A stretch of 64,000 nt of DNA from Saccostrea cucullata (taxonomy: Eukaryota). The DNA lies in the NCBI RefSeq assembly GCF_032062105.1, contig NW_026925150.1, positions 64,655-128,654 of the forward strand, given 5' to 3'. The translations under genes were made by a program, and so were the position numbers. The notes beneath the pieces were generated by a model. That model saw nothing but the letters and a program-made list of their open reading frames with translations. It was not told where the DNA came from and did no database searches. Within the stretch, counting starts at the first letter, position 1, and every line of letters begins with the position of its first letter. Of the stretch, positions 1-64,000 are shown piece by piece.

Positions 1-424
1 TTACATAAAAGAGGTACATTAGCTACCTCCACTGTTTAGTCATGTTATTCACCTTTTTTACGTAATTTTTTAAACTTGTCCTAGTCTGATTTTTTTCTTT
101 TATGGGCTTTATCTCTTACACGATTTCTCTGACAAATCGTTTTTTGCGAAGCGGAATCGAACCAGGGTTTATCTTGAGGCCTTATCTTTAGGCCTTATAG
201 TTACTGTTTTTTTCGGGAATGCAATTTTTAAAAAACTTCTTGAAAAATTACTTCCCGCCTGGTCTATATCTTTGGCGTCATTAATAAGCGTTTTCCAATT
301 TGTATTGCGTGTAAGTGTGTTTAGTGTTTCAAAATCTGCATTTTTATATAGCCTTACTTTCTTTTCATATGATTGTGCTTGTATTGTACAGGTCCTGTCC
401 AAAGACTATTTCTACTTACGTGGC

Positions 425-835
425 CATTAATAGCTTCCTAGGTATTTAAACTTACCCAAAGTAGCTATTTTTACCTACTTTTTTATTATCTGCATTTTGT
501 GGCCAAACGCAAGAACGATGCAACGTGGCGAATACCATACCATGTTGATACAGTCAAAATGATACAAAAAATTTTGGTTAAAAAATGATTACTTCCTGAA
601 TCGGCAATTTTGCATGTTTCTATGCTAAATTGATAATATACGAAGTAATCAATTTTTGGCCATATTTTTGTCATATCCATCACCAGTGTGACTGTATCAA
701 TAAATTTGGAGTTCACCGTGTTGCGCCGTTCTTGCGTTTGGCCACAAAATGTAATTAAAGCAGAAATTAGGTAAAATAGCTACTTTTGGTAAGTTTAAAT
801 ACCTATGTAAATATTAATTAATAGCTAGGTAGGTA
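425..835. mobile_element. MITE-like insertion (~410 bp) with ~100-bp terminal inverted repeats, nested inside the LINE endonuclease region
   Basis: Left 'attaatagcttcctaggtatttaaacttacccaaagtagctatttttacc...ttttgtggccaaacgcaagaacg' against right 'cgttcttgcgtttggccacaaaa...ggtaaaatagctacttttggtaagtttaaatacctat...attaat'. The two are reverse complements. Confidence 0.6.
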
Positions 836-1009
836 AATATTAATAGTCTTTGGACTAGACCTGTTGTATGTGATTGAAGATATATGTATGTGCCTATGTG
901 ATCGCTAAGAGATTGTTCTACGTCTTTTGTCCCAGAGTCCAGTACATCGGCATGTAAATTTTCGCTGACAAGAATAGGGTCTATGAGAGATTTCGTGTTT
1001 TTCGTTACT

Positions 1010-1612
1010 CTAGTTACGTCGTATACTGTGTTTTGAAAGGAGTACTGGTACTTTAAAGGAAATTTCATTGACTACATGTGTGGTTTGGAGATTTAGAAAG
1101 TTTACATTTAGGTCACCTATGACTAAAATTCTATCGGATATATCAACAGCTTTTTCAAGGGACCATTCGAATTTTTTCCAAAAAGAATTATCGGAGTTAG
1201 GAGGACGATACACACAACAGAGCAAGATATTGCAGGTAGTGTCGCTAATTTCTAACCATACACATTCAAGCTTCACAGGTTTAAGATCAAAGCATCTATT
1301 TGTGCGCAACGAGTCAGCTGCATATGTAATTACACCGCCCCCGTGCGAGTTTTTATCTTTACGAAAAGTTGAGTTAAATCCATCAATAGGAATGTCTTCG
1401 TTTAAAATGTTAACATCAAGATGGGTTTCTCTGAAACATAAAATGTCGAAATCTGACACAATACTAGTACTTAAAAACTTATCAAACCTTTTTCTAATAC
1501 TTCTTTCATTTAAATGAAAAATGTCTAGTGTGGATTGGGTACTTTGAGATGGTCCCGGATTTGTCTCTATGTCGCCTGACAACAATATAAGGAAATACAT
1601 AATTTGTAACAC
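1010..1612 (-). CDS. LINE ORF2 N-terminus: 2A-like peptide (LLSGDIETNPGP) followed by an apurinic/apyrimidinic-type endonuclease domain
   Basis: 200-aa ORF. The DxExNPGP motif is at residues ~14-21, and EEP-fold catalytic motifs follow downstream. Confidence 0.7.
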   Translation of the reverse strand: MLQIMYFLILLSGDIETNPGPSQSTQSTLDIFHLNERSIRKRFDKFLSTSIVSDFDILCFRETHLDVNILNEDIPIDGFNSTFRKDKNSHGGGVITYAADSLRTNRCFDLKPVKLECVWLEISDTTCNILLCCVYRPPNSDNSFWKKFEWSLEKAVDISDRILVIGDLNVNFLNLQTTHVVNEISFKVPVLLSKHSIRRN

Positions 1613-2491
1613 GTAATTTTAAAAAAATATTTTCTTGTGCCCCTTTTGACAGTAAGCATTTGGTATTTTGCCAAATATACAGTAATTAAAACACTCAATA
1701 AAAAAAACAAAATCATGAAATCGTAGTACATAGAATGGCAATGATTTTGATGTACATCTACAGTTACAATAGAAAAGTCCAATTGCGACTCGATATTGTT
1801 CTGTTGTATTAGCCATTATCAAGACATAGAGAGACGTATTGAGCAATATTTGAACCAGCCACATGGAGACATATAATAAGTAAACATGCAATTTTATTTG
1901 TATGACCTTTGGTTAAAAATAAAAACAAAAAACCATTGAAAAAAAGTGTGGATAGAAAGAAATCAAAAAAGAACAAAACAATGAACATGATCAATGAAGG
2001 AAACAAAATAAAAATTGTGAACAAGAGTAAGGAAAATGGCAATGTAAATGTAATAAGTACAAGATTTTCCAAGTAACAGTGGTCATACTGGAGAGTTTAG
2101 AGGTAAGACAGAAACATCTTCGATAGTCCATACTGATATAAATTAATAGTTATTAATTTGAGAATACTAATTTAAGATTGCTTTTATCACTTTGATTTCA
2201 AGTGTATTGATGAATTGTGAAGACATCATTAAATAGTTAATGGGTACTGGAATTACATGTCCTCAGAAATCACATACTCTGGTGGATAGGACTGTGGTGG
2301 GGCCAGGTCATACAAATCTCTGATAGACCGGATCATGTATTTGCGACCCTGTTTGTACAACTTGGTGAATATCCGTCCATCGCTTGTCCAAAAGGAATGT
2401 ACCTTTTCAGCACGTTTTGCGCTTGCCATTTTTTTAACAACTCATTGTCTGTATTTAGTAAGATCTTCGGTTATAAATATCGTAGAGTCTC

Positions 2492-2995
2492 TTAGCTTTC
2501 GTATATCGCTGTATAGATTTTATTTTTCACTTTCCAATTTTTAAAACGACATATAATTCGAATATTACCGTTTTTGTTGGGTTTGCCAATAGGATTGGAC
2601 CTAAAAATGTCATCCTCTTTGAGCTCTATTGATAAGTGCTGATTGCATATAGAAATAACTCTAGCATCCGTGTCTGTGCCTTGGTCGGGGACCGAGCAAT
2701 TATGAAATCTTATGGAGTTTCTCCTTCTGTACTTCTCTAGGTCATCTACTGTATCCTCAAGATTCCAGATTTGATTTTGTTGATCAGTGTTTTGCTCTTT
2801 ATAATCCTTTAAACGCCCTGTGAGATCATCAATTTGTTTATTTTGTTTTGAAATTGTTTCAGTTTGGTTCTGAATTGTTTTATTTAATGAGTTGCAAACA
2901 GACTGGACTGCAAGCTCGATGGAGGGTTTGATAGCTTCTGCAAGCACTGGTATCAACTTCGCCATAAAAGTTGGCGGCATAGCCGGGTTGTTCAT
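2492..2995 (-). CDS. LINE ORF1-like protein (coiled-coil plus RRM-like 'RRNSIRF' region)
   Basis: 167-aa ORF with a Q/N/E-rich heptad-like segment followed by an RRNxIR(I/F) motif typical of ORF1p. Confidence 0.5.
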   Translation of the reverse strand: MNNPAMPPTFMAKLIPVLAEAIKPSIELAVQSVCNSLNKTIQNQTETISKQNKQIDDLTGRLKDYKEQNTDQQNQIWNLEDTVDDLEKYRRRNSIRFHNCSVPDQGTDTDARVISICNQHLSIELKEDDIFRSNPIGKPNKNGNIRIICRFKNWKVKNKIYTAIYES

Positions 2996-5900
2996 AGAGT
3001 TGAATATTAACTCTGGAAGACTGAAAGTTTTACCCTGAGTTTGGATAAAGGAGGTTGCTTATCAGTACCTGGTTCCCCAATGTTTTCAGTTGCAGAAGGA
3101 TTAGCATTCACAGATGAACTTTGATTAGACTGAAAAGAATTTTCAGAGACGGAGACGGAGGTGATTGTGCTTCCCCGTTCATTTTTCCAAGACCAGTTTC
3201 TACTGATTGATCACAAAGTTCATTTAGATCTGGTAATGATGAAGTTCTAAACCTTCTACGTGAGGTTTTAGATGAGCTATGGAAGGGACTATAGTGTGTT
3301 AGTTTCGTACCCACCGATTTTGACTTGGATGACATGAGTAGAACTCACAAATGTTTATGCATGCGACAGTACGTCAAAGTTCACACACCAAAAAACACAC
3401 AAAATAGACAAATGTTCTGCTTCAAAGTTTGTTTTCAATTAGAGTTGCATCTTGCTTAAGTCAGAGTATACACTAGCCTACTAATCAACACTCAGAAATG
3501 CAATACTACCTCTTTTACCCATCTACCTACCCTTTAAAGTCGTTTCTACAAGTGATAAACTCGCTTAATCAAAATCATATGTTAGAATATGCTGTGGTTA
3601 CTAAAGTATGAATTATATGAAATTGTGCATTTTTATTAGCTCATTTGCATCATTAGAAATGCCTGTATTTAGCCTTAACTCACTTGCGTAGTACTTACAC
3701 ATTGAAATTTGTAATAAATATTTACCGGACATTTTCTTGAAAAGAAATATCAGATCTTTATTACCGCTTAGAATTATAGAGCGAGTATGATTTTAAGCAG
3801 AATGAAAAAATAACAACCATGACAAACAATAATCATTGTTCTCCCGATAAGAATATATTAATATACCCCCTACATGTGTACTTCAATTCCATTCTTTATT
3901 CACTCAAAACCAGATAACTGGTACAAGAGGTACATATATACATATAATATAAACAAAAATTACATTCAAGGATCAAGAAATAGATAAATAAATATAAAGG
4001 GAAAAAAGAGTAAAAACTAGAGGTACTGTGAGCAATGAGCTCAATAAATGATACCCCCGCCTCCCATAATGTCAATGTTTCATAGAATATAATGGCAATC
4101 TCCATGTTTTGGTATGGGAAACCTAATATACCGAATATCGAATAAAAAAGTAAAATAGGAGGTGCTCAATGGCAATATGTAATAAAGATTCTGTGAAAGT
4201 TTCATTCAATTTCACTCAGTAGTATAAGAGGAGTTGCGGATAAGAGATAAAGCGTAACAGACGGACGGACGGACGGAAATACCGATTATTATATACCCTC
4301 CCACTTTTCAAGCAGGGGTATAAAACATGCAGTCAGTTATATACATATTGTATAAAACACGTGGAGGATTCAAGGACAGACAGTTTTAAAAATGGTCTTG
4401 ATTTTTTTTACTGACCATACAAGTTACGGATGTCAGCATGTGAATATTTTCTAGGACTTTATGCTTTAAATAGATATTCAAACTGAATAATATTGGGGAA
4501 AAAAATAAAATACAGGTTATTCATCATAGAAGTAATTGATTGCTTAATGTATTTTGAATTAGAAAATAAGCACATATTTTGATTTTGTAAGTAAACAGCA
4601 ATCATGAAACAAATTAAAATTGAGAATTCTGGTTTGTTTGCTAAAAAATTGCGAAATAATTGAACAAAAAATACATGCTATAGTGAATTTACCACCTATA
4701 ATTTTGTTAGTTTAAAAGATAATAATATATATCTATATTTTTTTGAAAATGGAAAGCTTATATATGGCTCAAAACTCTGTTACGGACGTCAGACAGTCTC
4801 CTCTTGCAAATAATTACTCTGAAGATATCAAAAGTAGTCTTGAAAATTATGGTTTACAGTTTCCTCAACTACGCAAACTTCCTTTTCTAGGTGAAAAAAC
4901 CAGATATTTTACCTACAGGAAGGGGTTATTACCAAAAGATCAGATAAATGCACACTTTCATATTTTCACTCTTTTCTCTCCATTTTTTCTGTCTTTAATT
5001 TTGCATTTGTCAATAACATTTTGTAAATAATGTATATGAATATTTATTGCACTGGTTTAATCTACATTTTTTCTAAATTAAACATTTTTTTTTCATTTAT
5101 TTAAAAGAAGTCAATTAATATTAGAAAGATTGGTGATAGGTGTCAGGTATTGTAAAACCTGACATCCGTAACCAACATTATTTAGAATAAATTTCCTACA
5201 AGAGAGTTTTAAACAATTAATTTAATCAATACACAATAAAATTTGGACATGTGCATATCAATACAATATTTCAAGGGGTCAGATATATTTATTCATATGA
5301 TATTTTTTTCAAATATGTCTGATACACAAATATCCGATCACATATTTTGCAAATCAATAAGTTTGGTGCTCGAATATATCAATGGAATGAAACATCTAAA
5401 GCATTTTACGCATTAATAATTATCACTTTTTAGATATAAAAACATAAGCATGAATAATAACATTTAGAAAATGCCTTTAAAGCGCTTAAAACTCTATAGG
5501 TATGGAATCTGACTTTCCACCCTGATATACGTAACGCTACAGAAAATTTTTCAAAATAATGTCAGATGATTCATTGACTTAGGTGAAATGGTTTTAGTCT
5601 ACAGCAAATATACTTCTTGCAAATGAGTATAAACTAACTCAAACAATTCCACACATATCCATTCGTATTTATTCACATTTTAACACACCTTTGTCATATT
5701 TTTCTCAAACATACGTTTTGCTTCATACATTTAATTATGATACTATCTATATTTATTCTTTTAAATACAATCACTTCCTTTCAAATCAATCACGCGTTAC
5801 GGAAGTCAGGCCTGTTTCAGCGACAATATATAAATCGGGATAAATAAAGGAATAATGTCTTAAATCAGATTATGTCTTACTTACAAAACAGGCTTTGTGA

Positions 5901-6689
5901 TACTAAAATAATTAATAAGTTGTAAATGTTAATATCTTCAAGGATATGCCATTTAGTAATACATTAAAATTGGAATATGTACTTGCGACATGCTAAAAAA
6001 TTAAGACAACTGTTTTTCATAGGAATATTTGGACATACTTTAACACTTCAAATGCATATTATTTGGTACCAAAATTTTCATTTTTGTTGTAGATATATTT
6101 TCAGCAAAGTTTTAGATGTGTACATGAAGTAGGAAAAAATAATTTTGTATTAAATACTAGCGACACCAGTTTTACGTATTTGGAACCATTTCTGGAGAAT
6201 GGCTGATATAAGACACTATTTTCTAAAGGAAAATAAGCACAGAAATGAATCATTCTGAGGTTATTCTGCATTGAACTTAGAAATATACCAAATTAATGGC
6301 GTCATATTTCCAGAAAGGTCCTCCTTCATACCATATTCTTTAATGATTTATCATATTCATCTACTCAACTATTTACAAAGCCAATTTCATAACTTTTTAA
6401 GAACATTAAATTTTTTCGGCGCAATAAAGTCCAAACTATACATTCTTCATACACGAGAACCCCCATGCCAGTTTTGATAGTCCTCGCCCACTGACGTCAA
6501 ACACAAAGGCACAAGATTTACATGGATATTTAGCCTCTTTAGCGTCAGACACAGAGACAAAATACTGTACAGTTAATAATGTCTACAAACGACGATGTTT
6601 AAAAACGTTTTTTAAAAGATTTTTTTCAAATTTTCTTTATGACAAGTACCCCTAAAGATGACTTGAAATATGTCGTCGCGGTATATACT

Positions 6690-7315
6690 TTCATTCCAAA
6701 AACAAGGTGTCACTTTGCTTAATCAAGCGTGCTAAAGTTTCACATGTTGACTACCAAATAACTCATCGATTGGATGTTTGATTTCAATGAAATCAAAACT
6801 ACTTTGCATATGAAATACAGAACCTTGCAATATCACTTACAATACTGACGAATCGTATTGAATGATTGTTCACGAGAATGCCGTAAACAATAAACACATG
6901 TGGACCGCAAAGCAAGTTTTACTCCTTATAATTATGGAATTGATCGCTAAATGCAATATAACATATATAATAATAAAAGTTTCAAAGTATAGCCTGACTT
7001 ATTTGATGCTTTAAATGTTCTTATACATATCAAAATCAACTCCATTAGGTCAAAGCACAACAAATATGACACGTGCTTTTTGGGGGACTGTAAACGGGCT
7101 TTGACTGACCACGTGTTGCCGGTGACTACAAATGCCGCGTTAGAAAGCAATAATTCAAAACGATTGTTCAGTGTTATCGGGATATTGTTGGATTCTGTAT
7201 TTTATATGCAAAGTAGTTTTGATTCATTTAAATGAAACATCCAATCGATGAATAATATGGTAATCAATTTGTGAAATGTTAACACGGTTGATCAAGCAAA
7301 GTGACAGCTGTTATT
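6690..7315. mobile_element. Foldback/MITE-like element with two nested inverted-repeat pairs
   Basis: 6700-6730 against 7280-7310 ('gtcactttgcttaatcaagcgtg' / 'cacggttgatcaagcaaagtgac'). 6760-6830 against 7195-7260 ('catcgattggatgtttgatttcaatgaaatcaaaactactttgcatat' / rc). Confidence 0.55.
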
Positions 7316-7324
7316 GGAATGATA

Positions 7325-7440
7325 GTACATGTTATTAGAGATTGTTCTAGCTGACGTATCCGTATAAGTATCCGTATCCGTATACGTATCGAGGTATGAG
7401 AGGCATCTCGATCCCGATGCTTAAACCATCTGGTTACAGT
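7325..7440. repeat. Left arm of a ~115-bp inverted repeat pair spaced 5.1 kb apart (partner at 12470..12565)
   Basis: 'agagattgttctagctgacgtatccgtat..ccgtatacgtatcgaggtatgagaggcatctcgatcccgatg' is the reverse complement of 12481..12560. Confidence 0.7.
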
Positions 7441-7668
7441 TCCATCGTTTCATGTTTGGTTTTTAACCTCATTCACTAAGAAATGATATGTAGTGTGATA
7501 TTTTTAATAAAAAAAAATATCAGTTGCTGTACACGCCTTATGCATCCTGTTTGGGAGGGGGGGGTAAAAGTTTAAAAATAAAATTTGAAAATAAGTATTT
7601 TTTTTTTTAATTTAAATGTGTAAAAAATATTTCGAAAATATTTCTAGATTCACCTCTTCTTCTCGCTC

Positions 7669-7675
<7 letters not shown>

Positions 7676-7727
<52 letters not shown>

Positions 7728-7728
7728 A
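7676..7728. repeat. (CT)n microsatellite, ~25 units
   Basis: uninterrupted ctctct... run. Confidence 0.95.
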
Positions 7729-10700
7729 TTAGAGTATTCATTGTTCATTCTCGAATTAACATTTACAAGAACACGACATATCTCCAATAATATATAATTA
7801 TATATACAGTTAAACCTCTTAAGGTCAAGATCTAGTAAATGGAAAGTGCCTGCAGATTTATGAAATTTAAGAAATAAATTCCTTTAATGATGCTTTATAA
7901 CATTAGATTGGTCAAAATGGGCGTTTGGGGGGAAAATTTGAAGAAAAACAAGCTGAAAAACCATATTTTAAACTGTCATTTTCAATGAAAAATCAAGAAA
8001 ACTAGACATGAAAATGGGAGTTTTGTCCTTATCAGACAAAGAAAAGGTATCCAGATAGCCTACAGTTTTTTCAGAAAACGGTAATTTGTATGTTCTTAGT
8101 TTCTACTTTAAAATAATGATGAATTTAAAATAGGTTTCGGGACTACTTTTCATGTGATTTTAAATTGAATTCCATGAAAATATTTCATTTTATTCATAAT
8201 TCTATTAGAGGTGTAAAGTACGGAAAAAGAAAGTTGAAAATGATTATAACGTCAAAATGGATTTAGCACTGAAAAGTTGTTTACTAGATCTTGACCTTAA
8301 ACTCAAACTTGTAAATTGTTAATACATGTAGTTGTGCATTAACTGGGAAATATTTAACCATACATTGTAGGGCAAAACAAATGTGTATGGGTGATTCACT
8401 GAAAATGTACATCCTCTTTTCCTTATTTATCATCTTCTACGTTATTCTTTATCAGGTATTTAAATGGGCATAGTCCCCCCCCCCCCCCAAAAAAATCAAA
8501 GTACTGAAAGTACTGAAAAGCGGTTAGCATGCTTTCATCGAATATGTACAGTGTACAATAACAAAAAATGCATTGAATGATGATATTAAAGTAAGCATGC
8601 ATATCTTTTTCCAATGTCATCAGCGAAGAATCAGACACACTGAATTTTGTAGTACTTAACTAAATGGTAAAACCAATAACATCCCAGACTGATGTCCCAA
8701 ATGTTTGTTTCAAAATATCAACCTGAGATTTTCAGTTTGAAAGACAGGAAGTTCAATTTCAAAAATTTCTGCCTAATTGTCTCCATTGGTGGCGTCCAAA
8801 AGTGCTCAGAACGAAAAAAATTATGTTGATGTTGCAAATTTAATTGGCTTTCATGCTCTACTGATTCTGAAATTAGGTAACTGTAAAGGCTACTATAGCA
8901 AACAACTCAAAAAGAAAATAAAATGATAATTCAAATTCTTCAGATTAATTGGTTTGGAGTACTGTACATAGATCTTTAGCTGGCTAGTCTGAGAAAAACG
9001 GATGGACGAGCAGAGAATTAATTAATTTCAGATAGCTTCAGTTTCGTAGGCTCACTGCGGGTCAGCAGGTGTGACCTATCATTGGGGATGCCTACTTCTC
9101 CTAGGCACCGGAACTTTCAAGGATCCGTTTTTCTTTTGAGACCGATCACTGTTCATTCTGTATTTTGATACAGATACTGAGCACATCTGTTTATTAACAT
9201 TATGAACTATTTCTCTCCCAGGAAGAAAGACAAGTTAACAAGATAATAAAGTTTTAAGAAATGTACATTATTGACTTTTCATACAATTAAATGTTCGAAT
9301 AAGTAAAAGGTATATGACAATTATTTAAAATATAGTCTTGCACGATATGTATAAACGAACATATACTGAGTATTTGGCAAATATTTTTCATGAAAAGGAA
9401 AGTTGTTGTTTAATCCATCAATACTAGTATTTCAAAAATTCAAAGGTTCACTAAAATTCAGTATAACAAACAATTTAATTGTCCATTGCAAGAATTACCT
9501 AGGTATCATTTTCACTTTCCTCAATATGTCGCATAAGCAATACATTGTTTTGTTTTTTTTTGTTTGTTTGTTTTTTTTTTACTAAAAACAAGTATGCGAA
9601 TTTCTATCAATATGCCTGTAAGCATCTGTATTTTAATTTTTATTTCTTCTCAAAGGGCCAAATTGAGAATTAACAAATTTGACAAATTCAAATTTAAAAG
9701 TATTTTTACAACTTATACCTTGCACAGGAATTTCGCCAACTTTCAAAAATAATCATTCATTAGATATAATTTTCAATTTGTGCTAATTGTCCAGATTTCT
9801 TCATGCATCTTTTTTTGTGCATATTTTATATCGGCTGATTTCTAGAAAAGGATCCAATGCCGATTAATTTTTTTTTCAATTTTTTGAAAATTAATTTTAA
9901 TATTTTCAGGCTCCCTTTATTTTTTTAAAAAAATAAAAATGTGAAAATGTGATCGTTTAAAATCGTTTGTAATAAGTAGACTGAGTACAGGATTAATCCC
10001 TGGAAACAAAGATTTTATCATCTTTTAAATAATTTCAATTAAGAAAAAAAGGAGAAGAAAAAATTATGGAAGTAATCCATAACTGTACAGCTTACAGAAT
10101 GAAGTATTCAGTATTTTTATATAAAGGCTTTCTTCGTGTACTAGTATTACTTAAGTTAATTAAAGGGATGCCTTAATATTTTGGAAAATGAAACTCGATC
10201 GAGAGATTCTCCGATGTTTTGCAGTCGGTAATAACTTTCAACCCCTTTAGCCAGTAATTAACCCCTCCTCCCTGTGCCCAGTAGCATAATTCGGTCGAAT
10301 ATTTATTGTTTATGAGGGGTGCCTTATAATTAATCACAGGCACCTGAATTTTTATCAGTAAGTCTCTAAATTAGACAAATATCGAAACATTCTACCCCCT
10401 CTATATATAAATACACAACGTGTGCAACGTCATTTTGACCACCTGTTCGACTAGGCTTCAATTTAACACATAAATCGGATATGCCTACAGGTTTTCGTGT
10501 AGCATTGGGTTCAAATATGATATTTCTCGCTATACATTTCTTCCTAAAGTTTAAATCTAACGTGTTGATAATGTTATCAGCTAAACTTCATGCTGACTTT
10601 GAATTTCGTCACAGGGCCCGATCGCCATCAGCTGATGTCACGGAAATTTAATCTCAACACCAAATGCTCCTATACATAAACTTTTTTTAATACAACAATT

Positions 10701-11807
10701 ATGAATTTATTTCATTGACAAACAAAATCAGAAAAAAATTAAAAACCGAGAGATTATGCTGTTTTGATAGTCTAGATTTTATTTAACATATGTTATATGT
10801 GTTAGAAACAAATCATAGGTACTAGGTAGAGGCTTTGTTGAAGTTTCCGTTGTCGATAGGTAGCGCCTTATGGAAGTTTCCGGTGTCGATAAAAACTGGA
10901 CACATGCCATAAAGCGGTTAGCGAAGCTAACCGCTTAAAAAATGGATAGCTGAATATATTCCCTAAATTGTAGGTCGATAGCCGTATCATGGGCGGCGGA
11001 AGCAAATAGAAAGTGGGGGCGCTAATTGAAAGGGGGGGGGGCTAAACCAACAAAAAAGGTAAATCACAATTTTAAATGCCTTTATTATGTCTATCTTTGC
11101 AAAAAAAGTGGGATGGGGGGTTAAGCCACCCCCCCTCCCCCCCGGTTTCGATGCCTTTGCGTATCTATGGTTTCAAGAAGCTTAGCAATTGAACATAATC
11201 GAGTTTATAGTGAACAAAGCAAGCTCTGAAAAACTGTGATATTTTATCATTGTAATTTTTCTTTAATGTGTGATTTTTTTCTCGGCTACATTGAAGCAGT
11301 TCCTTCTCTTCAATTCTATAGTTTTTGCACACTGATATTGATCTCGGTCAAATCATATATATATATAAAAGAAAGTAGGATAAAACAGAAAAGAAAGTTA
11401 GCACGACGGACAAGTAGGCTTAGCAAAATAAGATGTATTATTTTGAAAATTTTGAGCCATAATTATTTTATTCTTTGCATAAAAAGAGAGTTAAAGAATA
11501 CCGTATTATGAGATAGTTTTTATATCAAACCACAAATGATGTTAATTAATGAAAGTCAAAAGGCGTATAACTTATCAAAATTTTTGTGTGCACATGGTGA
11601 GGCATGCACATAGGGAGGGACAGACGTCGGAACTGGGGGGGGGGGGGGGGCAGCCCACCAACTTTTTTGCAAAGATAGACATAATATATGCATTGAACAT
11701 TGATGGTAGGATAAGCCCCCTCCCCACTTTCAACAGGCACGTTGTATTGCAGTCAAAGAAGAGTTACTAGTGTTTGAAAAAAAGGCAATGAAGAAAGTTC
11801 GACACCC

Positions 11808-11862
11808 CCCCCCCCCACCACCACCACCACCACCACCACACACACACCCACACACATACACA
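11808..11862. repeat. Compound microsatellite: C12, then (CCA)8, then (CA)n
   Basis: ccccccccccccaccaccacc...cacacacacccacacacatacaca. Confidence 0.9.
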
Positions 11863-12469
11863 TAGTAGTATTTAAGTACTTTTTTGTTTGTCGAGGTTTT
11901 TCAGGGCTGATTTTTTTTCTCTTTCAAATAGCCCCCTACCTACTTTTAATTTGCTTTTGACGCCAATGTGAGAGGAGGGGAAAAAGAGGGAGTCAGACGG
12001 GCTCTTCAAAGCATATACTGAATACCTATATCGGTCCTGAAGCTAATAATGAAATCAGTTTGAACAGTCTCTTTAATAACGGCTACATAGTTTTATCGAT
12101 TGCGTTGATGATAACGTATTTTGTATTTCAGTGTGTGTGTGTGTGGGAGGGGGGGAGGATTGGTAAGCCGTTACATGGCATATGAAAAATACAGACAAAA
12201 TCAATAAAAGATATTAAGCGAGAGGAAAAAGAGAGGGAGATTTCCTACAAATATTTTGAAGCAAAATGAAATTAATTTTAAAACAATATAATTCAAACAA
12301 AATATTTTATACTTGACTTCATCTTCTTTCTTTTTTTAAAAAGATATTCTTTACGAAATGATAGAGGTGTACAGCAGTTTATTATTTTTAATACAAAAAT
12401 TGCTAATTGCTATTTTCTAATGCATGGACTGTGGCTTATTTAACCACAAACAGAGATGGAAATTGTATT

Positions 12470-12565
12470 AAATGGTTTAGACATCGGGATCGAGATGCCT
12501 TTCATATCTCGATACGGATACGGATACGTCAGATAGAACAATCTCTATTACCATGCATTACAAGT
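12470..12565. repeat. Right arm of the 5.1-kb-spaced inverted repeat pair
   Basis: 'catcgggatcgagatgcctttcatatctcgatacggatacggatacgtcagatagaacaatctct'. Confidence 0.7.
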
Positions 12566-13685
12566 TTCACAGTCTTTTAATTGATTGATAGGCGATTGCT
12601 AATTTATCGTTCTGTAAGGTTTAAAAATCTTTGGATTTGACTTTAACTTTGACTTTTTCGACATAGGTTCTACCTTATAAAAATGTCTTGTATCGGTTAA
12701 AAAATCTTTCAAATCCTTTATTCTCGTACTTTGAAGATTCTCGTGAGAGCATTAACAATAAAAGTAAAATGCATTTATTCCACAAATTATATAGTTCCTT
12801 CAGAATTAACCTGACGCACACTCACAATACATTTTCAAATTATTATACAAGTTATATTGCAATACTACGGAAGCTCGTTGAGATCAGTTCAGAAAAAGAA
12901 ATATTTTTATTGCGTGTAAACGCAATGAAAAAATATTCTTTCTCTGAACTGTCCTCAACGGGCTTCCGTACAATACAAATAAATCAATTTCAATACACGT
13001 ATATCTGACAAAAGAGAAAATAATGAAATATCTTTCAAGTATCGTCATTATTTTTAAGCCTGAAAATATGGTGAACAAGTAAATTCAGACCCCCCCCCCC
13101 CCCACTCGCTTAAGAAAAAAAAAACAAGATCTAGGATGTCAAGTGGGGATGTTAGGAGAAAAGGGGCGGACACTATAAGAGGTGCAGGTGTGGCTATAAG
13201 GAGCAATGGTTTAAAAATACGTTGCACGGACATAACAATTTTACAAACACATGTTTGAATTTACGACCTTTGACCTTTTGACCTCAAAATGAACAGAGTT
13301 TTCGTTAATATTCTTTAGGGTCTGGTGGAATAATTTTTTTCTGCAAAGGCTCAAAAGATTCTATGGATATCATACGGAAACGGAAGTGTTAAAACAGACA
13401 GAATTTATAAAAGTATGACCTTGATCATTGACTTTTTGACCTCACAATCATTTGGGGAATACTTTGTCCATATGATAGGGAGTTGTGTTAAATGTCATTG
13501 CAAAAGCTCATACAAGATCATACAAGATTGTCGAGATATCTCTCTGAAATAATAGACAGACAGACTGAGAGACAAACAGACCGAAATTATACTGACGGAC
13601 TTTAAAAACACAACACATTTTTCATTATAATTATTTTTCAAAAAATATTTAAATCTTTTATTGCAATTTTCGTACACCATATATC

Positions 13686-13790
13686 ACAGGCACCAAACTC
13701 GCTTGAATTTTTGACCCCCTAGTATATTATAAAGATCTCTTTATAATATACTAGGGGGTCAAAAATTCAAGCGAGTTTGGTGCCTGTGCC
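13686..13790. repeat. Near-perfect 105-bp palindrome (47-50 bp arms, 6-nt centre) inside the Tc1-like element's 5' region
   Basis: 'cacaggcaccaaactcgcttgaatttttgaccccctagtatattataaa gatctc tttataatatactagggggtcaaaaattcaagcgagtttggtgcctgtg'. Confidence 0.9.
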
Positions 13791-13987
13791 ATATATAGAG
13801 CTGATTTTTAAATTCCACTACCCGACTTACCTGTGCTAGTTGTTTGCATGATGTTAGTAGTATTGCACGAGACATTCGGGTCTTTTTTAAAACATATGGA
13901 AAAGTGAAAAGGGGGTTTTGTCGTGATCAATCAACTTTGTCGATGAAAGTATAGTCACCACTAACAGAAGAAATCGAAATAAAGACC

Positions 13988-15009
13988 ATGCCGCGGTTAA
14001 ATAATGAAATGCGAAATCGAGCACTCGGTCTGCTGCAAGCAGGCGTTAGTCAGCGGGAGGTTGCAAGGCGCTTTAACGTTAATCCCTGTACAATTAGCCG
14101 GTTGCTGCATCGGTTTAATCAGACAGGATCAATAAATGATCGTCCAAGACCTGGTCAACCGTTTGTGACAACACCACGTCAACAGGTGTACATACGCCAG
14201 TGTCATTTGCGAGAACGTTTTACGGCAGCTGCGACCACGGCGAGGGAAATTATTGGACGTCATGGGAGGCCTATACATCCTAGAACAGTTTCTAGAATAC
14301 TAAACGCCATGGGATTCGGTGCAGAAGACCTTACAAAGGGCCACAACTAAAGCAGCATCACCGACGTAACAGATTGCTATGGGCCAGGCAGAATCTAAAA
14401 TCAACGCCGGAATTGGACACAGGTTGTATTTTCAGATGAGTCTAAGTTTAATGTTAGCAATGCAGACGGCAGATATCGAGTTTACCGTCGTTTACATGAA
14501 CGTTTTGTGGACAATTGTCTACTTGAACGCGACAGATTTGGAGGGGGTGGCGTCATGGTCTGGGTGCGATAAACCACCATTTTCGTTCACAACTGGTAAT
14601 TTGGAACGGAACTCTCACTAGCAGGAGGTACGTAGACGAAATTCTTCAGCCTGTTTTAGCACCATTATTGCAGCAGCATAGACAAGCCAACAGGCTTATT
14701 TTTCAACAGGACAATGCGCGCGCACATACGGCAAGATTAACGCAAAATTTTCTGCAAACGAACGGCATCAACGTCCTTGATTGGCCCGCTTTGTCTCCAG
14801 ACTTAAATCCGATTGAACATTTATGGGACGAGCTGGGGAGACGTGTGCGCAGACGCCAGCCTCAGCCTCAGAACCCACAGGAACTTGAGAGAGCCTTGTT
14901 GGAGGAGTGGCAGAATATTCCTCAAAGGACTATTCGAAGTGTCTTCCAGTCAATGACACGTCGCCTTCGCGCCGTAATTCGTGCCAATGGAGGCCATACA
15001 CAGTATTAG
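13988..15009 (+). pseudogene. Tc1-like transposase, frame-disrupted: HTH/paired-like N-terminus plus DDE catalytic domain split over three frames
   Basis: ORF 13988..14350 'NRALGLLQAGVSQREVARRFNVNPCTISRL' is an HTH. The frame then shifts with stops through 14350-14667. ORF 14668..15009 'IFQQDNARAHTA...LDWPALSPDLNPIEHLWDELGRR' carries the DD(34)E signature. Confidence 0.8.
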
Positions 15010-15329
15010 TGACCAAAACCACATGTTTGACGCACCCCTCTTTGACATTCTTTTCAGTTGTACCCCTTTTGTGCATAAAATGGTGTTAAAAATTAAAGAA
15101 CACTGAACATTATAAACATGGTTGAATGTATGCAAGAAATAATCAGTTTATAAGAAATATGAATAAATTTAAAATACCAAATATTATTAGGTGTTGCGAT
15201 TTTAAAGTCCGTCAGTATATTATCCACATACATAATAATTTCAAATGTTGAATTGAAATTGATGACTTATTGTCGAAAAGAATAAAAAGAAAAGGAATTA
15301 AAAAATTCCTTCGCAACGTATTTGATTTC

Positions 15330-17100
15330 TACGAAAGCCGGATAGGCTCATTTCTGAAAAGATAAAAAAATATTTAACTCGTTATAACGAGTTAATTATC
15401 TCGTTATAACGACTTAGTTATCTCGTTATAACGACTTAGTATCTCGTTATAACGAGTTAATTATGTCCTTATAAGGACTTAGTTTTATCTCGTTATTACG
15501 AATTACTTATGTCGTTATAACGAGTTAGTATCTCGTTATAACGAATTAATTATCTCGTTATAACGACTTAGTTATCTCGTTATAACGAGTTAATGATCTC
15601 GTTATAACGAGTTAATGATCTCGTTATAACGAGTTAGTTATCTCGTTATAACGAATTAATTATCTCGTTATAACGAGTTAATGATCTCGTTATAACCACT
15701 TAGTTATCTCGTTATAACGAGTTAGTTATCTCGTTATAACGAATTAGTTTTCTCGTTATAACGAGTTAATTATCTCGTTATAACGAAATAATAAGTTGCC
15801 CTTTTATTTCCAAATTAATAGCAATATAGGAATTAAAAATGGCTGTAGTTTTAATGCTATTGAAGTTTAATTGATAATTATCAGTCGTACTTAACTTTAA
15901 AATTGATAAAGAGATGCAAATATAATTTGCAATATGGTTTTAATAATACCTGTACTAATCCTGTTCGAACTACAAGTATCTTGCCGTCAATAATCACAAT
16001 TTGATAAAAATAGCTATCTTTTAATCGAACACATTTATACGTGAACGTCTCTAAGTACACACTATTAAAAATATATGGCCAAATGTACTTGCTTCAAAGT
16101 TTTGCAATTTAAGTATAACAACTTTCTCCGATAAAACACACTATTTTTTTTATATATGTTTAACTTTTGGATGACCTTATAGCTTCCATAATCAATGTCT
16201 AATTTCTTAATTAATGCATTATAATGTCAAGCTAAGGCAGGCGTTAGTTACACAACATATCTTATATACACTTACAGCGTAATATATATTATTTTTAGAG
16301 TCAGAAATGTTTTGAAGAAGGGGGGTATAGAGACATCAGCATTTAGGTCTTGGGCCCGCGTAAAATTCGGGGGCTACTGTCCACTCATAACACAACATCA
16401 CGAGGCAGTCATAAGGTTCCGTATACACGTACACGTATTTGTCTTTGGTGTTTTTGAATAAAACAATACAAATCAACTGCATCGTTTATAATTAAACGAA
16501 CTACAATCACAGACACAACCCCTCGAGAAAAAAAACAAAAACAAAACTAGTTTGCTGTTTTTCAATGAAATATTTATCATACACACAAACTTGATCGACT
16601 CGATTTTATATGCAATACTTCCTATTACTTACATATATCAACTTTAGAGTTTTTAACTCGTTATAACGAGAAAATTAACTCGTTATAACGAGAAAAATTA
16701 ACTCGTTATAACGAGAAAATTTCTCGTTATAACGAGTTAATTTTCTCGTTATAACGAGATAACTAAGTCATTATAACGAGATAACTAACTCGTTATAACG
16801 AGATAACTAACTCGTTATAACGAGATAACTAACTCGTTATAACGAGATAAATAACTCGTTATAACGAGATAATTAACTCGTTATAAGGAGATAACTAACT
16901 CGTTATAACGAGATATCTAAGTCGTTATAACGAGATAATTAACTCATTATAACGAGATACTAACTTGTTATAACGAGATAATTTACTCGTTTTAACGAGA
17001 CTAACTCATTCTAACGAGATAATTAACTCGTTATAACGAGTTAATTTTTTTTTATCTTCTCAGAAATGAGCCTATCCGGCTTTCGTAGATTTCTAATGAA
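15330..17100. mobile_element. Foldback-type element. The arms are inverted arrays of a ~22-bp minisatellite whose core is the 14-bp palindrome CTCGTTATAACGAG. A ~870-bp spacer separates the arms, and ~60-bp outer terminal inverted repeats flank them.
   Basis: Array 15360..15790 ('tctcgttataacgagttaattatctcgttataacgacttag...') and the inverted array 16660..17040 ('aactcgttataacgagataact...'). Outer inverted repeats 15320-15360 'gatttctacgaaagccggataggctcatttctgaaaagataaaaaa' against 17045-17100 (rc). Confidence 0.75.
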
Positions 17101-17351
17101 AATCAAATGAAAAGAAATAATATTTTATAATTACCTGTTTCGTTTTGCAGACTGATATTCATATTGTTGATCATTCTGCAAATAATACAAAATAAGAGCT
17201 TATTTCTCTTTTGAGAATGCAAATGTAAGAAATATGTTATAACAACTTTTTCAAAAGGGGTATCAAATTTTTTTATCTACTCTCATTCATTCTAAGGTTG
17301 TCACGTTAGAGACCATGGTAACCTTTAAATATTCATATAATTATATCGATA

Positions 17352-17577
17352 TAGATACTGTGGTTTCGTCGATTTTCGTTGGCATCAATTTTCGTGGATT
17401 TTGTAAAACAGACGTTTTCGAGGATACGTAATTTCGTGGACAAAAGCATTGCCTATACAAATGAATGTCATATTTCGTAATTCAATGAACATTTGAATTC
17501 GTGGATCTGCTTAACAACGAAATCCAAGAAAATTTGTGCCCAACGAATATTGATGAAACCACAGTATATGAATATTT
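17352..17577. mobile_element. Small MITE (~226 bp) with 28-bp terminal inverted repeats
   Basis: 'atactgtggtttcgtcgattttcgttgg' at 17352 against 'ccaacgaatattgatgaaaccacagtat' at 17550. Confidence 0.6.
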
Positions 17578-17584
17578 TCAAAGT

Positions 17585-19560
17585 CAGAAAGTATTGTCTT
17601 TGAATTAACTTCGCGGGGGCGGGATTTGTAATGAATCTTCACTTTCGGGATTCAATGAAAGATACCATGTTTGTGCTATCGTGTAGTTTACAGGATTATA
17701 CGTGTGTAGGCCGAAACAATATATTTTTAAAAGGTATATATGATTAAGGAATCACTGTCTAGTTTTTAGAGTATGCCAGGGCATCAACAATAGTGGGAAA
17801 CATGGGATAATTTGCATAACGGTCGAAGCCCGTTATGCTAAAATTATCCCGTGTTTCCCACTATTGTTGATGTCCCTGGCATACTCTCAAAACTACACAG
17901 TGATTCCTTATATTTCCATTTCATTGTGAAATAAAATTGTAGATTTAGACTTTAAAAATGTAGACAAAGACTATATTCACACGAGGACTTCCATGCCAAT
18001 TTCAATAGTCCTCGCCCATTGACGTCAAACAGATAGGCAGCCGCACGAGATTTACATGCATATTTGGCCTCCTTAGCGTCAGACACAGAGACAGATGCGC
18101 ACAGGATTTGCATGCGTATTAGGCCTCCTTAGCTCCTGACCTATCGACCTGCCTAATTTACATTCCGGCAGAATTATCAAGAAATAAACTCCGACAACTT
18201 TCAAAGAGTTATCACAGAGAAAAAAAATTAAAAAAAATTAGAAATGGAAATATAAAGACATCAACAGTTAGATTCCAAAAAATATAAACGGTGAACCATG
18301 AAAGAATTACGTATATCAGATAAAGTATGTTTAAGTATGTTTAAGCTTAGTCGCACAAAGTTTAAAGTAGGAAAGTGTAGAGTCAGCCAAATTAAATAAA
18401 TACTCAATAAAAAAAGAAACACATATTGTTTTACTTGTCAAAGAAATATTTAAAATGTACATGGAACGACTATTTTTTATATCATTGGATACCTGTGACC
18501 TATTTAAAGGACAACATGGGGTTTTAAAACCCAATTGTTGAATTATCTCCCTTGATTAAACATTTATATGAAAGTACTACCAGTAGTGTTTTTCATGATT
18601 TCTTCTAAATCGGATGTCTATTTTCGTTGATATTTGGATTTAGAGAAACTGTTAACACCCCAATTAAACCCAGATTTAAGATTTGATTGCAGTGTTGATG
18701 CTGCAATGCCACGCCGAAACAAAGATGAACACAACCAGGCAAACGATGATACTAAACGGAACTACGCAATAGGAAGTTGCAACTGTATGTTGAATAAATC
18801 AATGGGTTTTGCAACCATTAAACTAACGTCTGAAGACAACTATCTGGCCATCCGCAGGTAACCACAACCAGCCAGGACCGTCAGACCCCCCCCCCCTTCA
18901 GCACCTTATATATGCTATTCAGAACGTGCTGTAAAAATCAGCATAAAGGTGCATAAATTGTTCGCAAGAGACTGGAAAAAGATGGTATTCCTCAACGATA
19001 TCCGTACATTGGAAACCCAATAGCATTGACACGTCGCACAGTACATTTTGATATGCCCCTTGAATTTGGAGGCGATGAAAATGGCATCAACTTGACTTTT
19101 CAATTTGCAACATAGGGCATGTTTGATTTTTATCACAACACACTCTAAAATAAGGTTTAAACTGACAAGTTAGATTTTCATATTATTCTGAATATGCGTT
19201 TCTTTTTTTTTTTTTGTTGTTGACTATATAACAAGAAAAAACAGACATGCGAGAGTTTTCATTGTGTGGATCTCCGCTGTATTGATAAAGCTGGATGAGG
19301 GAAACAAAGATACTCTTGCGTCCCCTTCTTCAAAAGTGGTGAACGATAAAATAGCGCCTCATGAATATAACTGTTGATGTGTCTCCATCTCCCATTTTTC
19401 AAAGTATTTTTTAATTTGATTCAGCCGATATAATCGTACACGTTGGCAAATGCATAGTACATATTAAGTTTTCAGTGATACACGGGTGAAGTGAAGATTA
19501 ATTAGAAAACCCGCCCCCGCAAAGTTAATTTAAAAATACTTTTTTCTGACTTTTTCTCGC
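17585..19560. mobile_element. ~2-kb non-autonomous element bounded by ~70-bp inverted repeats. It contains a 150-bp hairpin (17745..17900) and a CRE-containing dispersed repeat (17980..18135; another copy at 6451..6570).
   Basis: 17585 'aaagtcagaaagtattgtctttgaattaacttcgcgggggcgggatttgtaatgaatcttcac' is the reverse complement of 19495..19560. Hairpin 'cactgtctagtttttagagtatgccagggcatcaacaatagtgggaaacatgggataattt' / rc. Confidence 0.55.
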
Positions 19561-19977
19561 AAATATTCATTTAATAAATAAATTTCCAATATACATTTCA
19601 ATGTATAATTTGGATTCCCTGTTGTGACTCCGCCGTATCCATAGGGGTCATGGTCTGAACAGTTAAGATTCTACACTGTCCCTTGAAGGCTTCCCTTTAT
19701 TTTCAGCTTTTCTGTCTCTGTGGTTTTTGAGATCAAGATTTTTAATGACCCAACCCAATTTTTGCCTTTACTTCAGTGAAAATATTCCCATTTTCTAATC
19801 AATTATGGAATTTTTCTTTAAAAATCAATACCTTTGACACCTCGAGAAAATAGCATCCACCCTTCAAAAGATAATCGAACTTTGCTTCAGTTGAATACTT
19901 TTAAAAATATATAATATAGTTGATATTAATTGAAAAGTTTTTCTTTTCATTTTGCGGTACCCCAATTTAAGAGCCAG

Positions 19978-21024
19978 TTTTTTTTTTTTTTTTTTGTTTT
20001 TTTTTCAATTTTCGTTTTCTTATCTGAAATACATTTGATATCCTGTCATCCTCTGTTCTATATATCATAATCATGACATAACATAATCTTAAAGAAAAAT
20101 CCTTAAGTTTGTTTTTATAATAATATTCCAGAATGTTCTTACCTGGAAATCGAATCTCACACCCTTGGAAATTCCAGCTTTCAATATGGAAGCTTTATTA
20201 ACAGGCACGTCACTGAATATATTATGATTAACATTTTGATGACCATGCTTTACTAGGATATCGACTATAAACATGACGAGTTGATTTTTTTTATATTGAT
20301 TATTACATTTATTGTATGGTATCTTTTGTTTAAGCGAAATTTGATTTTTTTTTATCATATTATTAGCGTTTAACACAAAGCCCATCCTAAGTAATGATTG
20401 CCCTGTGCACAGAGTGTCCCAGAATATATGACACAATTACATAATATTGAATAAAAACAAATACAATTGTACAAGGAAAACATTGCATAATTATACCGCC
20501 CAATCTAATTCACGCAATTTAACGGACACTGAAACATGTGAAAGAAACACAGTTTAAAAAAGTTCGTTCACTCTGAAAAATGCTATGGTAAAAAAATAAT
20601 GTTCTCTAAAGGATTTATTGAACAATTCTAATCTGCATTTTGGCAAGGAATAATTGGAGGAATTTCTAGTAGAGTTTTGTGAAATACATGTATTGCCTCT
20701 AATATCAGATACTATGTTTTGAATGTAAGTAGATACTAAATTGTTGTGTATTTTGTACATTGTTACTAGATTTGTTCGATTTCTTCTATTTTCCAATGGT
20801 TCCCATTCAGTTTCCAGATAAAGTGAATTTTTAGAAGCAATAAGCGTAAGACCAGTTACTATTCTAGCAGCAAATAATTGAACTTTCTCAAGCTTTTCAA
20901 TGTCTGCCTTTGAACATTCCGACCAAACTTCAACTGCATATTCCAGTTGTGGTCTGATAAAAGAAATATACATCTGGGACAAAATACATGTATCCCTTGA
21001 TTTGTATTTCTGGAAATGTATCAT
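19978..21024 (-). mobile_element. 3' fragment of a non-LTR retrotransposon (CR1/jockey-like RT C-terminal domain) ending in a poly(A) tail at 19978..20008 (seen as a T-run on the plus strand)
   Basis: ORF 20554..21024(-) 'IRPQLEYAVEVWSECSKADIEKLEKVQLFAARIV...WEPLENRRNRTNLVTMYKIHNNLV' is the conserved post-RT domain. ORF 20089..20436(-) continues it. A T17-T27 run lies at the 3' end. Confidence 0.7.
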
Positions 21025-21440
21025 TAGGCCTTACATCAAATTTCTATATTTGGAAGTTCATGGTCACTGTCATCTAAAAATGTGACAGATGTAAAATACT
21101 TCTTTAAGAGTTCAATCTTGTCGGAGACAAATCTTTTCGGAGTTTTATTAATTTGTTATAACAAATTACTATTTTTTGACATATTTGACATGTGCACAGA
21201 ACTATGGAATCTATATCAGATTAGAAATCTTCAAAATATTAAATTTGTGAAACAATAAACACACGCTCTGCAGAGCTTTTCACCTATATGTTTCTTTTAG
21301 CAGCTCAGAGTTTTCACTTCAAACATAAATGCCATGATAAAATGCATAAAAGTCCTTAATTCTATTCCTTATAGCTTATTCTTATTCTCTCTCTCTCTGT
21401 CTTTCTCTCTCTTATACTGTTCAATCCAATTCATGTATAA

Positions 21441-21779
21441 ATCAGGCACGTAGCATTGTTTTTGAAAGTGTGTGTGTGTGGGGGGGGGGGGGGGCAACCA
21501 GAGAAAAAAAACCTTTCCCTTACCTTAAAAAAACAAACAAACACGTAAATCCTATTTCGTGGGGAGGGGGGGGGGTTGCGGCTAACTTCCTTTCCCTTCC
21601 AATTTTTTCCATACAATGCCACATTTTCCTTCATATCATTATACTGTGGTAAGAAGTGGGGGGGGGGCAATCGTTCAATGGACATTTTCAATAGTAAAGG
21701 TAATGTTGGGAAAAAAGGTTGGGCCGGGGGGGGGGGGGGCAGGCCCCCCTGCCCCCCCCCCCCATTGCTACATGCCTGT
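21441..21779 (-). mobile_element. MITE, family defined by the TIR 'CAGGCACGTAGCAT' and internal G/C homopolymer tracts (10-17 nt). Copy 1.
   Basis: The ends 'caggcacgtagcattg' and 'caatgctacatgcctg' are reverse complements. The internal segment 'ttcaatagtaaaggtaatgttggg' is shared with the copy at 63395..63775. Confidence 0.65.
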
Positions 21780-22039
21780 AAAGAATAACATCTTTAAACT
21801 GAATGCCAAAATCCTGGATCTGCTCTTATGGTGAACATCCATGGTTCCGTATAAAGCTGTATGCAACAAAGGCAACATTGACCAAAATGAATTTGTATAG
21901 ATAAATTATCAAGAAAAAAAATACAATTCGTAACAACATTCCCCGGAAAACAAAAGAAAAAAAACCCACAATATTCTTGAGTGGGTAGCGCTTGGTAAAA
22001 TTTAATATTAAATACCTAATGTGTCATTCAATTCTTTTG

Positions 22040-22880
22040 TATGGCTAAAATTTTTATAATTAAAAAAAGGGTTTATTCCCACTTAGCCAACATTTTTGAA
22101 AAATCCTATTCCCACATAGCCAACGGGTGCGTATCATTACCGCTAAATTTTAAAAATATTCATTACCGCTACATAGTCATTACCGCTACAAAAAATCTTA
22201 CAATACCGCTACATAAAAAAGTATACATTACCGCTACATTGCCTCTTTCGTTAGCCAGCCACATATGCGTGTACAGTACAACCTATAAATGCATAAGACC
22301 CGTTTCCCCTGCTCACCACGGGGAGGTGAAAGTAGGACTTTAAGCAGGATGGGTTTTTTTATGGCATTATTAAAATCAACTTTATTTCATAAAACACACA
22401 CAAAAAATTTTGAAAATCAAGCACTGTTTATAGATGCAGTTCTAAGTTTTTTCAAACGTTTTTTACACTATCGCTAAAGCCTTGAAAGCCTTTTGCTTGA
22501 CATATTGTTGTTTTCTAAATTTATAACCATCGATAAGTAAGCCGGCATTCCCTCAATTTGTAACAAACTTCTCAATTGTGGCCATAATGTTCAGATGAAG
22601 CTATAAAATAATTAAATTTCGACTGCTCATTCTGATTAGATAGTTAGTGAATTCTGTTGATTAAAACTCATATACCGAACCATACCTGCCTAAATCGATA
22701 TGTAGCGGTAATGAGTTGTTTTCGACTGATTCAATATGTAGCGGTAATGAGTTGTTTTTGGTCGGAAAAAATGTAGCGGTAATGATCGGTCGAAAATCTG
22801 AAAAAATGTAGCGGTAATGAGTTGAAATTTTTGGCAATGGAGCGGTAATGTTGACCTCCCTAGCCAACATTTTGATTTTT
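22040..22880. mobile_element. Foldback-like element: inverted arms of short tandem repeats ('cattaccgctacat' units) with 'cccacttagccaacat' termini
   Basis: 22070-22250 against 22680-22875 are reverse-complement arrays. A related mini-hairpin lies at 24066..24130. Confidence 0.6.
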
Positions 22881-24136
22881 ACACCTGAGTGATTAATAGG
22901 CTATAGTCTGTTTTCTGGTGTGAATTACCTGAGAATTAATTCCTTTGGAAAAAAAACCAATGTAAAAATATACCAACCAGGGGTAAAATTTGACTCAAAA
23001 TAAATATAAAATTAATTAAAGAAAATAAAATTAAAGTTCAATAATTTGTTAATGTAAAAAAGTAGTAAAATTTTACCAGATAATTAATTGGTTTAATTTT
23101 AATTAATAAATAGAATGTTAATATCATATATAAGTAAATATAGAATAAAATATTTTTATTTTACCACACAACATGTTTTCATTAGAAAATAAATAAAAAC
23201 AAGACACTCTGAAGAAACAAGTATGTATAATCATGAAATTTTTAATTTAATTTCCGACATCTTTTGTTTTCATTTCCAGAATTTACTATTGCAGCAAGTG
23301 AAAATGGAATTTTAAAAGTATTTATTACAAAATACTGATAGTTTAAAAAAAAGCATCTACGCATATGTGCATATATGTAGCACTAAATCTAGGTAAAAGA
23401 GTTCAATAAGCATAAACTTATATAACTTTTTCACCGCACTTTTTCAACTTTAATGTTAGTGATATCCTCACACTTATGTCTAAGTCATTGATACAAAATG
23501 TAAATTTCAATTATTTATTTATGACTTTTTTTTAAGTCTTAGGATCTGTTACCAAAAGTACTAAATATTTATTTGAAAAATGTTGGAAATTAAGACAAAA
23601 AAATGTTGAAAATGAAAAATAAAAAGTTGATTGTTACAAAAAATTTCGGAAATAAAATGCATAACATAACAGTACCAATACACAAGTTAAGTTTTAGCAA
23701 ATTAACTTAGTTTTCATATTTATATTTCCAGATGGAAAAGTAATGTAAGCATTTATTATTTTAGTATTTTAGGTTTACATAAGTGTTTTTAGGTATAATT
23801 TAATAAAATTCTTTAGAAAAAGAGAATTTGTTATTCATTTCATATTTTAGATATGAATTCATCTAAAAATAGTGGTAAAAATAATGAAATATTTAAAAAG
23901 TTAGTTTTAAAATATTATTTCATATATTTTTTTGGAACTATTTGATATTTATGAGTAGAAGACATTCATTTTTTTATATGAATTATTTACTATTTATTTA
24001 GCATATTGCTAAAACAGACTATAGCCTACCTGTAATTTATTTCTTTTGCTCTCTACCTGCACCCCATTCCCACTTAGCCAACATAGATTTACCTGTGTTT
24101 TACCTGTATTTTTTCAAAATGTTGGCTAAGTGGGAA

Positions 24137-24570
24137 GACACCAAAAAAAGAGCCTGCTGGAAAAGCTCTCAATATATAGTCCGATTAAAGCCTTATTTAT
24201 TCTTGGCCAAAAACAGTTACAAACTATTTTCAGAAATCCGACTTATACTAAGAATTTTGATTTGATCTGGCTTTCGTAGATCTGTATACATTTCAAATTT
24301 TGTCAAAAATAGTAATTTGTTATAACAAATTTGTTATTCTTTTGTATGGCTAAAATTTTTATAATAAAAAAAAAGAGCCTGCTGGAAAAGCTCTCAATAT
24401 ATAATCCGATTAAAGCCTTATTTATTCTTGGCCAAAAAAAGTAGTTACAAACTATTTTCAGAAATCCGACTTAATTACTAAGAATTTTAATTTGATCTGG
24501 CTTTCGTAGATCTGTATACATTTCAAATTTTGTCAAAAATAGTAATTTGTTATAACAAATTCTTAATTTG
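24137..24570. repeat. Tandem duplication (2 x ~230 bp)
   Basis: 'aaaagagcctgctggaaaagctctcaatatata.tccgattaaagccttatttattcttggccaaaaa...tttgtcaaaaatagtaatttgttataacaaa' occurs twice. Confidence 0.85.
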
Positions 24571-36952: not shown

Positions 36953-37021
36953 ATACTTTTACTTCAAAATATAATTGGATACCTAGGTTTATCTCACACA
37001 AGGAAGTCTCTGCTTATAAAG
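36953..37021 (+). CDS. TELO2: TELO2 exon 6 (69 nt)
   Basis: Acceptor catttcag|, donor AAAG|GTAAAG. 'ILLLQNIIGYLGLSHTRKSLLIK' matches human '[23 protein letters not shown]'. Confidence 0.65.
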
Positions 37022-37189
37022 GTAAAGTGTACACCCTATATATATCTTCCTTAGTGTGCATGTATTTCTTTCTTTTTTTTTTTACACTATCTTGTATGGC
37101 AAGCAAGTGCATGTAAACTCAGATAAGGAATTTTTTCTTTGGATTTTTATTTGCCTTTTTATGATTGTTAGATGTTGAAGGAACTTTAT

Positions 37190-37655
37190 TAATAAATTTG
37201 TTTTATCTGTCTTAGTTGTTGAGGGAATTTCTGTTTTGTCTTTGTTAGCCATTGACATGATTGAGGGAGCTTCTATATTTTTTTTTACCCTTGTTAGATG
37301 TTGATAAGGACCTGTGTTTATTTTTAGATGTTGAGGGATTTCTCTCTATTTGCTTATAATTAGATGTTGAGGGATTTCTCTCTATTTGGTTATAATAAGA
37401 TGTTGAGGGATTTCTCTCTATTTGGTTATTTTTAGATGTTGAGGGATTTCTCTCTATTTAGATATTTTTTTGATGTTGAGGGATTTCTATCTATTTGGTT
37501 ATTTTTAGATGTTGAGGGAGCTTCTCTCTATTTAGATATTTTTTTGATGTTGAGGGATTTCTCTCTATTTGGTTATTTTTAGATGTTGAGGGATTTCTCT
37601 CTATTTAGATATTTTTTTGGTGTTGAGGGATTTCTATCTATTTGGTTATTTTTAG
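37190..37655 (+). repeat. Minisatellite (~36-37-bp unit, about 8-9 copies) derived from the intron 6 / exon 7 junction. Each unit carries 'tttttag|ATGTTGAGGGA'.
   Basis: 'ttatttttagatgttgagggatttctctctatttgg' is repeated. The final unit continues into exon 7 ('tttttagATGTTGAGGGAGCTTCTCTCTGTTTGGGGTGAC'). Confidence 0.85.
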
Positions 37656-37797
37656 ATGTTGAGGGAGCTTCTCTCTGTTTGGGGTGACAGCAGTGCCCTG
37701 AAGCACACCTCTGTGGAGCAGCATCTGTACATCACAAAGGCTCTATTTATAGGACTGGGATTCCTCAAAGAATCAGACAAGGCAGAAATCAGAGAGG
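37656..37797 (+). CDS. TELO2: TELO2 exon 7. Its acceptor (tttttag|ATG...) is the last unit of an intronic minisatellite derived from this junction.
   Basis: 'MLRELLSVWGDSSALKHTSVEQHLYITKALFIGLG...' matches human '[34 protein letters not shown]'. Donor GAGG|GTAAGT. Confidence 0.7.
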
Positions 37798-38016
37798 GTA
37801 AGTACTGATAGGGGAATCATGGTTAATGTGTACATGCAAGGACAGCAAGCAAATATGTGTGTTTTTGAAGGAATTTAATCTGACACTGTGACAGTTTCTC
37901 CAGACATTATCCATTTTGATATGTAATTGTAAAAGTAAATTTTATTTTTAAAGTTTGGGGTATTCAGTCTTAGTTAATCCAAAGAACAGGAGGCAGGTAG
38001 GGCTGTTCATGAAACT

Positions 38017-38133
38017 TTTTATCTCACAATCTAATTAAAATCAGCTTTCTTAGATCCGCACCATATTCACTCTGATTGCATACGTAAGAAGCAGAGTGGA
38101 TACGGCGCGGATCTAAGAAGTCTGAGTTTAATT
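38017..38133. repeat. Nested hairpin/MITE (~115 bp) in TELO2 intron 7
   Basis: 'acaatctaattaaaatcagctttcttagatccgc' is the reverse complement of 'gcggatctaagaagtctgagtttaattagattgt'. The inner part reads 'cactctg...cagagtg'. Confidence 0.7.
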
Positions 38134-38269
38134 AGATTGTATTGACACACTACTCAAAACCTTACTGTTATAGGAAATTTTATAAATACCTGTATAATTG
38201 TTGAACATGTATGTTTTAGAGATTTGATAATCCTCTTGTAAGAAATGAAGTTCTTTTTTTTGGTGACAG

Positions 38270-38406
38270 ATTTTATCCAGCTACTGATGCCTGGTATACA
38301 ATGTCACATTGCAAGTTCTGATCACAGAGTTCGGAAAGTTGGCATGACTCTAGCCGAGACCATGTCAGCTGTTCTAGATCCCAAAGGTCAACAACTAAAG
38401 TTTGAG
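38270..38406 (+). CDS. TELO2: TELO2 exon 8
   Basis: Acceptor ggtgacag|, donor GAG|GTAAGA. 'CHIASSDHRVRKVGMTLAETMSAVLDPKGQQLKFE' matches human '[35 protein letters not shown]'. Confidence 0.85.
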
Positions 38407-38923
38407 GTAAGAAGTAAAAATAATCATAAAGGACAAATAATCATTTTTTTTAGGCCAACACCAGTGATTATTCAGTTTATAATAATCAGTTATGATTTAT
38501 TGATAAAGGAAATTGGTATAACATATCTAGTTTTTTCCTTAAACAGAAATGTTGCACTACCCCAACCAGAATAGATTAATACACTGTACATGTAATTTAT
38601 TTATCAATTGTCACATTGAAAACATCTTCCTCAAACTTTCACTTTCACAAGTCAACTTAGAAAATATTTTATATCAATGTTTAAACATGTATAGTAAAAC
38701 TCTGTGCACAAGAAAATTTGAATTGAAAATTTTTTTATTGTTTAAAAGTACATGTGTATTACAATTTTGTATACTTATTCAATATGTAAGTAATTGAAAT
38801 AAACTGATCAAAATTATGCCATTGGCTGCTGTGCATATGTAAATGCATATATAACTATGTAAACAAATATCTGAATAGTTTCAAATTGGTTTATGATTGT
38901 ACATTGTATGCTGTTTATTTCAG

Positions 38924-39003
38924 TTTCCCAGAGATGAGGAAGTAGAATACTTGGTTTCCTTGACAACACCACCACAAGATCCTGGGCTACAGGGTGTTAC
39001 AAA
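38924..39003 (+). CDS. TELO2: TELO2 exon 9
   Basis: Acceptor tttatttcag|, donor AA|GTTAGT (weak). 'FPRDEEVEYLVSLTTPPQDPG' matches human '[22 protein letters not shown]'. Confidence 0.6.
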
Positions 39004-39302
39004 GTTAGTGTCTCTCAATTGACAGAAAAATTATCATGCTGTAAATAATTCAAAAACAATTTCAATTTGGATATAAGAAAGTTAAGAGAATATATCAATG
39101 TTGTTTAGTTGGACATAGGACTGCAAGGTTTGATTTGGTTATGTACTGTTTTTAACAAGTTTAAGTATAATTTTTTATACTCTCTGAAAATTTATTCTGA
39201 AAGCTAGGTGTAATTTTCACATTGTGAAAAAGAGCAGGTTAATTTTTACAGAGTTAAATTATTAGTTACATGACTTTAGTTTTTTTCTTCATATCATTAC
39301 AG

Positions 39303-39413
39303 TGGGATGAGTGATGTACATATTACTCCAGCAACGAGTCAAGAAGACGTTCTATCAGAGAGTAGAAATGAAGAAAGGGAGACTAATCTACAGATTGACC
39401 CAGATTTAGATAG
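39303..39413 (+). CDS. TELO2: TELO2 exon 10
   Basis: Acceptor atcattacag|, donor AG|GTTTGT. It ends in '...QIDPDLD', matching human 'GSDSDLD'. Confidence 0.7.
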
Positions 39414-39693
39414 GTTTGTCCTTATTTTTATACCAAGATATTGATTTAAAGATTTTATTTTTATGACAATATTTTTATCATTGATATTATGTTATTAAAC
39501 ATGTACATGTAATATCTATATGCTCTTTCAATCTATGTATAAAATTCGATTATAATTTTGCATGTTTTTCTTTTTAAAAAACACTGTAACAGTTGCTCTG
39601 TATCCTTATTTGATGGAGCTAATATGGACTAAAACAATGGTTTGCATTTTATTATGTATAGTATTATATTCTGTTTATTAAGATGAATATTGA

Positions 39694-39791
39694 TATTTTT
39701 CAGTGATGATGATCTAGTGCCATACGATATGTCTAACGACAAAAAGTTGACAAAGACCAAACAGCCTAAATACATCAGAGACTGCATGGAA
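39694..39791 (+). CDS. TELO2: TELO2 exon 11, containing the conserved acidic 'SDDDLVPYDMS' motif
   Basis: 'SDDDLVPYDMSNDKKLTKTKQPKYIRDCME' matches human '[30 protein letters not shown]'. Acceptor tttttcag|, donor G|GTATTT. Confidence 0.9.
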
Positions 39792-39918
39792 GGTATTTTA
39801 GAAACTCCCCACCCCCTCCATTTTCCACTCATAATGTAATTTTAAACATTATTTGCAGAGTATGCTCTTTGAAATTTGAATTTTATAAGTTCTTTGAATT
39901 TCATTTTTTTATTTGTAG

Positions 39919-40010
39919 GATTAATCAGTGTTGATGATCCAGAAAGATTAGAAGTGTGTCTAGGTGTCACAGAAGCTTTGATCCGGAGGAATCCAGATGG
40001 GCTCTTGGAA
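39919..40010 (+). CDS. TELO2: TELO2 exon 12
   Basis: Acceptor atttgtag|, donor GAA|GTAAGC. 'GLISVDDPERLEVCLGVTEALIRRNPDGLLE' matches human '[31 protein letters not shown]'. Confidence 0.75.
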
Positions 40011-41185
40011 GTAAGCCATTTGTTATTAAAGTCTTTATTCTAAATTAGTCAAGATATTTCATCCATTTTTAAAATTTCACATTTATTATTTACTTTTCAA
40101 ATGTTTTAAGAGAAAAAATATTAGTTTGGTAAAAAAGAAAATATCTTTCTTTTTAAAAATACATTGAAGCATCAAGTTTAACACTTTATATCCTATGTAG
40201 ATTGGTATTCCAACCTATTTAGAACAGTACTCTTTGGCCTTCATAGACTGGTTCTTTTTGACCTACTTAGACTGATACTCTTTGACCTACTTAGACTGGT
40301 ACTCTTTGACCTACTTAGACTGGTACTCTTTGACTGGTACAATATACTCTTTGACCTACTTAGACTGGTACTCTTTGACCTACGTAGACTGGTGCAATTT
40401 GATAAGTTTTTTTGACATGGTGCACTTTGCTATCACCTGGCAAGAACTTTTTTTCTTAACACGTTATTAAAAATAGTGCTTATGTACATTGACAAGTTGG
40501 CGATATCCATTGTTAATTTTAAACTGCTAATAACAAAAATCTCACACATACACGTTGTTTTAACTTTAAATCAACAGAGGTTACGAAAAATGAGAAAATA
40601 AACAATTAAAACAGAGAGAAAACAACAACAAACGTGCACTACATTTGCATAAAAACAGCTCGTACTATGAATTACTCGGTTTTGTAGGTTCAAATCATAC
40701 CACGGTGGCCCGTAAAATTTACGTGAACATTTCATGTATATAACATTTGTTATATATTGTGCCATTTATATTGGGAAAAAGTTAAAAACAAGGTAATTAT
40801 TTATAAAAGTGCACTGTGAAGAAAACTGATATCAAATTATATAATATTATTCAATAATCATTTGTAAGTTGAATTTGTAACAAAGTGATCTTGCTATAGT
40901 CAAAGAATAAAAATTTGAATACAATTTAAATCAATTATGATTCAATTTAAATATCAATGAATTAAAACCGATATATCTTTAAAAAAAATGTTTTTCCTCT
41001 CCTGATCGATTGGCTAAATTTCAGAGCCATGGCTCAAATTTTTTAACCTCAAAGAAACGTTAAATATTTTTTAAATTCTTATTACTGGATTATTTCATTC
41101 CCTTAACATAGATGTTGAATTTCTCCTAAAAAAAAGTTTTATAATCTCAATGCTTGTGTATTTATTTTGTATTTAAATGTTTCAG

Positions 41186-41235
41186 GTATCCACCACAGAT
41201 TTGACTCACACACTGGTGGTTTTGCACCAGAGCAG
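41186..41235 (+). CDS. TELO2: TELO2 exon 13 candidate (50 nt). The sequence matches, but its exit phase (2) is incompatible with every acceptor of the next recognised exon.
   Basis: Acceptor atgtttcag|, donor CAG|GTAATT. 'VSTTDLTHTLVVLHQS' matches human 'VSVELAKVLLHLEEKT'. Confidence 0.45.
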
Positions 41236-41728
41236 GTAATTATTTCTGTGGAGAAAACTATTATTGACAAGCAGTGTATTTTGCATAGTTTGTAAAAGAA
41301 AATCTTTGTGGTTAAAGTTGAACAAAACGATGCTACTATCATGAAAATCGAATAGTTTTATTCTTAAGTGAAATTATGAGTAGAAAGGTTGAGGGATGTA
41401 AACAGTCCATCTAACATTCTATTTCCCTTTTAAGCAGTTAAGCATTTTAGCATTCACAACCTGTTCACAATGTGCCATGTCCCTGTATACAGTCATATAG
41501 TATATTTTTTATTCAAGTGTATTTGACCACAGTTTTTTTCTGAGACTGACTTATCATGTGCATGTGTAATCATTAAATTATGTAATTTCTGTATTTTGTA
41601 ATTTTCTTTTTATCATCAGCAATTCTACAGTTTTATAGAATTGTACATGATAATAATATTAATTTATAATATGCAGATGTATTACATTTTAATCTTTGGC
41701 AAACCTAATTAATATCTATCATTAATAG

Positions 41729-41985
41729 GTCTTAGGAGCAGCAGCCCAGGAGCTTTCTCAACCCTCAGAATCTCAGCCAATAGAAAAAGAGAAACCGTCC
41801 AATAAAATTACGGCACTGGATTCAGAGGATTCTGCTGAGGGCTGGAGAGAAATCGTCAAACAGAGGATAGAGAGTAAGACTAGGAGATTTGGGAGAGGAT
41901 CCAGAAAAGAGGTGGTGACTACTAAAAATAAGTTTTCTCCTGTGGCAGGCTGCTTCTTTTACCCGCTCATGGCCAACTATGACAG
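41729..41985 (+). CDS. TELO2: TELO2 exon 14
   Basis: 'VLGAAAQELSQPS...EGWREIVKQRIESKTRRFG...KFSPVAGCFFYPLMANYD' matches human 'VLTLAAQELSRPG...SDWRVVVEERIRSKTQRLS...RFNSVAGHFFFPLLQRFD'. Donor ACAG|GTAGAG. Confidence 0.8.
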
Positions 41986-42782
41986 GTAGAGATTTTGTTG
42001 TTGTTATCAGTTTTTTGCATCTTGTGTATTTATTCATTGAGAAGTATATGTGATTTATCAACAAAAACAAATGTTGGAATTTATTGTATAGAAGTTGTTG
42101 TCTAAAGTTATGTATTTATAATTTAATTTTATTTGTATTCTCGCCTCTCATTGGTTGATTTCCAAAAAGGAACGCATAACATTTTGTATAATCTTCATTA
42201 AAGTGACACAAATTAAACTACACAGTTGTAATCATCATATCCATGCAATCCCATTATTTTTTAATGAAATCTGGAAAATTCAGATTTAATAGCTCTATCT
42301 TTAAAAACACTTCTCTCTACCTCATTAAACACACATCATGGCTGCTAAATTTTGTATGTAACCTCAAAAAGCTTCAAATCACTTCCGTTACTACGGTAGG
42401 TGCGGTAAATTTATACTTGTAAAAAGCAACACAATTTTACACCGAAAGTTGCTTAATTACTAGTATAATTTTAAAATTAAATTATAAGGAATGACTTTGA
42501 TTTGATGGCCATATTATCTTGTATAATCTGGTTGTGTATACACTAGGAGTCAGTTTACGCTTTATAATCCGCAAAGCGTTATTTTTTTAATGAAATCCTT
42601 CAATTCAGGTGTAAGGACCTTGTTCAAATTTTAGGCATGATTATTTCATTTGGTAAAGTCATATGTACAAATTTTGTATGAACTTCAAAAAGTGACAAAA
42701 AATTCAGCACCTGTAGGTGCAAAATTTATACTTGTTCATAGATCATTTGATGTATCTCTTTTATTTGTTGCTTGAATTTATA

Positions 42783-42882
42783 GGAAAGAGAATACCTTTG
42801 ATTTGATGGGAGAGGACAGCCTTGTATTAGGCAGGCTTGTGTATACACTAGGAGTCATTATCTATGCTGCCATTAACACCCC
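42783..42882 (+). CDS. TELO2: TELO2 exon 15
   Basis: '[33 protein letters not shown]' matches human '[33 protein letters not shown]'. Acceptor gaatttatag|, donor CA|GTGAGT. Confidence 0.85.
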
Positions 42883-43058
42883 AGTGAGTCAGCAATATTA
42901 CATTATTCAATTTGATGTTCAGCTTTTCAAATTTTAGGCATGTTTTTACATTTGGTAAAGTCATATGTACCAGGCATTTTTTAAATACAGATCTTTTTTG
43001 TTTTTAAATTCAGAAAACATAATAGAATATTTATTTTGTTTATTGTTTACTTTTGCAG

Positions 43059-43123
43059 GCAGTTAAACAAATGGCTGACAGATTGCTGGAGTTTTTGTGG
43101 GTCATTAGATTCCATAGTGATGT
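43059..43123 (+). CDS. TELO2: TELO2 exon 16
   Basis: 'AVKQMADRLLEFLWVIRFHSD' matches human 'VAMGKALLEFVWALRFHID'. Acceptor ttttgcag|, donor GT|GTGAGT. Confidence 0.85.
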
Positions 43124-43204
43124 GTGAGTATAGTGTTTACTTTTATAGGCTGTGGAAAGGAAATACTTGTATTTATTTATTATAAATGTAACAGTCATTA
43201 GTTG

Positions 43205-43290
43205 GTGAAATACCAAGTCTCAAAAAGGACTCAAACCCAGGGCCTCTGGCATACCTTGCCAGCTCTTTAACCAACTGAGCTTTCTAAGAG
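43205..43290 (-). mobile_element. tRNA-derived SINE-like copy (minus strand) in TELO2 intron 16
   Basis: The reverse complement 'agctcagttggttaaagagctggcaaggtatgccagaggccctgggtttgagtc' matches the 44540 copy. It has a box A 'TAGCTCAGTTGG' and a box B 'GGTTTGAGTCC'. Confidence 0.6.
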
Positions 43291-43351
43291 ATTTATCATG
43301 GAAGATACAGATTTACTGATACTAAAGGCATCAATTCTTTTGATATTTCAG

Positions 43352-43467
43352 GAGTGTTCGCCATGCTGTTTTGTTTGCTGTTTCCATGGTGATTCTATCT
43401 GTACCAGGACATATTTTACTGACAGACCTACAAAGTGAAATAATGGAGACCAAACACTGGCTGGAGG
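43352..43467 (+). CDS. TELO2: TELO2 exon 17
   Basis: 'SVRHAVLFAVSMVILSVPGHILLTDLQSEIMETKHWLE' matches human '[37 protein letters not shown]'. Acceptor atatttcag|, donor G|GTAAAT. Confidence 0.85.
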
Positions 43468-43852
43468 GTAAATTAACGGACTCTGAAAAATTAAAGAGAA
43501 TGTTTTTGTTTTTTAAAATTTAAAAAATCATCTTGAATTAGAATTTTAATGATATTCATGTTTGTAAATGTCCAGAAACCTGCATGAAGATTTTCTTTTC
43601 CAATGCTTTTTTTAAAAATATCATTTTTGCATGGAATGAACAGAGTTTAGGTAGATTTAACATTTTAAGATAAGGAAGTTAGGGCTACATGGACATCAGG
43701 CAAGGGGGCTACATGGACATCAGCCAAGATAGCTCTGTGGTAAAGCACAGGGGCCTTGGGATTTTTTTTCCCAGATCAGCAACATATTATTTTTATTCGA
43801 TCCTTCATTCCTAGCACAAAGGGATTATCATACTAAAAAGATTTTCTTGCAG

Positions 43853-43935
43853 ATGTTGTGGAGAAAGATGTCAATGCTGAATCTAAGAAGATGGCCATAC
43901 AGAGCCTTGTTCTCTTGGAAAATGTCATCAAACAG
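43853..43935 (+). CDS. TELO2: TELO2 exon 18 (penultimate). The terminal exon is not confidently located. One candidate is 44714..44743, which would add 'EFTKGADLT*'.
   Basis: 'DVVEKDVNAESKKMAIQSLVLLENVIKQ' matches human '[27 protein letters not shown]'. Acceptor tttcttgcag|, donor CAG|GTCGAG. Confidence 0.7.
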
Positions 43936-44146
43936 GTCGAGATCAGTTTCTTATTAAATAAAACAGTAAAATTAAGAAAAAAATGTTTTTTTGAAAACGT
44001 GAGGATCGAGGTCTTAAAAATTTTATCATTATTGTTCTTTTTCATCCTATCTGAAAGTGAAAGGAAGTTGTTAAACAAATGTCTTTGTCATTGAGTTCAC
44101 AGTTGCATGAAAGTTAATCAATATAGATTACTTAAGAAATAAGATG

Positions 44147-44290
44147 ACATTTTTAGAGTTTTATTGGGATGTGACATGAAGTCGGTCACGTGATCAAATT
44201 CTATAATGCCCGAAAGGCATTATTATAGTAGATTTGATCACGTACCGCCTTCATGTCACATCCCAATGAAACTCTAAAAATGATATCTTA
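44147..44290. repeat. Hairpin/MITE (~145 bp, ~65-bp arms)
   Basis: 'gagttttattgggatgtgacatgaagtcggtcacgtgatcaaattctataatgcc' is the reverse complement of 'ggcattattatagtagatttgatcacgtaccgccttcatgtcacatcccaatgaaactc'. Confidence 0.8.
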
Positions 44291-44519
44291 TTTCTTATAC
44301 TTATATTTTACTTTTTTTCGTGGTACAAGGAAAATAGGCGTTATTTGGCCATTGTTATAGAAATGCAACATAACGTAACTACAGCATCATATGACGTCAC
44401 AGTCAAGACTTTTTAATAGTCTCGTGCGGTTTGCCCAACTGGATGTCATTAAAAATTGAATGTCAATTTAATTTATATTGTCATATAAGGAAGGAATTTA
44501 ACAAAGGTAAATATATGTA

Positions 44520-44641
44520 CATGTATCGGGCCTCAATAGCTCAGTGGTTAGAGTGCTGGCATGGTACACCAGAGGCCCTGGGTTCAAGTCCCGGTTGAGA
44601 CTTGACTTTTCACCACCTGTGACATCTTGAAATTTTTTTTT
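44520..44641 (+). mobile_element. tRNA-derived SINE-like / tRNA pseudogene with a downstream T11 pol III terminator-like run
   Basis: 'gggcctcaatagctcagtggttagagtgctggcatggtacaccagaggccctgggttcaagtcccggttgagac'. This is a cloverleaf with acceptor and anticodon-stem mismatches. The A box is TAGCTCAGTGG and the B box is GGTTCAAGTCC. A ttttttttttt run lies at 44631. Confidence 0.55.
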
Positions 44642-45089
44642 TACATATGATTGCCTTTCCTTATTTGTGTCATGCATTGTATATTTATTCTTATAAGAAT
44701 GATTTTTTTGTAGGAATTTACCAAAGGGGCTGACCTGACTTGAAGGAAATGAAATCATTGAGATATTTGCAACTATGCAACTAACACTTGACAGTTATTT
44801 AATAGCTTCCAAGTGCAGCACTGGGCCAAAGAGCAAGAGGATTTCGAAGAATCAGTAATATAGTCACATGAAATAACAAACCTTGACACAAAGTACTTCT
44901 CTCAACACTCAATTTAACAAAAGTTTGTAAAACTGATGAAGTATGGATTGGCTCTAAATGGAACTGATCTTTGTATTACAGAAAAAAAATTTAGTAGAAA
45001 TAAAGTTTATTATTTCTTAGTCAATTGTTACAAGTTTGTAAAACTTATGCGATAGTAAAGTCCGTGGGTTTGGTCTGTAAACTATTTTT

Positions 45090-46130
45090 CAAAATGCTAC
45101 TCCTCCTACAATTTTAGTCTGATTTCAATATTACTTGGCACACAAGTAGACTACACTAAGATACATAGAATAGTGCATCGGTTTTTAATTTCGATGAACG
45201 GTGTTGCCATGGTTACTAAAAATAGAATTTTCTATGAAATTCCTTAAAAACGCTACTCCTTCTACAGTTTTGGTCTGATTTCAATATTACTTGGCACACA
45301 AGTAGACTACACTAAGATACATAGAATAGTGCATTGGTTTTTAATTTCGATGAACAGTGTTGCCATGGTTACTAAAAATAGAATTTTCTGTGAAATTCCT
45401 TTAAATCGCTACTCCTTCCACAGTGTTGATCTGATTTCAATATAACTTGGTACACAAGTAGACTACACTAAGATACATAGAATAGTGCATCGGTTTTTGA
45501 TTTCAGTAAACGGTGTTGCCATGGTTACTAAAAGTAGAATTTTCTGTGAAATTCCTTAAAAACGCTACTCCTTCTACAGTTTTGGTCTGATTTCAATATT
45601 ACTTGGCACACAAGTAGACTACACTAAGATACATAGAACAGTGCATCGGTTTTTAATTTCGATGAACAGTGTTGCCATGGTTACTAAAAATAGAATTTTC
45701 TGTGAAATTCCTCTAAAACGCTACTCCTTCTACAGTGTTGATCTGATTTCAATATAACTTGGTACACAAGTAGACTACACTAAGATACATAGAATAGTGC
45801 ATCGTTTTTTGATTTTAGTAAACGGTGTTGCCATGGTTACTAAAAATAGAATACTCTGTGAAATTCATTTAAAACGCTACTCCTTCTACAGTTTTGGTCT
45901 GATTTCATTATAACTTGGCACACAAGTAGACTACACTAAGATACATAGAATAGTGCATCAGTATTTGATTTCGATGAATGGTGTTGCCATGGTTACTAAA
46001 AATAGAATTTTCTGTGAAATTCCTTTAAAACGCTACTCCTTCTACAGTATCAGTTTGATTTCAAAATAAGTTGGCACACAAGTAGACTACACAAAGAAAC
46101 ATAAAATAGTGCAATGGTTTTTGATAAATA
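45090..46130. repeat. Satellite / tandem array, ~155-bp unit, about 6.5 copies, in the TELO2-MVP intergenic region
   Basis: The unit 'gctactccttctacagttttggtctgatttcaatattacttggcacacaagtagactacactaagatacatagaatagtgcatcggtttttaatttcgatgaacggtgttgccatggttactaaaaatagaattttctgtgaaattcc' is repeated. Confidence 0.9.
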
Positions 46131-48078
46131 CAAACCAGTAGAGCTACAATCTCGACAGAGACTTCTGGTTTTCTCTACATGCTAATTTATGCATTCTGAT
46201 TTTGATTATTTGAAACTGAACTTTAATGGTATCTTGAACACCATAGATGCCTGAATGTCAAAGTAAGCAATAACAACTTATTCTTCATGTATTTTACATT
46301 TGATGTCTCAAATCTTTGGATATTTCATAACAAAGGTTTTCTCTCAATCCCATAAAATTTGAGATAACTAGTTTTTAAATCTTAATTTACATTGAATTAC
46401 CAAATTAATAGTGAGTATAGCGAAGCACTGCACTAACTTTAAGAGAGAGGAAACAATAAAGAGTGCAGCTATGGTTTTAAAAAGGTCTCTTACAGTACTT
46501 GGCTGTCACACGTTTTTCTATCATTGATAGCAAACTAGTAAAGTTCATTTGACTCTTAAAGAGATATAAGGCTTTCCAAATATTGACAAGGATGCTTACA
46601 AAATGAAGCTGAACACCACAGTTGCAACCATTATTGAAATACCACCACTATTGATATAATTATTTCAAAAGTGGTTGAGGGTGCATTTCAATAACAAACA
46701 TAGGTTGCAATGACTATTGAAATAAAGATTCCAATAATGGTTGAGATTTCATTTCAATAACAAACATGTTTTATATTTTCTCCTATTCCTTATTTACATG
46801 TACATGACTTTATGTATAAGATTTGGTCTATTTGGATTCAGGCTTCTGTGTAATAAAATAAAAGCATTGTCTTTAATAAGAAAATCTTCACTGTTTAAAA
46901 CTTTGGTAACAAGATGAGTTTGTAAAACACTGATACCCTCGTATAGCAGCTTGCTATGGAGAGGGTTGAATTCTCTCAAATGTATGACAAACACCAAAGG
47001 TCAAGGTTAAAAGGTCAGAAATGTTGGTAACCAAAGGTAGGTCTTGTTTCATGGAATACACCGGTCCTGACTGTGTAATAATTCATACGAAACAGAAAAA
47101 TAAGCCACTCAAAAACTTCAATGATCTTTAATAAATTGATAAATTAATTATGATCAACAAGGAAAGAAATCCATCAAAGAGTGTACGTTATATACAGATA
47201 AAATAATTTTATCCAAAACAGTTCTGAGAGTATTAAATAAAATTACATGTACATAAAATTACATGTAATGTATATATAGTAAACCATCAAGCACTGGGCA
47301 GAATATGTAGATGATGTATCACAGTATCATTTTATAAGGCGGACAAATTAGAAAATAGACATGTCATATATGTGTTCATAAGTATATGAAGTAGGAAATT
47401 AAGAATGTGAAAGACAAAAGTTATTCAAAATAAAACAAATACAGATATAAAATTATTTTGCTATATAAAGGGCATAAACAATTAATTAAGGTACAATTTA
47501 TCACAGTTTTAAACAAATTTCTTTTAAAAATTATTGTGGAGGACACAGACTGAGGTTCATAATGGAAAGAAAAGTCTTTGTGTGTTTGATGTATACATTG
47601 TACAATCATGTAGACATTGAGCATATGAAACCTTAAACATAACACCAAGTATTTAAAGAACATTGCATATAAAATGGAAAATTTAGAAAGGTAATTGTGA
47701 TGCATATTCTCCTTAAAAAATATATCAACTTTTCATATACATAAGTTAATGTATTTTCAAATGAAGGAAAAAAATTACCCTTTTGTAGAAGAATTTTTCA
47801 GGTTATTGTACAGCAATTAATAATTGAAAAGGTAAAGAAGAAAATCTAACACACTACAAAATAGCTACTCATTGATTTGTGTACATAATGTATGCTACAA
47901 TGGCTAACAAACTTCTCTTGTCATATGGTAAAATTGCACAAATGATTTGCATACAATGTATTTGTAATGAATTGTCACTTCAATCATAATGCAAAACAGA
48001 GCATTTCGAATCTGAGTTAAGTCCACTCCCTAGGAACCTAGATGAGTCAGATCCTCTCCTTTGAATCCCATACATAGC

Positions 48079-48186
48079 CTAGTTATTTTTACCCACAATT
48101 CCATTGGCTGTGTTGAAGAGGTTGATAGGACTGTTACCGTCAGTGATCAAAACACTCTCCATTCCAAGAGCTTTCAACAGATTTAC
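48079..48186 (-). CDS. MVP: Major vault protein, terminal coding exon (stop TAG at 48079-48081)
   Basis: '[35 protein letters not shown]' matches human '[32 protein letters not shown]'. Acceptor taatacag|. Confidence 0.85.
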
Positions 48187-48551
48187 CTGTATTAAAAATA
48201 AAAGGAAATTGTCAAAATGGGATATCATATTCAACGTATAATACAGCTGCTGAACTTTGCCAACTCTCAAATTCCAAATACCACGGATATGTCAAAGTGA
48301 TTTGAAAGTCTGTATCATTTTTTCAAAAATTGAAGTATTTTACCCCAAATATCTAAAATCCTTGAATCATTTTTTTTTCTCTTGATCTAATAAAATTTGC
48401 ACGGGGTAACAAGAACATTAATTTTAAATTTATTTATATAATGAGTTTCCATAAGTACATGTATTTACATTAATTTTGTATCTTCATGTAATAACGTTGC
48501 ATAAATTCATGTATTTGAATACAAGTTGGGATATGAAAAACCTCTCCATAC

Positions 48552-48614
48552 CTGATAAGCTTTGGATTGCAATCGCAATGGCCATTTTAGCATGAATCGA
48601 CATGTACTTCGATC
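48552..48614 (-). CDS. MVP: MVP candidate exon (63 nt, phase-neutral) in the divergent cap-helix/tail region. Protein similarity is weak, so it may be absent from the main transcript.
   Basis: Acceptor cttgag|, donor CAG|GTATGG. 'DRSTCRFMLKWPLRLQSKAYQ' ends in Q before V of the last exon, as human has ...EMQ|VKLL. Confidence 0.3.
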
Positions 48615-48948
48615 CTCAAGAAAATGTGTAGAAAATGATAAGAACAAAATAACCGCAGTGTTGTAAAAAAGAAAACACAGCACTGCTATTTTTACAGACT
48701 TAGCATATTACAATAATAATGCCTTTCTCTCTCTTGATCTATTCATTCATAACCCTTTACATTTGATTCCTTGCCTGAAAAATGTGAAGTCCTCAACAAA
48801 ATGAAGAAGAAAAAAAAAAATGATGTGAAAATAACTGTGTTGTACACCAGGTGATAAAACAAATTATAAATGTTAACTACACAGTTTCTAAAGTATTAAT
48901 TACAAAACTCAATATTGGCCATTTTTTTTCTTTGTGGACCTAACTCAC

Positions 48949-49013
48949 AGATTCCTGAGCAGCTAGCTGTGCATTGTGTTCAATTTCTGCTGCCTCTGCT
49001 CTCAATCTGGCAG
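48949..49013 (-). CDS. MVP: MVP exon (cap-helix region)
   Basis: Acceptor tttccag|, donor TCT|GTGAGT. 'AARLRAEAAEIEHNAQLAAQES' is coiled-coil-like and follows exon 21 in phase. Confidence 0.65.
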
Positions 49014-49872
49014 CTGGAAATGGAAAATAAAAAAAAGGGAATTTATTCATGTAAACAGATGCCGTTTTCAAAATATGATTTTTGTAGAAATTTTAAGCCT
49101 TAACAGCAACATCTTTTGGGTTCCCTTTTCCATGTTTTAAAATCAGTTGTGCTTAAGGGTGGTTTTATGCCCATGTTCCAAGGTCAACCTACATGGTAAC
49201 TGATATCACTCACCTCTCCTCTTCCAACTTAATAGTAACAAACCTCACACTTAGGGATCATTTCCATCTGAGGCTAAATGTACAATTTTTAAACAAGACA
49301 CACTTGTCAATCTCACCCTCTTTTGTCAATGATGATCCTCTCATACTATTTCATTTGGTAAGCAGCGGGTTAGCTGGCGGGGTGCATTGTGTAGATCACT
49401 ATATTTCTGACACCTTATTTTTCGCTCTCATTGATCTGATTAGCAAGACAAAATTTTCACAAATTGTGGTGATTGCTTTATATAATCTAAAGGAATGCTT
49501 TTATACGCGAGAATTAAATTTTCCGAGCACACTGTCTCGCATAATTGCATGAAAATAAAGTTTTTGCGAATAAAAAGTGATTTACAGTATTTTGGCTTCT
49601 GAATCGCTATAATAGTCAGTACTCTTATTAGTGTTCATACTGTATTCAAAGAGCTGAAGTAATGTCTGCTAAAATAAATAATGTCAAAATCATTGGCATA
49701 CATTTGAGCAGACAAAAGGCCAAATTTTACACCCGCCAAGAAAACCCTAAAAGGTAACTTTTGTCAATCACCTAGTTAGCCTGTGCATGGATATGACATG
49801 TAGCAATCTCTCAAAGTTTACCGTTACCATCTGCGGTTTAGACTTCTGGAGCCAGTTTTAAATGCTACTCAC

Positions 49873-50099
49873 CTTCAATCTCGCTCTCACACTCAATGAT
49901 GATCCTCTCGGCCTGAGCCTGGGCCTCTGCCTTGGCCTGCCCTGTAGACTCGACGGCAGCAGTGATAGCCTGGAGCTCCAGCAGTTTGGTTCTCTCCTTC
50001 TCAGCCTCTTTCTCGTTGTACAGTTTTTGTCGTTCTAATTCCCCCCGCGCTATCTGTTCATTCCTAGCTGCCTCATGTGATGCTGCTGCCTCAATGGAG
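49873..50099 (-). CDS. MVP: MVP exon 21 (cap-helix coiled coil)
   Basis: '[67 protein letters not shown]' matches human '[69 protein letters not shown]'. Donor G|GTGAGT. Confidence 0.9.
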
Positions 50100-50367
50100 C
50101 TAAAAAAGCGTAAATTTTTTATTTGTTGAGAGTCACTTTTATAATTTTCTTTGAATTTATTGTAATTTTTTTGTATATGAATTTCATAAGAGTTATCTCC
50201 CTTAAAATGTGTTTTTTAGTACATTTTTCATTTCCATGAGAAAATTTGAAAATATACTTATTCAAATACATAATGCAAGCTTGATGAAAAGTGGACATTA
50301 AATGGATTTTCTTTTAGAAATAAATTTCTATAAAGATTTTGGATTAATTAATGTGTCTGGGTCTTAC

Positions 50368-50468
50368 TTAGTGGAGATCTCTATGGCCAGTTGTACAGAT
50401 TTACTGAGGCTGTCTCTCATCTTTACGTCTACTGGTTCTATACTCTGGATGTCCATGCTGCTTAGTAC
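50368..50468 (-). CDS. MVP: MVP exon 20
   Basis: '[34 protein letters not shown]' matches human '[34 protein letters not shown]'. Confidence 0.9.
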
Positions 50469-51053
50469 CTAAAATGGATATAGGCATACAGTGTATTCCA
50501 ACAAAAATGGGAATACAATGTTTTCCAATTGCTGGATATACATTGCCGTATTTACACTGTGTGAATGTAATTGAAAATATCATTGTCAACATATACAATC
50601 ATGCAAATCATTTTACATTTATCTCAATTGCAGTTTGATTTTCTTAATGCAGGGTCTTTAAAAGAGAAATTCTGTCTACCAAAGAAAAGTAGCAATTTTA
50701 AGGGGTTAATTAATGTCATTCATAAAATTAGTGATTTAGATACATAACACTTCACTGTGAAGTAGCATAAATAAAAACAAAAGATGAAACAATACACCTG
50801 TAGACTTTTATTCATGTGCGAAAAATATTCATGAGTTTTGTGACTTATTTTCAGTTGGGATATACATTGCCGTATCACTGTGTGAACCATTTATTTTGCT
50901 TTGCTTTTGTAGAAAATGTTTCTTTATTTGCGAAAATTAATCATTGCCTATTAATTTCAAACTGATGAATCGCTAATAATAGTTGGTTTACAGTATCTAA
51001 ATAATGATTTATAAATAAATTTCCAGACATATTTTATCAAATTTGACACCTAC

Positions 51054-51196
51054 CAGGTTATTTTCAGGGAACCTGACTTCATTATTCATCTGACCTTTGG
51101 CATTTAGACCAAACACTGCTGTGGTGAGTACTTGGTTGGAATGTCGATGGAAGTCATCAAACGTGACCTGAGCCACAGCAGCTCTGATACGAGCAC
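51054..51196 (-). CDS. MVP: MVP exon 19 (shoulder domain)
   Basis: 'ARIRAAVAQVTFDDFHRHSNQVLTTAVFGLNAKGQ...RFPENNL' matches human '[33 protein letters not shown]...VFPQNGL'. Confidence 0.9.
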
Positions 51197-51516
51197 CTGT
51201 AAATTAATTAAAATAAAATCTAATTTTGTAATTTGATCGATTGAATGTTTTATCAATAACAATCAAAAAGACTTCTACTTTTTTCAGACTGACTGGATTT
51301 TCAAGATGCAACAACTCTTATTTAAATGGAAATACCAGGCCTGAAAATATTTTTATGGAGAACAATAGTCTTTTTAGGTAGATGTATCAGGTGATAATTT
51401 TTTCACTCTCTTACATGTAGGTCTCTTTGTTCACCAATATTTGAGGTGTAATAAGGTGTAATAAATAGATGTCCAGAAATTTTTTTTTTTTTTAACATCA
51501 AATTACCCAATCTTAC

Positions 51517-51598
51517 CCATTTGTTTAGAAGCAAATCCAATGAAGTCTGGCACAGCAAACAATTTACATTTCTCTTCTTCTGGACCATCAAGGTCATA
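51517..51598 (-). CDS. MVP: MVP exon 18
   Basis: 'YDLDGPEEEKCKLFAVPDFIGFASKQM' matches human '[27 protein letters not shown]'. Confidence 0.85.
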
Positions 51599-51733
51599 CT
51601 GAAAAAAAAGACAAATTATATATTAAAAATATTAAAGCGTCTTCTTCCAATAAAAAAAAAAACCAACTTATTCATAAAATGCTCTCTTTTGCCTATATAT
51701 ATATAGATATGTATATATACACTTCATGTTTAC

Positions 51734-51793
51734 CTCAAAATGATTGTTAAACGCCACTTGGATTCTTAAACGAGCATGGTCTGATGTTTCCAC
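51734..51793 (-). CDS. MVP: MVP exon 17
   Basis: 'VETSDHARLRIQVAFNNHFE' matches human '[20 protein letters not shown]'. Confidence 0.9.
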
Positions 51794-52082
51794 CTAAAGT
51801 ATTTATTAGGAATTATAAAGCCTTGTGTAATGCAGGGGAAAAAATAAATCAAATAAATAATTTTCATAAAATTGTAAAATTGAAATATCCTTTTGAGATT
51901 TAAAGAGTTTTCAATACATTGCAAATAAATATTTTTTCATTTTTTTATGCTTTGATATACATGTACATGTAATGGGATACATTATTGTTAAACATAGCAC
52001 ATACAAACTGTGTGTAAAATTTTAAATGTTCAAGTCTAAACTTTAAATTTATGTATATATGTATATAATTATACGAATCTAC

Positions 52083-52162
52083 CTCTAATATGTCTGTTAT
52101 AAAATCTGGCCCCAACATAAGGCACAGAGACTTTAATGAATTGGACTTCTTTGGTTTTCCAG
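52083..52162 (-). CDS. MVP: MVP exon 16
   Basis: 'AGKPKKSNSLKSLCLMLGPDFITDILE' matches human '[29 protein letters not shown]'. Confidence 0.9.
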
Positions 52163-52478
52163 CTAAAATAAAAGCATATTGATCAATTTTCATTTTTCTA
52201 GGTCTTATTTTGTTTTTTAAATACTGTTGACGTACTATTTTTCACGGGGTCATAATTCCAAGGAATCTCAATTTCTCTTGAATCAGCGGGTAGAAAATTA
52301 TGCAAATTTCTTAGCCCCTCACTCTATTCCTTACAAGTATTTTGAATATGATGGGACAAATTTCCAAGGATAATTTGTGACCACATACATAGTGTAAATT
52401 AATACCAAGTGGAAAAAGTACTTCTACAGTAAGTTTAAATTGACAAAAAAAAATCAACATGAACTGGAGATTGCTTAC

Positions 52479-52632
52479 CACTGAGGCTTAGAACATTGAA
52501 ATTCTCGTGTGGTCCCAGAATGACTAGATCTGGACCAAACACCACTCTGGCCGTCCTCTCCAGGTAATTATACACCTGAACAGCTGTGTTACCAGGGCAA
52601 CGGTAGGTCACCACCCTCGTCTTGTTTCTGCC
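52479..52632 (-). CDS. MVP: MVP exon 15
   Basis: '[51 protein letters not shown]' matches human '[52 protein letters not shown]'. Confidence 0.9.
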
Positions 52633-52840
52633 CTGAAAAATGATCAGATTTTTCTAAAATTCTTAACAAAGAAAAATAATAAATAGATAAAATTTTCAAA
52701 TTTAATTTTTAATCCCATGGTAACAGTTAATAACAATTAGCATTTAATCTAAAATAAAACTTCATGATTGAACTTACGAGCACAAAAAAAATTCAGTGGT
52801 AATTGTATTAAAAATTGTTGTAAAATGTGGTAATATTTAC

Positions 52841-52919
52841 CGCTAATACGTGGGGGTCAATGGACTGTTCAAAATAAGCCATCTTTCTTATATCTCCTGT
52901 ACCTAGCCCTCCTCCTTGT
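52841..52919 (-). CDS. MVP: MVP exon 14 (variable linker)
   Basis: Acceptor catgcag|, donor GCG|GTAAAT. Phase-consistent. It supplies the ~26 aa that sit between 'EELLNK' and 'RNKTRVV'. Confidence 0.7.
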
Positions 52920-53204
52920 CTGCATGTGGAGTGAAATAGATAATTATTAAGTAAAAGACTAAATATTATCTCATCATGTTATCATTTGCATTAAAGTCAT
53001 TCAATATATCAGGTTTCAATGTAAAAGCTTGTTATCCTGGTCCTGAGCTATTGAGACATGATACTGCATATAAAGTAGAATTTTTAGCAAGAACTCAATT
53101 TTCAATTTGCATAATTATAGAGGGTGCAGAGATCAGTAAAATTGAATATCGCTAACAGTTAACTGTGTAATATTGAAGAAGACAGGTAAATTAGGTTAAC
53201 CTAC

Positions 53205-53299
53205 TTGAGTAATTCTTCTGTAACTGCGGGTAGGTCTTTCTCCCACAGCTCCTCAAATGCTGTCAACATATAGGACTTAGGACCCATTTCTGCCCTCAC
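53205..53299 (-). CDS. MVP: MVP exon 13
   Basis: 'VRAEMGPKSYMLTAFEELWEKDLPAVTEELL' matches human '[30 protein letters not shown]'. Confidence 0.9.
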
Positions 53300-53384
53300 C
53301 TGTTTAAAATAAATAGGACTTCATTTGTGATTTGGTTTACTATACATATGTATATACATGTAAATTTCTGTTTAATATTTTTAC

Positions 53385-53445
53385 CTTTCCTGTCTGCAAG
53401 TCTTTGATATATATCCCTTCATTTTTGCTCAAAGGAATCTTGGTT
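53385..53445 (-). CDS. MVP: MVP exon 12
   Basis: 'TKIPLSKNEGIYIKDLQTGK' matches human '[20 protein letters not shown]'. Confidence 0.9.
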
Positions 53446-53803
53446 CTACAAAATAAAATGAAAAATGGAGATTTATTACAAGATTCTATTAGAGCCACAG
53501 CTGCATCTGTTTTTTTTTTTAGTTCTTTTGTATTCTTTGACAAAGAAAGTTGAAAGAAATGTTAGAGAAATTCATTATTGCTGGGGGGGGGGGGGGGGTA
53601 TGCTTTATGCTTGTACATGATCAAAATAAACACACATACATCAATCTTTTTAACTGAAATTAGAGACAGTTGAATGTTACAAGTTCTAGAAAAAATTTTT
53701 AAAAATGCTTTTTAAGTAATGTTTTAAGTTATATAGTCATCAGAGCAAAATGACCACTGTCTATATTCAGTACTAGATGACAGTAGCATATATTGTTTTT
53801 TAC

Positions 53804-53891
53804 CTTGTTTTGACGACCTTGACCTCTATCGGGGGTATGTACTCCAGGGGTCCTCTCAACATCCATACATCTCCTGGACTCCTCTTCTTAC
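53804..53891 (-). CDS. MVP: MVP exon 11
   Basis: '[29 protein letters not shown]' matches human '[27 protein letters not shown]'. Confidence 0.85.
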
Positions 53892-54393
53892 CTACAGTGT
53901 ATAAAACATAGAATAGGTTAATTTTGAGATTTGACCCTTCTTTTGGTAATTTGCAGCATTACATTGGACTATACAAAATCTGTCTCGACTCCACATTTCT
54001 ATGGTATTTGAGACAATGATGTTAAAGATACAAGTTCAACTAAACCTTGTTGAACTTAAAGGCAACTTCTGAAATACAGCATATTGTAAAATCACATACT
54101 TTTATGGGGTCAAATTTTCGTGGTTTCAGGAAAATCTATTAGTTCTTGGGGATTTAATTTCGTGGACCATGAATTAATGAGCATTTATGTAGGTAACATT
54201 TTACATTTCATTGTGGTCATGAATTCGTGGGTCTCGTCATACCTTGAAAAAAAAAACAAAAATTGAACCCTCATGAAAATGTGATTTCACAGTATATGCA
54301 CATGCAGTATTGTTTGCTCCACTGGAAAATAACTCCCCAAACCAGTTTATTTATTTTGTATTTGATGAGATGATTATACACTAGCTGTCTCAC

Positions 54394-54495
54394 CTTTGAA
54401 CATGGTGTCTCTGTATTCTTCCTCTGCTTGTAAAACAATGGCGTCGTCTTCTCCCAGAATGTGGACATTTTGTACTCCTTTCTCTAAGCTCTCCC
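54394..54495 (-). CDS. MVP: MVP exon 10
   Basis: 'GESLEKGVQNVHILGEDDAIVLQAEEEYRDTMFK' matches human '[37 protein letters not shown]'. Confidence 0.85.
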
Positions 54496-55115
54496 CTACA
54501 CAAAACAAAAGTTTTCTCTCTAGTCTTTGTTACTTGGAAACATTATACATCAATTTTATTTCCAAAGATAAAAAATAAATATAAAAAATATCAATATTAT
54601 TTTATATATATATATAGAAACATGTTACATGCTGGAATATAAAAAAACTATTTTTAAATGTAATATACATTAATTTTATTTTGAAAATTTGTCTTAAGGT
54701 AAAAAAAAAAAACTGCATGCCCAATTTTTTTTTAAATTTTGCATAACTTAAAATTAATTATGATAGAGAAAAGCTATAGGACTCAATTATTCATCTCCCT
54801 TTCTTGTACAGGGACGTTTATAACTCTTAAAAAAAAATCAATTTTATATGTAGAAATGTTGTTTTGTATGCTTTTTTTTGTAATTGTGTGCTGATGAATA
54901 TAAAAATCGATCATTTCAATTTCAAATTGGTTTAAGGGAACTCAACCTATTGTGTACTTGCACTTTAAATGCAAGAACTTCATTTTAATTATTTTGAAAT
55001 TTTGTCTAAGGAAAAAATTCAGAAACCTGCATGCCCAATTTTTTTTTTTTAAATTTTGCATAACTTAAAATTAATTATGATAGAGAAAAGCTATAGGACT
55101 CAATTATTCATCTCC

Positions 55116-55181
55116 CTTTCTTACCTGGGTGGAGGAAGAAGCTACAGGGCCCCACCCTCAGTTCCCGTTTATAACTCTTAC
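55116..55181 (-). repeat. Tandem duplicate of the last ~45 nt of MVP exon 9 plus its GTAAGA donor (an intronic pseudo-exon end). A further degenerate copy lies at ~54790-54830, inside a ~320-bp local tandem duplication.
   Basis: On the minus strand '...CGGGAACTGAGGGTGGGGCCCTGTAGCTTCTTCCTCCACCCAGgtaaga' occurs twice, at 55182-55236 and 55120-55176. The 54655-54812 segment matches 54975-55130 apart from an internal deletion. Confidence 0.85.
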
Positions 55182-55323
55182 CTGGGTGGAGGAAGAAGCT
55201 ACAGGGCCCCACCCTCAGTTCCCGTTTTCCCAACTGTGGCTTCCCTTTCTTGTCTACCACATCTTTAATGACACAGTACTGTCCCTTCCACAAAACCTTG
55301 ATGGTCTCCGCTGATGTCACTTC
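55182..55323 (-). CDS. MVP: MVP exon 9. Its 3' end plus donor are tandemly duplicated immediately downstream in the intron (55116..55181).
   Basis: 'EVTSAETIKVLWKGQYCVIKDVVDKKGKPQLGKRELRVGPCSFFLHP' matches human '[45 protein letters not shown]'. Confidence 0.85.
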
Positions 55324-55665
55324 CTGTTTGAAGAAAAAAAAATTATACACATGGTGCCTGGATGAATTTAGAACTTCCTGCTGAACAAAATTTAAAATAT
55401 ATTCTCTCACAGGTTTATTTTTGCCTTAGGTTTATAATTTTCAATCTACAACCCTTGCTAGTTGAATATCCTCTCCTTTCAAAGAATTTACATTGGCAAA
55501 ATTTTTCCTGTATACAGCATATAAATTAATGTACAATATGTAGCTTTACGACTTATTTTTTTTTCACAGGATAATAATCTTTCTTTGTACCAGCATCTGC
55601 GTGCAGCACTGATTTAATGCTCACAAACTTCCTTAATTAAAAAACCCCATCAAGATTCTGCTTAC

Positions 55666-55732
55666 CACACCAATTTCTGGATAATAGTGATCAGTCTCAG
55701 CTCCCGTCAACAGCCACTGCTCTCCAGCCATT
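55666..55732 (-). CDS. MVP: MVP exon 8
   Basis: 'MAGEQWLLTGAETDHYYPEIGV' matches human '[24 protein letters not shown]'. Confidence 0.85.
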
Positions 55733-56237
55733 CTAATAAATTTATAATAAGTCTAGTTAGTAACTCAATTAATTAATTCAATCTTTACTGCTGTCCAGCT
55801 TTAAATTTGTTCAAACAAAAGAAAAACCAGCACCTTTCGAAACTTTCTTTTACAGCGCATCATGTTTATTCATCATTTTTTTATGACAAACTTTACTTCT
55901 GAATAAATTCTGCACTCAATATAAACAGAGTCCTCAACAGAAAAAATTACTAGTGATGAATGGATGTTAAAGGGACAAATCCCAAATAAATGTTATATCA
56001 AATAAATGTTGTAAGTTCTACTATTGGAAAAAGGTATAAATATAATGAACAGATCTAGTTCATCTAAAAGAATCCATAAACAATATAAACAATTATATGA
56101 GGAGGGCGAAAACAAACATTTCTGGAAATTCCAGAGGTGGGATCAGGTGCCTTGGAGGAGTCAGCTTCCCCCTTTTCACCGGACCCACTTGCCTTCTATA
56201 AAAATTTCCTTAAATCGTGACTGTCACTATCAAAGTA

Positions 56238-56453
56238 CATGAATACTGTAAACCAACTTTTATTTGCGACGACTTTATTTCACGATTTACCAGGGGTGAC
56301 TAAGCGACGATTATAATTTTTGCGATCAAGCCAAATTTGGAACTGTTATTAATGGACACAGAGACTTTAAAGAATGGTTCATGGCGAGAAATATTCGCGA
56401 TGAGTGAACTTTGCGAAAATATCTTGCACAAGAATAAAAGTTAGTTTACAGTA
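56238..56453. mobile_element. Tc1/mariner-type MITE (TIR 'CTGTAAACCAAC', TA target-site duplication), copy A. It sits directly against the MVP exon 7 donor.
   Basis: 'ta ctgtaaaccaacttttatttgcgacg...aaaagttagtttacag ta'. Copy B at 58019..58236 has the same TIRs and TA flanks. Confidence 0.7.
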
Positions 56454-56456
56454 TAC

Positions 56457-56551
56457 CTTTGGATTCCCTGACTGTCCACCATGGTTTGTAAGGCCTGTAG
56501 GAAAATCCCGTTGTTTGGAGTCAGAGTGATACATTGTAGAACGGAAACTAT
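56457..56551 (-). CDS. MVP: MVP exon 7. Its donor lies inside or adjacent to the terminus of a TA-flanked MITE.
   Basis: The frame was chosen by phase consistency with exons 6 and 8. 'IVSVLQCITLTPNNGIFLQALQTMVDSQGIQ' matches human '[30 protein letters not shown]'. Confidence 0.75.
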
Positions 56552-57419
56552 CTGTGAAATAAATGTAAGATGTCAATTAATATACTCAACGTACATTGTC
56601 AATATACTAATACAATGTCAGTGCATGCTGTGTACAACTCAATGGACATGTACTGTGTCAATTTACAATATCACTATAATAATTACACAAATCAATGTAC
56701 AGTGTCAATATACAATATCAAAATGTACTTTATACAACCCAGTGTTATGCACATTGTCCCTAAGACTCAGGGGTCATGGAACTTTTCTTTCTATGCTTCA
56801 CACCAGTATTTTTATCATGAAGCGCTAATGCGCTCCATAAAATATGCCGGCATTACATGTAAGCGTCGTAGTTCATGTCCCCATGAACTGTCAAAAATTA
56901 AATTCATTTCTTAAATGTATGCTCATTTGTGCATGCAATAAAATGTACTACATGCAGCAATTACATCTGCATTCAAAATGTAAACAAAACAGGAAGGATG
57001 CCAAGAGTTATATTAAAATAAATAGAGAACCACTAAGGTATACAGTCATTTCTATTTTTGGACTTTTTCAAGAGGAAGAAAGGAGGAAACTGTATTAACA
57101 TGTATGTCCTGGTATTAAATCCAGACTTTTTTTCATATTTGAACAACTGCTAAATCAGTAAATCTCATTATCAAAATAGCTAAAAAGAATTTCAGAAAAA
57201 ATAATGATATGAAAAATTATGTGCCCTGAATTATGTGAATGCATGATGTACAATCAGCGTTGTGGGGGTCTGGGGTACCAATGTTGCTGGATTTCCCATA
57301 TTATGTCCCTATAAAACCAACAAAATTTTGCATGCCCATTGAACATTGACCACCCACAAATCAAAGTGATTCCAGAGTATTAAGGTGGAAATGATAAATT
57401 GTGTGGATAGAAGTCTGAC

Positions 57420-57489
57420 CTCTTCGTAAACATCAGGGAGGTACGCTCCTGGCTTGTTGATCATCCATTCCTCTCCAGTGACTCGTTTC
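57420..57489 (-). CDS. MVP: MVP exon 6
   Basis: 'KRVTGEEWMINKPGAYLPDVYEE' matches human '[23 protein letters not shown]'. Donor GAG|GTCAGA. Confidence 0.8.
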
Positions 57490-58018
57490 CTTTCCAAATA
57501 AAGTACACAAAATATACATACTTACTATTTAAACTGGAAGATAAAAGCTAGGAAGGACATGTATTTCTACATTTTATCTGCAAGATTTATAATAGTCTTT
57601 CATTTATTCAAGTGCTTGCACTTAAAAATATGATAGTTTTTCAATAATTCAATTTCATTAATTTAAGATTAAATGATTGCATAAAATAAATATGATTCAT
57701 TCTCCATATCCACTAGACTAAGTTAAAAAAAAGAAATTTATTTGCTGTCCATTTTATTGTTTATTTTTCCAATATCTTCCCCACCCCCATTCTTATACTC
57801 CCAACTTTCTAAATGGTGTAATACCGGCAAAACCCCTAGGTTATGAACATGATGCACTTTCAAATGAAGATTGAAGTGATTTTAATAACACAGAAGAATA
57901 AACAAAATATACAAATTAATGCAAACACAAAAAGAAACTGTATAGAAAAAAGCAATTTTTACTAAACTGCATGCGCTGTATTTTCTAAAACATTTTAGCA
58001 TAGCTGACTTATATTGCA

Positions 58019-58236
58019 TACTGTAAACCAACTTTATTTCGCGATTTACTGGGAGTAAAGTTGTTCGCAACGATTAATTTTTGCGATCAAGCCTTTTTTG
58101 GATCTATTTTTAATAGAAAAAAGACTTTAAGGACCTGTTCACGGCGAGAAATATTCGCGATGACAAGGCTCTCGCTAACCTTGCGAAAATTTCTCACACG
58201 CTAATAAAAGTTGGTTTACAGTATATTACTTTAAAA
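58019..58236. mobile_element. Same MITE family, copy B (MVP intron 5)
   Basis: 'ta ctgtaaaccaactttatttcgcgatttactggg...taataaaagttggtttacag ta'. Confidence 0.7.
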
Positions 58237-58273
58237 TGCTAATTTTAAAATAACAGCTAGACAAGACACCTAC

Positions 58274-58365
58274 TTTCCAAATCGATCTGTGAATCCTTGA
58301 GTTGCTCTTAATTTTAATGACTCTCCCTGCCTAATTACAAGAGGTTTGATGATGTCTTCTACTTC
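58274..58365 (-). CDS. MVP: MVP exon 5
   Basis: 'EVEDIIKPLVIRQGESLKLRATQGFTDRFGK' matches human '[32 protein letters not shown]'. Confidence 0.85.
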
Positions 58366-58700
58366 CTGGATGTAAATAAAAAGGATTTATCCATGCATGA
58401 ACATTAAAACAAACTATTTCTTTAAAAAAATTTACTTTCACCATGTTAACACAATTCACCAAAGCTTTAGAGTACAAAAACTATAATAACATAATGATTT
58501 TTTTTAAAAAGTGGTTTTTTTTTCAATTTTAAAAAATGTATTAATTCAGCAAAGTTAAATTCTATTTGCTGTGTTTTTGACATTCAATAAATAAATTAAT
58601 TACAATTTTAAAGTTTTTCTTCTGGAATCTAAAGGTATAAACAGTCTTCAGATAAAATAATTGAATTGACCCATGTTGACCTTGTTGACCCTTTACTTAC

Positions 58701-58928
58701 TGCCTCTGGCTTGGGTCGATAGGTCAAAGGTCCCTCCAGCTGCCATTTATCTCCAGCCTGGTGTTTTCCGTGGGCGTCTTCAAAGTCAATGTTAGCGACC
58801 AATCGGATTGCATGATTGGCCTGAATGACAGGCAGAGGTTTGATAGCAATGCTGTAGTCAGGTCTGTTCCTCAGGAAGTCAGGAGCATGGAGAAGAGTTT
58901 CCCCGGGGTACAAGGGGAAAGGAGAATC
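58701..58928 (-). CDS. MVP: MVP exon 4
   Basis: 'DSPFPLYPGETLLHAPDFL...NIDFEDAHGKHQAGDKWQLEGPLTYRPKPEA' matches human 'DPFPLYPGEVLEKDITPLQ...[32 protein letters not shown]'. Confidence 0.9.
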
Positions 58929-59394
58929 CTATAAATAGAAACAATAGTCCTAAATATAGAAAAAAATTCAAGATCAACTTCTGTTTTCATTTTCTAACTT
59001 CCGAGAGTGAAATTAAAGTTTAAATTAAATGTTGCATAAATATCAGTGTTTTAATTTGATGCCTGGGAATTTCATTTTTTCTAGTATAAATCTATGAACC
59101 AAGAAGATGGGAAATTTCAGAAGGGTTAATTTAAATTGCCGTTACACCATTTACAAGCAGAGTGGTTTGTATTCTATCCTGGAAACTTATTCAAGTCTGC
59201 ACATTTTGCCAGCAAACATAGCTAAAGAGCTAATATCTCTGACCTTTATACATGACTGCATAAACATGATAAAGTCATGCTTAACTGTGTAAGGTTAAAA
59301 ATAAAACTAGAACTGTCCAAACAGGACAAAATACCCTCCGCTGGGTTTTTCTGAGGTACGTTTTTCCATAAAGATTATATTTAAGATATGTATC

Positions 59395-59950
59395 AAACAC
59401 AAATTATGAAATTTTTTTAACAGTGACCTTGAACTTCTCCAAATGACCTTGGGTCAAGGTCATGACACACTCTTGGGTCATGGGCAATCTTTGTGTGAAA
59501 AGAGAACCTACCAAGTTTATCCATAAGAAAAATATGGACCGGACACAAATTATGAATTTTTTCTTCAAGTGACCTTGAACTTCCCCAAATGACCTGGGGT
59601 CAATGTCAAGACACACCCTTGGGTCATGGGCAATCTTTGTGTGAAATGAGAACCTACCAAGTTTATCCATAAGAATGATATGGACCGGACACGAATTATG
59701 AAATTTTTCTTCCAGTGACCTTGAACTTCCCCAAATGACCTTAGGTCTAGGTCATGACACACCCTTGGGTCATGGGCAATCTTTGTGTGAAATGAGAACC
59801 TACCAAGTTTATCCATAAGAAAGATATGGACCGGACAGGAATTATGAATTTTTTCTTCCAGTGACCTTGAACTTCCCCAAATGACCTTGGGTCAAGGTCA
59901 TGACACACCCTTGGGTCATGGGCAATCTTAGTGTGGAGTGCATAACGTCC
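59395..59950. repeat. Intronic satellite, ~160-bp unit, about 3.5 copies (MVP intron 3)
   Basis: 'caaattatgaaatttttt..cagtgaccttgaacttccccaaatgaccttgggtcaaggtcatgacacacccttgggtcatgggcaatctttgtgtgaaatgagaacctaccaagtttatccataagaa.gatatggaccggacac' is repeated. Confidence 0.9.
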
Positions 59951-60047
59951 CTCTGCTTATGGACCGGACTGTGCACAGACAGACGGACAAGGTGATTCCT
60001 ATATACCCCCCAAACTTCGTTTGCGGGGAATATAATAATAAACTTAC

Positions 60048-60111
60048 AGCATTAAACTTGACTGCACTTTGTCCAATTTTGAGTTCACTTGCTTCACCTG
60101 GTACATAATTG
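60048..60111 (-). CDS. MVP: MVP exon 3
   Basis: 'SNYVPGEASELKIGQSAVKFNA' matches human '[24 protein letters not shown]'. Acceptor tttttgcag|, donor GCT|GTAAGT. Confidence 0.75.
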
Positions 60112-60398
60112 CTGCAAAAATAAATTTTAAAATAAAAGATTACTTTGCATTAAATTTGTTTAATTACTTTTATCTCATACTCTGACCCAATCCCCCAAAA
60201 TTTTCTTTTACACATCTGTAGAAAATTTTTATATTTATATATCCAAACAGAATGTGCCTCAATATGTTAACACAAGTAAGCCCATTCATTTTAACCCCTC
60301 CTACATGTATCTTTTCAACTCAAATATTAACACAAAACATATGCAAAACAAAAAAAAACGTAATTCAGACTAATTTCTCATGGAGGTAAAAGTAGTAC

Positions 60399-60532
60399 CT
60401 GCAAGGATCTTTGATAATGCAATAAAAGCCTGGTTTTACAATGACCATAGGTAGGGGCTGGGTCACCAACTTCTCGTTTGTTTTCAGTGGTACTGTCTGC
60501 GGCCCAACTTCTAATCTGGTGATGTTAGAATT
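60399..60532 (-). CDS. MVP: MVP exon 2 (N-terminal repeat domain 1). The upstream coding exon 1 was not located in the window.
   Basis: 'NSNITRLEVGPQTVPLKTNEKLVTQPLPMVIVKPGFYCIIKDPC' matches human '[44 protein letters not shown]'. Confidence 0.85.
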
Positions 60533-63394
60533 CTGTACAAAAGAAAAAAAAAATCAGTGAGTTCATTATAAAAAATAGCCAATACAGTTAACTTAGGAAT
60601 ACAGCGAAACTCCTTTAGTACCAACACAGATATTGCAAATTGTATAACAAACTTAAAAAATAAGTTATCTTGGATCCTCATGCTATACAAATTTAATGAA
60701 TTCCTTCTACGGATATATAACGAATAACAGATATAATGAAGTAATTTATAGGTTCTAGTGACTTAATTAAAACCAAGTTTTACTGTTTTGTTTTTATTGC
60801 AAGGTACCGTAAATAAATCTTTCTAAATTTACATAATTATTTGTACATGGACAAGACCCGTTCAGGCTCCTTGAATAGTCATACATGTACTGTTGATTAT
60901 TATCATAAAAAGAAAACAGTATAAACAAAAGAAAACATAATAATATTCATGATAATTATTCTAAATACTTGACCTCAATCAATAAATTTTTTTTACTTAT
61001 TTAATTTTTTTTTTTTTGATTGGGCTAGGGGGGGGGGATACAAAATTAATTTTAAAAAAGAAATGATAAAAACTAAATGAAATAAAAAGAAAAAAATATA
61101 ATGAATTATGTCACTAGTGGATTTTTTCAAGATCCTGATCAGAAAAAATTATTGAAAATTCCCAAAATTCAACTCTTATCTAACACTTGATAAAGAAAAA
61201 AAAAACATTGATTGAAACCTTTTTTTTTTATAGTGGGAGGAAATGTAGCTCAGACAGGTAAGTCTAGTGCATTGTAAATTTTGTATGCACATATGATTAC
61301 ACTCTCAACTTTTTTTAGGACAAAACACCCGTGGATTCTATTTTAACCCATTTCTTAAAAAGTACTGGAGAAAAGAAGAATAATAATACTATATTGACAA
61401 CAATGAATGATCCCTGTAAGAAAAATAAAAAGTTTAGGCATGTTTGCGTCATATTTTGTGAAAAAATCAGAGAATCCTATATATTGGTCACTTGGGGGCT
61501 TACATTTTGGAATGTTTTTATGCTAACTAAGGGTAATAAACAAGCATGTGACAGTCTGTTATAAAATGCAGTGTAACTTTTGTTCCATACATAGTAGAAG
61601 AATGATATTTGAACACATATATAAGGAGTCTCCATTCTTTATGTATCAGTAAGGTCAAGGTCCTATCAAGAGGTCAAAGGTCAAATATTGTGACATCATG
61701 TACTGAATCTTTCAGTTTTTATGCCATTGAAATTTTTTTGATTGCAAATATATCTGCAACCACCAGTTCAATTTTCTTTATTTTTACACATTTTATTCTA
61801 GGACCCATTTGAATCATTCTGTTGATTTTTTGTAAAAATTGAATTATACATTTTCTCTGAAGAAAACTTAAACTGTCGGATATTTACATGTGAATTTTCA
61901 ATTCTGATGCTACTTATATGTTCTACTGTTACTTAATATTTTACTCAAATTTTCCAGTATCAAGTTGACTTACTCCCTTAAAGAACAAAAAGGTTTTCTT
62001 TATTAAAAGTATTACATAAATTTGCAATAGATCAATTGATAATTCTAAAATAAGGCTCATTCTCAAGTCAAATATCTGATTTCACAATCTTCTTACAGGG
62101 GTCTGATAGGTCATATTTCAGACTATGTGGGCAAAAAATGTGCGGTTGAATTTTTTTCATATCATACATAAAGAGAGATTTTGTATCCTAGAACAAAATA
62201 TCAGAGTTTCAGGAAAATTGAATTTGAGGAAAAATTTGGCCTATCTATTGTGTCCTACCTTAATATACATTTATTGTTAATTTTAAAAATAATTGCGAAA
62301 TAAAGTTCTTTGCAAATCTTGTATGCCATCAAGATTAAAATGGAAAAACCAAACCAGACCATTGATGAATTTATAAACATCATAGAAAATTTTGGGAAAT
62401 AATAGTGCTTACAGTCATTTCTATTTATAGTCTCTGCAAAAATATACTGAAGTTTACCTAACCTGTTAACATGCGTTTAAAAATAAACTTGAATTTATTT
62501 AATAAACGTTTCAAGTGTGTGTACAAGTCACTGTAAATGAGCATGGCCATGAAAATCACGAAATGCTTTAGTCCAATATACATTAATAGACGGCAAATTA
62601 AATTATTTTTATCTTCTTCTAAATGAACAACCTATTGGTCACTTTCCATCTCCTCGAGGGCTAATTAATCAAATACAAGTCATAACAAGTCTACTAAACA
62701 AATTAGTTTTAAAACCAATATTTTTCTATCATTGTCATAATATGCAAACTTTGCAAATAAAGACACGATGTAAAGAGTCCATAATTCAAGTTTTAGTTAG
62801 GCCCTATCCATGGGACCGTGCATAGTAAACAAACATAAAACATCCCTCAGATTTCAACTTTTTACAAAATATCACAAGAAAATAAGCTTACCAAATCCAA
62901 AATATGGACAAATTGGAAAGGTTTTAATCCAAGAATAGTGTTAGACATATTTGTCTGTGTTTGCTTCCTTGCTCAATGGAACTGATTTAGATCGAAAGTG
63001 CTGGTGTCAGCCTATAAAAATTTGCTTGACATCTTACCGGAAGTAAATAAGTTAGCTTTCCTGAACAGGAACGACAACCGCTATTAAAAGCAGAGTTGAC
63101 CATGCACAAATGGATTAGCAAATTCTCTCCCATACGGAGAAAAAACTTATTAACATGATTAATGGACAAACACACAAATGAACTTATCTAATAAATCCAC
63201 TGCTTGTAAAGTCACAGACACAATTTTTTTAAGGGGAAGGGGGGCTGACTTTTGGCGGGAATGCTTGCATCACAGGTACTTGTGGACAGGCCCCCCCCCC
63301 CCCGGATATTCAACCCCAGGGCTTATTTGACAATTTTTTCACAATTTATATTTAGTACACTTATTGAACATGTGCCTTGAAATGTCCACAAGCA

Positions 63395-63775
63395 GGCACG
63401 TAGTATTGGGGGGGGGGGGGCATTGGGCGACTTGCCCCCCCCCTTATCCTTTTTTTTCCCCAACATTACCTTTACTATAGAAAATGTCTATTGAAAAGGT
63501 GGTTGGCCCCCCACTTTTTACCACAGTATATACATAGTAAGAAATTATAGGAAAAAATTGGAAAAGGAAGTTTGCCCTGAAAAAACTTGGCCACCTCCCC
63601 CCCCCCCCCTCCTCCCCACGAAATAGGATTTTCGAGTTTGGGGTAATTGTCCTTTTTTTTTTAAACAAAATTTTTAAAACCAATTTTTTTTTGCTTGTCA
63701 ACTTTTTTTAGGTAAGTAAAACAATTTTTCTCAGGTTGGCCCCCCACTTTTAAAAACGATGCTACGTGCCTGACA
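63395..63775 (+). mobile_element. MITE, same CAGGCACGTAGCAT-TIR family, copy 2. It is nested inside a second inverted-repeat pair, 63262..63290 against 63776..63800.
   Basis: 'caggcacgtagtattgggggggggggg...ccaacattacctttactatagaaaatgtctattgaaaagg...cgatgctacgtgcctg'. It aligns with 21441..21779 in reverse-complement orientation over most of its length. Confidence 0.65.
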
Positions 63776-64000
63776 AGTACCTGTGGCTTGCATGTGTGAA
63801 CGTTTTTTTTCCCCATGAAATGAGAAAATTGCAGAATGAATGAATAAAAAAATAATCGTTTCGATCTTCTTCTGATTTAAGGAAGGGTTTTCTGTCGAGT
63901 TCAGTCAGGAGAGAGAAGCAGAAACTTTCTTTATAAGAACATACAACGTACATCGTATGCATAGATGTAATGTGTTATGAAACAAAAAGAATTCTTATGA

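Follow-up and report, generated by a model that had tools for sequence, protein, structure and literature searches.

The window (the whole stretch of 64,000 nucleotides analysed in this work) lies in a TE-rich eukaryotic genome and carries, at positions 15330-17087, a non-coding element of 1.76 kb with foldback shape. The element starts with TACG at 15330 and finishes with CGTA at 17087 (TA..TA termini), and it is flanked by two copies of the hexamer GATTTC (15324-15329 and 17088-17093), a perfect 6-bp target site duplication (TSD) obtained by sequence reading and by a TIR/TSD scan. An outer terminal inverted repeat (TIR) of 48 bp (15330-15377, + strand), opening with 5'-TACGAAAGCCGGATAGGCTCATTTCTGA and continuing A-rich as far as the first unit, leads into a left arm of 19 tandem 22-bp units (15378-15787, + strand), each composed of the palindromic core CTCGTTATAACGAG and the spacer TTARTTAT. 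After a middle domain of 869 bp (15788-16656), non-coding and unique among the available sequences, come the right arm, with 18 inverted units of the CTCGTTATAACGAG repeat and the spacer ATAAYTAA (16657-17040, - strand), and the right outer TIR of 47 bp (17041-17087, - strand), whose end is ...GGCTTTCGTA-3'. The preliminary description of this locus had proposed a foldback architecture (outer TIRs and inverted repeat arms around a spacer), which was borne out by repeat parsing and by the fold; its estimates of about 20 inverted units of ~22 bp per arm and of a ~870-bp spacer agree with our counts, and its view that the arrays are not CRISPR-like is shared here. The outer TIRs that it reported do exist but are shorter than ~60 bp, and of its limits (15330-17100) only the start was retained.

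The 14-mer CTCGTTATAACGAG, with up to one mismatch allowed, was found 32 times in the window, always inside 15378-17040 (0 expected), and the terminal TCTACGAAAGCC four times (0.13 expected); the count for GTTATAAC was 37 (1.9 expected). TRF gave a 22-bp period, with 19.0 copies at 15374-15792 and 18.1 copies at 16653-17046. The TIRs comprise the 48/47-bp unique part plus the inverted arrays; the left one (TACGAAAGCCGGATAGGCTCATTTCTGA[A/G]AAGATAAAAAAA...) differs from the complement of 17041-17087 by two mismatches and one indel. The left and right array spacers are reverse complements, which indicates that the arrays are truly inverted; the innermost three right-arm units (16657-16722) display a variant spacer (AAAATTAA) and a local inversion relative to unit 4. 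Each arm is ~430-460 bp long, nearly all of it made of ~19 tandem 22-bp palindrome-cored units, and is self-complementary at 79-81%, with an arm-to-arm complementarity of 90% over 278 nt. The single-stranded fold reached -435 kcal/mol (vs. -140 ± 12 for shuffles), with 348 of the 459 left-arm bases predicted to pair with the right arm, whereas single repeat units folded weakly (-3.7 to -6.6 kcal/mol).

No ORF of at least 60 aa was found in the middle domain (15788-16656) or in the element as a whole, and tblastn gave no match between the element and six IS3EU cores; the element is therefore non-autonomous. The Rfam search of 12500-25500 yielded no families. Neither relatives of the 869-bp middle nor a paralogous empty site for the element were present elsewhere in the window or in the loci compared, and a single exact copy of 15330-17087 was seen in the sequences available. 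If the element was inserted, the expected empty-site allele, with one GATTTC and the element absent, would read ...TTTGATTTCTAATG...; ...GTATTTGATTTCTAATGAAAAT...

Neighbours and relatives within the window

The same superfamily is also represented by a 105-bp MITE at 12866-12970, distinct from the foldback element, with termini TACGGAAGCTCGTTGAG...GGGCTTCCGTA, a perfect 6-bp TSD (CAATAC at 12860-12865 and 12971-12976) and no GTTATAAC array. A degenerate relative, element X, is represented by its right arm and terminus (24536-24770, - strand); beyond its array (24536-24737; unit AATTTGTTATAACAAATT, repeated ~9.5 times at a 21-bp period) an A-run leads to a terminus ending at 24770 (TAAGGAAGCGGG...; as reverse complement TAAGGAAGCGGGTAGGGTCGCAGCAGTA). 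The recurrence of the core at ~24540-24740 had been correctly noticed before, but the array was then taken as unrelated; its terminus is of the same type, and its unit and layout match those of an IS3EU copy of Mytilus coruscus (locus L064, at 9272-9509). Judged from this likeness, the X array belongs to the same superfamily as the 15330-17087 element. The segment 21145-21231 (+ strand) is the inverted partner of 24480-24566 (87 nt, 78%) and contains a solo TTTGTTATAACAAA unit (21150-21163), already recorded near ~21150, and then, at ~21205, a degenerate TACGAAAGCC-like terminus, TATGGAATCT. The terminus of a third relative, element Y, lies at 24143-24510 (- strand): it is homologous to that of the 15330 element, and its sequence GGCTTTCGTA ends at 24278 and is repeated at 24508, inside a ~230-bp tandem duplication.

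A Tc1-like copy with its own TIRs and a TA TSD occupies 13590-15217, ~105 bp from the foldback element, which has no TA target duplication, Tc1-type TIRs or DDE_3 transposase. Thus, the Tc1 copy does lie beside the element, as previously described, but this proximity is coincidental and the two are unrelated, since their TIRs differ and the TSD is TA in one case and 6 bp long in the other. Homologues of the Tc1 transposase and of a retrotransposon endonuclease fragment of the window showed at most 60 and 64% identity, respectively, and two ORFs of the window had no identical protein among recorded entries.

Arrays in other genomes and beside IS3EU transposase genes

Metagenome contigs were scanned for two adjacent cores, and 61 contigs (L001-L061) were obtained, mostly of animal origin (the ORFs sampled include cadherin, rhodopsin-type GPCR, Med31, and UBX/PUB). 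In many of them an A/T run separates a TACGRAGCC-type terminus from the array that follows it, made of (N)TCGTTATAACGA(N). Arrays of GTTATAAC do, therefore, associate with terminal inverted repeats elsewhere; random distribution without such association was the outcome that the preliminary description had named as contrary to its reading. All relatives share the TA..TA termini, and the flank directly before TACG differs in every relative copy, which fixes the element boundary at this point. Among the 20 complete elements whose termini are of the family type, 12 (L006, L007, L020, L023, L030, L040, L048, L050, L052, L060, plus two from the window) had a perfect 6-bp TSD, with a chance of ~1/4096 per element, and the other eight lacked it; a 13th one, in L037, was found by eye. 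This count was restricted to family-type termini, and an offset-by-6 hexamer control was set aside as uninformative because it was inflated by TA-rich low-complexity pairs. Three contigs were rejected as relatives, being plasmid-iteron-like (L009), a 22-bp satellite (L049), and bacterial-looking (L059). No IS3EU transposase remnant was found in the element, the rest of the window or L001-L061 (tblastn, and Pfam on 160 ORFs); the scan of viral contigs for the core dimer pattern gave no matches, and a literature search on the core sequence retrieved nothing relevant.

A profile built from six IS3EU catalytic cores (Data S3 of PMC10045372) detected 5064 proteins at E <= 1e-10, with named matches in Dreissena, Patella, Gigantopelta, Mytilus, fishes, and coral. 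DNA was fetched around six IS3EU transposase matches, resulting in seven loci from six families (Dreissena, Mytilus coruscus, and Gigantopelta, plus three other assemblies). The first three lie on CM035927.1 (Dreissena, ~51.25-51.27 Mb), CACVKT020010417.1 (M. coruscus), and CM027796.1 (Gigantopelta). In all seven loci the rva_4 ORF is preceded, 350-900 bp upstream, by an array with a period of ~20-22 bp or of two or three times that length, and it was the only such array in each ~20-kb locus, with one exception in L066. Five of the six families have a TACGRAAGC-type terminus 40-60 bp beyond the outer edge of the array; in L062-L066 and L068, such termini accompany ~21-bp palindromic arrays that precede the rva_4 ORF. 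For instance, the Dreissena locus (L063, with its ORF at 9698-10579) has the terminus TACGAAAGCCTATTAGTACCAC and units GGCGTTATAACGCC, and that of M. coruscus (L064) the terminus TACGGAAGCCTTTTAGGGCC and units AATTTGWTATAACAAATT; their ORFs hit Pfam rva_4 (1e-30 and 2e-25). In L067 the unit is 20 bp long and the palindrome just 6 bp. The arrays are the sole sequence shared between the window and these loci. No right terminus or second inverted array appeared within 10 kb downstream in any of the seven transposase loci, so that a complete two-ended autonomous element was never seen. A cognate autonomous partner, combining exactly the terminus TACGAAAGCCGGATAGG with units of CTCGTTATAACGAG, was not found either.

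The palindrome is kept while its sequence varies by family (CTCG/CGAG, GTCG/CGAC, TTCG/CGAA, TTTG/CAAA, GGCG/CGCC, and CACG/CGTG), and in L065 and L066 it is wholly different (TCTTGCCCGGGCAAGA). Different outer half-site variants occur freely intermixed in one and the same array, and its units lack independence; for these reasons a formal compensatory-pair test was dropped. The inner TCGTTATAACGA hardly changes among many diverged families or from one host genome to another, and the position of the array just inside the terminus and its ~21-bp phasing are maintained regardless of sequence.

Superfamily assignment, proposed mechanism and alternatives

TA..TA termini and a 6-bp TSD are the published signature of IS3EU/GingerRoot (PMC10045372), and GingerRoot elements have been described with a 6-bp TSD, mostly TA..TA termini, and TIRs (PMC6839031). 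The 15330-17087 element shares these three features, and its terminus type and sub-terminal arrays are like those beside the rva_4 genes of bivalves and gastropods. TA..TA ends, 6-bp TSD and palindromic sub-terminal repeats together point to the IS3EU/GingerRoot superfamily, and the locus is very probably a non-autonomous transposon of this group, with its foldback shape given by expanded sub-terminal arrays and no coding capacity. It differs from known members in having no transposase gene and in its arms, which exceed the 100-150-bp TIRs of GingerRoot; palindromic sub-terminal arrays are not described for IS3EU/GingerRoot in PMC6839031 or PMC10045372. A foldback-looking repeat is in this way reassigned to a little-studied transposon superfamily, and TACGRAAGCC ends, a 6-bp TSD and ~21-bp palindromic sub-terminal arrays provide annotation features for IS3EU-derived MITEs and foldbacks in molluscs. 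As mobile DNA, the element itself is unremarkable, yet instructive.

An IS3EU DDE transposase (integrase-like, Pfam rva_4) would move the element in trans by acting on the conserved 5'-TACGRAAGCC...GGCTTYCGTA-3' ends, with a 6-bp staggered joining to target DNA that would produce the GATTTC duplication. The 22-bp units centred on TCGTTATAACGA are most likely reiterated sites for the N-terminal DNA-binding region of the transposase, and their spacing of two helical turns would place the putative sites on one face of the DNA. The preliminary description had already suggested a shared protein-binding site, a plausible reading that is strengthened by the arrays adjoining IS3EU transposase genes. 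Slippage or unequal exchange may lengthen and shorten the arrays, and the long inverted arms would be a by-product permitting hairpin or cruciform formation; such arms are potential hotspots for hairpins, stalled replication, inversions, and the origin of satellites. Should the palindromes be transposase sites, they would offer an entry to DNA recognition by an integrase-like eukaryotic transposase.

A wider proposal is possible, although we would stop short of calling it probable: arrays of ~21-bp period with palindromic cores inside TACGRAAGCC termini may characterise animal IS3EU/GingerRoot elements in general, as a hallmark not yet described. They would act as a multimeric platform on which the transposase lands, the palindrome co-evolving with the enzyme (that of most families being of GTTATAAC type, that of another GCCCGGGC), and their runaway expansion would make IS3EU the third superfamily, after Mutator and P, to have generated foldback elements independently.

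The palindromes could persist through DNA-level processes instead of protein binding. According to this rather unlikely alternative, the transposon is of IS3EU type but its arrays are not binding sites: hairpin-mediated slippage and gene conversion would expand and homogenise the palindromic repeats and so account for their persistence, or the repeats would have another role, such as a hairpin in a single-stranded or circular intermediate, or the nucleation of silencing or heterochromatin. The free recombination of half-site variants within arrays agrees with it, as do the complete difference of palindromes between families with similar terminal 20 bp (L065 vs. the OBLZ family) and the strong folding of arms as compared to single units. 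Against it, the near-invariance of the inner TCGTTATAACGA over diverged families and hosts, and the conserved sub-terminal position and ~21-bp phasing, form the pattern expected of recognised sites; moreover, Marzo and colleagues reportedly found, in 2013, multiple transposase-binding sites in the long TIRs of Galileo (a study cited by PMC4079207).

Returning to the superfamily assignment, it is very unlikely that the element is a non-autonomous derivative of another superfamily with 6-bp TSDs, namely Polinton/Maverick or Ginger2/TDD. TSDs of about this length are reported for them (6 bp in Polinton; 6 bp in Ginger2, PMC6839031), but the reported termini are AG..TC in Polinton and TG..CA in Ginger, in contrast with TA..TA here, the sequence is continuous with the termini of loci encoding IS3EU transposases, and no autonomous copy of these groups with TACGRAAGCC ends and such arrays was seen.

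We give hardly any credit to a classic foldback element, as the locus had first been named, of the Mutator (Drosophila FB, Tetris) or P (Galileo) superfamilies with arms bound by a MULE- or THAP-type transposase. Long tandem-repeat TIRs around a non-coding middle do match the FB scheme, but FB-type elements belong mostly to the Mutator superfamily, with TSDs of 8-10 bp in Tetris and other Mutator-type foldback elements vs. 6 bp here (Galileo being of the P superfamily), and separate TE lineages may acquire a foldback structure independently of one another (PMC4079207). The TA..TA termini also depart from those of Mutator-type foldbacks, as does the transposase superfamily: like termini and arrays adjoin IS3EU (rva_4) genes in the seven loci, and no MULE or THAP ORF was associated with them. 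The 6-bp TSD and TA..TA ends are instead the IS3EU/GingerRoot signature, and the likeness to Drosophila FB, Tetris and Galileo (tandem-repeat inverted arms, short unique terminus, non-coding middle, and hairpin potential) is convergent architecture, not membership. Foldback-like elements of the Galileo/P superfamily have TSDs of 7-8 bp, as opposed to 6 bp here, and the genes associated with our arrays are rva_4 integrase-like rather than P-type (THAP).

Just as scarcely credible is the absence of any transposon, the locus being a local inverted minisatellite duplication or a replication-origin, iteron-like or satellite structure with GATTTC repeated by coincidence, since the single copy of the exact element, the self-complementarity of each arm (79-81%) and the iteron-like repeats with the same 12-nt core in the bacterial-looking contig L009 are set against a sharply bounded TIR with a 6-bp TSD, dozens of relatives that occupy unrelated sites of other animal genomes and have their own 6-bp TSDs, and the linkage of arrays to transposase genes, in a TE-rich eukaryotic window.

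Sub-terminal motifs act as transposase-binding sites in hAT (AAACGG hexamers of Ac/Ds) and CACTA elements (12-bp TnpA sites of En/Spm). The IS3EU-type arrays resemble these and the THAP sites of Galileo in having many short reiterated motifs inside the termini, in autonomous and non-autonomous copies, whereas the motif here, a putative binding site, is palindromic over 12-18 bp and repeated strictly in tandem every 20-22 bp. Tandem-repeat MITEs of bivalves (pearl/CvA, DTC84) are Helentron-derived and contain satellite-like monomers of ~150-170 bp in direct orientation. They are, like the present element, non-autonomous mollusc elements with internal tandem repeats, but they lack the combination of TIR and 6-bp TSD as well as palindromic 22-bp units.

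Anatomy of the foldback-shaped element at 15330

The arms of this non-coding element were formed by two inverted arrays separated by 869 bp, in agreement with the preliminary description, which had reported about 20 units per arm of a ~22-bp repeat around an ~870-bp spacer. Tandem Repeats Finder gave a period of 22 bp and copy numbers of 19.0 (15374-15792) and 18.1 (16653-17046), and unit-by-unit parsing yielded 19 units with spacer TTARTTAT on the left and 18 units with spacer ATAAYTAA on the right; the arrays are genuinely inverted, since the right spacer is the exact reverse complement of the left one. The 14-mer CTCGTTATAACGAG (≤1 mismatch) occurred 32 times, always inside 15378-17040, and none was expected in shuffles; the 8-mer GTTATAAC was observed 37 times vs. 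1.9 expected. Complementarity between the arms was 90% over 278 nt. As single-stranded DNA the element had a folding energy of -435 kcal/mol (-140 ± 12 for shuffles), and 348 of 459 left-arm bases were paired with the right arm in the predicted fold.

Outside the arrays lay a unique terminal inverted repeat (TIR) beginning TACGAAAGCCGGATAGGCTCATTTCTGA, of 48/47 bp rather than the ~60 bp first estimated, directly flanked by a perfect 6-bp direct repeat, GATTTC (15324-15329 and 17088-17093), as target-site duplication (TSD). TIRs and duplication thus set the limits of the element at 15330-17087 (1758 bp), retaining the left end initially proposed and moving the right end inwards from 17100. Neither an ORF of at least 60 aa nor an Rfam match was found in the element, and its 869-bp middle had no relative in the available sequence data.

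Relatives and association with IS3EU transposase genes

When metagenome contigs were searched for two TCGTTATAACGA cores side by side, 61 matched, and the ORFs sampled from them included animal genes (cadherin, rhodopsin-type GPCR, Med31, and UBX/PUB). Related elements followed a common plan: a terminus 5'-TACGRAGCC or TACGRAAGCC, then 20-45 bp usually closing in an A/T run, and then 2 to ~14 palindromic units with a 21-22-bp period (e.g., ATCTCGTTATAACGAGAT, AAGTCGTTATAACGACTT, and AATTCGTTATAACGAATT), all repeated inverted at the opposite end. The boundary was placed at TACG because the base directly 5' of it differs between all copies. Core arrays do therefore occur with TIRs elsewhere: an automatic TIR-pair search returned 20 complete elements with family-type termini, of which 12 had a perfect 6-bp TSD; one more such duplication was identified by eye (contig L037). 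The relative in L020 is complete, foldback-like and 2.1 kb long, with the TSD CAATGG. The window itself contained a second family member, a 105-bp MITE at 12866-12970 with IS3EU-type termini (TACGGAAGC...GCTTCCGTA), a perfect 6-bp TSD (CAATAC) and no GTTATAAC units.

Three of the 61 contigs (L009, L049, and L059) were unrelated look-alikes. The first, bacterial-looking (NIWG01001727.1), carried at 1325-1452 six 21-bp repeats AAAAGTCGTTATAACGATACAT immediately following a 337-aa ORF; these resemble plasmid iterons and apparently have the 12-nt core in common with the transposon units by chance. In L021 (WLWI01056770.1, ~130-175), which is not one of these three, two IS3EU-type termini abutted head-to-head (..AATAGGCTTTTGTAGGGAGCCTATTAG..), an arrangement resembling a junction of joined or reversed ends.

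IS3EU transposons are characterised by TA..TA termini and a 6-bp TSD (PMC10045372), and both were present in the 15330 element and its relatives. Six catalytic cores from Data S3 of PMC10045372 were aligned and searched against the protein collection, giving 5064 proteins at E ≤ 1e-10, all with Pfam rva_4; named sources were Dreissena polymorpha, Patella caerulea, Gigantopelta aegis, Mytilus coruscus, fishes, and a coral. DNA fetched around six of these proteins provided seven loci of ~20 kb (L062-L068), where ORFs matched rva_4 at 1e-30 and 2e-25. All seven loci had a tandem array upstream of the integrase-core ORF, at a distance of 350-900 bp and with a period of 20-22 bp or two-/three-fold compounds of it (42/43, 51, and 63 bp); one exception in L066 aside, no locus contained another such array. 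A TACGRAAGC-type terminus stood 40-60 bp outside the array in five of the six families. Terminus and array unit were, respectively, TACGAAAGCCTATTAGTACCAC and GGCGTTATAACGCC in D. polymorpha (L063), TACGGAAGCCTTTTAGGGCC and AATTTGWTATAACAAATT in M. coruscus (L064), TTCGAAAGCCTATAAGGGTC and CACGTTATAACGYG in ENA ERZ26273219 (L062), TACGGTGAGGGG and TCGACTTATAACTCGA in G. aegis (L068), and TACGGAAGCGTATTTAGGAC and TCTTGCCCGGGCAAGA in ENA ERZ25072999 (L065/L066). In the latter (9327-9963) the terminal 20 bp were OBLZ-family-like and the outer ATCT/AGAT was retained, with TCTTGCCCGGGCAAGA instead of TCGTTATAACGA as sub-terminal palindrome.

In none of the seven loci did the 10 kb downstream of the transposase gene (at 10001) contain a right terminus or an inverted array, whereas the non-autonomous relatives carry arrays at both ends. 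An autonomous partner with the exact ends and units of the 15330 element was likewise not found. The terminus-plus-array module is physically tied to IS3EU transposase genes, and the 15330 element is thus very probably a non-autonomous IS3EU/GingerRoot derivative.

Foldback shape and possible role of the palindromic units

The superfamily of the element is already known, and consensus sequences of such elements are probably in Repbase. The structure and function of IS3EU are largely unexplored (PMC11934779), and palindromic phased arrays are not described in the IS3EU/GingerRoot papers PMC10045372 and PMC6839031. The element had been taken for a classic foldback (FB) element, which is correct for its shape but not for its membership: FB-type elements belong mostly to the Mutator superfamily, with 8-10-bp TSDs, and Galileo to the P superfamily (PMC4079207), whereas the 15330 element has a 6-bp TSD and IS3EU-type ends. 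Foldback structures may evolve independently in separate lineages through TIR elongation (PMC4079207), as appears to have occurred within IS3EU.

The 15330 element has IS3EU ends, TSD and sub-terminal module and lacks a transposase. An IS3EU DDE transposase acting in trans would mobilise it through 6-bp staggered joins, and the palindrome-cored units would be reiterated binding sites for the N-terminal region of this enzyme. Palindromic arrays can persist through slippage and conversion alone, and the free mixing of outer half-site variants inside arrays, together with a palindrome of only 6 bp in one family, argues against strict binding sites. In contrast, the inner TCGTTATAACGA is nearly invariant over many diverged families, its location just inside the terminus is kept in autonomous and non-autonomous copies, and the ~21-bp (two-turn) register is maintained regardless of palindrome sequence; on these sequence features, transposase binding is a plausible role, at even or slightly better odds. 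Multiple transposase sites have reportedly been described in the long TIRs of Galileo (Marzo et al., 2013, as cited in PMC4079207).

The 21145-24770 cluster and other features of the window

The array at 24536-24737, previously considered unrelated, proved to belong to the same superfamily: an A-run comes next, and then a terminus that reads TAAGGAAGCGGGTAGGGTCGCAGCAGTA as reverse complement and ends at 24770, and the M. coruscus IS3EU copy has the same 21-bp unit. The solo unit at 21150 pairs in inverted orientation with the inner edge of the array (87 nt, 78%). The interval between them contains a different element; its terminus, GGCTTTCGTA at 24278 with a duplicate at 24508, shows homology to the terminus of the 15330 element. 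This intervening element appears to have inserted into the palindromic centre of the second-array element; only 4 bp (GATC) are duplicated at the inner junction. The array is situated outside a TACGAAAGCC terminus with two flanks (TGTATACAGATC and GATCTGTATACA) that are mutually inverted repeats, and the cluster also contained a further nested element (22067-24142) and a ~230-bp tandem duplication (24143-24561). The region is an old, rearranged, nested cluster of IS3EU-type elements. Several long G and C homopolymer tracts occurred within ~300 bp at 21480-21760.

The Tc1-like copy (13590-15217) is indeed a neighbor, ~105 bp from the 15330 element, but nothing connects the two. It was a degenerate copy that matched HTH_23 and DDE_3 despite frameshifts, had TIRs and TA duplications of its own, and contained a perfect-hairpin MITE of ~105 bp nested near its left end (about 13686-13790). 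A large inverted-repeat element at 26226-30382 (352-nt arms, 91% complementarity; inner inverted repeat 28052-28174 vs. 29925-30047) is probably another DNA transposon. Satellite-like arrays were located at 35982-36652 (166 bp x4), 37318-37682 (36 bp x10), 40213-40393 (24 bp x7.7), 45091-46125 (156 bp x6.6), and 59383-59935 (146 bp x3.8). Non-LTR retrotransposon fragments on the minus strand (1013-3058 and 20092-21030) comprised an endonuclease, an ORF1-like coiled coil and the C-terminal part of a reverse transcriptase, and their closest database proteins showed only 64% identity.

What the first reader, a model, noticed from the sequence alone, without database searches (positions are those of the whole stretch)
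37190..37700. Intronic minisatellite made of tandem copies of the exon 7 splice-acceptor junction
About eight to nine copies of a 36-37-bp unit end in 'tttttag|ATGTTGAGGGA'. The last unit is the real acceptor plus first ~30 nt of TELO2 exon 7; the exon's protein match to human '[13 protein letters not shown]' begins exactly there. Every unit is therefore a potential cryptic 3' splice site. The unit length is not a multiple of three, so use of an upstream copy would frameshift. This is a clean example of a splice junction seeding a tandem array, or of an array ending in an exon.
Basis: seen in the sequence. Interest (0 to 1): 0.65.

Follow-up and report, generated by a model that had tools for sequence, protein, structure and literature searches.

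The report
Splice-junction minisatellite in TELO2 intron
The last stretch of one TELO2 intron plus the first ~26 bases of the next exon has been copied head-to-tail about 14 times, leaving decoy splice sites upstream of the real one; this kind of repeat is already known (amphioxus "mirages", several human genes) and is most likely a tolerated by-product of tandem duplication.

Summary
Tandem Repeats Finder reports a 36-37-bp array of 10 copies at 37318-37682, with 73- and 147-bp higher-order periods. Four older, degenerate copies lie upstream from 37172. The last unit runs into a TELO2 exon (37656-37798). The acceptor at 37655|37656 is supported three ways: a gap-free alignment of the exon 6-exon 7 join to human TELO2, an AG at the same position in six related lineages, and codon-like conservation of the first ten codons.

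Two details need correction. Only 5 sites, including the real one, read tttttag|ATGTTGAGGGA. Most units are 36 bp, which is a multiple of three. Even so, all 34 upstream AGs lead to a premature stop.

Relatives show that the exon sequence came first. One relative has an 85-nt intron with no array. Another lineage has its own 79-bp array at the same junction.

This is a known kind of repeat: amphioxus "mirages", and donor-side minisatellites in human F7, IFI6 and CBS. A second case lies in the same window, a perfect 57-bp duplication of an MVP exon-donor junction. Random placement of tandem duplications roughly accounts for both.

Splicing behaviour and copy-number variation could not be tested. 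Interest is modest.

The parts
36953..37021 (+). TELO2 coding exon upstream of the array (69 nt, ILLLQNIIGYLGLSHTRKSLLIK), ending in phase 0 before gtaaag
   Evidence: Sequence. Orthologous exon in L001 at 325-393, tblastn E=9e-10. Aligns to human TELO2 about 313-335.
37022..37655 (+). Intron that hosts the array (634 nt, GT...AG). The 484 nt from 37172 onward are junction copies.
   Evidence: The orthologous intron in L001 is 85 nt with no copies.
37172..37327 (+). Four old, degenerate junction copies starting at 37172, 37216, 37249 and 37298 (30-49 nt each). The acceptor-like ttgttag at 37165-37171 is probably the original intron end.
   Evidence: (families D2, D3).
37328..37655 (+). Nine well-preserved upstream units of 36-38 nt, each made of about 26 nt of exon-derived sequence followed by about 10 nt of intron end (ttatttttag). 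Unit starts: 37328, 37364, 37400, 37436, 37473, 37509, 37547, 37583, 37620.
   Evidence: TRF, unit alignment A2, motif counts.
37399..37529 (+). Older copy of the youngest duplication (a 147-bp block of four units).
   Evidence: Identical to 37546-37676 except for one mismatch (37473 A versus 37620 G).
37546..37676 (+). Younger copy of the 147-bp block. It contains the real acceptor and the first 21 nt of the exon.
37628..37655 (+). 26-nt AG-free zone, polypyrimidine tract and authentic acceptor AG (37654-37655). The branch point is expected in or within about 15 nt upstream of this zone.
   Evidence: AG table. The AG-exclusion-zone rule comes from PMC1431707. The branch point itself is inferred, not mapped.
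37656..37798 (+). TELO2 exon (143 nt, MLRELLSVWGDSSALKH...EIRE, then G|gtaagt). The first 21-27 nt are shared with the array.
55119..55227 (-). Separate second case in the neighbouring gene: a perfect 57-bp x 1.9 tandem duplication of the last 45 nt of an MVP exon plus 12 nt of intron including the donor GTAAGA.
   Evidence: (MVP, PDB 3gf5_A, E=4e-6).

Best explanation
This is a junction-spanning minisatellite of the 'mirage' type. A short segment covering the 3' end of the intron (about 10 nt with the AG) and the first ~26 nt of the next TELO2 exon was duplicated in tandem. It was then amplified and partly homogenised by slippage or unequal exchange.

A tandem duplication across a junction always leaves the last copy joined to the rest of the exon, so the gene stays intact. 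The upstream copies become intronic pseudo-acceptors, and the intron grew from about 150 nt to 634 nt.

The productive mRNA must use the last AG (37654-37655). Any use of an upstream AG gives a transcript with a premature stop, which nonsense-mediated decay would be expected to remove. The array is therefore most likely neutral or slightly costly, not functional.

Shown here: the array anatomy, the acceptor position, the direction of origin (exon first), and the stop codons. Inferred: the duplication mechanism, which AGs are actually used, the branch point location, and removal by NMD.
For: - Array and higher-order structure.
- The unit is confined to this locus within the window.
- TELO2 identity and a gap-free exon 6-exon 7 join to human residues ~312-353.
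- Acceptor AG and phase 0 at the same position in window, L001, L011, L012, L013, L016 and L026.
- Coding-type constraint on the first ten codons (variable sites 4/4/8 by codon position; L5, L6, V8, W9 invariant).
- Relatives with the same exon start but no junction copies (L001 with an 85-nt intron, also L016 and L013).
- All 34 upstream AGs give stops.
- An independent assembly of another lineage shows the same kind of array at the same junction, with a different unit (79 bp, at least 3.4 copies, 94%).
- Degenerate copies sit at the outer (5') edge and near-identical copies inside, as described for mirage clusters in PMC3087553.
- A rough neutral expectation for the TELO2-MVP region is about 1.5 junction-spanning arrays, and 2 are seen. 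This is my own arithmetic: periods of 17 arrays times about 64 junctions in 26.5 kb (exon counts estimated).
Against: - There are no transcript data, so use of the last AG is inferred from coding logic and conservation only.
- The pseudo-acceptor at 37509 is identical to the real site from about -110 to +21. Local sequence therefore cannot explain why the real one would win.
- If the first-transcribed or first-scanned AG is favoured, the array could be costly to an essential gene, which sits uneasily with 'neutral'.
- Finding an array at the same junction in two of five lineages could hint at something more than chance. My rough estimate of that coincidence is about 0.1.
- Copy number in a single assembly may be wrong.
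Confidence: 0.8

Rival explanations
1. The array is functional. The pseudo-acceptors would act as decoys that divert a copy-number-dependent fraction of TELO2 pre-mRNA into stop-containing, NMD-degraded transcripts, so tuning TELO2 dosage (regulated unproductive splicing).
For: Every upstream AG gives a premature stop. Four pseudo-acceptors are indistinguishable from the real site over the usual scoring window. A second lineage has an array at the same junction.
Against: The array is absent from L001, L016 and probably L026 and L013. Unit length and breakpoints differ between the two lineages that have it (36-37 bp against 79 bp). Copies decay at the array edge. Amphioxus mirages are reported not to disturb splicing (PMC3087553, PMC3902484). 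There are no expression data.
Confidence: 0.08
2. The direction is the reverse: a pre-existing intronic minisatellite was partly exonised, so the exon start derives from the repeat.
For: From this sequence alone, an array ending in an exon looks the same whichever came first.
Against: The first 27 nt of the exon are orthologous, at the same position and phase, in array-free relatives. They encode residues conserved with human TELO2.
Confidence: 0.02
3. The array, or its copy number, is an assembly artefact: over-expansion or collapse of a repeat.
For: Only one assembly is available. The youngest 147-bp block is 99% identical to its neighbour. ORFs from the window were not found in other public assemblies, so there is no independent copy of this locus.
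Against: Units carry many fixed differences and an ordered higher-order pattern, with degenerate flanking copies. That is not what mis-assembly usually produces. The same kind of array is present in independent assemblies of a related lineage (L011, L012).
Confidence: 0.07
4. The upstream copies are alternative 3' splice sites that produce protein isoforms.
For: There are many AGs preceded by pyrimidine tracts.
Against: No upstream AG yields an open frame into the exon. The same holds for the L012 array.
Confidence: 0.01

Closest known systems
[quoted passage not shown] 2002 as cited in PMC3087553; also PMC3902484)
   Same: Head-to-tail units that span an intron-exon boundary. BflGb6 is likewise acceptor-side, with the 3' end of the intron plus the 5' part of the exon. 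Many but not all units keep AG/GT. There is homogenisation inside the cluster with divergent edge copies. Unit sizes overlap (Adh3 10-72 bp). In Adh3 the structure is present in two species.
   Different: A different phylum (this window is not amphioxus; probably a bivalve, though that is a guess from memory) and a different gene. In amphioxus, length polymorphism, somatic instability and undisturbed splicing were shown experimentally. None of these could be tested here.
Human donor-side junction minisatellites: F7 IVS7 37-bp VNTR, IFI6 (6-16) intron 2, CBS IVS13, LMNB2, PDGFA intron 4 (PMC1557585)
   Same: The monomer spans an exon-intron boundary, so the authentic site is reiterated as identical pseudo-sites. 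The F7 monomer size (37 bp) and copy number (5-9) are very similar. The MVP duplication at 55119-55227 is exactly this donor-side type.
   Different: Those are 5' splice sites where the authentic site is the first copy, consistent with 5'-to-3' scanning. In TELO2 the sites are 3' splice sites and the authentic one is the last copy, so the F7 scanning rule does not explain the choice.
Intron gain by tandem duplication of an exonic AGGT segment (PMC3265369, PMC4974935, PMC2891723)
   Same: Tandem duplication of gene-internal sequence carrying splice signals.
   Different: No new intron is created. The intron already exists at the same position in array-free relatives, and the array only lengthens it.
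NAGNAG and other short-distance tandem acceptors (PMC3250501)
   Same: Repeated acceptor AGs that can compete.
   Different: Those are spaced 3 nt apart and give in-frame single-codon isoforms. Here the spacing is 36-37 nt and all alternatives end in stops.

Membership tests
Mirage / junction-spanning minisatellite | Head-to-tail array of minisatellite-sized units (about 10-160 bp) | tested here: met
   TRF period 36 x 10, also 73 and 147; 13 upstream copies plus the exon copy.
Mirage / junction-spanning minisatellite | The unit contains both intronic and exonic sequence of one real splice junction | tested here: met
   Unit = ~26 nt identical or near-identical to the exon start + ttatttttag. 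Exon boundary fixed. Identity of the 147-bp block runs to exon position +21.
Mirage / junction-spanning minisatellite | The exon sequence predates the array, so the authentic junction is the terminal copy | tested here: met
   Array-free orthologous junctions in L001, L016 and L026.
Mirage / junction-spanning minisatellite | Many but not all units retain the splice signal | tested here: met
   6 of the 9 well-preserved upstream units end in AG, 4 of them in tttttag; 3 end in TG.
Mirage / junction-spanning minisatellite | Length instability or polymorphism between alleles | tested here: inconclusive
   No second copy of this species' locus was found. In the other lineage, L011 and L012 (exon 97-98% identical) differ strongly in array state, but they may be different species.
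Mirage / junction-spanning minisatellite | Regular splicing is not disturbed | not testable with these tools
   No transcript data. Only the coding logic says the last AG must be the productive one.
Donor-side junction VNTR (F7 IVS7 type) | The first monomer spans the exon-intron (5' splice site) boundary | tested here: not met
   The TELO2 array is at the 3' splice site. The feature is met instead by the MVP 57-bp duplication.
Intron gain by tandem duplication | The intron is absent from relatives and is bounded by the duplicated AGGT | tested here: not met
   The intron is present at the same position and phase in all six related loci. L001 has it at 85 nt without any duplication.
NAGNAG tandem acceptor | Two acceptor AGs 3 nt apart giving in-frame isoforms | tested here: not met
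   Spacing is 36-37 nt and all alternatives end in stops.

The most novel reading that the evidence does not exclude
The array would be a copy-number-tunable decoy: identical pseudo-acceptors capture a fraction of TELO2 pre-mRNA and send it to NMD, so repeat length sets the dosage of an essential chaperone gene. Its appearance at the same junction in two lineages with different units would then reflect selection or a sequence-driven hotspot. The purine run GAGGGA and the pyrimidine run TCTCTC flanking the acceptor form a hairpin (z = -4 for two units), which could drive such a hotspot. A milder version is that this genome, like amphioxus, is unusually rich in junction-spanning repeats; both host genes in this window have one.
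Probability: 0.07. Interest if true: 0.65.

Novelty: new member of a known kind. Interest (0 to 1): 0.3.

Why it matters
It gives a natural acceptor-side counterpart to the human F7 IVS7 donor array. Four pseudo-acceptors match the authentic site over the usual scoring window (20 intronic plus 3 exonic nt), and one of them (37509) is identical from about -110 to +21, yet only the last copy can give functional TELO2 mRNA.

This makes it a ready test of how 3' splice sites are chosen when local sequence cannot decide. The candidate factors are branch-point position, exon definition from downstream sequence, and kinetics.

It also extends the 'mirage' phenomenon, so far discussed mainly for amphioxus, to another invertebrate lineage. 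The array accounts for about 76% of this intron's length (484 of 634 nt), showing that such repeats can lengthen an intron substantially. For genome annotation, these arrays are a trap for splice-site predictors.

Tried and rejected
- Looked for the same species in public assemblies using two exact window ORFs (37656-37808 and 38245-38574). Neither is on record, so no copy-number polymorphism could be measured.
- Scanned JGI metagenome contigs with exon-7 peptide patterns. 118 pattern matches, none a true relative.
- Tried to identify the organisms behind the related contigs by searching papers for the run and project accessions. Nothing useful came back. The 'bivalve' guess rests only on ~33% G+C and repeat-encoded peptide motifs I recall, and it is untested.
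- Used the last protein search on MVP, hoping for named close relatives. Only distant hits (<=74% identity over partial stretches) were returned.
- A possible single degenerate junction copy in L016 seen by eye (TTGAGAGATGTT...) did not exceed shuffles (z=0.3). A weak match in L026/L027 (z=2.2 and 3.6) is marginal and I do not count it.
- Rejected the idea that the 79-bp units of L012 form mini-exons using the GAT|gtaatg donor-like site. The intervening 'intron' would be only 37 nt, and all frames hit stops.
- RNA folding does not separate the real acceptor from the pseudo-acceptors. The same hairpin forms at both.
- Canestro et al. 2002 (PMC117041) is not held in the library, so it is cited only through PMC3087553.

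Full report

Yes. Reading 36900-38100 shows the repeated motif directly. Tandem Repeats Finder reports one array at 37318-37682 with period 36 (10.0 copies, 86% matches). The same array also scores as period 73 (4.9 copies, 91%) and period 147 (2.5 copies, 92%).

The 10-nt core TGTTGAGGGA occurs 11 times in the 64-kb window. All 11 lie between 37217 and 37666 on the + strand, against 0.12 expected from shuffles. The 18-mer TTTTTAGATGTTGAGGGA occurs five times, against 0 expected. The last of these is the exon junction. The unit is therefore local and is not a dispersed repeat, at least within this window.

A unit-by-unit listing and alignment gives:
- nine well-preserved upstream units starting at 37328, 37364, 37400, 37436, 37473, 37509, 37547, 37583 and 37620, with lengths of 36, 37 or 38 nt;
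- four older, degenerate copies starting at 37172, 37216, 37249 and 37298;
- the exon copy at 37656.

**2. What gene and which junction?**

The 143-nt exon 37656-37798 translates to MLRELLSVWGDSSALKH...EIRE. It matches human TELO2 residues 336-376 in three PDB entries.

A concatenation of candidate + strand exons between about 31990 and 44000 matches full-length human TELO2 (7f4u_A) at E=1.3e-111. In that alignment a small 69-nt exon (36953-37021, ILLLQNIIGYLGLSHTRKSLLIK, ending in phase 0 before gtaaag) joins to 37656. The join runs without a gap against human ...[39 protein letters not shown].

The intron that carries the array is therefore 37022-37655 (634 nt, GT...AG). By my tentative count this is the seventh coding exon. 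That count is not verified: my fourth exon is weak and untranslated exons are unknown.

**3. Evidence from relatives.**

Protein searches returned only ORF fragments called on short contigs from public read sets and metagenomes. Their DNA could be fetched. They fall into five lineages besides the window:
- L001-L010;
- L011 and L012;
- L013-L015;
- L016-L025;
- L026 and L027.

Exon identity to the window is 82, 81, 78, 79 and 65% respectively. The first four lineages and the window are about equally distant from each other.

In all of them an AG sits immediately before the codon that aligns with the window's first codon, and the donor is at the same place. Across the six lineages the first ten codons vary at 4, 4 and 8 sites for codon positions 1, 2 and 3. 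L5, L6, V8 and W9 are invariant. These bases are therefore coding.

This settles two points. First, the acceptor at 37655|37656 is the functional one. Both are out of frame, and both would remove conserved codons. Second, the exon sequence is older than the array. L001 has the same two exons separated by an 85-nt intron with no junction copy. L016 and L013 show none either.

**4. Anatomy and history of the array.**

Each unit consists of about 26 nt that match the exon start (ATGTTGAGGGA[T/GC]TTCTCTCTATTTGG) followed by the last ~10 nt of the intron (TTATTTTTAG).

The leftmost copy keeps the unique upstream intron: ...tttttatgattgttag|ATGTTGAAGG at 37172. The original intron was therefore about 150 nt, and the array added about 484 nt.

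Units alternate between a ...TTTGGTTATTTTTAG form and a ...TTTAGATATTTTTTTG form, which gives the 73-bp period. Four units form the 147-bp period.

The youngest event is a 147-bp duplication. 37399-37529 equals 37546-37676 except for one mismatch, and the right end of the identity lies at exon position +21. The pseudo-acceptor at 37509 is thus identical to the real one from roughly -110 to +21.

Degenerate copies at the outer edge and near-identical copies inside are the pattern described for mirage clusters in amphioxus (PMC3087553).

**5. Consequences for splicing: computed results and inference.**

There are 34 AG dinucleotides upstream of the real one in the intron. Joined to the phase-0 end of the upstream exon, every one of them meets a stop codon within 48 codons.

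The four tttttag pseudo-acceptors lie 73, 147, 220 and 328 nt upstream. The one at 147 nt is in frame, yet it stops after eight codons (MLRELLSI*).

A general reason is that the acceptor's own TAG is in frame with the ATG that follows it. Any in-register read-through therefore terminates at the next unit. The stated reason, a unit length that is not a multiple of three, is wrong for six of the nine well-preserved upstream units.

The last upstream AG is at 37626-37627, which leaves a 26-nt AG-free zone before the real AG. By the AG-exclusion-zone rule (PMC1431707) the branch point used for the real site should lie within that zone or up to about 15 nt upstream of it. That places it inside the last one or two units. 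Those units are themselves repeated, so each unit may be a complete 3' splice-site module.

Local sequence cannot explain the choice of the last copy. Only sequence beyond exon position +22 differs. Which AGs are actually used, and whether NMD removes the products, is inference.

Two adjacent units fold into a hairpin that encloses the acceptor (-19.4 kcal/mol, z=-4.06). The same hairpin forms at the real site, so it does not discriminate between them.

**6. A second array at the same junction in another lineage.**

L012 carries at least 3.4 copies of a 79-bp unit at 94% identity, running off the contig end. The unit is 39 nt of intron end (...tgtgtgtgtag) plus the first 40 nt of the exon. All of its pseudo-acceptors also give stops.

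L011, whose exon is 97-98% identical to L012, has one degenerate copy and a remnant of another interrupted by an insertion. The self-similarity z-scores are 16 and 8.

The unit length (79 against 36-37 bp), the exon breakpoint (+40 against about +26) and the intronic part all differ from the window's array. The two arrays are therefore separate events, even if an older common seed cannot be excluded with a star-like 143-nt tree.

**7. A second case in the same window.**

On the - strand, 55119-55227 is a perfect 57-bp x 1.9 duplication. It consists of the last 45 nt of an exon plus gtaagagttata, including the donor.

The exon belongs to major vault protein (PDB 3gf5_A, E=4e-6). MVP-like exons run from 48091 to 60535 on the - strand.

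Fifty-seven nt is 19 codons with no stop, so use of the second donor would insert 19 residues.

The rest of the window (1-31000) is made of transposon fragments. Both host genes in the window therefore carry a junction-spanning duplication.

**8. Is this more than chance placement?**

This is a rough estimate of my own. The 17 arrays with period >=10 in 31.5-58 kb have periods summing to about 617 nt. With about 64 splice junctions in those 26.5 kb (exon counts estimated), random placement of the founding duplications predicts about 1.5 junction-spanning arrays. Two are seen.

If about 3% of junctions carry such arrays, finding a second one at this junction among four other lineages has a probability near 0.1. 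No special mechanism is required.

**9. Comparison with what is known.**

[quoted passage not shown] They have since been reported in amphioxus troponin C, globin (BflGb6 acceptor-side, BflGb9 donor-side) and PGBD5 genes. Units range from 10 to 160 bp. The arrays show length and even somatic instability, and RT-PCR indicates normal splicing (PMC3087553; PMC3902484).

In humans, donor-side arrays whose first monomer spans the exon-intron boundary are known in F7 (37 bp, 5-9 copies), IFI6, CBS, LMNB2 and PDGFA. In F7 the most upstream site wins by 5'-to-3' scanning (PMC1557585).

The TELO2 array meets the structural criteria of a mirage. Polymorphism and undisturbed splicing could not be tested. 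It is not intron gain by duplication, because the intron pre-exists. It is not a NAGNAG-type site either.

**10. Verdict.**

- The best explanation is a tolerated junction-spanning minisatellite (confidence 0.8).
- It is a new member of a known kind.
- Its main value is as a natural acceptor-side test case for splice-site choice, and as a hint that such arrays are not confined to amphioxus.
- Interest is 0.3.

Noticed in passing
window 55119-55227 (- strand): A perfect 57-bp x 1.9 tandem duplication of the last 45 nt of a major vault protein exon plus 12 nt of intron including the donor GTAAGA. This is a donor-side junction duplication like human F7 IVS7. Fifty-seven nt is 19 codons with no stop, so the second donor would add 19 residues in frame.
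   Followed up: partly
window 48091-60535 (- strand): The neighbouring gene is MVP (major vault protein), convergent with TELO2 (+ strand, about 31990-44000). The two 3' ends are about 4 kb apart, and a 156-bp x 6.6 satellite (45091-46125) lies between them.
   Followed up: partly
L012 1-271; L011 80-356: A related lineage has its own array at the same TELO2 junction, with a 79-bp unit and at least 3.4 copies. The closely related L011 has only degenerate copies, one of them interrupted by a ~105-bp insertion with inverted-repeat ends (about 126-232).
   Followed up: yes
window 37547-37619 and 37616-37700: The purine run GAGGGA of one unit and the pyrimidine run TCTCTCTATTTGG of the preceding unit pair to form a hairpin that encloses each acceptor (two units: -19.4 kcal/mol, z=-4.06). 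This could favour slippage or mask the sites, but the same hairpin forms at the real acceptor.
   Followed up: partly
window 35982-36652: A 166-bp x 4 satellite (92%) sits inside the preceding TELO2 intron, next to a repeat-derived ORF (35699-35863, ...KAQVSFSDHPVSVVRPSVC...). The motif resembles repeat ORFs I recall from bivalve genomes. This is the only, and untested, basis for guessing the organism.
   Followed up: no
window 15374-15792 and 16653-17046: Two arrays of the same 22-bp unit (19 and 18 copies) lie in opposite orientation about 860 bp apart, just downstream of Tc1/mariner-like transposase ORFs (13988-15009). They may be the repeat-bearing ends of another mobile element.
   Followed up: no
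window 1-31000: There is no host gene here, only transposon fragments: LINE-like endonuclease/RT ORFs at 1010-1612 and 20554-21024 on the - strand, and the Tc1/mariner ORFs on the + strand.
   Followed up: no
L026 595-615 and L027: A weak match (AAGATGCTGAGTTTAAGAGG) to the exon start lies about 55 nt upstream of the acceptor in the most distant lineage (z=2.2; 11 of 300 shuffles reach it). It may be an eroded old junction copy or chance.
   Followed up: partly
window 40213-40393: A 24-bp x 7.7 minisatellite lies in a later TELO2 intron, about 200 nt downstream of the exon ending near 40000. It does not reach a junction.
   Followed up: no

What the first reader, a model, noticed from the sequence alone, without database searches (positions are those of the whole stretch)
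54640..55240. Tandem duplication of the MVP exon 9 3' end together with its splice donor
The last ~45 nt of exon 9 plus 'GTAAGA' occur twice in tandem (55182..55236 and 55120..55176 on the minus strand), followed by a third rearranged copy within a 320-bp local duplication (54655..54812 matches 54975..55130). The result is two equivalent donors 62 nt apart. Using the downstream one would insert a repeat of 'KRELRVGPCSFFLHPG' with a frame change. The six-frame ORF 55108..55410 reads straight through both copies. Together with the TELO2 exon 7 array, this is the second amplified splice junction in the window.
Basis: seen in the sequence. Interest (0 to 1): 0.65.

Follow-up and report, generated by a model that had tools for sequence, protein, structure and literature searches.

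The report
Duplicated splice donor in vault gene
A 57-base stretch covering the end of one exon of the major vault protein gene and its splice signal is repeated in tandem, giving two identical splice donors; this is a young example of a kind of repeat already known from human genes such as F7, and it is probably harmless.

Summary
The last 46 nt of the MVP exon at 55323..55182 (minus strand) plus GTAAGA occur twice, 100% identical (55227-55176 and 55170-55119). The copies are separated by a 5-nt filler (GTTAT), so the period is 57 nt, not 62. The two donors (CAG|GTAAGA) are therefore 57 nt apart. Using the downstream donor would add 19 amino acids in frame with no stop codon, so there is no frame change. 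A third, degraded copy 311-351 nt further into the intron contains the same copy-to-copy junction 15-mer. This shows a multi-step history and argues against a simple assembly glitch. Eight contigs from several related species carry one copy, and 16 diverse MVP homologues have no insertion at this site, so the event is lineage-specific and recent. This type of repeat is documented in human F7, IFI6, CBS, LMNB2 and PDGF, where the most upstream donor is normally used. I predict mainly canonical MVP with at most a minor +19-aa isoform. Junction-spanning arrays recur here: one at a TELO2 acceptor in the window and one at another MVP donor in a relative. This genome is 8% tandem repeat, so that is about what chance plus selection would give. 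It is an ordinary kind of feature of low to moderate interest.

The parts
55182..55323 (-). It encodes EVTSAETIKVLWKGQYCVIKDVVDKKGKPQLGKRELRVGPCSFFLHPG.
   Evidence: tblastn with MVP proteins. Acceptor and donor were located. The product aligns without gaps to solved MVP 9z4w_A residues 243-398.
55176..55227 (-). Copy A of the 52-nt unit: the last 46 nt of the exon plus GTAAGA. It contains the authentic (upstream) donor, CAG|GTAAGA, with last exon base 55182 and GT at 55181-55180.
55171..55175 (-). 5-nt filler GTTAT between the two copies. It has no counterpart after copy B.
   Evidence: Sequence. TRF consensus unit of 57 nt.
55119..55170 (-). Copy B, 100% identical to copy A. It lies in the intron if donor 1 is used. 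It contains the second donor, with last 'exon' base 55125 and GT at 55124-55123.
54964..55122 (-). Intron segment X directly after copy B. It is the source or partner of the second local duplication.
   Evidence: Self-BLAST, 160 nt aligned at 87.5% to 54653-54805, including an 81-nt block at 100%.
54830..54963 (-). Unique intron spacer between X and the third copy.
   Evidence: No second match in the window or in the relatives.
54653..54829 (-). Third, degraded copy. It consists of the exact A|B junction 15-mer TAAGAGTTATAAACG (54829-54815), a 9-nt relic TCCCTGTAC of the exon-derived part (54814-54806, no GGTAAG donor left), and then the copy of intron segment X (54805-54653).
54389..54495 (-). 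Next MVP exon (GESLEKGVQNVHILGEDDAIVLQAEEEYRD...). Its acceptor tgtgtag|GG is at 54496/54495. The 3' end is approximate.
55108..55410 (-). Mechanical six-frame ORF that reads from the upstream intron through the exon and both copies to a TGA in the intron. It is not a gene in itself.

Best explanation
This is a young, lineage-specific tandem duplication that spans the exon-intron junction of an MVP exon. In effect it is a two-copy, nascent 'junction-spanning minisatellite'. A 52-nt segment (46 nt of exon plus the first 6 nt of the intron) was duplicated head to tail with a 5-nt filler. A further local duplication then copied the new junction and the start of the intron 311-351 nt downstream, with most of the exon-derived part lost. 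The upstream copy remains contiguous with the intact exon and keeps its donor, so the gene can still make normal MVP by splicing at the upstream donor. The second copy then sits in intron 9 as a sequence-identical pseudo-donor. I infer, but have not shown, that the upstream donor is used predominantly, as in the human precedents. I also infer that any use of the downstream donor gives a minor mRNA with 57 extra bases, which would be translated into MVP with a 19-aa in-frame repeat. Such junction-spanning repeats are what is left after selection in a genome that makes tandem duplications often. Duplications inside an exon change the protein, whereas those that straddle a junction leave one intact exon plus splice site.
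For: Anatomy shown directly. Lineage-specific and recent: the two copies are 100% identical. Eight contigs from five distinct related sequences (84-90% aa, about 80% nt identity in this exon) all have a single copy followed directly by the intron. The upstream donor gives the canonical protein: there is a gap-free alignment to solved MVP across the junction, and none of 16 diverse homologues has extra residues at the site. Multi-step history: the A|B junction 15-mer recurs in a diverged third copy. That block is purely local, not a dispersed element. Repeat-rich genome: tandem arrays of period >=10 cover 8.2% of the window and 5.3% of the MVP span. With about 40 MVP junctions, about 2 would fall in arrays by chance. 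Tolerance of reiterated donors in this lineage: relative L005 has an older array (88% matches, at least 4.3 copies, period 59-63, not a multiple of 3) of another MVP exon end plus donor. Precedent for upstream-donor use: human F7 IVS7, LMNB2 and PDGF use only the authentic donor, and IFI6 and CBS use it plus the next one or two (PMC1557585). Tandem repeats at exon-intron boundaries in human genes produce alternative splicing (PMC2812944). Weak support: the donor 1 core is predicted to be more accessible than donor 2 (mean unpaired probability 0.53 vs 0.22).
Against: There are no transcript data, so donor choice is inferred only. [quoted passage not shown] In the F7 system, pseudo-sites that perfectly matched the consensus did shift splicing towards themselves. 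The site here, CAG|GTAAGA, is near-consensus. No independent assembly or reads of the same species were available, so an assembly artefact is not excluded. The predicted RNA fold is no more stable than shuffled sequence (z = +1.4), so the accessibility difference carries little weight. The order of events is uncertain. A and B are 100% identical while the third copy is degraded, which fits either very recent events with an error-prone copying step or later homogenisation.
Confidence: 0.7

Rival explanations
1. The downstream (intron-proximal) donor is used mainly or substantially. In that case this animal makes an MVP with a 19-aa in-frame tandem repeat (KSYKRELRVGPCSFFLHPG) inside a vault repeat domain, either as the main product or as a regular alternative isoform.
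For: The insertion is exactly 57 nt, in frame, with no stop, so the mRNA would escape NMD. The two donors are identical over 46 + 6 nt. [quoted passage not shown] IFI6 and CBS do use the next one or two reiterated donors.
Against: The natural junction-spanning repeats studied in cells (F7, LMNB2, PDGF) use only the upstream donor. No relative and none of 16 diverse homologues has an insertion here. Nearly invariant residues (F, L, P, E of SFFLxPGE) flank the site. Structure prediction could not assess tolerance, because the canonical control was as poor as the insertion isoform.
Confidence: 0.2
2. The 57-nt duplication is an assembly or polishing artefact, or is present in only one haplotype. 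The true or common sequence has a single exon end and donor.
For: The copies are 100% identical. All relatives are single copy. No independent data for this species were found.
Against: The copy-to-copy junction (TAAGAGTTATAAACG) also occurs 351 nt downstream, inside a diverged, partly deleted third copy. A one-off local assembly error would not produce that. The window has no N runs. The genome is rich in genuine diverged tandem arrays, and a relative assembled from short reads shows the same type of array at another MVP junction.
Confidence: 0.1
3. Splice junctions are mutational hot spots for tandem amplification in this lineage, through a junction-specific mechanism, rather than being hit at random and filtered by selection.
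For: Three junction-spanning arrays were found in very little sequence. They are the MVP donor here, the TELO2 acceptor at 37318-37682, and another MVP donor in relative L005.
Against: Tandem arrays cover 8.2% of the window and 5.3% of the MVP span. Random placement already predicts about 2 MVP junctions inside arrays, and one is observed. The 52-nt unit has no unusual hairpin potential as ssDNA (z about +0.5). Most arrays in the window are intronic or intergenic satellites.
Confidence: 0.08

Closest known systems
Human F7 intron 7 37-bp VNTR (Borensztajn et al. 2006, PLoS Genet 2:e138; PMC1557585)
   Same: The first repeat monomer spans the exon-intron boundary, so the authentic donor is followed by sequence-identical pseudo-donors in the intron. 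The gene still makes its normal product from the most upstream donor.
   Different: F7 has 5-9 copies of a unit containing only 4 exon bases, it is a population polymorphism, and its donor is weak (UGG|gugggu). Here there are only 2 perfect copies (plus a degraded third), 46 exon bases per unit and a near-consensus donor. The period is a multiple of 3, so the alternative product would be in frame. Donor usage and polymorphism are untested here.
Human IFI6 (6-16) intron 2 and CBS intron 13 minisatellites (as summarised in PMC1557585)
   Same: They have reiterated donors created by a junction-spanning repeat. The authentic donor plus the next one or two copies are used, giving alternative isoforms. 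That is the behaviour expected if donor 2 is partly used here.
   Different: They have many copies (15-26) of short units and are vertebrate genes with transcript evidence. None of that is available here.
Human LMNB2 (100-bp unit) and PDGF intron 4 (81-bp unit) junction minisatellites
   Same: They have long units of a size comparable to the 57-nt unit here, and only the authentic donor is used.
   Different: They have 10-18 copies, against two here.
Internal tandem repeats at exon-intron boundaries in human segmental-duplication genes (De Grassi & Ciccarelli 2009, Genome Biol 10:R137; PMC2812944)
   Same: These are recent tandem repeats at exon-intron boundaries that alter splicing patterns. 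Most have transcript support for both forms.
   Different: They were found between recent paralogues. Here the gene appears to be single copy in the window, and the comparison is with other species.
Intron gain by tandem duplication of an AGGT-containing exon segment (e.g. PMC4974935, seen)
   Same: A short tandem duplication creates an extra pair of splice signals.
   Different: That model creates a new intron between the GT of copy 1 and the AG of copy 2. Here the intron already exists at the same position in all relatives, and only the donor is duplicated.

Membership tests
Junction-spanning minisatellite with reiterated 5' splice sites (F7 IVS7 type) | The first repeat unit spans the exon-intron boundary. 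| tested here: met
   The unit is 46 nt of exon plus GTAAGA (plus a 5-nt filler). Exon limits come, and the repeat.
Junction-spanning minisatellite with reiterated 5' splice sites (F7 IVS7 type) | [quoted passage not shown] | tested here: met
   CAG|GTAAGA occurs at 55184-55176 and 55127-55119, with identical context over 46 exon-side and 6 intron-side bases.
Junction-spanning minisatellite with reiterated 5' splice sites (F7 IVS7 type) | A multi-copy head-to-tail array (minisatellite). | tested here: inconclusive
   There are only 1.9 perfect copies plus a degraded, non-adjacent third copy. This is a nascent array at best.
Junction-spanning minisatellite with reiterated 5' splice sites (F7 IVS7 type) | Copy number is polymorphic in the population (VNTR). 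| not testable with these tools
   No reads or second assembly of the species were found.
Junction-spanning minisatellite with reiterated 5' splice sites (F7 IVS7 type) | Downstream copies are silent pseudo-sites, and the most upstream donor is used. | not testable with these tools
   This needs RNA-seq or RT-PCR. There is only indirect support: the canonical protein requires donor 1.
Major vault protein (MVP) | Sequence homology to MVP repeat and shoulder domains along the gene. | tested here: met
   tblastn hits to about 20 coding blocks. Homologues carry Pfam Vault/MVP domains. E = 4e-48 to solved MVP 9z4w_A.
Alternative tandem 5' splice sites (functional alternative donors) | Both donors are used in mature mRNA. 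| not testable with these tools
   There are no transcript data. The reading frame is compatible, at +57 nt with no stop.
Intron gain by tandem duplication | A new intron is absent from relatives and bounded by the GT of copy 1 and the AG of copy 2. | tested here: not met
   The intron is present at the same position (after ...CAYCCAG|GT) in all relatives. The acceptor used is the old one at 54496/54495.
Dispersed repeat / mobile element insertion | Further copies exist elsewhere. | tested here: not met
   The intron blocks X, Y and Z have no other match in the 64-kb window or in the relatives' contigs.

The most novel reading that the evidence does not exclude
The downstream donor is in regular use, so this animal expresses a vault protein with a newly duplicated 19-residue segment. 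More generally, reiterated splice junctions would be so common in this repeat-rich (probably molluscan) lineage (two in this 64-kb window and one in a 3-kb contig of a relative) that it would offer a natural, genome-wide experiment on how the spliceosome chooses among identical 5' or 3' splice sites, and on how exon ends grow by duplication.
Probability: 0.15. Interest if true: 0.5.

Novelty: new member of a known kind. Interest (0 to 1): 0.25.

Why it matters
For annotation, gene predictors and variant-effect tools can pick the wrong donor here or call a frameshift. The correct statement is that the upstream donor gives canonical MVP and the downstream donor gives an in-frame +19-aa product. 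For biology, it is a very young example, caught at two perfect copies, of how minisatellites that reiterate a splice site arise. Together with the TELO2 acceptor array and the older array in a relative's MVP, it shows that such structures are tolerated repeatedly in this lineage. It raises no new principle. The class and its splicing behaviour have been described in human genes.

Tried and rejected
(1) Independent copy of the same species. Two protein searches found only relatives (at most 90% aa identity in this exon). Two degenerate DNA scans of the metagenome collection found nothing. Even the JGI contig L008 is not in that collection, so these zeros say little. A search for the ENA project accession in the literature gave nothing, so the organism stays unidentified. 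The closest named protein is from the snail Bulinus truncatus, at 61% identity.

(2) Structural tolerance of the 19-aa insertion. AlphaFold2 models of the insertion isoform (mean pLDDT 69; the region around the repeat 45-59) and of the canonical control (mean pLDDT 65; residues 63-78 below 50) were equally poor in this domain with a 17-sequence alignment. No conclusion was drawn, and no fold search was run.

(3) RNA structure distinguishing the donors. The fold is no more stable than shuffles (z = +1.4). Only a weak accessibility difference was seen.

(4) Hairpin-driven slippage as the mutational cause. The ssDNA folds of the unit are ordinary (z about +0.5), so this was rejected as unsupported.

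(5) Mobile element origin of the third copy. It has no other copies, so this was rejected.

(6) Junction-specific amplification mechanism. This was not needed, given 8.2% tandem-repeat coverage.

(7) Deciding the ancestral intron start from relatives. Their introns diverge beyond alignment after about 6-8 nt, so this was uninformative.

Full report
**What is in the sequence**

The window carries a major vault protein (MVP) gene on the minus strand, from about 60.6 kb to 48 kb.
- tblastn with MVP proteins finds about 20 coding blocks.
- Homologues found with the assembled peptide carry the Pfam Vault/MVP domains.
- A 156-aa stretch around the finding matches solved vault MVP (9z4w_A residues 243-398) with E = 4e-48.
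- The window is 32.8% G+C with no N runs.
- The closest named protein is from the snail Bulinus truncatus, at 61% identity. The source is therefore probably a mollusc or other lophotrochozoan, but the species was not identified.

The exon in question runs from 55323 to 55182 (142 nt, ending in phase 1). It encodes EVTSAETIKVLWKGQYCVIKDVVDKKGKPQLGKRELRVGPCSFFLHPG.

**The repeat**

TRF reports one array at 55119..55227 with period 57, 1.9 copies, 100% matches and score 218. The repeat finder and a self-BLAST give two 52-nt copies, 55227-55176 (A) and 55170-55119 (B), 100% identical and separated by GTTAT. Each copy is the last 46 nt of the exon plus GTAAGA. The context around the two GT dinucleotides is identical for 46 bases on the exon side and 6 on the intron side.

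The two donors (CAG|GTAAGA) have their last exon bases at 55182 and 55125, which is 57 nt apart and not 62. Because 57 is a multiple of three and the extra stretch has no stop, splicing from the downstream donor to the normal acceptor (tgtgtag|GG at 54496/54495) would insert KSYKRELRVGPCSFFLHPG, 19 residues, in frame. Such an mRNA would have no premature stop. The ORF 55108..55410 that reads through both copies is confirmed.

**The third copy**

A second local duplication pairs 54964-55122 with 54653-54805 (160 nt aligned, 87.5%, including an 81-nt block at 100%). Just upstream of it, 54829-54815 is an exact copy of TAAGAGTTATAAACG. That 15-mer bridges copy A, the filler and copy B (55180-55166). 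Between the 15-mer and the intron block, only TCCCTGTAC remains of the exon-derived part.

The third copy therefore descends from a sequence that already contained the A|B junction. It has lost about 36 nt of the exon-derived part, including the donor. The blocks involved have no other copies in the window or in the relatives' contigs, so this is local duplication and not a mobile element.

The exact order and number of events is not resolved. There are two possibilities:
- a 52+5-nt duplication followed by an error-prone copy of about 200 nt placed about 350 nt downstream;
- three copies of a ~351-nt unit, with a large deletion in the first and small deletions in the last.

I could not use relatives to decide, because their introns are unalignable beyond the first 6-8 bases.

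**Is it real, and how old is it?**

The species itself is not in the searchable collections. Two metagenome DNA scans returned nothing. However, prokaryote-style gene calls on short genomic contigs of related animals read through this exon.
- Proteins P0110-P0114 are 84-90% identical in the exon, and all show a single KRELRVGPCSFFLHPG followed by intron read-through.
- Their eight contigs come from Logan, ENA and JGI samples (L002-L009). They are about 80% identical to the window at the DNA level in this exon.
- Both window copies A and B map to the same single place in each contig.

The duplication therefore arose in the window's own lineage, and the perfect identity of A and B says it is recent. 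An assembly artefact is not excluded. However, recurrence of the A|B junction inside a diverged third copy is hard to get from a one-off assembly error. The genome also clearly contains many genuine, diverged tandem arrays.

**Which donor gives the normal protein?**

With the upstream donor, the product aligns to solved MVP without any gap across the exon junction (sfflhpgeslekg against sfflqpgesleqg). In an alignment with 16 diverse MVP homologues, the 19-aa block of the hypothetical isoform faces a gap in every well-aligned sequence. Nearly invariant residues flank the site. The upstream donor is therefore the authentic one.

**Which donor is used?**

This cannot be tested here, and the literature points both ways.

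In favour of the upstream donor, Borensztajn et al. (PMC1557585) describe this class: minisatellites whose first monomer spans an exon-intron boundary, so that the donor is reiterated in the intron.
- In human F7 (37-bp unit, 5-9 copies), LMNB2 (100-bp unit) and PDGF (81-bp unit), only the most upstream donor is used.
- In IFI6 and CBS, the next one or two donors are used as well.

De Grassi and Ciccarelli (PMC2812944) found 27 intron modifications caused by tandem repeats at exon-intron boundaries in human genes, most with transcripts of both forms.

In favour of the downstream donor, Hodson et al. [quoted passage not shown]

Features of the window:
- The donor is near-consensus. By my own reading of U1 complementarity it has eight contiguous pairs, positions -3 to +5. 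This was not computed by a tool.
- Three G-runs lie within 35 nt downstream of donor 1, against one downstream of donor 2.
- The donor 1 core is predicted to be less base-paired (mean unpaired probability 0.53 against 0.22). The overall fold is no better than shuffled sequence, so this is weak.

I commit to predominant use of the upstream donor, with a possible minor in-frame isoform, at roughly 60-70% confidence for that step.

**Structural consequence of the insertion**

I tried AlphaFold2 on repeat domains around the site, with the insertion isoform and with the canonical isoform as a control, using the same 16 homologues.
- The insertion isoform had mean pLDDT 69, with blocks of 45-59 around the repeat.
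- The canonical control had mean pLDDT 65, with residues 63-78 below 50.

Both models were poor in this domain, so the comparison is uninformative and I draw nothing from it. From my memory of the rat vault structure, the site lies in the sixth repeat domain. This was not tested.

**The wider pattern**

The exon that begins at the last unit aligns to TEL2 homologue residues 330-371. However, it is an acceptor-side array: ttatttttag|ATGTTGAGGG... is repeated upstream of the intact exon start.

Unexpectedly, a relative's contig (L005) carries a third case. The last 40 nt of another MVP exon plus 19 nt of intron (…AAGACCAG|GTAAAACTAGGTCAACCTC) are repeated at least 4.3 times, with period 59-63 and 88% matches, up to the contig end. 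The window has one copy there (53893..53802). An independent assembly of the same sequence (L006) breaks right at the array. That array is older and out of frame, which implies that reiterated donors are tolerated in this lineage.

In all three cases, the intact copy is the one adjoining the exon body, and the extra copies lie in the intron.

Does this need a special mechanism? Tandem arrays of period 10 or more cover 8.2% of the window and 5.3% of the MVP span. With about 40 MVP junctions, random placement predicts about two junctions inside arrays, and one is seen. The unit has no unusual hairpin potential. The simplest account is frequent tandem duplication plus selection that removes duplications within exons and spares those that straddle a junction.

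**Verdict**

The feature is a young, two-copy member of a known class, junction-spanning tandem repeats with reiterated splice donors. It is useful to flag for annotation, and mildly interesting as an early stage of such arrays and for its recurrence in this lineage. It is not a new kind of system. Interest is 0.25.

Noticed in passing
L005:2697-2964 (ENA ERZ927611; homologous to window 53893..53802, minus strand): A relative's MVP gene has a tandem array of a different exon's last 40 nt plus its donor and 19 nt of intron. The array has at least 4.3 copies, period 59-63 and 88% matches, and runs to the contig end. The window has one copy. The independent assembly L006 ends exactly where the array starts.
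   Followed up: partly
window 37318-37682 (+): There are about 10 tandem units (36-37 nt) of a 3' splice site plus the first 26 nt of a TELO2 exon (ttatttttag|ATGTTGAGGGATTTCTCTCTATTTGG), upstream of the intact exon. That exon aligns to TEL2 homologue residues 330-371. More degenerate copies lie at about 37200-37317. Several units keep a usable-looking acceptor, so acceptor choice there is an open question.
   Followed up: partly
window 55664-55736 (-): A 73-nt block conserved at about 80% in all relatives' contigs, 340-400 nt upstream of the exon under study. It translates to RMAGEQWLLTGAETDHYYPEI and matches the MVP repeat motif, so it is a small MVP exon that the first tblastn pass missed.
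   Followed up: yes
window 15374-15792 and 16653-17046: Two arrays of a 22-nt unit, about 19 and 18 copies. The consensus units (TTATCTCGTTATAACGAATTAA and TTAACTCGTTATAACGAGATAA) are reverse complements of each other, about 860 nt apart. This looks like a large inverted-repeat (foldback-like) structure.
   Followed up: no
window 35982-36652, 45091-46125, 59383-59935: Satellite-like arrays with long units: 166 nt x 4, 156 nt x 6.6, and 146 nt x 3.8. The last one lies inside an MVP intron. Together with other arrays, tandem repeats of period >=10 cover 8.2% of the window.
   Followed up: no
L008:1-249 (JGI 3300045951): A relative has a 28-nt x 8.9 tandem array (92% matches) in the intron upstream of the homologous exon, about 260 nt before its acceptor. 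It does not overlap the exon.
   Followed up: no
window 58701-58949 (-): One MVP coding block reads without a stop through a stretch that is about 13 residues longer than human MVP (…FPLYPGETLLHAPDFLRNRPDYSIAIKPLPV…). This is either a lineage-specific insertion or an unrecognised short intron.
   Followed up: no

What the first reader, a model, noticed from the sequence alone, without database searches (positions are those of the whole stretch)
56228..56460. TA-flanked MITE inserted within 5 nt of the MVP exon 7 donor
Exon 7 ends ...CCAAAG and the intron begins GTATA, followed directly by the MITE terminus CTGTAAACTAAC. The MITE's TA target duplication and first bases therefore supply positions +2 to +6 of the 5' splice site, which reads GTATAC (weak). 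A second copy of the same family (58019..58236) sits in intron 5. The insertion must have been compatible with splicing, or it was compensated. It is a candidate for reduced or altered exon 7 definition.
Basis: seen in the sequence. Interest (0 to 1): 0.55.

Follow-up and report, generated by a model that had tools for sequence, protein, structure and literature searches.

The report
Ordinary intronic MITE beside a weak splice donor
A 206-bp non-coding transposon (MITE) sits five bases inside an intron of a mollusc-like major vault protein gene, but the weak splice signal beside it almost certainly predates the insertion, so this is an ordinary, probably harmless intronic insertion.

Summary
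A 206-bp element (56246..56451) with 19–22-nt terminal inverted repeats and TA on both sides lies in a minus-strand major vault protein (MVP) gene. Its terminus starts at intron position +6 of the exon ending at 56457. A 74%-identical copy lies two introns upstream, and two decayed copies lie further downstream.

The exon/intron junction is well supported. A 12-exon spliced model is open and aligns without gaps across this junction to solved MVP structures (E 5e-109). A related species' contig has the same exon end.

AAG|GTATAC is the weakest of 15 homology-placed donors in this gene. However, target-site-duplication logic leaves +1..+5 (GTATA) unchanged, so only +6 (T→C) and bases beyond are new. 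The related species has an 86-nt intron with no detectable MITE, and its donor GAG|GTATTT is just as weak. The weakness therefore looks ancestral.

Skipping the 95-nt exon, or using the cryptic GT at +8, would shift the frame, and the gene is otherwise intact. No RNA evidence was available.

Verdict: a Stowaway-like TA-targeting MITE, tolerated in an intron. Low interest.

The parts
56457..56551 (-). MVP coding exon 7 (95 nt, ends in phase 2). It encodes IVSVLQCITLTPNNGIFLQALQTMVDSQGIQ(R).
   Evidence: Sequence. The spliced model aligns gap-free to solved MVP across this exon. The orthologous 95-nt exon is in L001 at 508..602.
56451..56459 (-). Exon 7 donor 9-mer AAG|GTATAC (-3..+6). Donor G is at 56456.
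   Evidence: It is the only GT that keeps the frame into exon 8. It is the lowest-scoring of 15 MVP donors.
56452..56453 (.). Donor-proximal TA (target-site duplication), at intron positions +4/+5.
   Evidence: The right-hand TA is present in 5 of 5 aligned family members.
56246..56451 (.). MITE copy A, 206 bp. Termini are CTGTAAACCAACTTTTATT / AATAAAAGTTAGTTTACAG.
   Evidence: There is no Rfam or tRNA match.
56244..56245 (.). Donor-distal TA (target-site duplication).
56448..56449 (-). Cryptic GT inside the terminal repeat (ACT|GTAAAC) at intron +8/+9. Its use adds 7 nt and shifts the frame.
   Evidence: Sequence. Translation gives stops within 15 codons. It scores below the authentic donor on both PWMs.
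55733..56456 (-). Intron 7, 724 nt. The TACTAAC branch-point-like motif and the TTATTAG acceptor are at its 3' end.
   Evidence: The orthologous intron in L001 is 86 nt.
55666..55732 (-). MVP coding exon 8 (67 nt), (R)MAGEQWLLTGAETDHYYPEIGV.
57420..57489 (-). MVP coding exon 6 (70 nt), donor GAG|GTCAGA.
58021..58221 (.). MITE copy B (201 bp) in the intron between coding exons 5 and 6. TA lies at 58019-20 and 58222-23.
50789..50993 (.). Decayed copy C of the same family. The right terminus is intact and the left is degenerate.
49382..49587 (.). Decayed copy D of the same family.

Best explanation
A non-autonomous cut-and-paste DNA transposon inserted into the TA dinucleotide at positions +4/+5 of an intron that already existed. 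It is a Stowaway-like MITE that targets and duplicates TA, and was presumably mobilised by a Tc1/mariner-type transposase. That intron already had a weak GTAT-type donor.

The target TA is duplicated on both sides, so the donor keeps G-T-A-T-A. Only +6 (T to C) and the bases beyond are replaced by the element's terminus. Splicing continues at the same junction (56457|56456) and the insertion is neutral or nearly so. It is one of at least four copies of this family scattered through the introns of this MVP gene.

Shown here: the element's anatomy, the family, the gene identity, the junction position by frame and homology, and the absence of the element from one related species together with an equally weak donor there.

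Inferred: the transposase superfamily, the exact pre-insertion sequence, and unchanged splicing efficiency.
For: - Element: inverted repeats and TA flanks. The family has four window copies and shared termini. An unrelated-interior element with the same 22-nt termini occurs in a metagenome contig.
- Gene identity: MVP.
- Junction: the 12-exon model is open and gap-free against solved MVP over residues 104-205, which span exons 6-9.
- Ortholog: L001 has the 95-nt exon ending ...AAGAG|GTATTT and an 86-nt intron with no similarity to the MITE beyond chance.
- Donor scores, gene's own PWM: current -0.49, reconstructed empty site -0.39, ortholog -1.87 bits.
- Donor scores, generic PWM recalled from memory: 0.96, 2.42 and 1.43 bits.
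- Constraint: exon skipping or the +8 cryptic donor gives frameshifts with early stops, yet the rest of the gene is intact. Correct use of this donor is therefore required.
Against: - No transcript evidence could be obtained, so junction use and efficiency are inferred.
- The only related species reachable is distant (about 80% identity in exons). Its intron flanks do not align significantly to the window's flanks (320/5000 and 227/1000 shuffles did as well). The empty site therefore rests on the intron's size and lack of similarity, not on a base-for-base comparison.
- An AT-duplication parse (element ACTG...CAGT) also fits copies A and B. It would give GTATTC as the old donor. L022's left flank (TG) and known transposon biology favour TA.
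- The donor really is the gene's weakest.
- The element adds a predicted 22-bp stem covering +3..+24. Predicted opening energy is 7.4 against 5.1 kcal/mol.
Confidence: 0.75

Rival explanations
1. The insertion measurably weakened exon 7 definition, through loss of +6 T, a competing GT at +8 or a hairpin over +3..+24. Exon 7 is then partly skipped or mis-spliced, which lowers MVP output through frameshifted, decay-prone transcripts, or the effect was compensated elsewhere.
For: - It is the weakest of 15 donors in the gene.
- The +6 T to C change costs about 1.5 bits on a generic PWM recalled from memory.
- The terminal repeats form a 22-bp stem that includes +3..+6.
- Opening energy is 2.3 kcal/mol higher than in the reconstructed empty allele.
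- A GTAAAC cryptic donor lies at +8.
Against: - The ortholog without the element has an equally weak donor.
- On the gene's own PWM the change is only 0.1 bit.
- The reconstructed empty allele is also predicted to be largely paired at the site.
- With only 100 nt of intron transcribed, the site opens at 3.6 kcal/mol. U1 could therefore bind before the stem can form.
- The cryptic donor scores lower than the authentic one.
Confidence: 0.15
2. The element is old and was present in the common ancestor. The related species lost it by deletion, so its 86-nt intron is a remnant rather than an empty site.
For: - Copies of the family are only 74% alike, so the family is not young.
- The ortholog's intron start TGTAAATGTACTTTT matches the terminus TGTAAACTAACTTTT at 12 of 15 positions.
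Against: - That resemblance is no better than chance (442/5000 and 846/1000 shuffles).
- No trace of the interior or the other terminus is found.
- Copy A's own repeats are still 21/22 complementary.
Confidence: 0.08
3. The intron itself was created by the element (an introner-like origin), with the splice site co-opted from the TA duplication.
For: - The element's ends resemble splice sites (CT|GTAAAC ... TTTACAG|).
- Introners that carry one splice site and co-opt the other from the target duplication are documented (bioRxiv 10.1101/2022.06.06.494994).
Against: - The element is 206 of 724 nt, and the acceptor lies 513 nt beyond it.
- The same intron position and phase exist in a species with no element.
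- Splicing out GT...AG of the element would leave 4 extra bases.
Confidence: 0.02

Closest known systems
Stowaway-like MITEs (TA-duplicating non-autonomous elements mobilised by Tc1/mariner transposases)
   Same: Small size (206 bp) and no coding capacity. Perfect terminal inverted repeats of about 20 nt. TA on both sides. AT-rich and hairpin-forming. Many dispersed copies, frequently in introns.
   Different: No autonomous partner or transposase was identified here. The terminus CTGTAAACC... was not matched to any named family. The host looks like a mollusc rather than a plant.
pearl / DTC84 MITE-like elements of bivalves (Gaffney et al. 2003; PMC3879986)
   Same: Short non-autonomous repeats that are abundant in bivalve genomes.
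   Different: Those have a putative AA duplication, subterminal repeats of 10-20 bp, a core of tandem repeats and a tetranucleotide microsatellite. This element has TA, strictly terminal repeats and no internal tandem array.
Introners (transposons that create introns; bioRxiv 10.1101/2022.06.06.494994)
   Same: A DNA transposon with inverted repeats and a target duplication lying at a splice site, with splice-site-like termini.
   Different: The intron predates the element and extends 513 nt beyond it. The donor GT is host sequence.

Membership tests
MITE, Stowaway-like (Tc1/mariner-mobilised) | Terminal inverted repeats | tested here: met
   22-nt arms, 95% complementary. The same termini occur in copies B, C and D and in L022.
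MITE, Stowaway-like (Tc1/mariner-mobilised) | Short (<600 bp) and non-coding | tested here: met
   206 bp and 201 bp. Only chance ORFs of 47 aa or less lie wholly inside, and they are not conserved between copies.
MITE, Stowaway-like (Tc1/mariner-mobilised) | TA target-site duplication | tested here: met
   TA lies on both sides of copies A and B. The right-hand TA is present in 5 of 5 members, and the left-hand TA has decayed in old copies. An AT parse is not strictly excluded for A and B but fails in L022.
MITE, Stowaway-like (Tc1/mariner-mobilised) | Multiple dispersed copies | tested here: met
   Four copies in 9 kb of the window: 6 terminus matches against 0.10 expected.
MITE, Stowaway-like (Tc1/mariner-mobilised) | Autonomous Tc1/mariner element with the same termini | not testable with these tools
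   No host genome is available. Scans of viral and metagenome contigs returned only chance hits, apart from one non-autonomous element.
MITE, Stowaway-like (Tc1/mariner-mobilised) | Empty site in a relative (proof of insertion) | tested here: inconclusive
   The ortholog's intron is 86 nt with no similarity to the element. However, the flanks are too diverged to align.
Introner | The element constitutes the intron and provides or co-opts both splice sites | tested here: not met
   The element is 206 of 724 nt. The acceptor is host sequence 513 nt away. The intron is present without the element in L001.
pearl / DTC84 family | AA duplication, core tandem repeats and a microsatellite module | tested here: not met
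   Flanks are TA, and there is no internal tandem repeat or microsatellite. Family features are taken from PMC3879986.
U12-type (minor) intron | Donor /GTATCCTT and branch site TCCTTAAC | tested here: not met
   The donor is GTATACTG (GTATATTC when reconstructed, GTATTTGT in the ortholog). The branch-like motif is TACTAAC, which is U2-type. The consensus is from established knowledge.
Major vault protein gene | Vault repeat domains, collinear with solved MVP | tested here: met
   Pfam Vault 1.2e-53, Vault_3 2.1e-23, Vault_4 and Vault_2. PDB MVP chains score E 5e-109 over residues 96-501.

The most novel reading that the evidence does not exclude
The element's terminal repeats fold in the pre-mRNA into a 22-bp stem that buries positions +3..+24 of an already marginal donor. 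Exon 7 inclusion, and hence MVP dosage, would then become sensitive to transcription speed, temperature or RNA helicase/ADAR activity in carriers of the insertion. That would make it a naturally occurring structural splice modulator, possibly polymorphic in the population.
Probability: 0.07. Interest if true: 0.4.

Novelty: new member of a known kind. Interest (0 to 1): 0.13.

Why it matters
It matters little. MITEs are very common in introns of AT-rich invertebrate genomes, and this gene alone carries at least four.

The useful point is methodological. An insertion that sits right at a splice site need not have changed it. The target-site duplication restores the bases next to the junction, and here a relative without the element has the same weak GTAT donor.

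If the insertion did affect splicing, the consequence would be a frameshift in MVP. That is testable by RNA-seq in carriers and non-carriers, but nothing here suggests it.

Tried and rejected
- Same-species or congeneric DNA. Exact look-ups of two window ORFs flanking the site and a homology search with the 115-aa antisense ORF over exon 7/intron 6 found nothing. No presence/absence polymorphism or close empty site could be examined.
- Flank homology with the one related contig. An apparent match (ATGTACTTT just after the element) looked like a clean empty site. On shuffling it was no better than chance (320/5000), and no better than the ortholog's resemblance to the element's own terminus (442/5000). 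I dropped that claim.
- Exon 8 next to the element. I first looked for it immediately downstream of the MITE (56120-56200). No frame there fits MVP. The real exon 8 is at 55732..55666.
- Collection scans with the terminus. The viral-contig scan gave 8 single chance hits. The metagenome scan gave 41 stretches, of which only L022 is a true paired-terminus element.
- Identifying the related samples. Literature searches for SRR14864945 and PRJEB16362 found nothing.
- MaxEntScan. Its tables are not available offline, so two position-weight matrices were used instead. One was recalled from memory and is approximate.
- Other identities for the region. Rfam and tRNA scans were negative. A U12-type intron, the pearl family and an introner origin were considered and rejected (see the membership tests).

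Full report
**What is there**

Between 56246 and 56451 lies a 206-bp AT-rich element. Its ends are CTGTAAACCAACTTTTATT and, at the other end, AATAAAAGTTAGTTTACAG. The repeat finder reports 22-nt arms (56243-56264 and 56433-56454) that are 95% complementary and 168 nt apart. TA flanks the element on both sides, at 56244-45 and 56452-53.

The 19-nt terminus, allowing 3 mismatches, occurs six times in the 64-kb window against 0.10 expected. None of 100 shuffles reached six.

A second full copy lies at 58021..58221. It is also TA-flanked and is 74% identical over about 190 nt. Two decayed copies lie at about 50789..50993 and about 49382..49587.

A metagenome contig (L022, 3549..3744) carries an element with the same 22-nt termini but an unrelated interior. 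In a five-way alignment, similarity stops at CTG.../...CAG plus TA. The right-hand TA is present in 5 of 5 members, and the left-hand TA has decayed in the older copies.

There is no Rfam or tRNA match. This is a MITE of the TA-duplicating, Stowaway-like kind. The assignment to Tc1/mariner mobilisation is an inference from the TA duplication, because no transposase was found.

**The gene and the junction**

The host gene is on the minus strand. A query built from exon-like ORFs found proteins labelled major vault protein that carry Pfam Vault domains. tblastn with those proteins mapped about 20 exons.

I placed splice junctions by requiring GT..AG, an open frame and the residue spacing seen in the homologues. 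From these I assembled 12 consecutive exons. The 424-aa product has four Vault Pfam families (Vault 1.2e-53). It aligns to solved MVP structures at E 5e-109, with no gap anywhere between query residues 104 and 205, which span exons 6, 7, 8 and 9.

The exon in question is 56551..56457 (95 nt). It ends ...CAA AG in phase 2. The next exon is 55732..55666 and begins A ATG GCT GGA GAG CAG TGG. Intron 7 is therefore 56456..55733, or 724 nt.

Read on the transcribed strand, the junction is AAG|GTATA|CTGTAAAC.

Counting from the Met-containing exon, this is the seventh coding exon and copy B is in intron 5. The first coding exon itself was not located.

**Did the element make the donor?**

Among 15 donors whose positions are fixed by homology, AAG|GTATAC scores lowest. 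This holds on a leave-one-out matrix built from the gene's own donors (-0.49 bits; the others range from 2.2 to 7.1). It also holds on a generic matrix recalled from memory (0.96 bits; the others range from 2.0 to 7.1). So "weak" is right.

But a TA-duplicating insertion into the TA at +4/+5 regenerates that TA next to the exon. Removing the element and one TA gives AAG|GTATAT. Only +6 differs. That costs 0.1 bit on the local matrix and about 1.5 bits on the generic one.

An alternative parse (element ACTG...CAGT with an AT duplication) also fits copies A and B. It would give GTATTC as the old donor. L022's left flank and known transposon biology favour TA. Under either parse, +1..+4 is host sequence and +5 was never G.

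**A relative without the element**

One protein hit (P0018) led to three short Logan contigs from three sequencing runs. L001 carries the orthologues of exons 6 to 9 at about 80% nucleotide identity.

- Its exon 7 is also 95 nt and ends ...GGA GTG AAG AG|GTATTTGTAAATG, at the same codon position and phase.
- Its intron 7 is only 86 nt.
- That intron shows no similarity to the MITE beyond chance: 125 to 846 of 1000 shuffles did as well.
- Its donor, GAG|GTATTT, is as weak as the window's on both matrices.

The GTAT core with a non-G +5 is thus shared by a lineage that lacks the element.

One caution applies. I first thought the sequence just after the element (TTCATGTACTTTGATAG) was recognisably homologous to the start of L001's intron, which would have given a clean empty site. 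On shuffling, that match is not significant (320/5000). It is no better than the ortholog's resemblance to the element's own terminus (442/5000). The introns are simply too diverged. The absence of the element in the relative therefore rests on intron size and lack of similarity, not on aligned flanks. A loss in that lineage cannot be formally excluded.

**Consequences if the donor failed**

Skipping the 95-nt exon shifts the frame and gives stops within about 15 codons. Using the GT that the element brings at +8 (ACT|GTAAAC) has the same result. That cryptic site scores below the authentic one. The rest of the gene is open and conserved, so correct use of this donor is evidently maintained.

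**RNA structure**

In the pre-mRNA the two terminal repeats are predicted to pair into a 22-bp stem covering +3..+24 (z -2.9). The computed cost of opening -3..+6 is as follows:

| Transcript modelled | Opening energy (kcal/mol) |
|---|---|
| With the element | 7.4 |
| Reconstructed empty allele | 5.1 |
| With the element, only the first 100 nt of intron made | 3.6 |

The difference is modest and depends on the model. U1 can bind before the distal arm is transcribed. I keep this only as the low-probability novel reading.

**Comparison with known kinds**

- The element matches the definition of a Stowaway-like MITE on every feature testable here.
- It is not a pearl/DTC84-type bivalve element. 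Those have a putative AA duplication, core tandem repeats and a microsatellite (PMC3879986).
- It is not an introner. Introners carry one splice site and co-opt the other from the target duplication. Here the intron predates the element and extends 513 nt beyond it.
- The donor does not fit the U12 consensus, and the branch-like motif TACTAAC is U2-type.

**What could not be done**

No transcript data were reachable, and no DNA from the same or a closely related species. MaxEntScan tables were not available. The host species was not identified. The best partial matches include Solemya velum and Bulinus truncatus, which suggests a mollusc.

**Verdict**

This is an ordinary intronic MITE insertion of a known kind, and interest is low.

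Noticed in passing
window 55119..55227 (minus-strand MVP exon 9 end): An exact 57-bp tandem duplication (1.9 copies, 100% match) repeats the last 46 nt of exon 9, its donor CAG|GTAAGA and a few intron bases. This gives two identical donors, at 55181 and 55124. Use of the distal donor would add 19 residues in frame (GKSYKRELRVGPCSFFLHP) with no stop. The related contig L001 has a single copy. It could be a very recent duplication, an alternative-donor source or an assembly artefact. It is arguably more interesting than the MITE.
   Followed up: partly
window 59383..59935: A 146-bp tandem repeat, 3.8 copies, 92% matches. It lies in the MVP intron between the small exon near 60090-60040 and the exon at 58928. 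It generates long spurious ORFs on the minus strand.
   Followed up: no
window 55733..56243 versus L001 603..688: Intron 7 is 724 nt here but 86 nt in the related species. The MITE explains only 208 nt of the difference. The remaining 511 nt has no other copy in the window and includes a G+C-rich stretch at about 56120-56200 of unknown origin.
   Followed up: partly
window 56246..56451 and all family members: The family's termini look like splice and processing signals in either orientation. CT|GTAAAC lies at the 5' end. TTTACAG| (acceptor-like) and AATAAA (poly(A) hexamer) lie in the 3' arm. Every intronic copy therefore brings a cryptic donor, a cryptic acceptor and a poly(A) hexamer.
   Followed up: partly
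L022 3549..3744 and 5576..5719; window 35712..35859: Metagenome contig OCZB010007860.1 carries an element with the same 22-nt termini but a different interior. It also carries a second repeat that is 86% identical to window 35712..35859. The contig therefore probably comes from a related animal genome present in a metagenome.
   Followed up: no
window 58005..58240 (copy B): On the transcribed strand, copy B folds much more stably than copy A (-69.7 kcal/mol, z -7.7, against -54.2 kcal/mol, z -2.9). It includes an internal near-palindrome around GGCGAGAAATATTCGCGA that is conserved in both copies.
   Followed up: no
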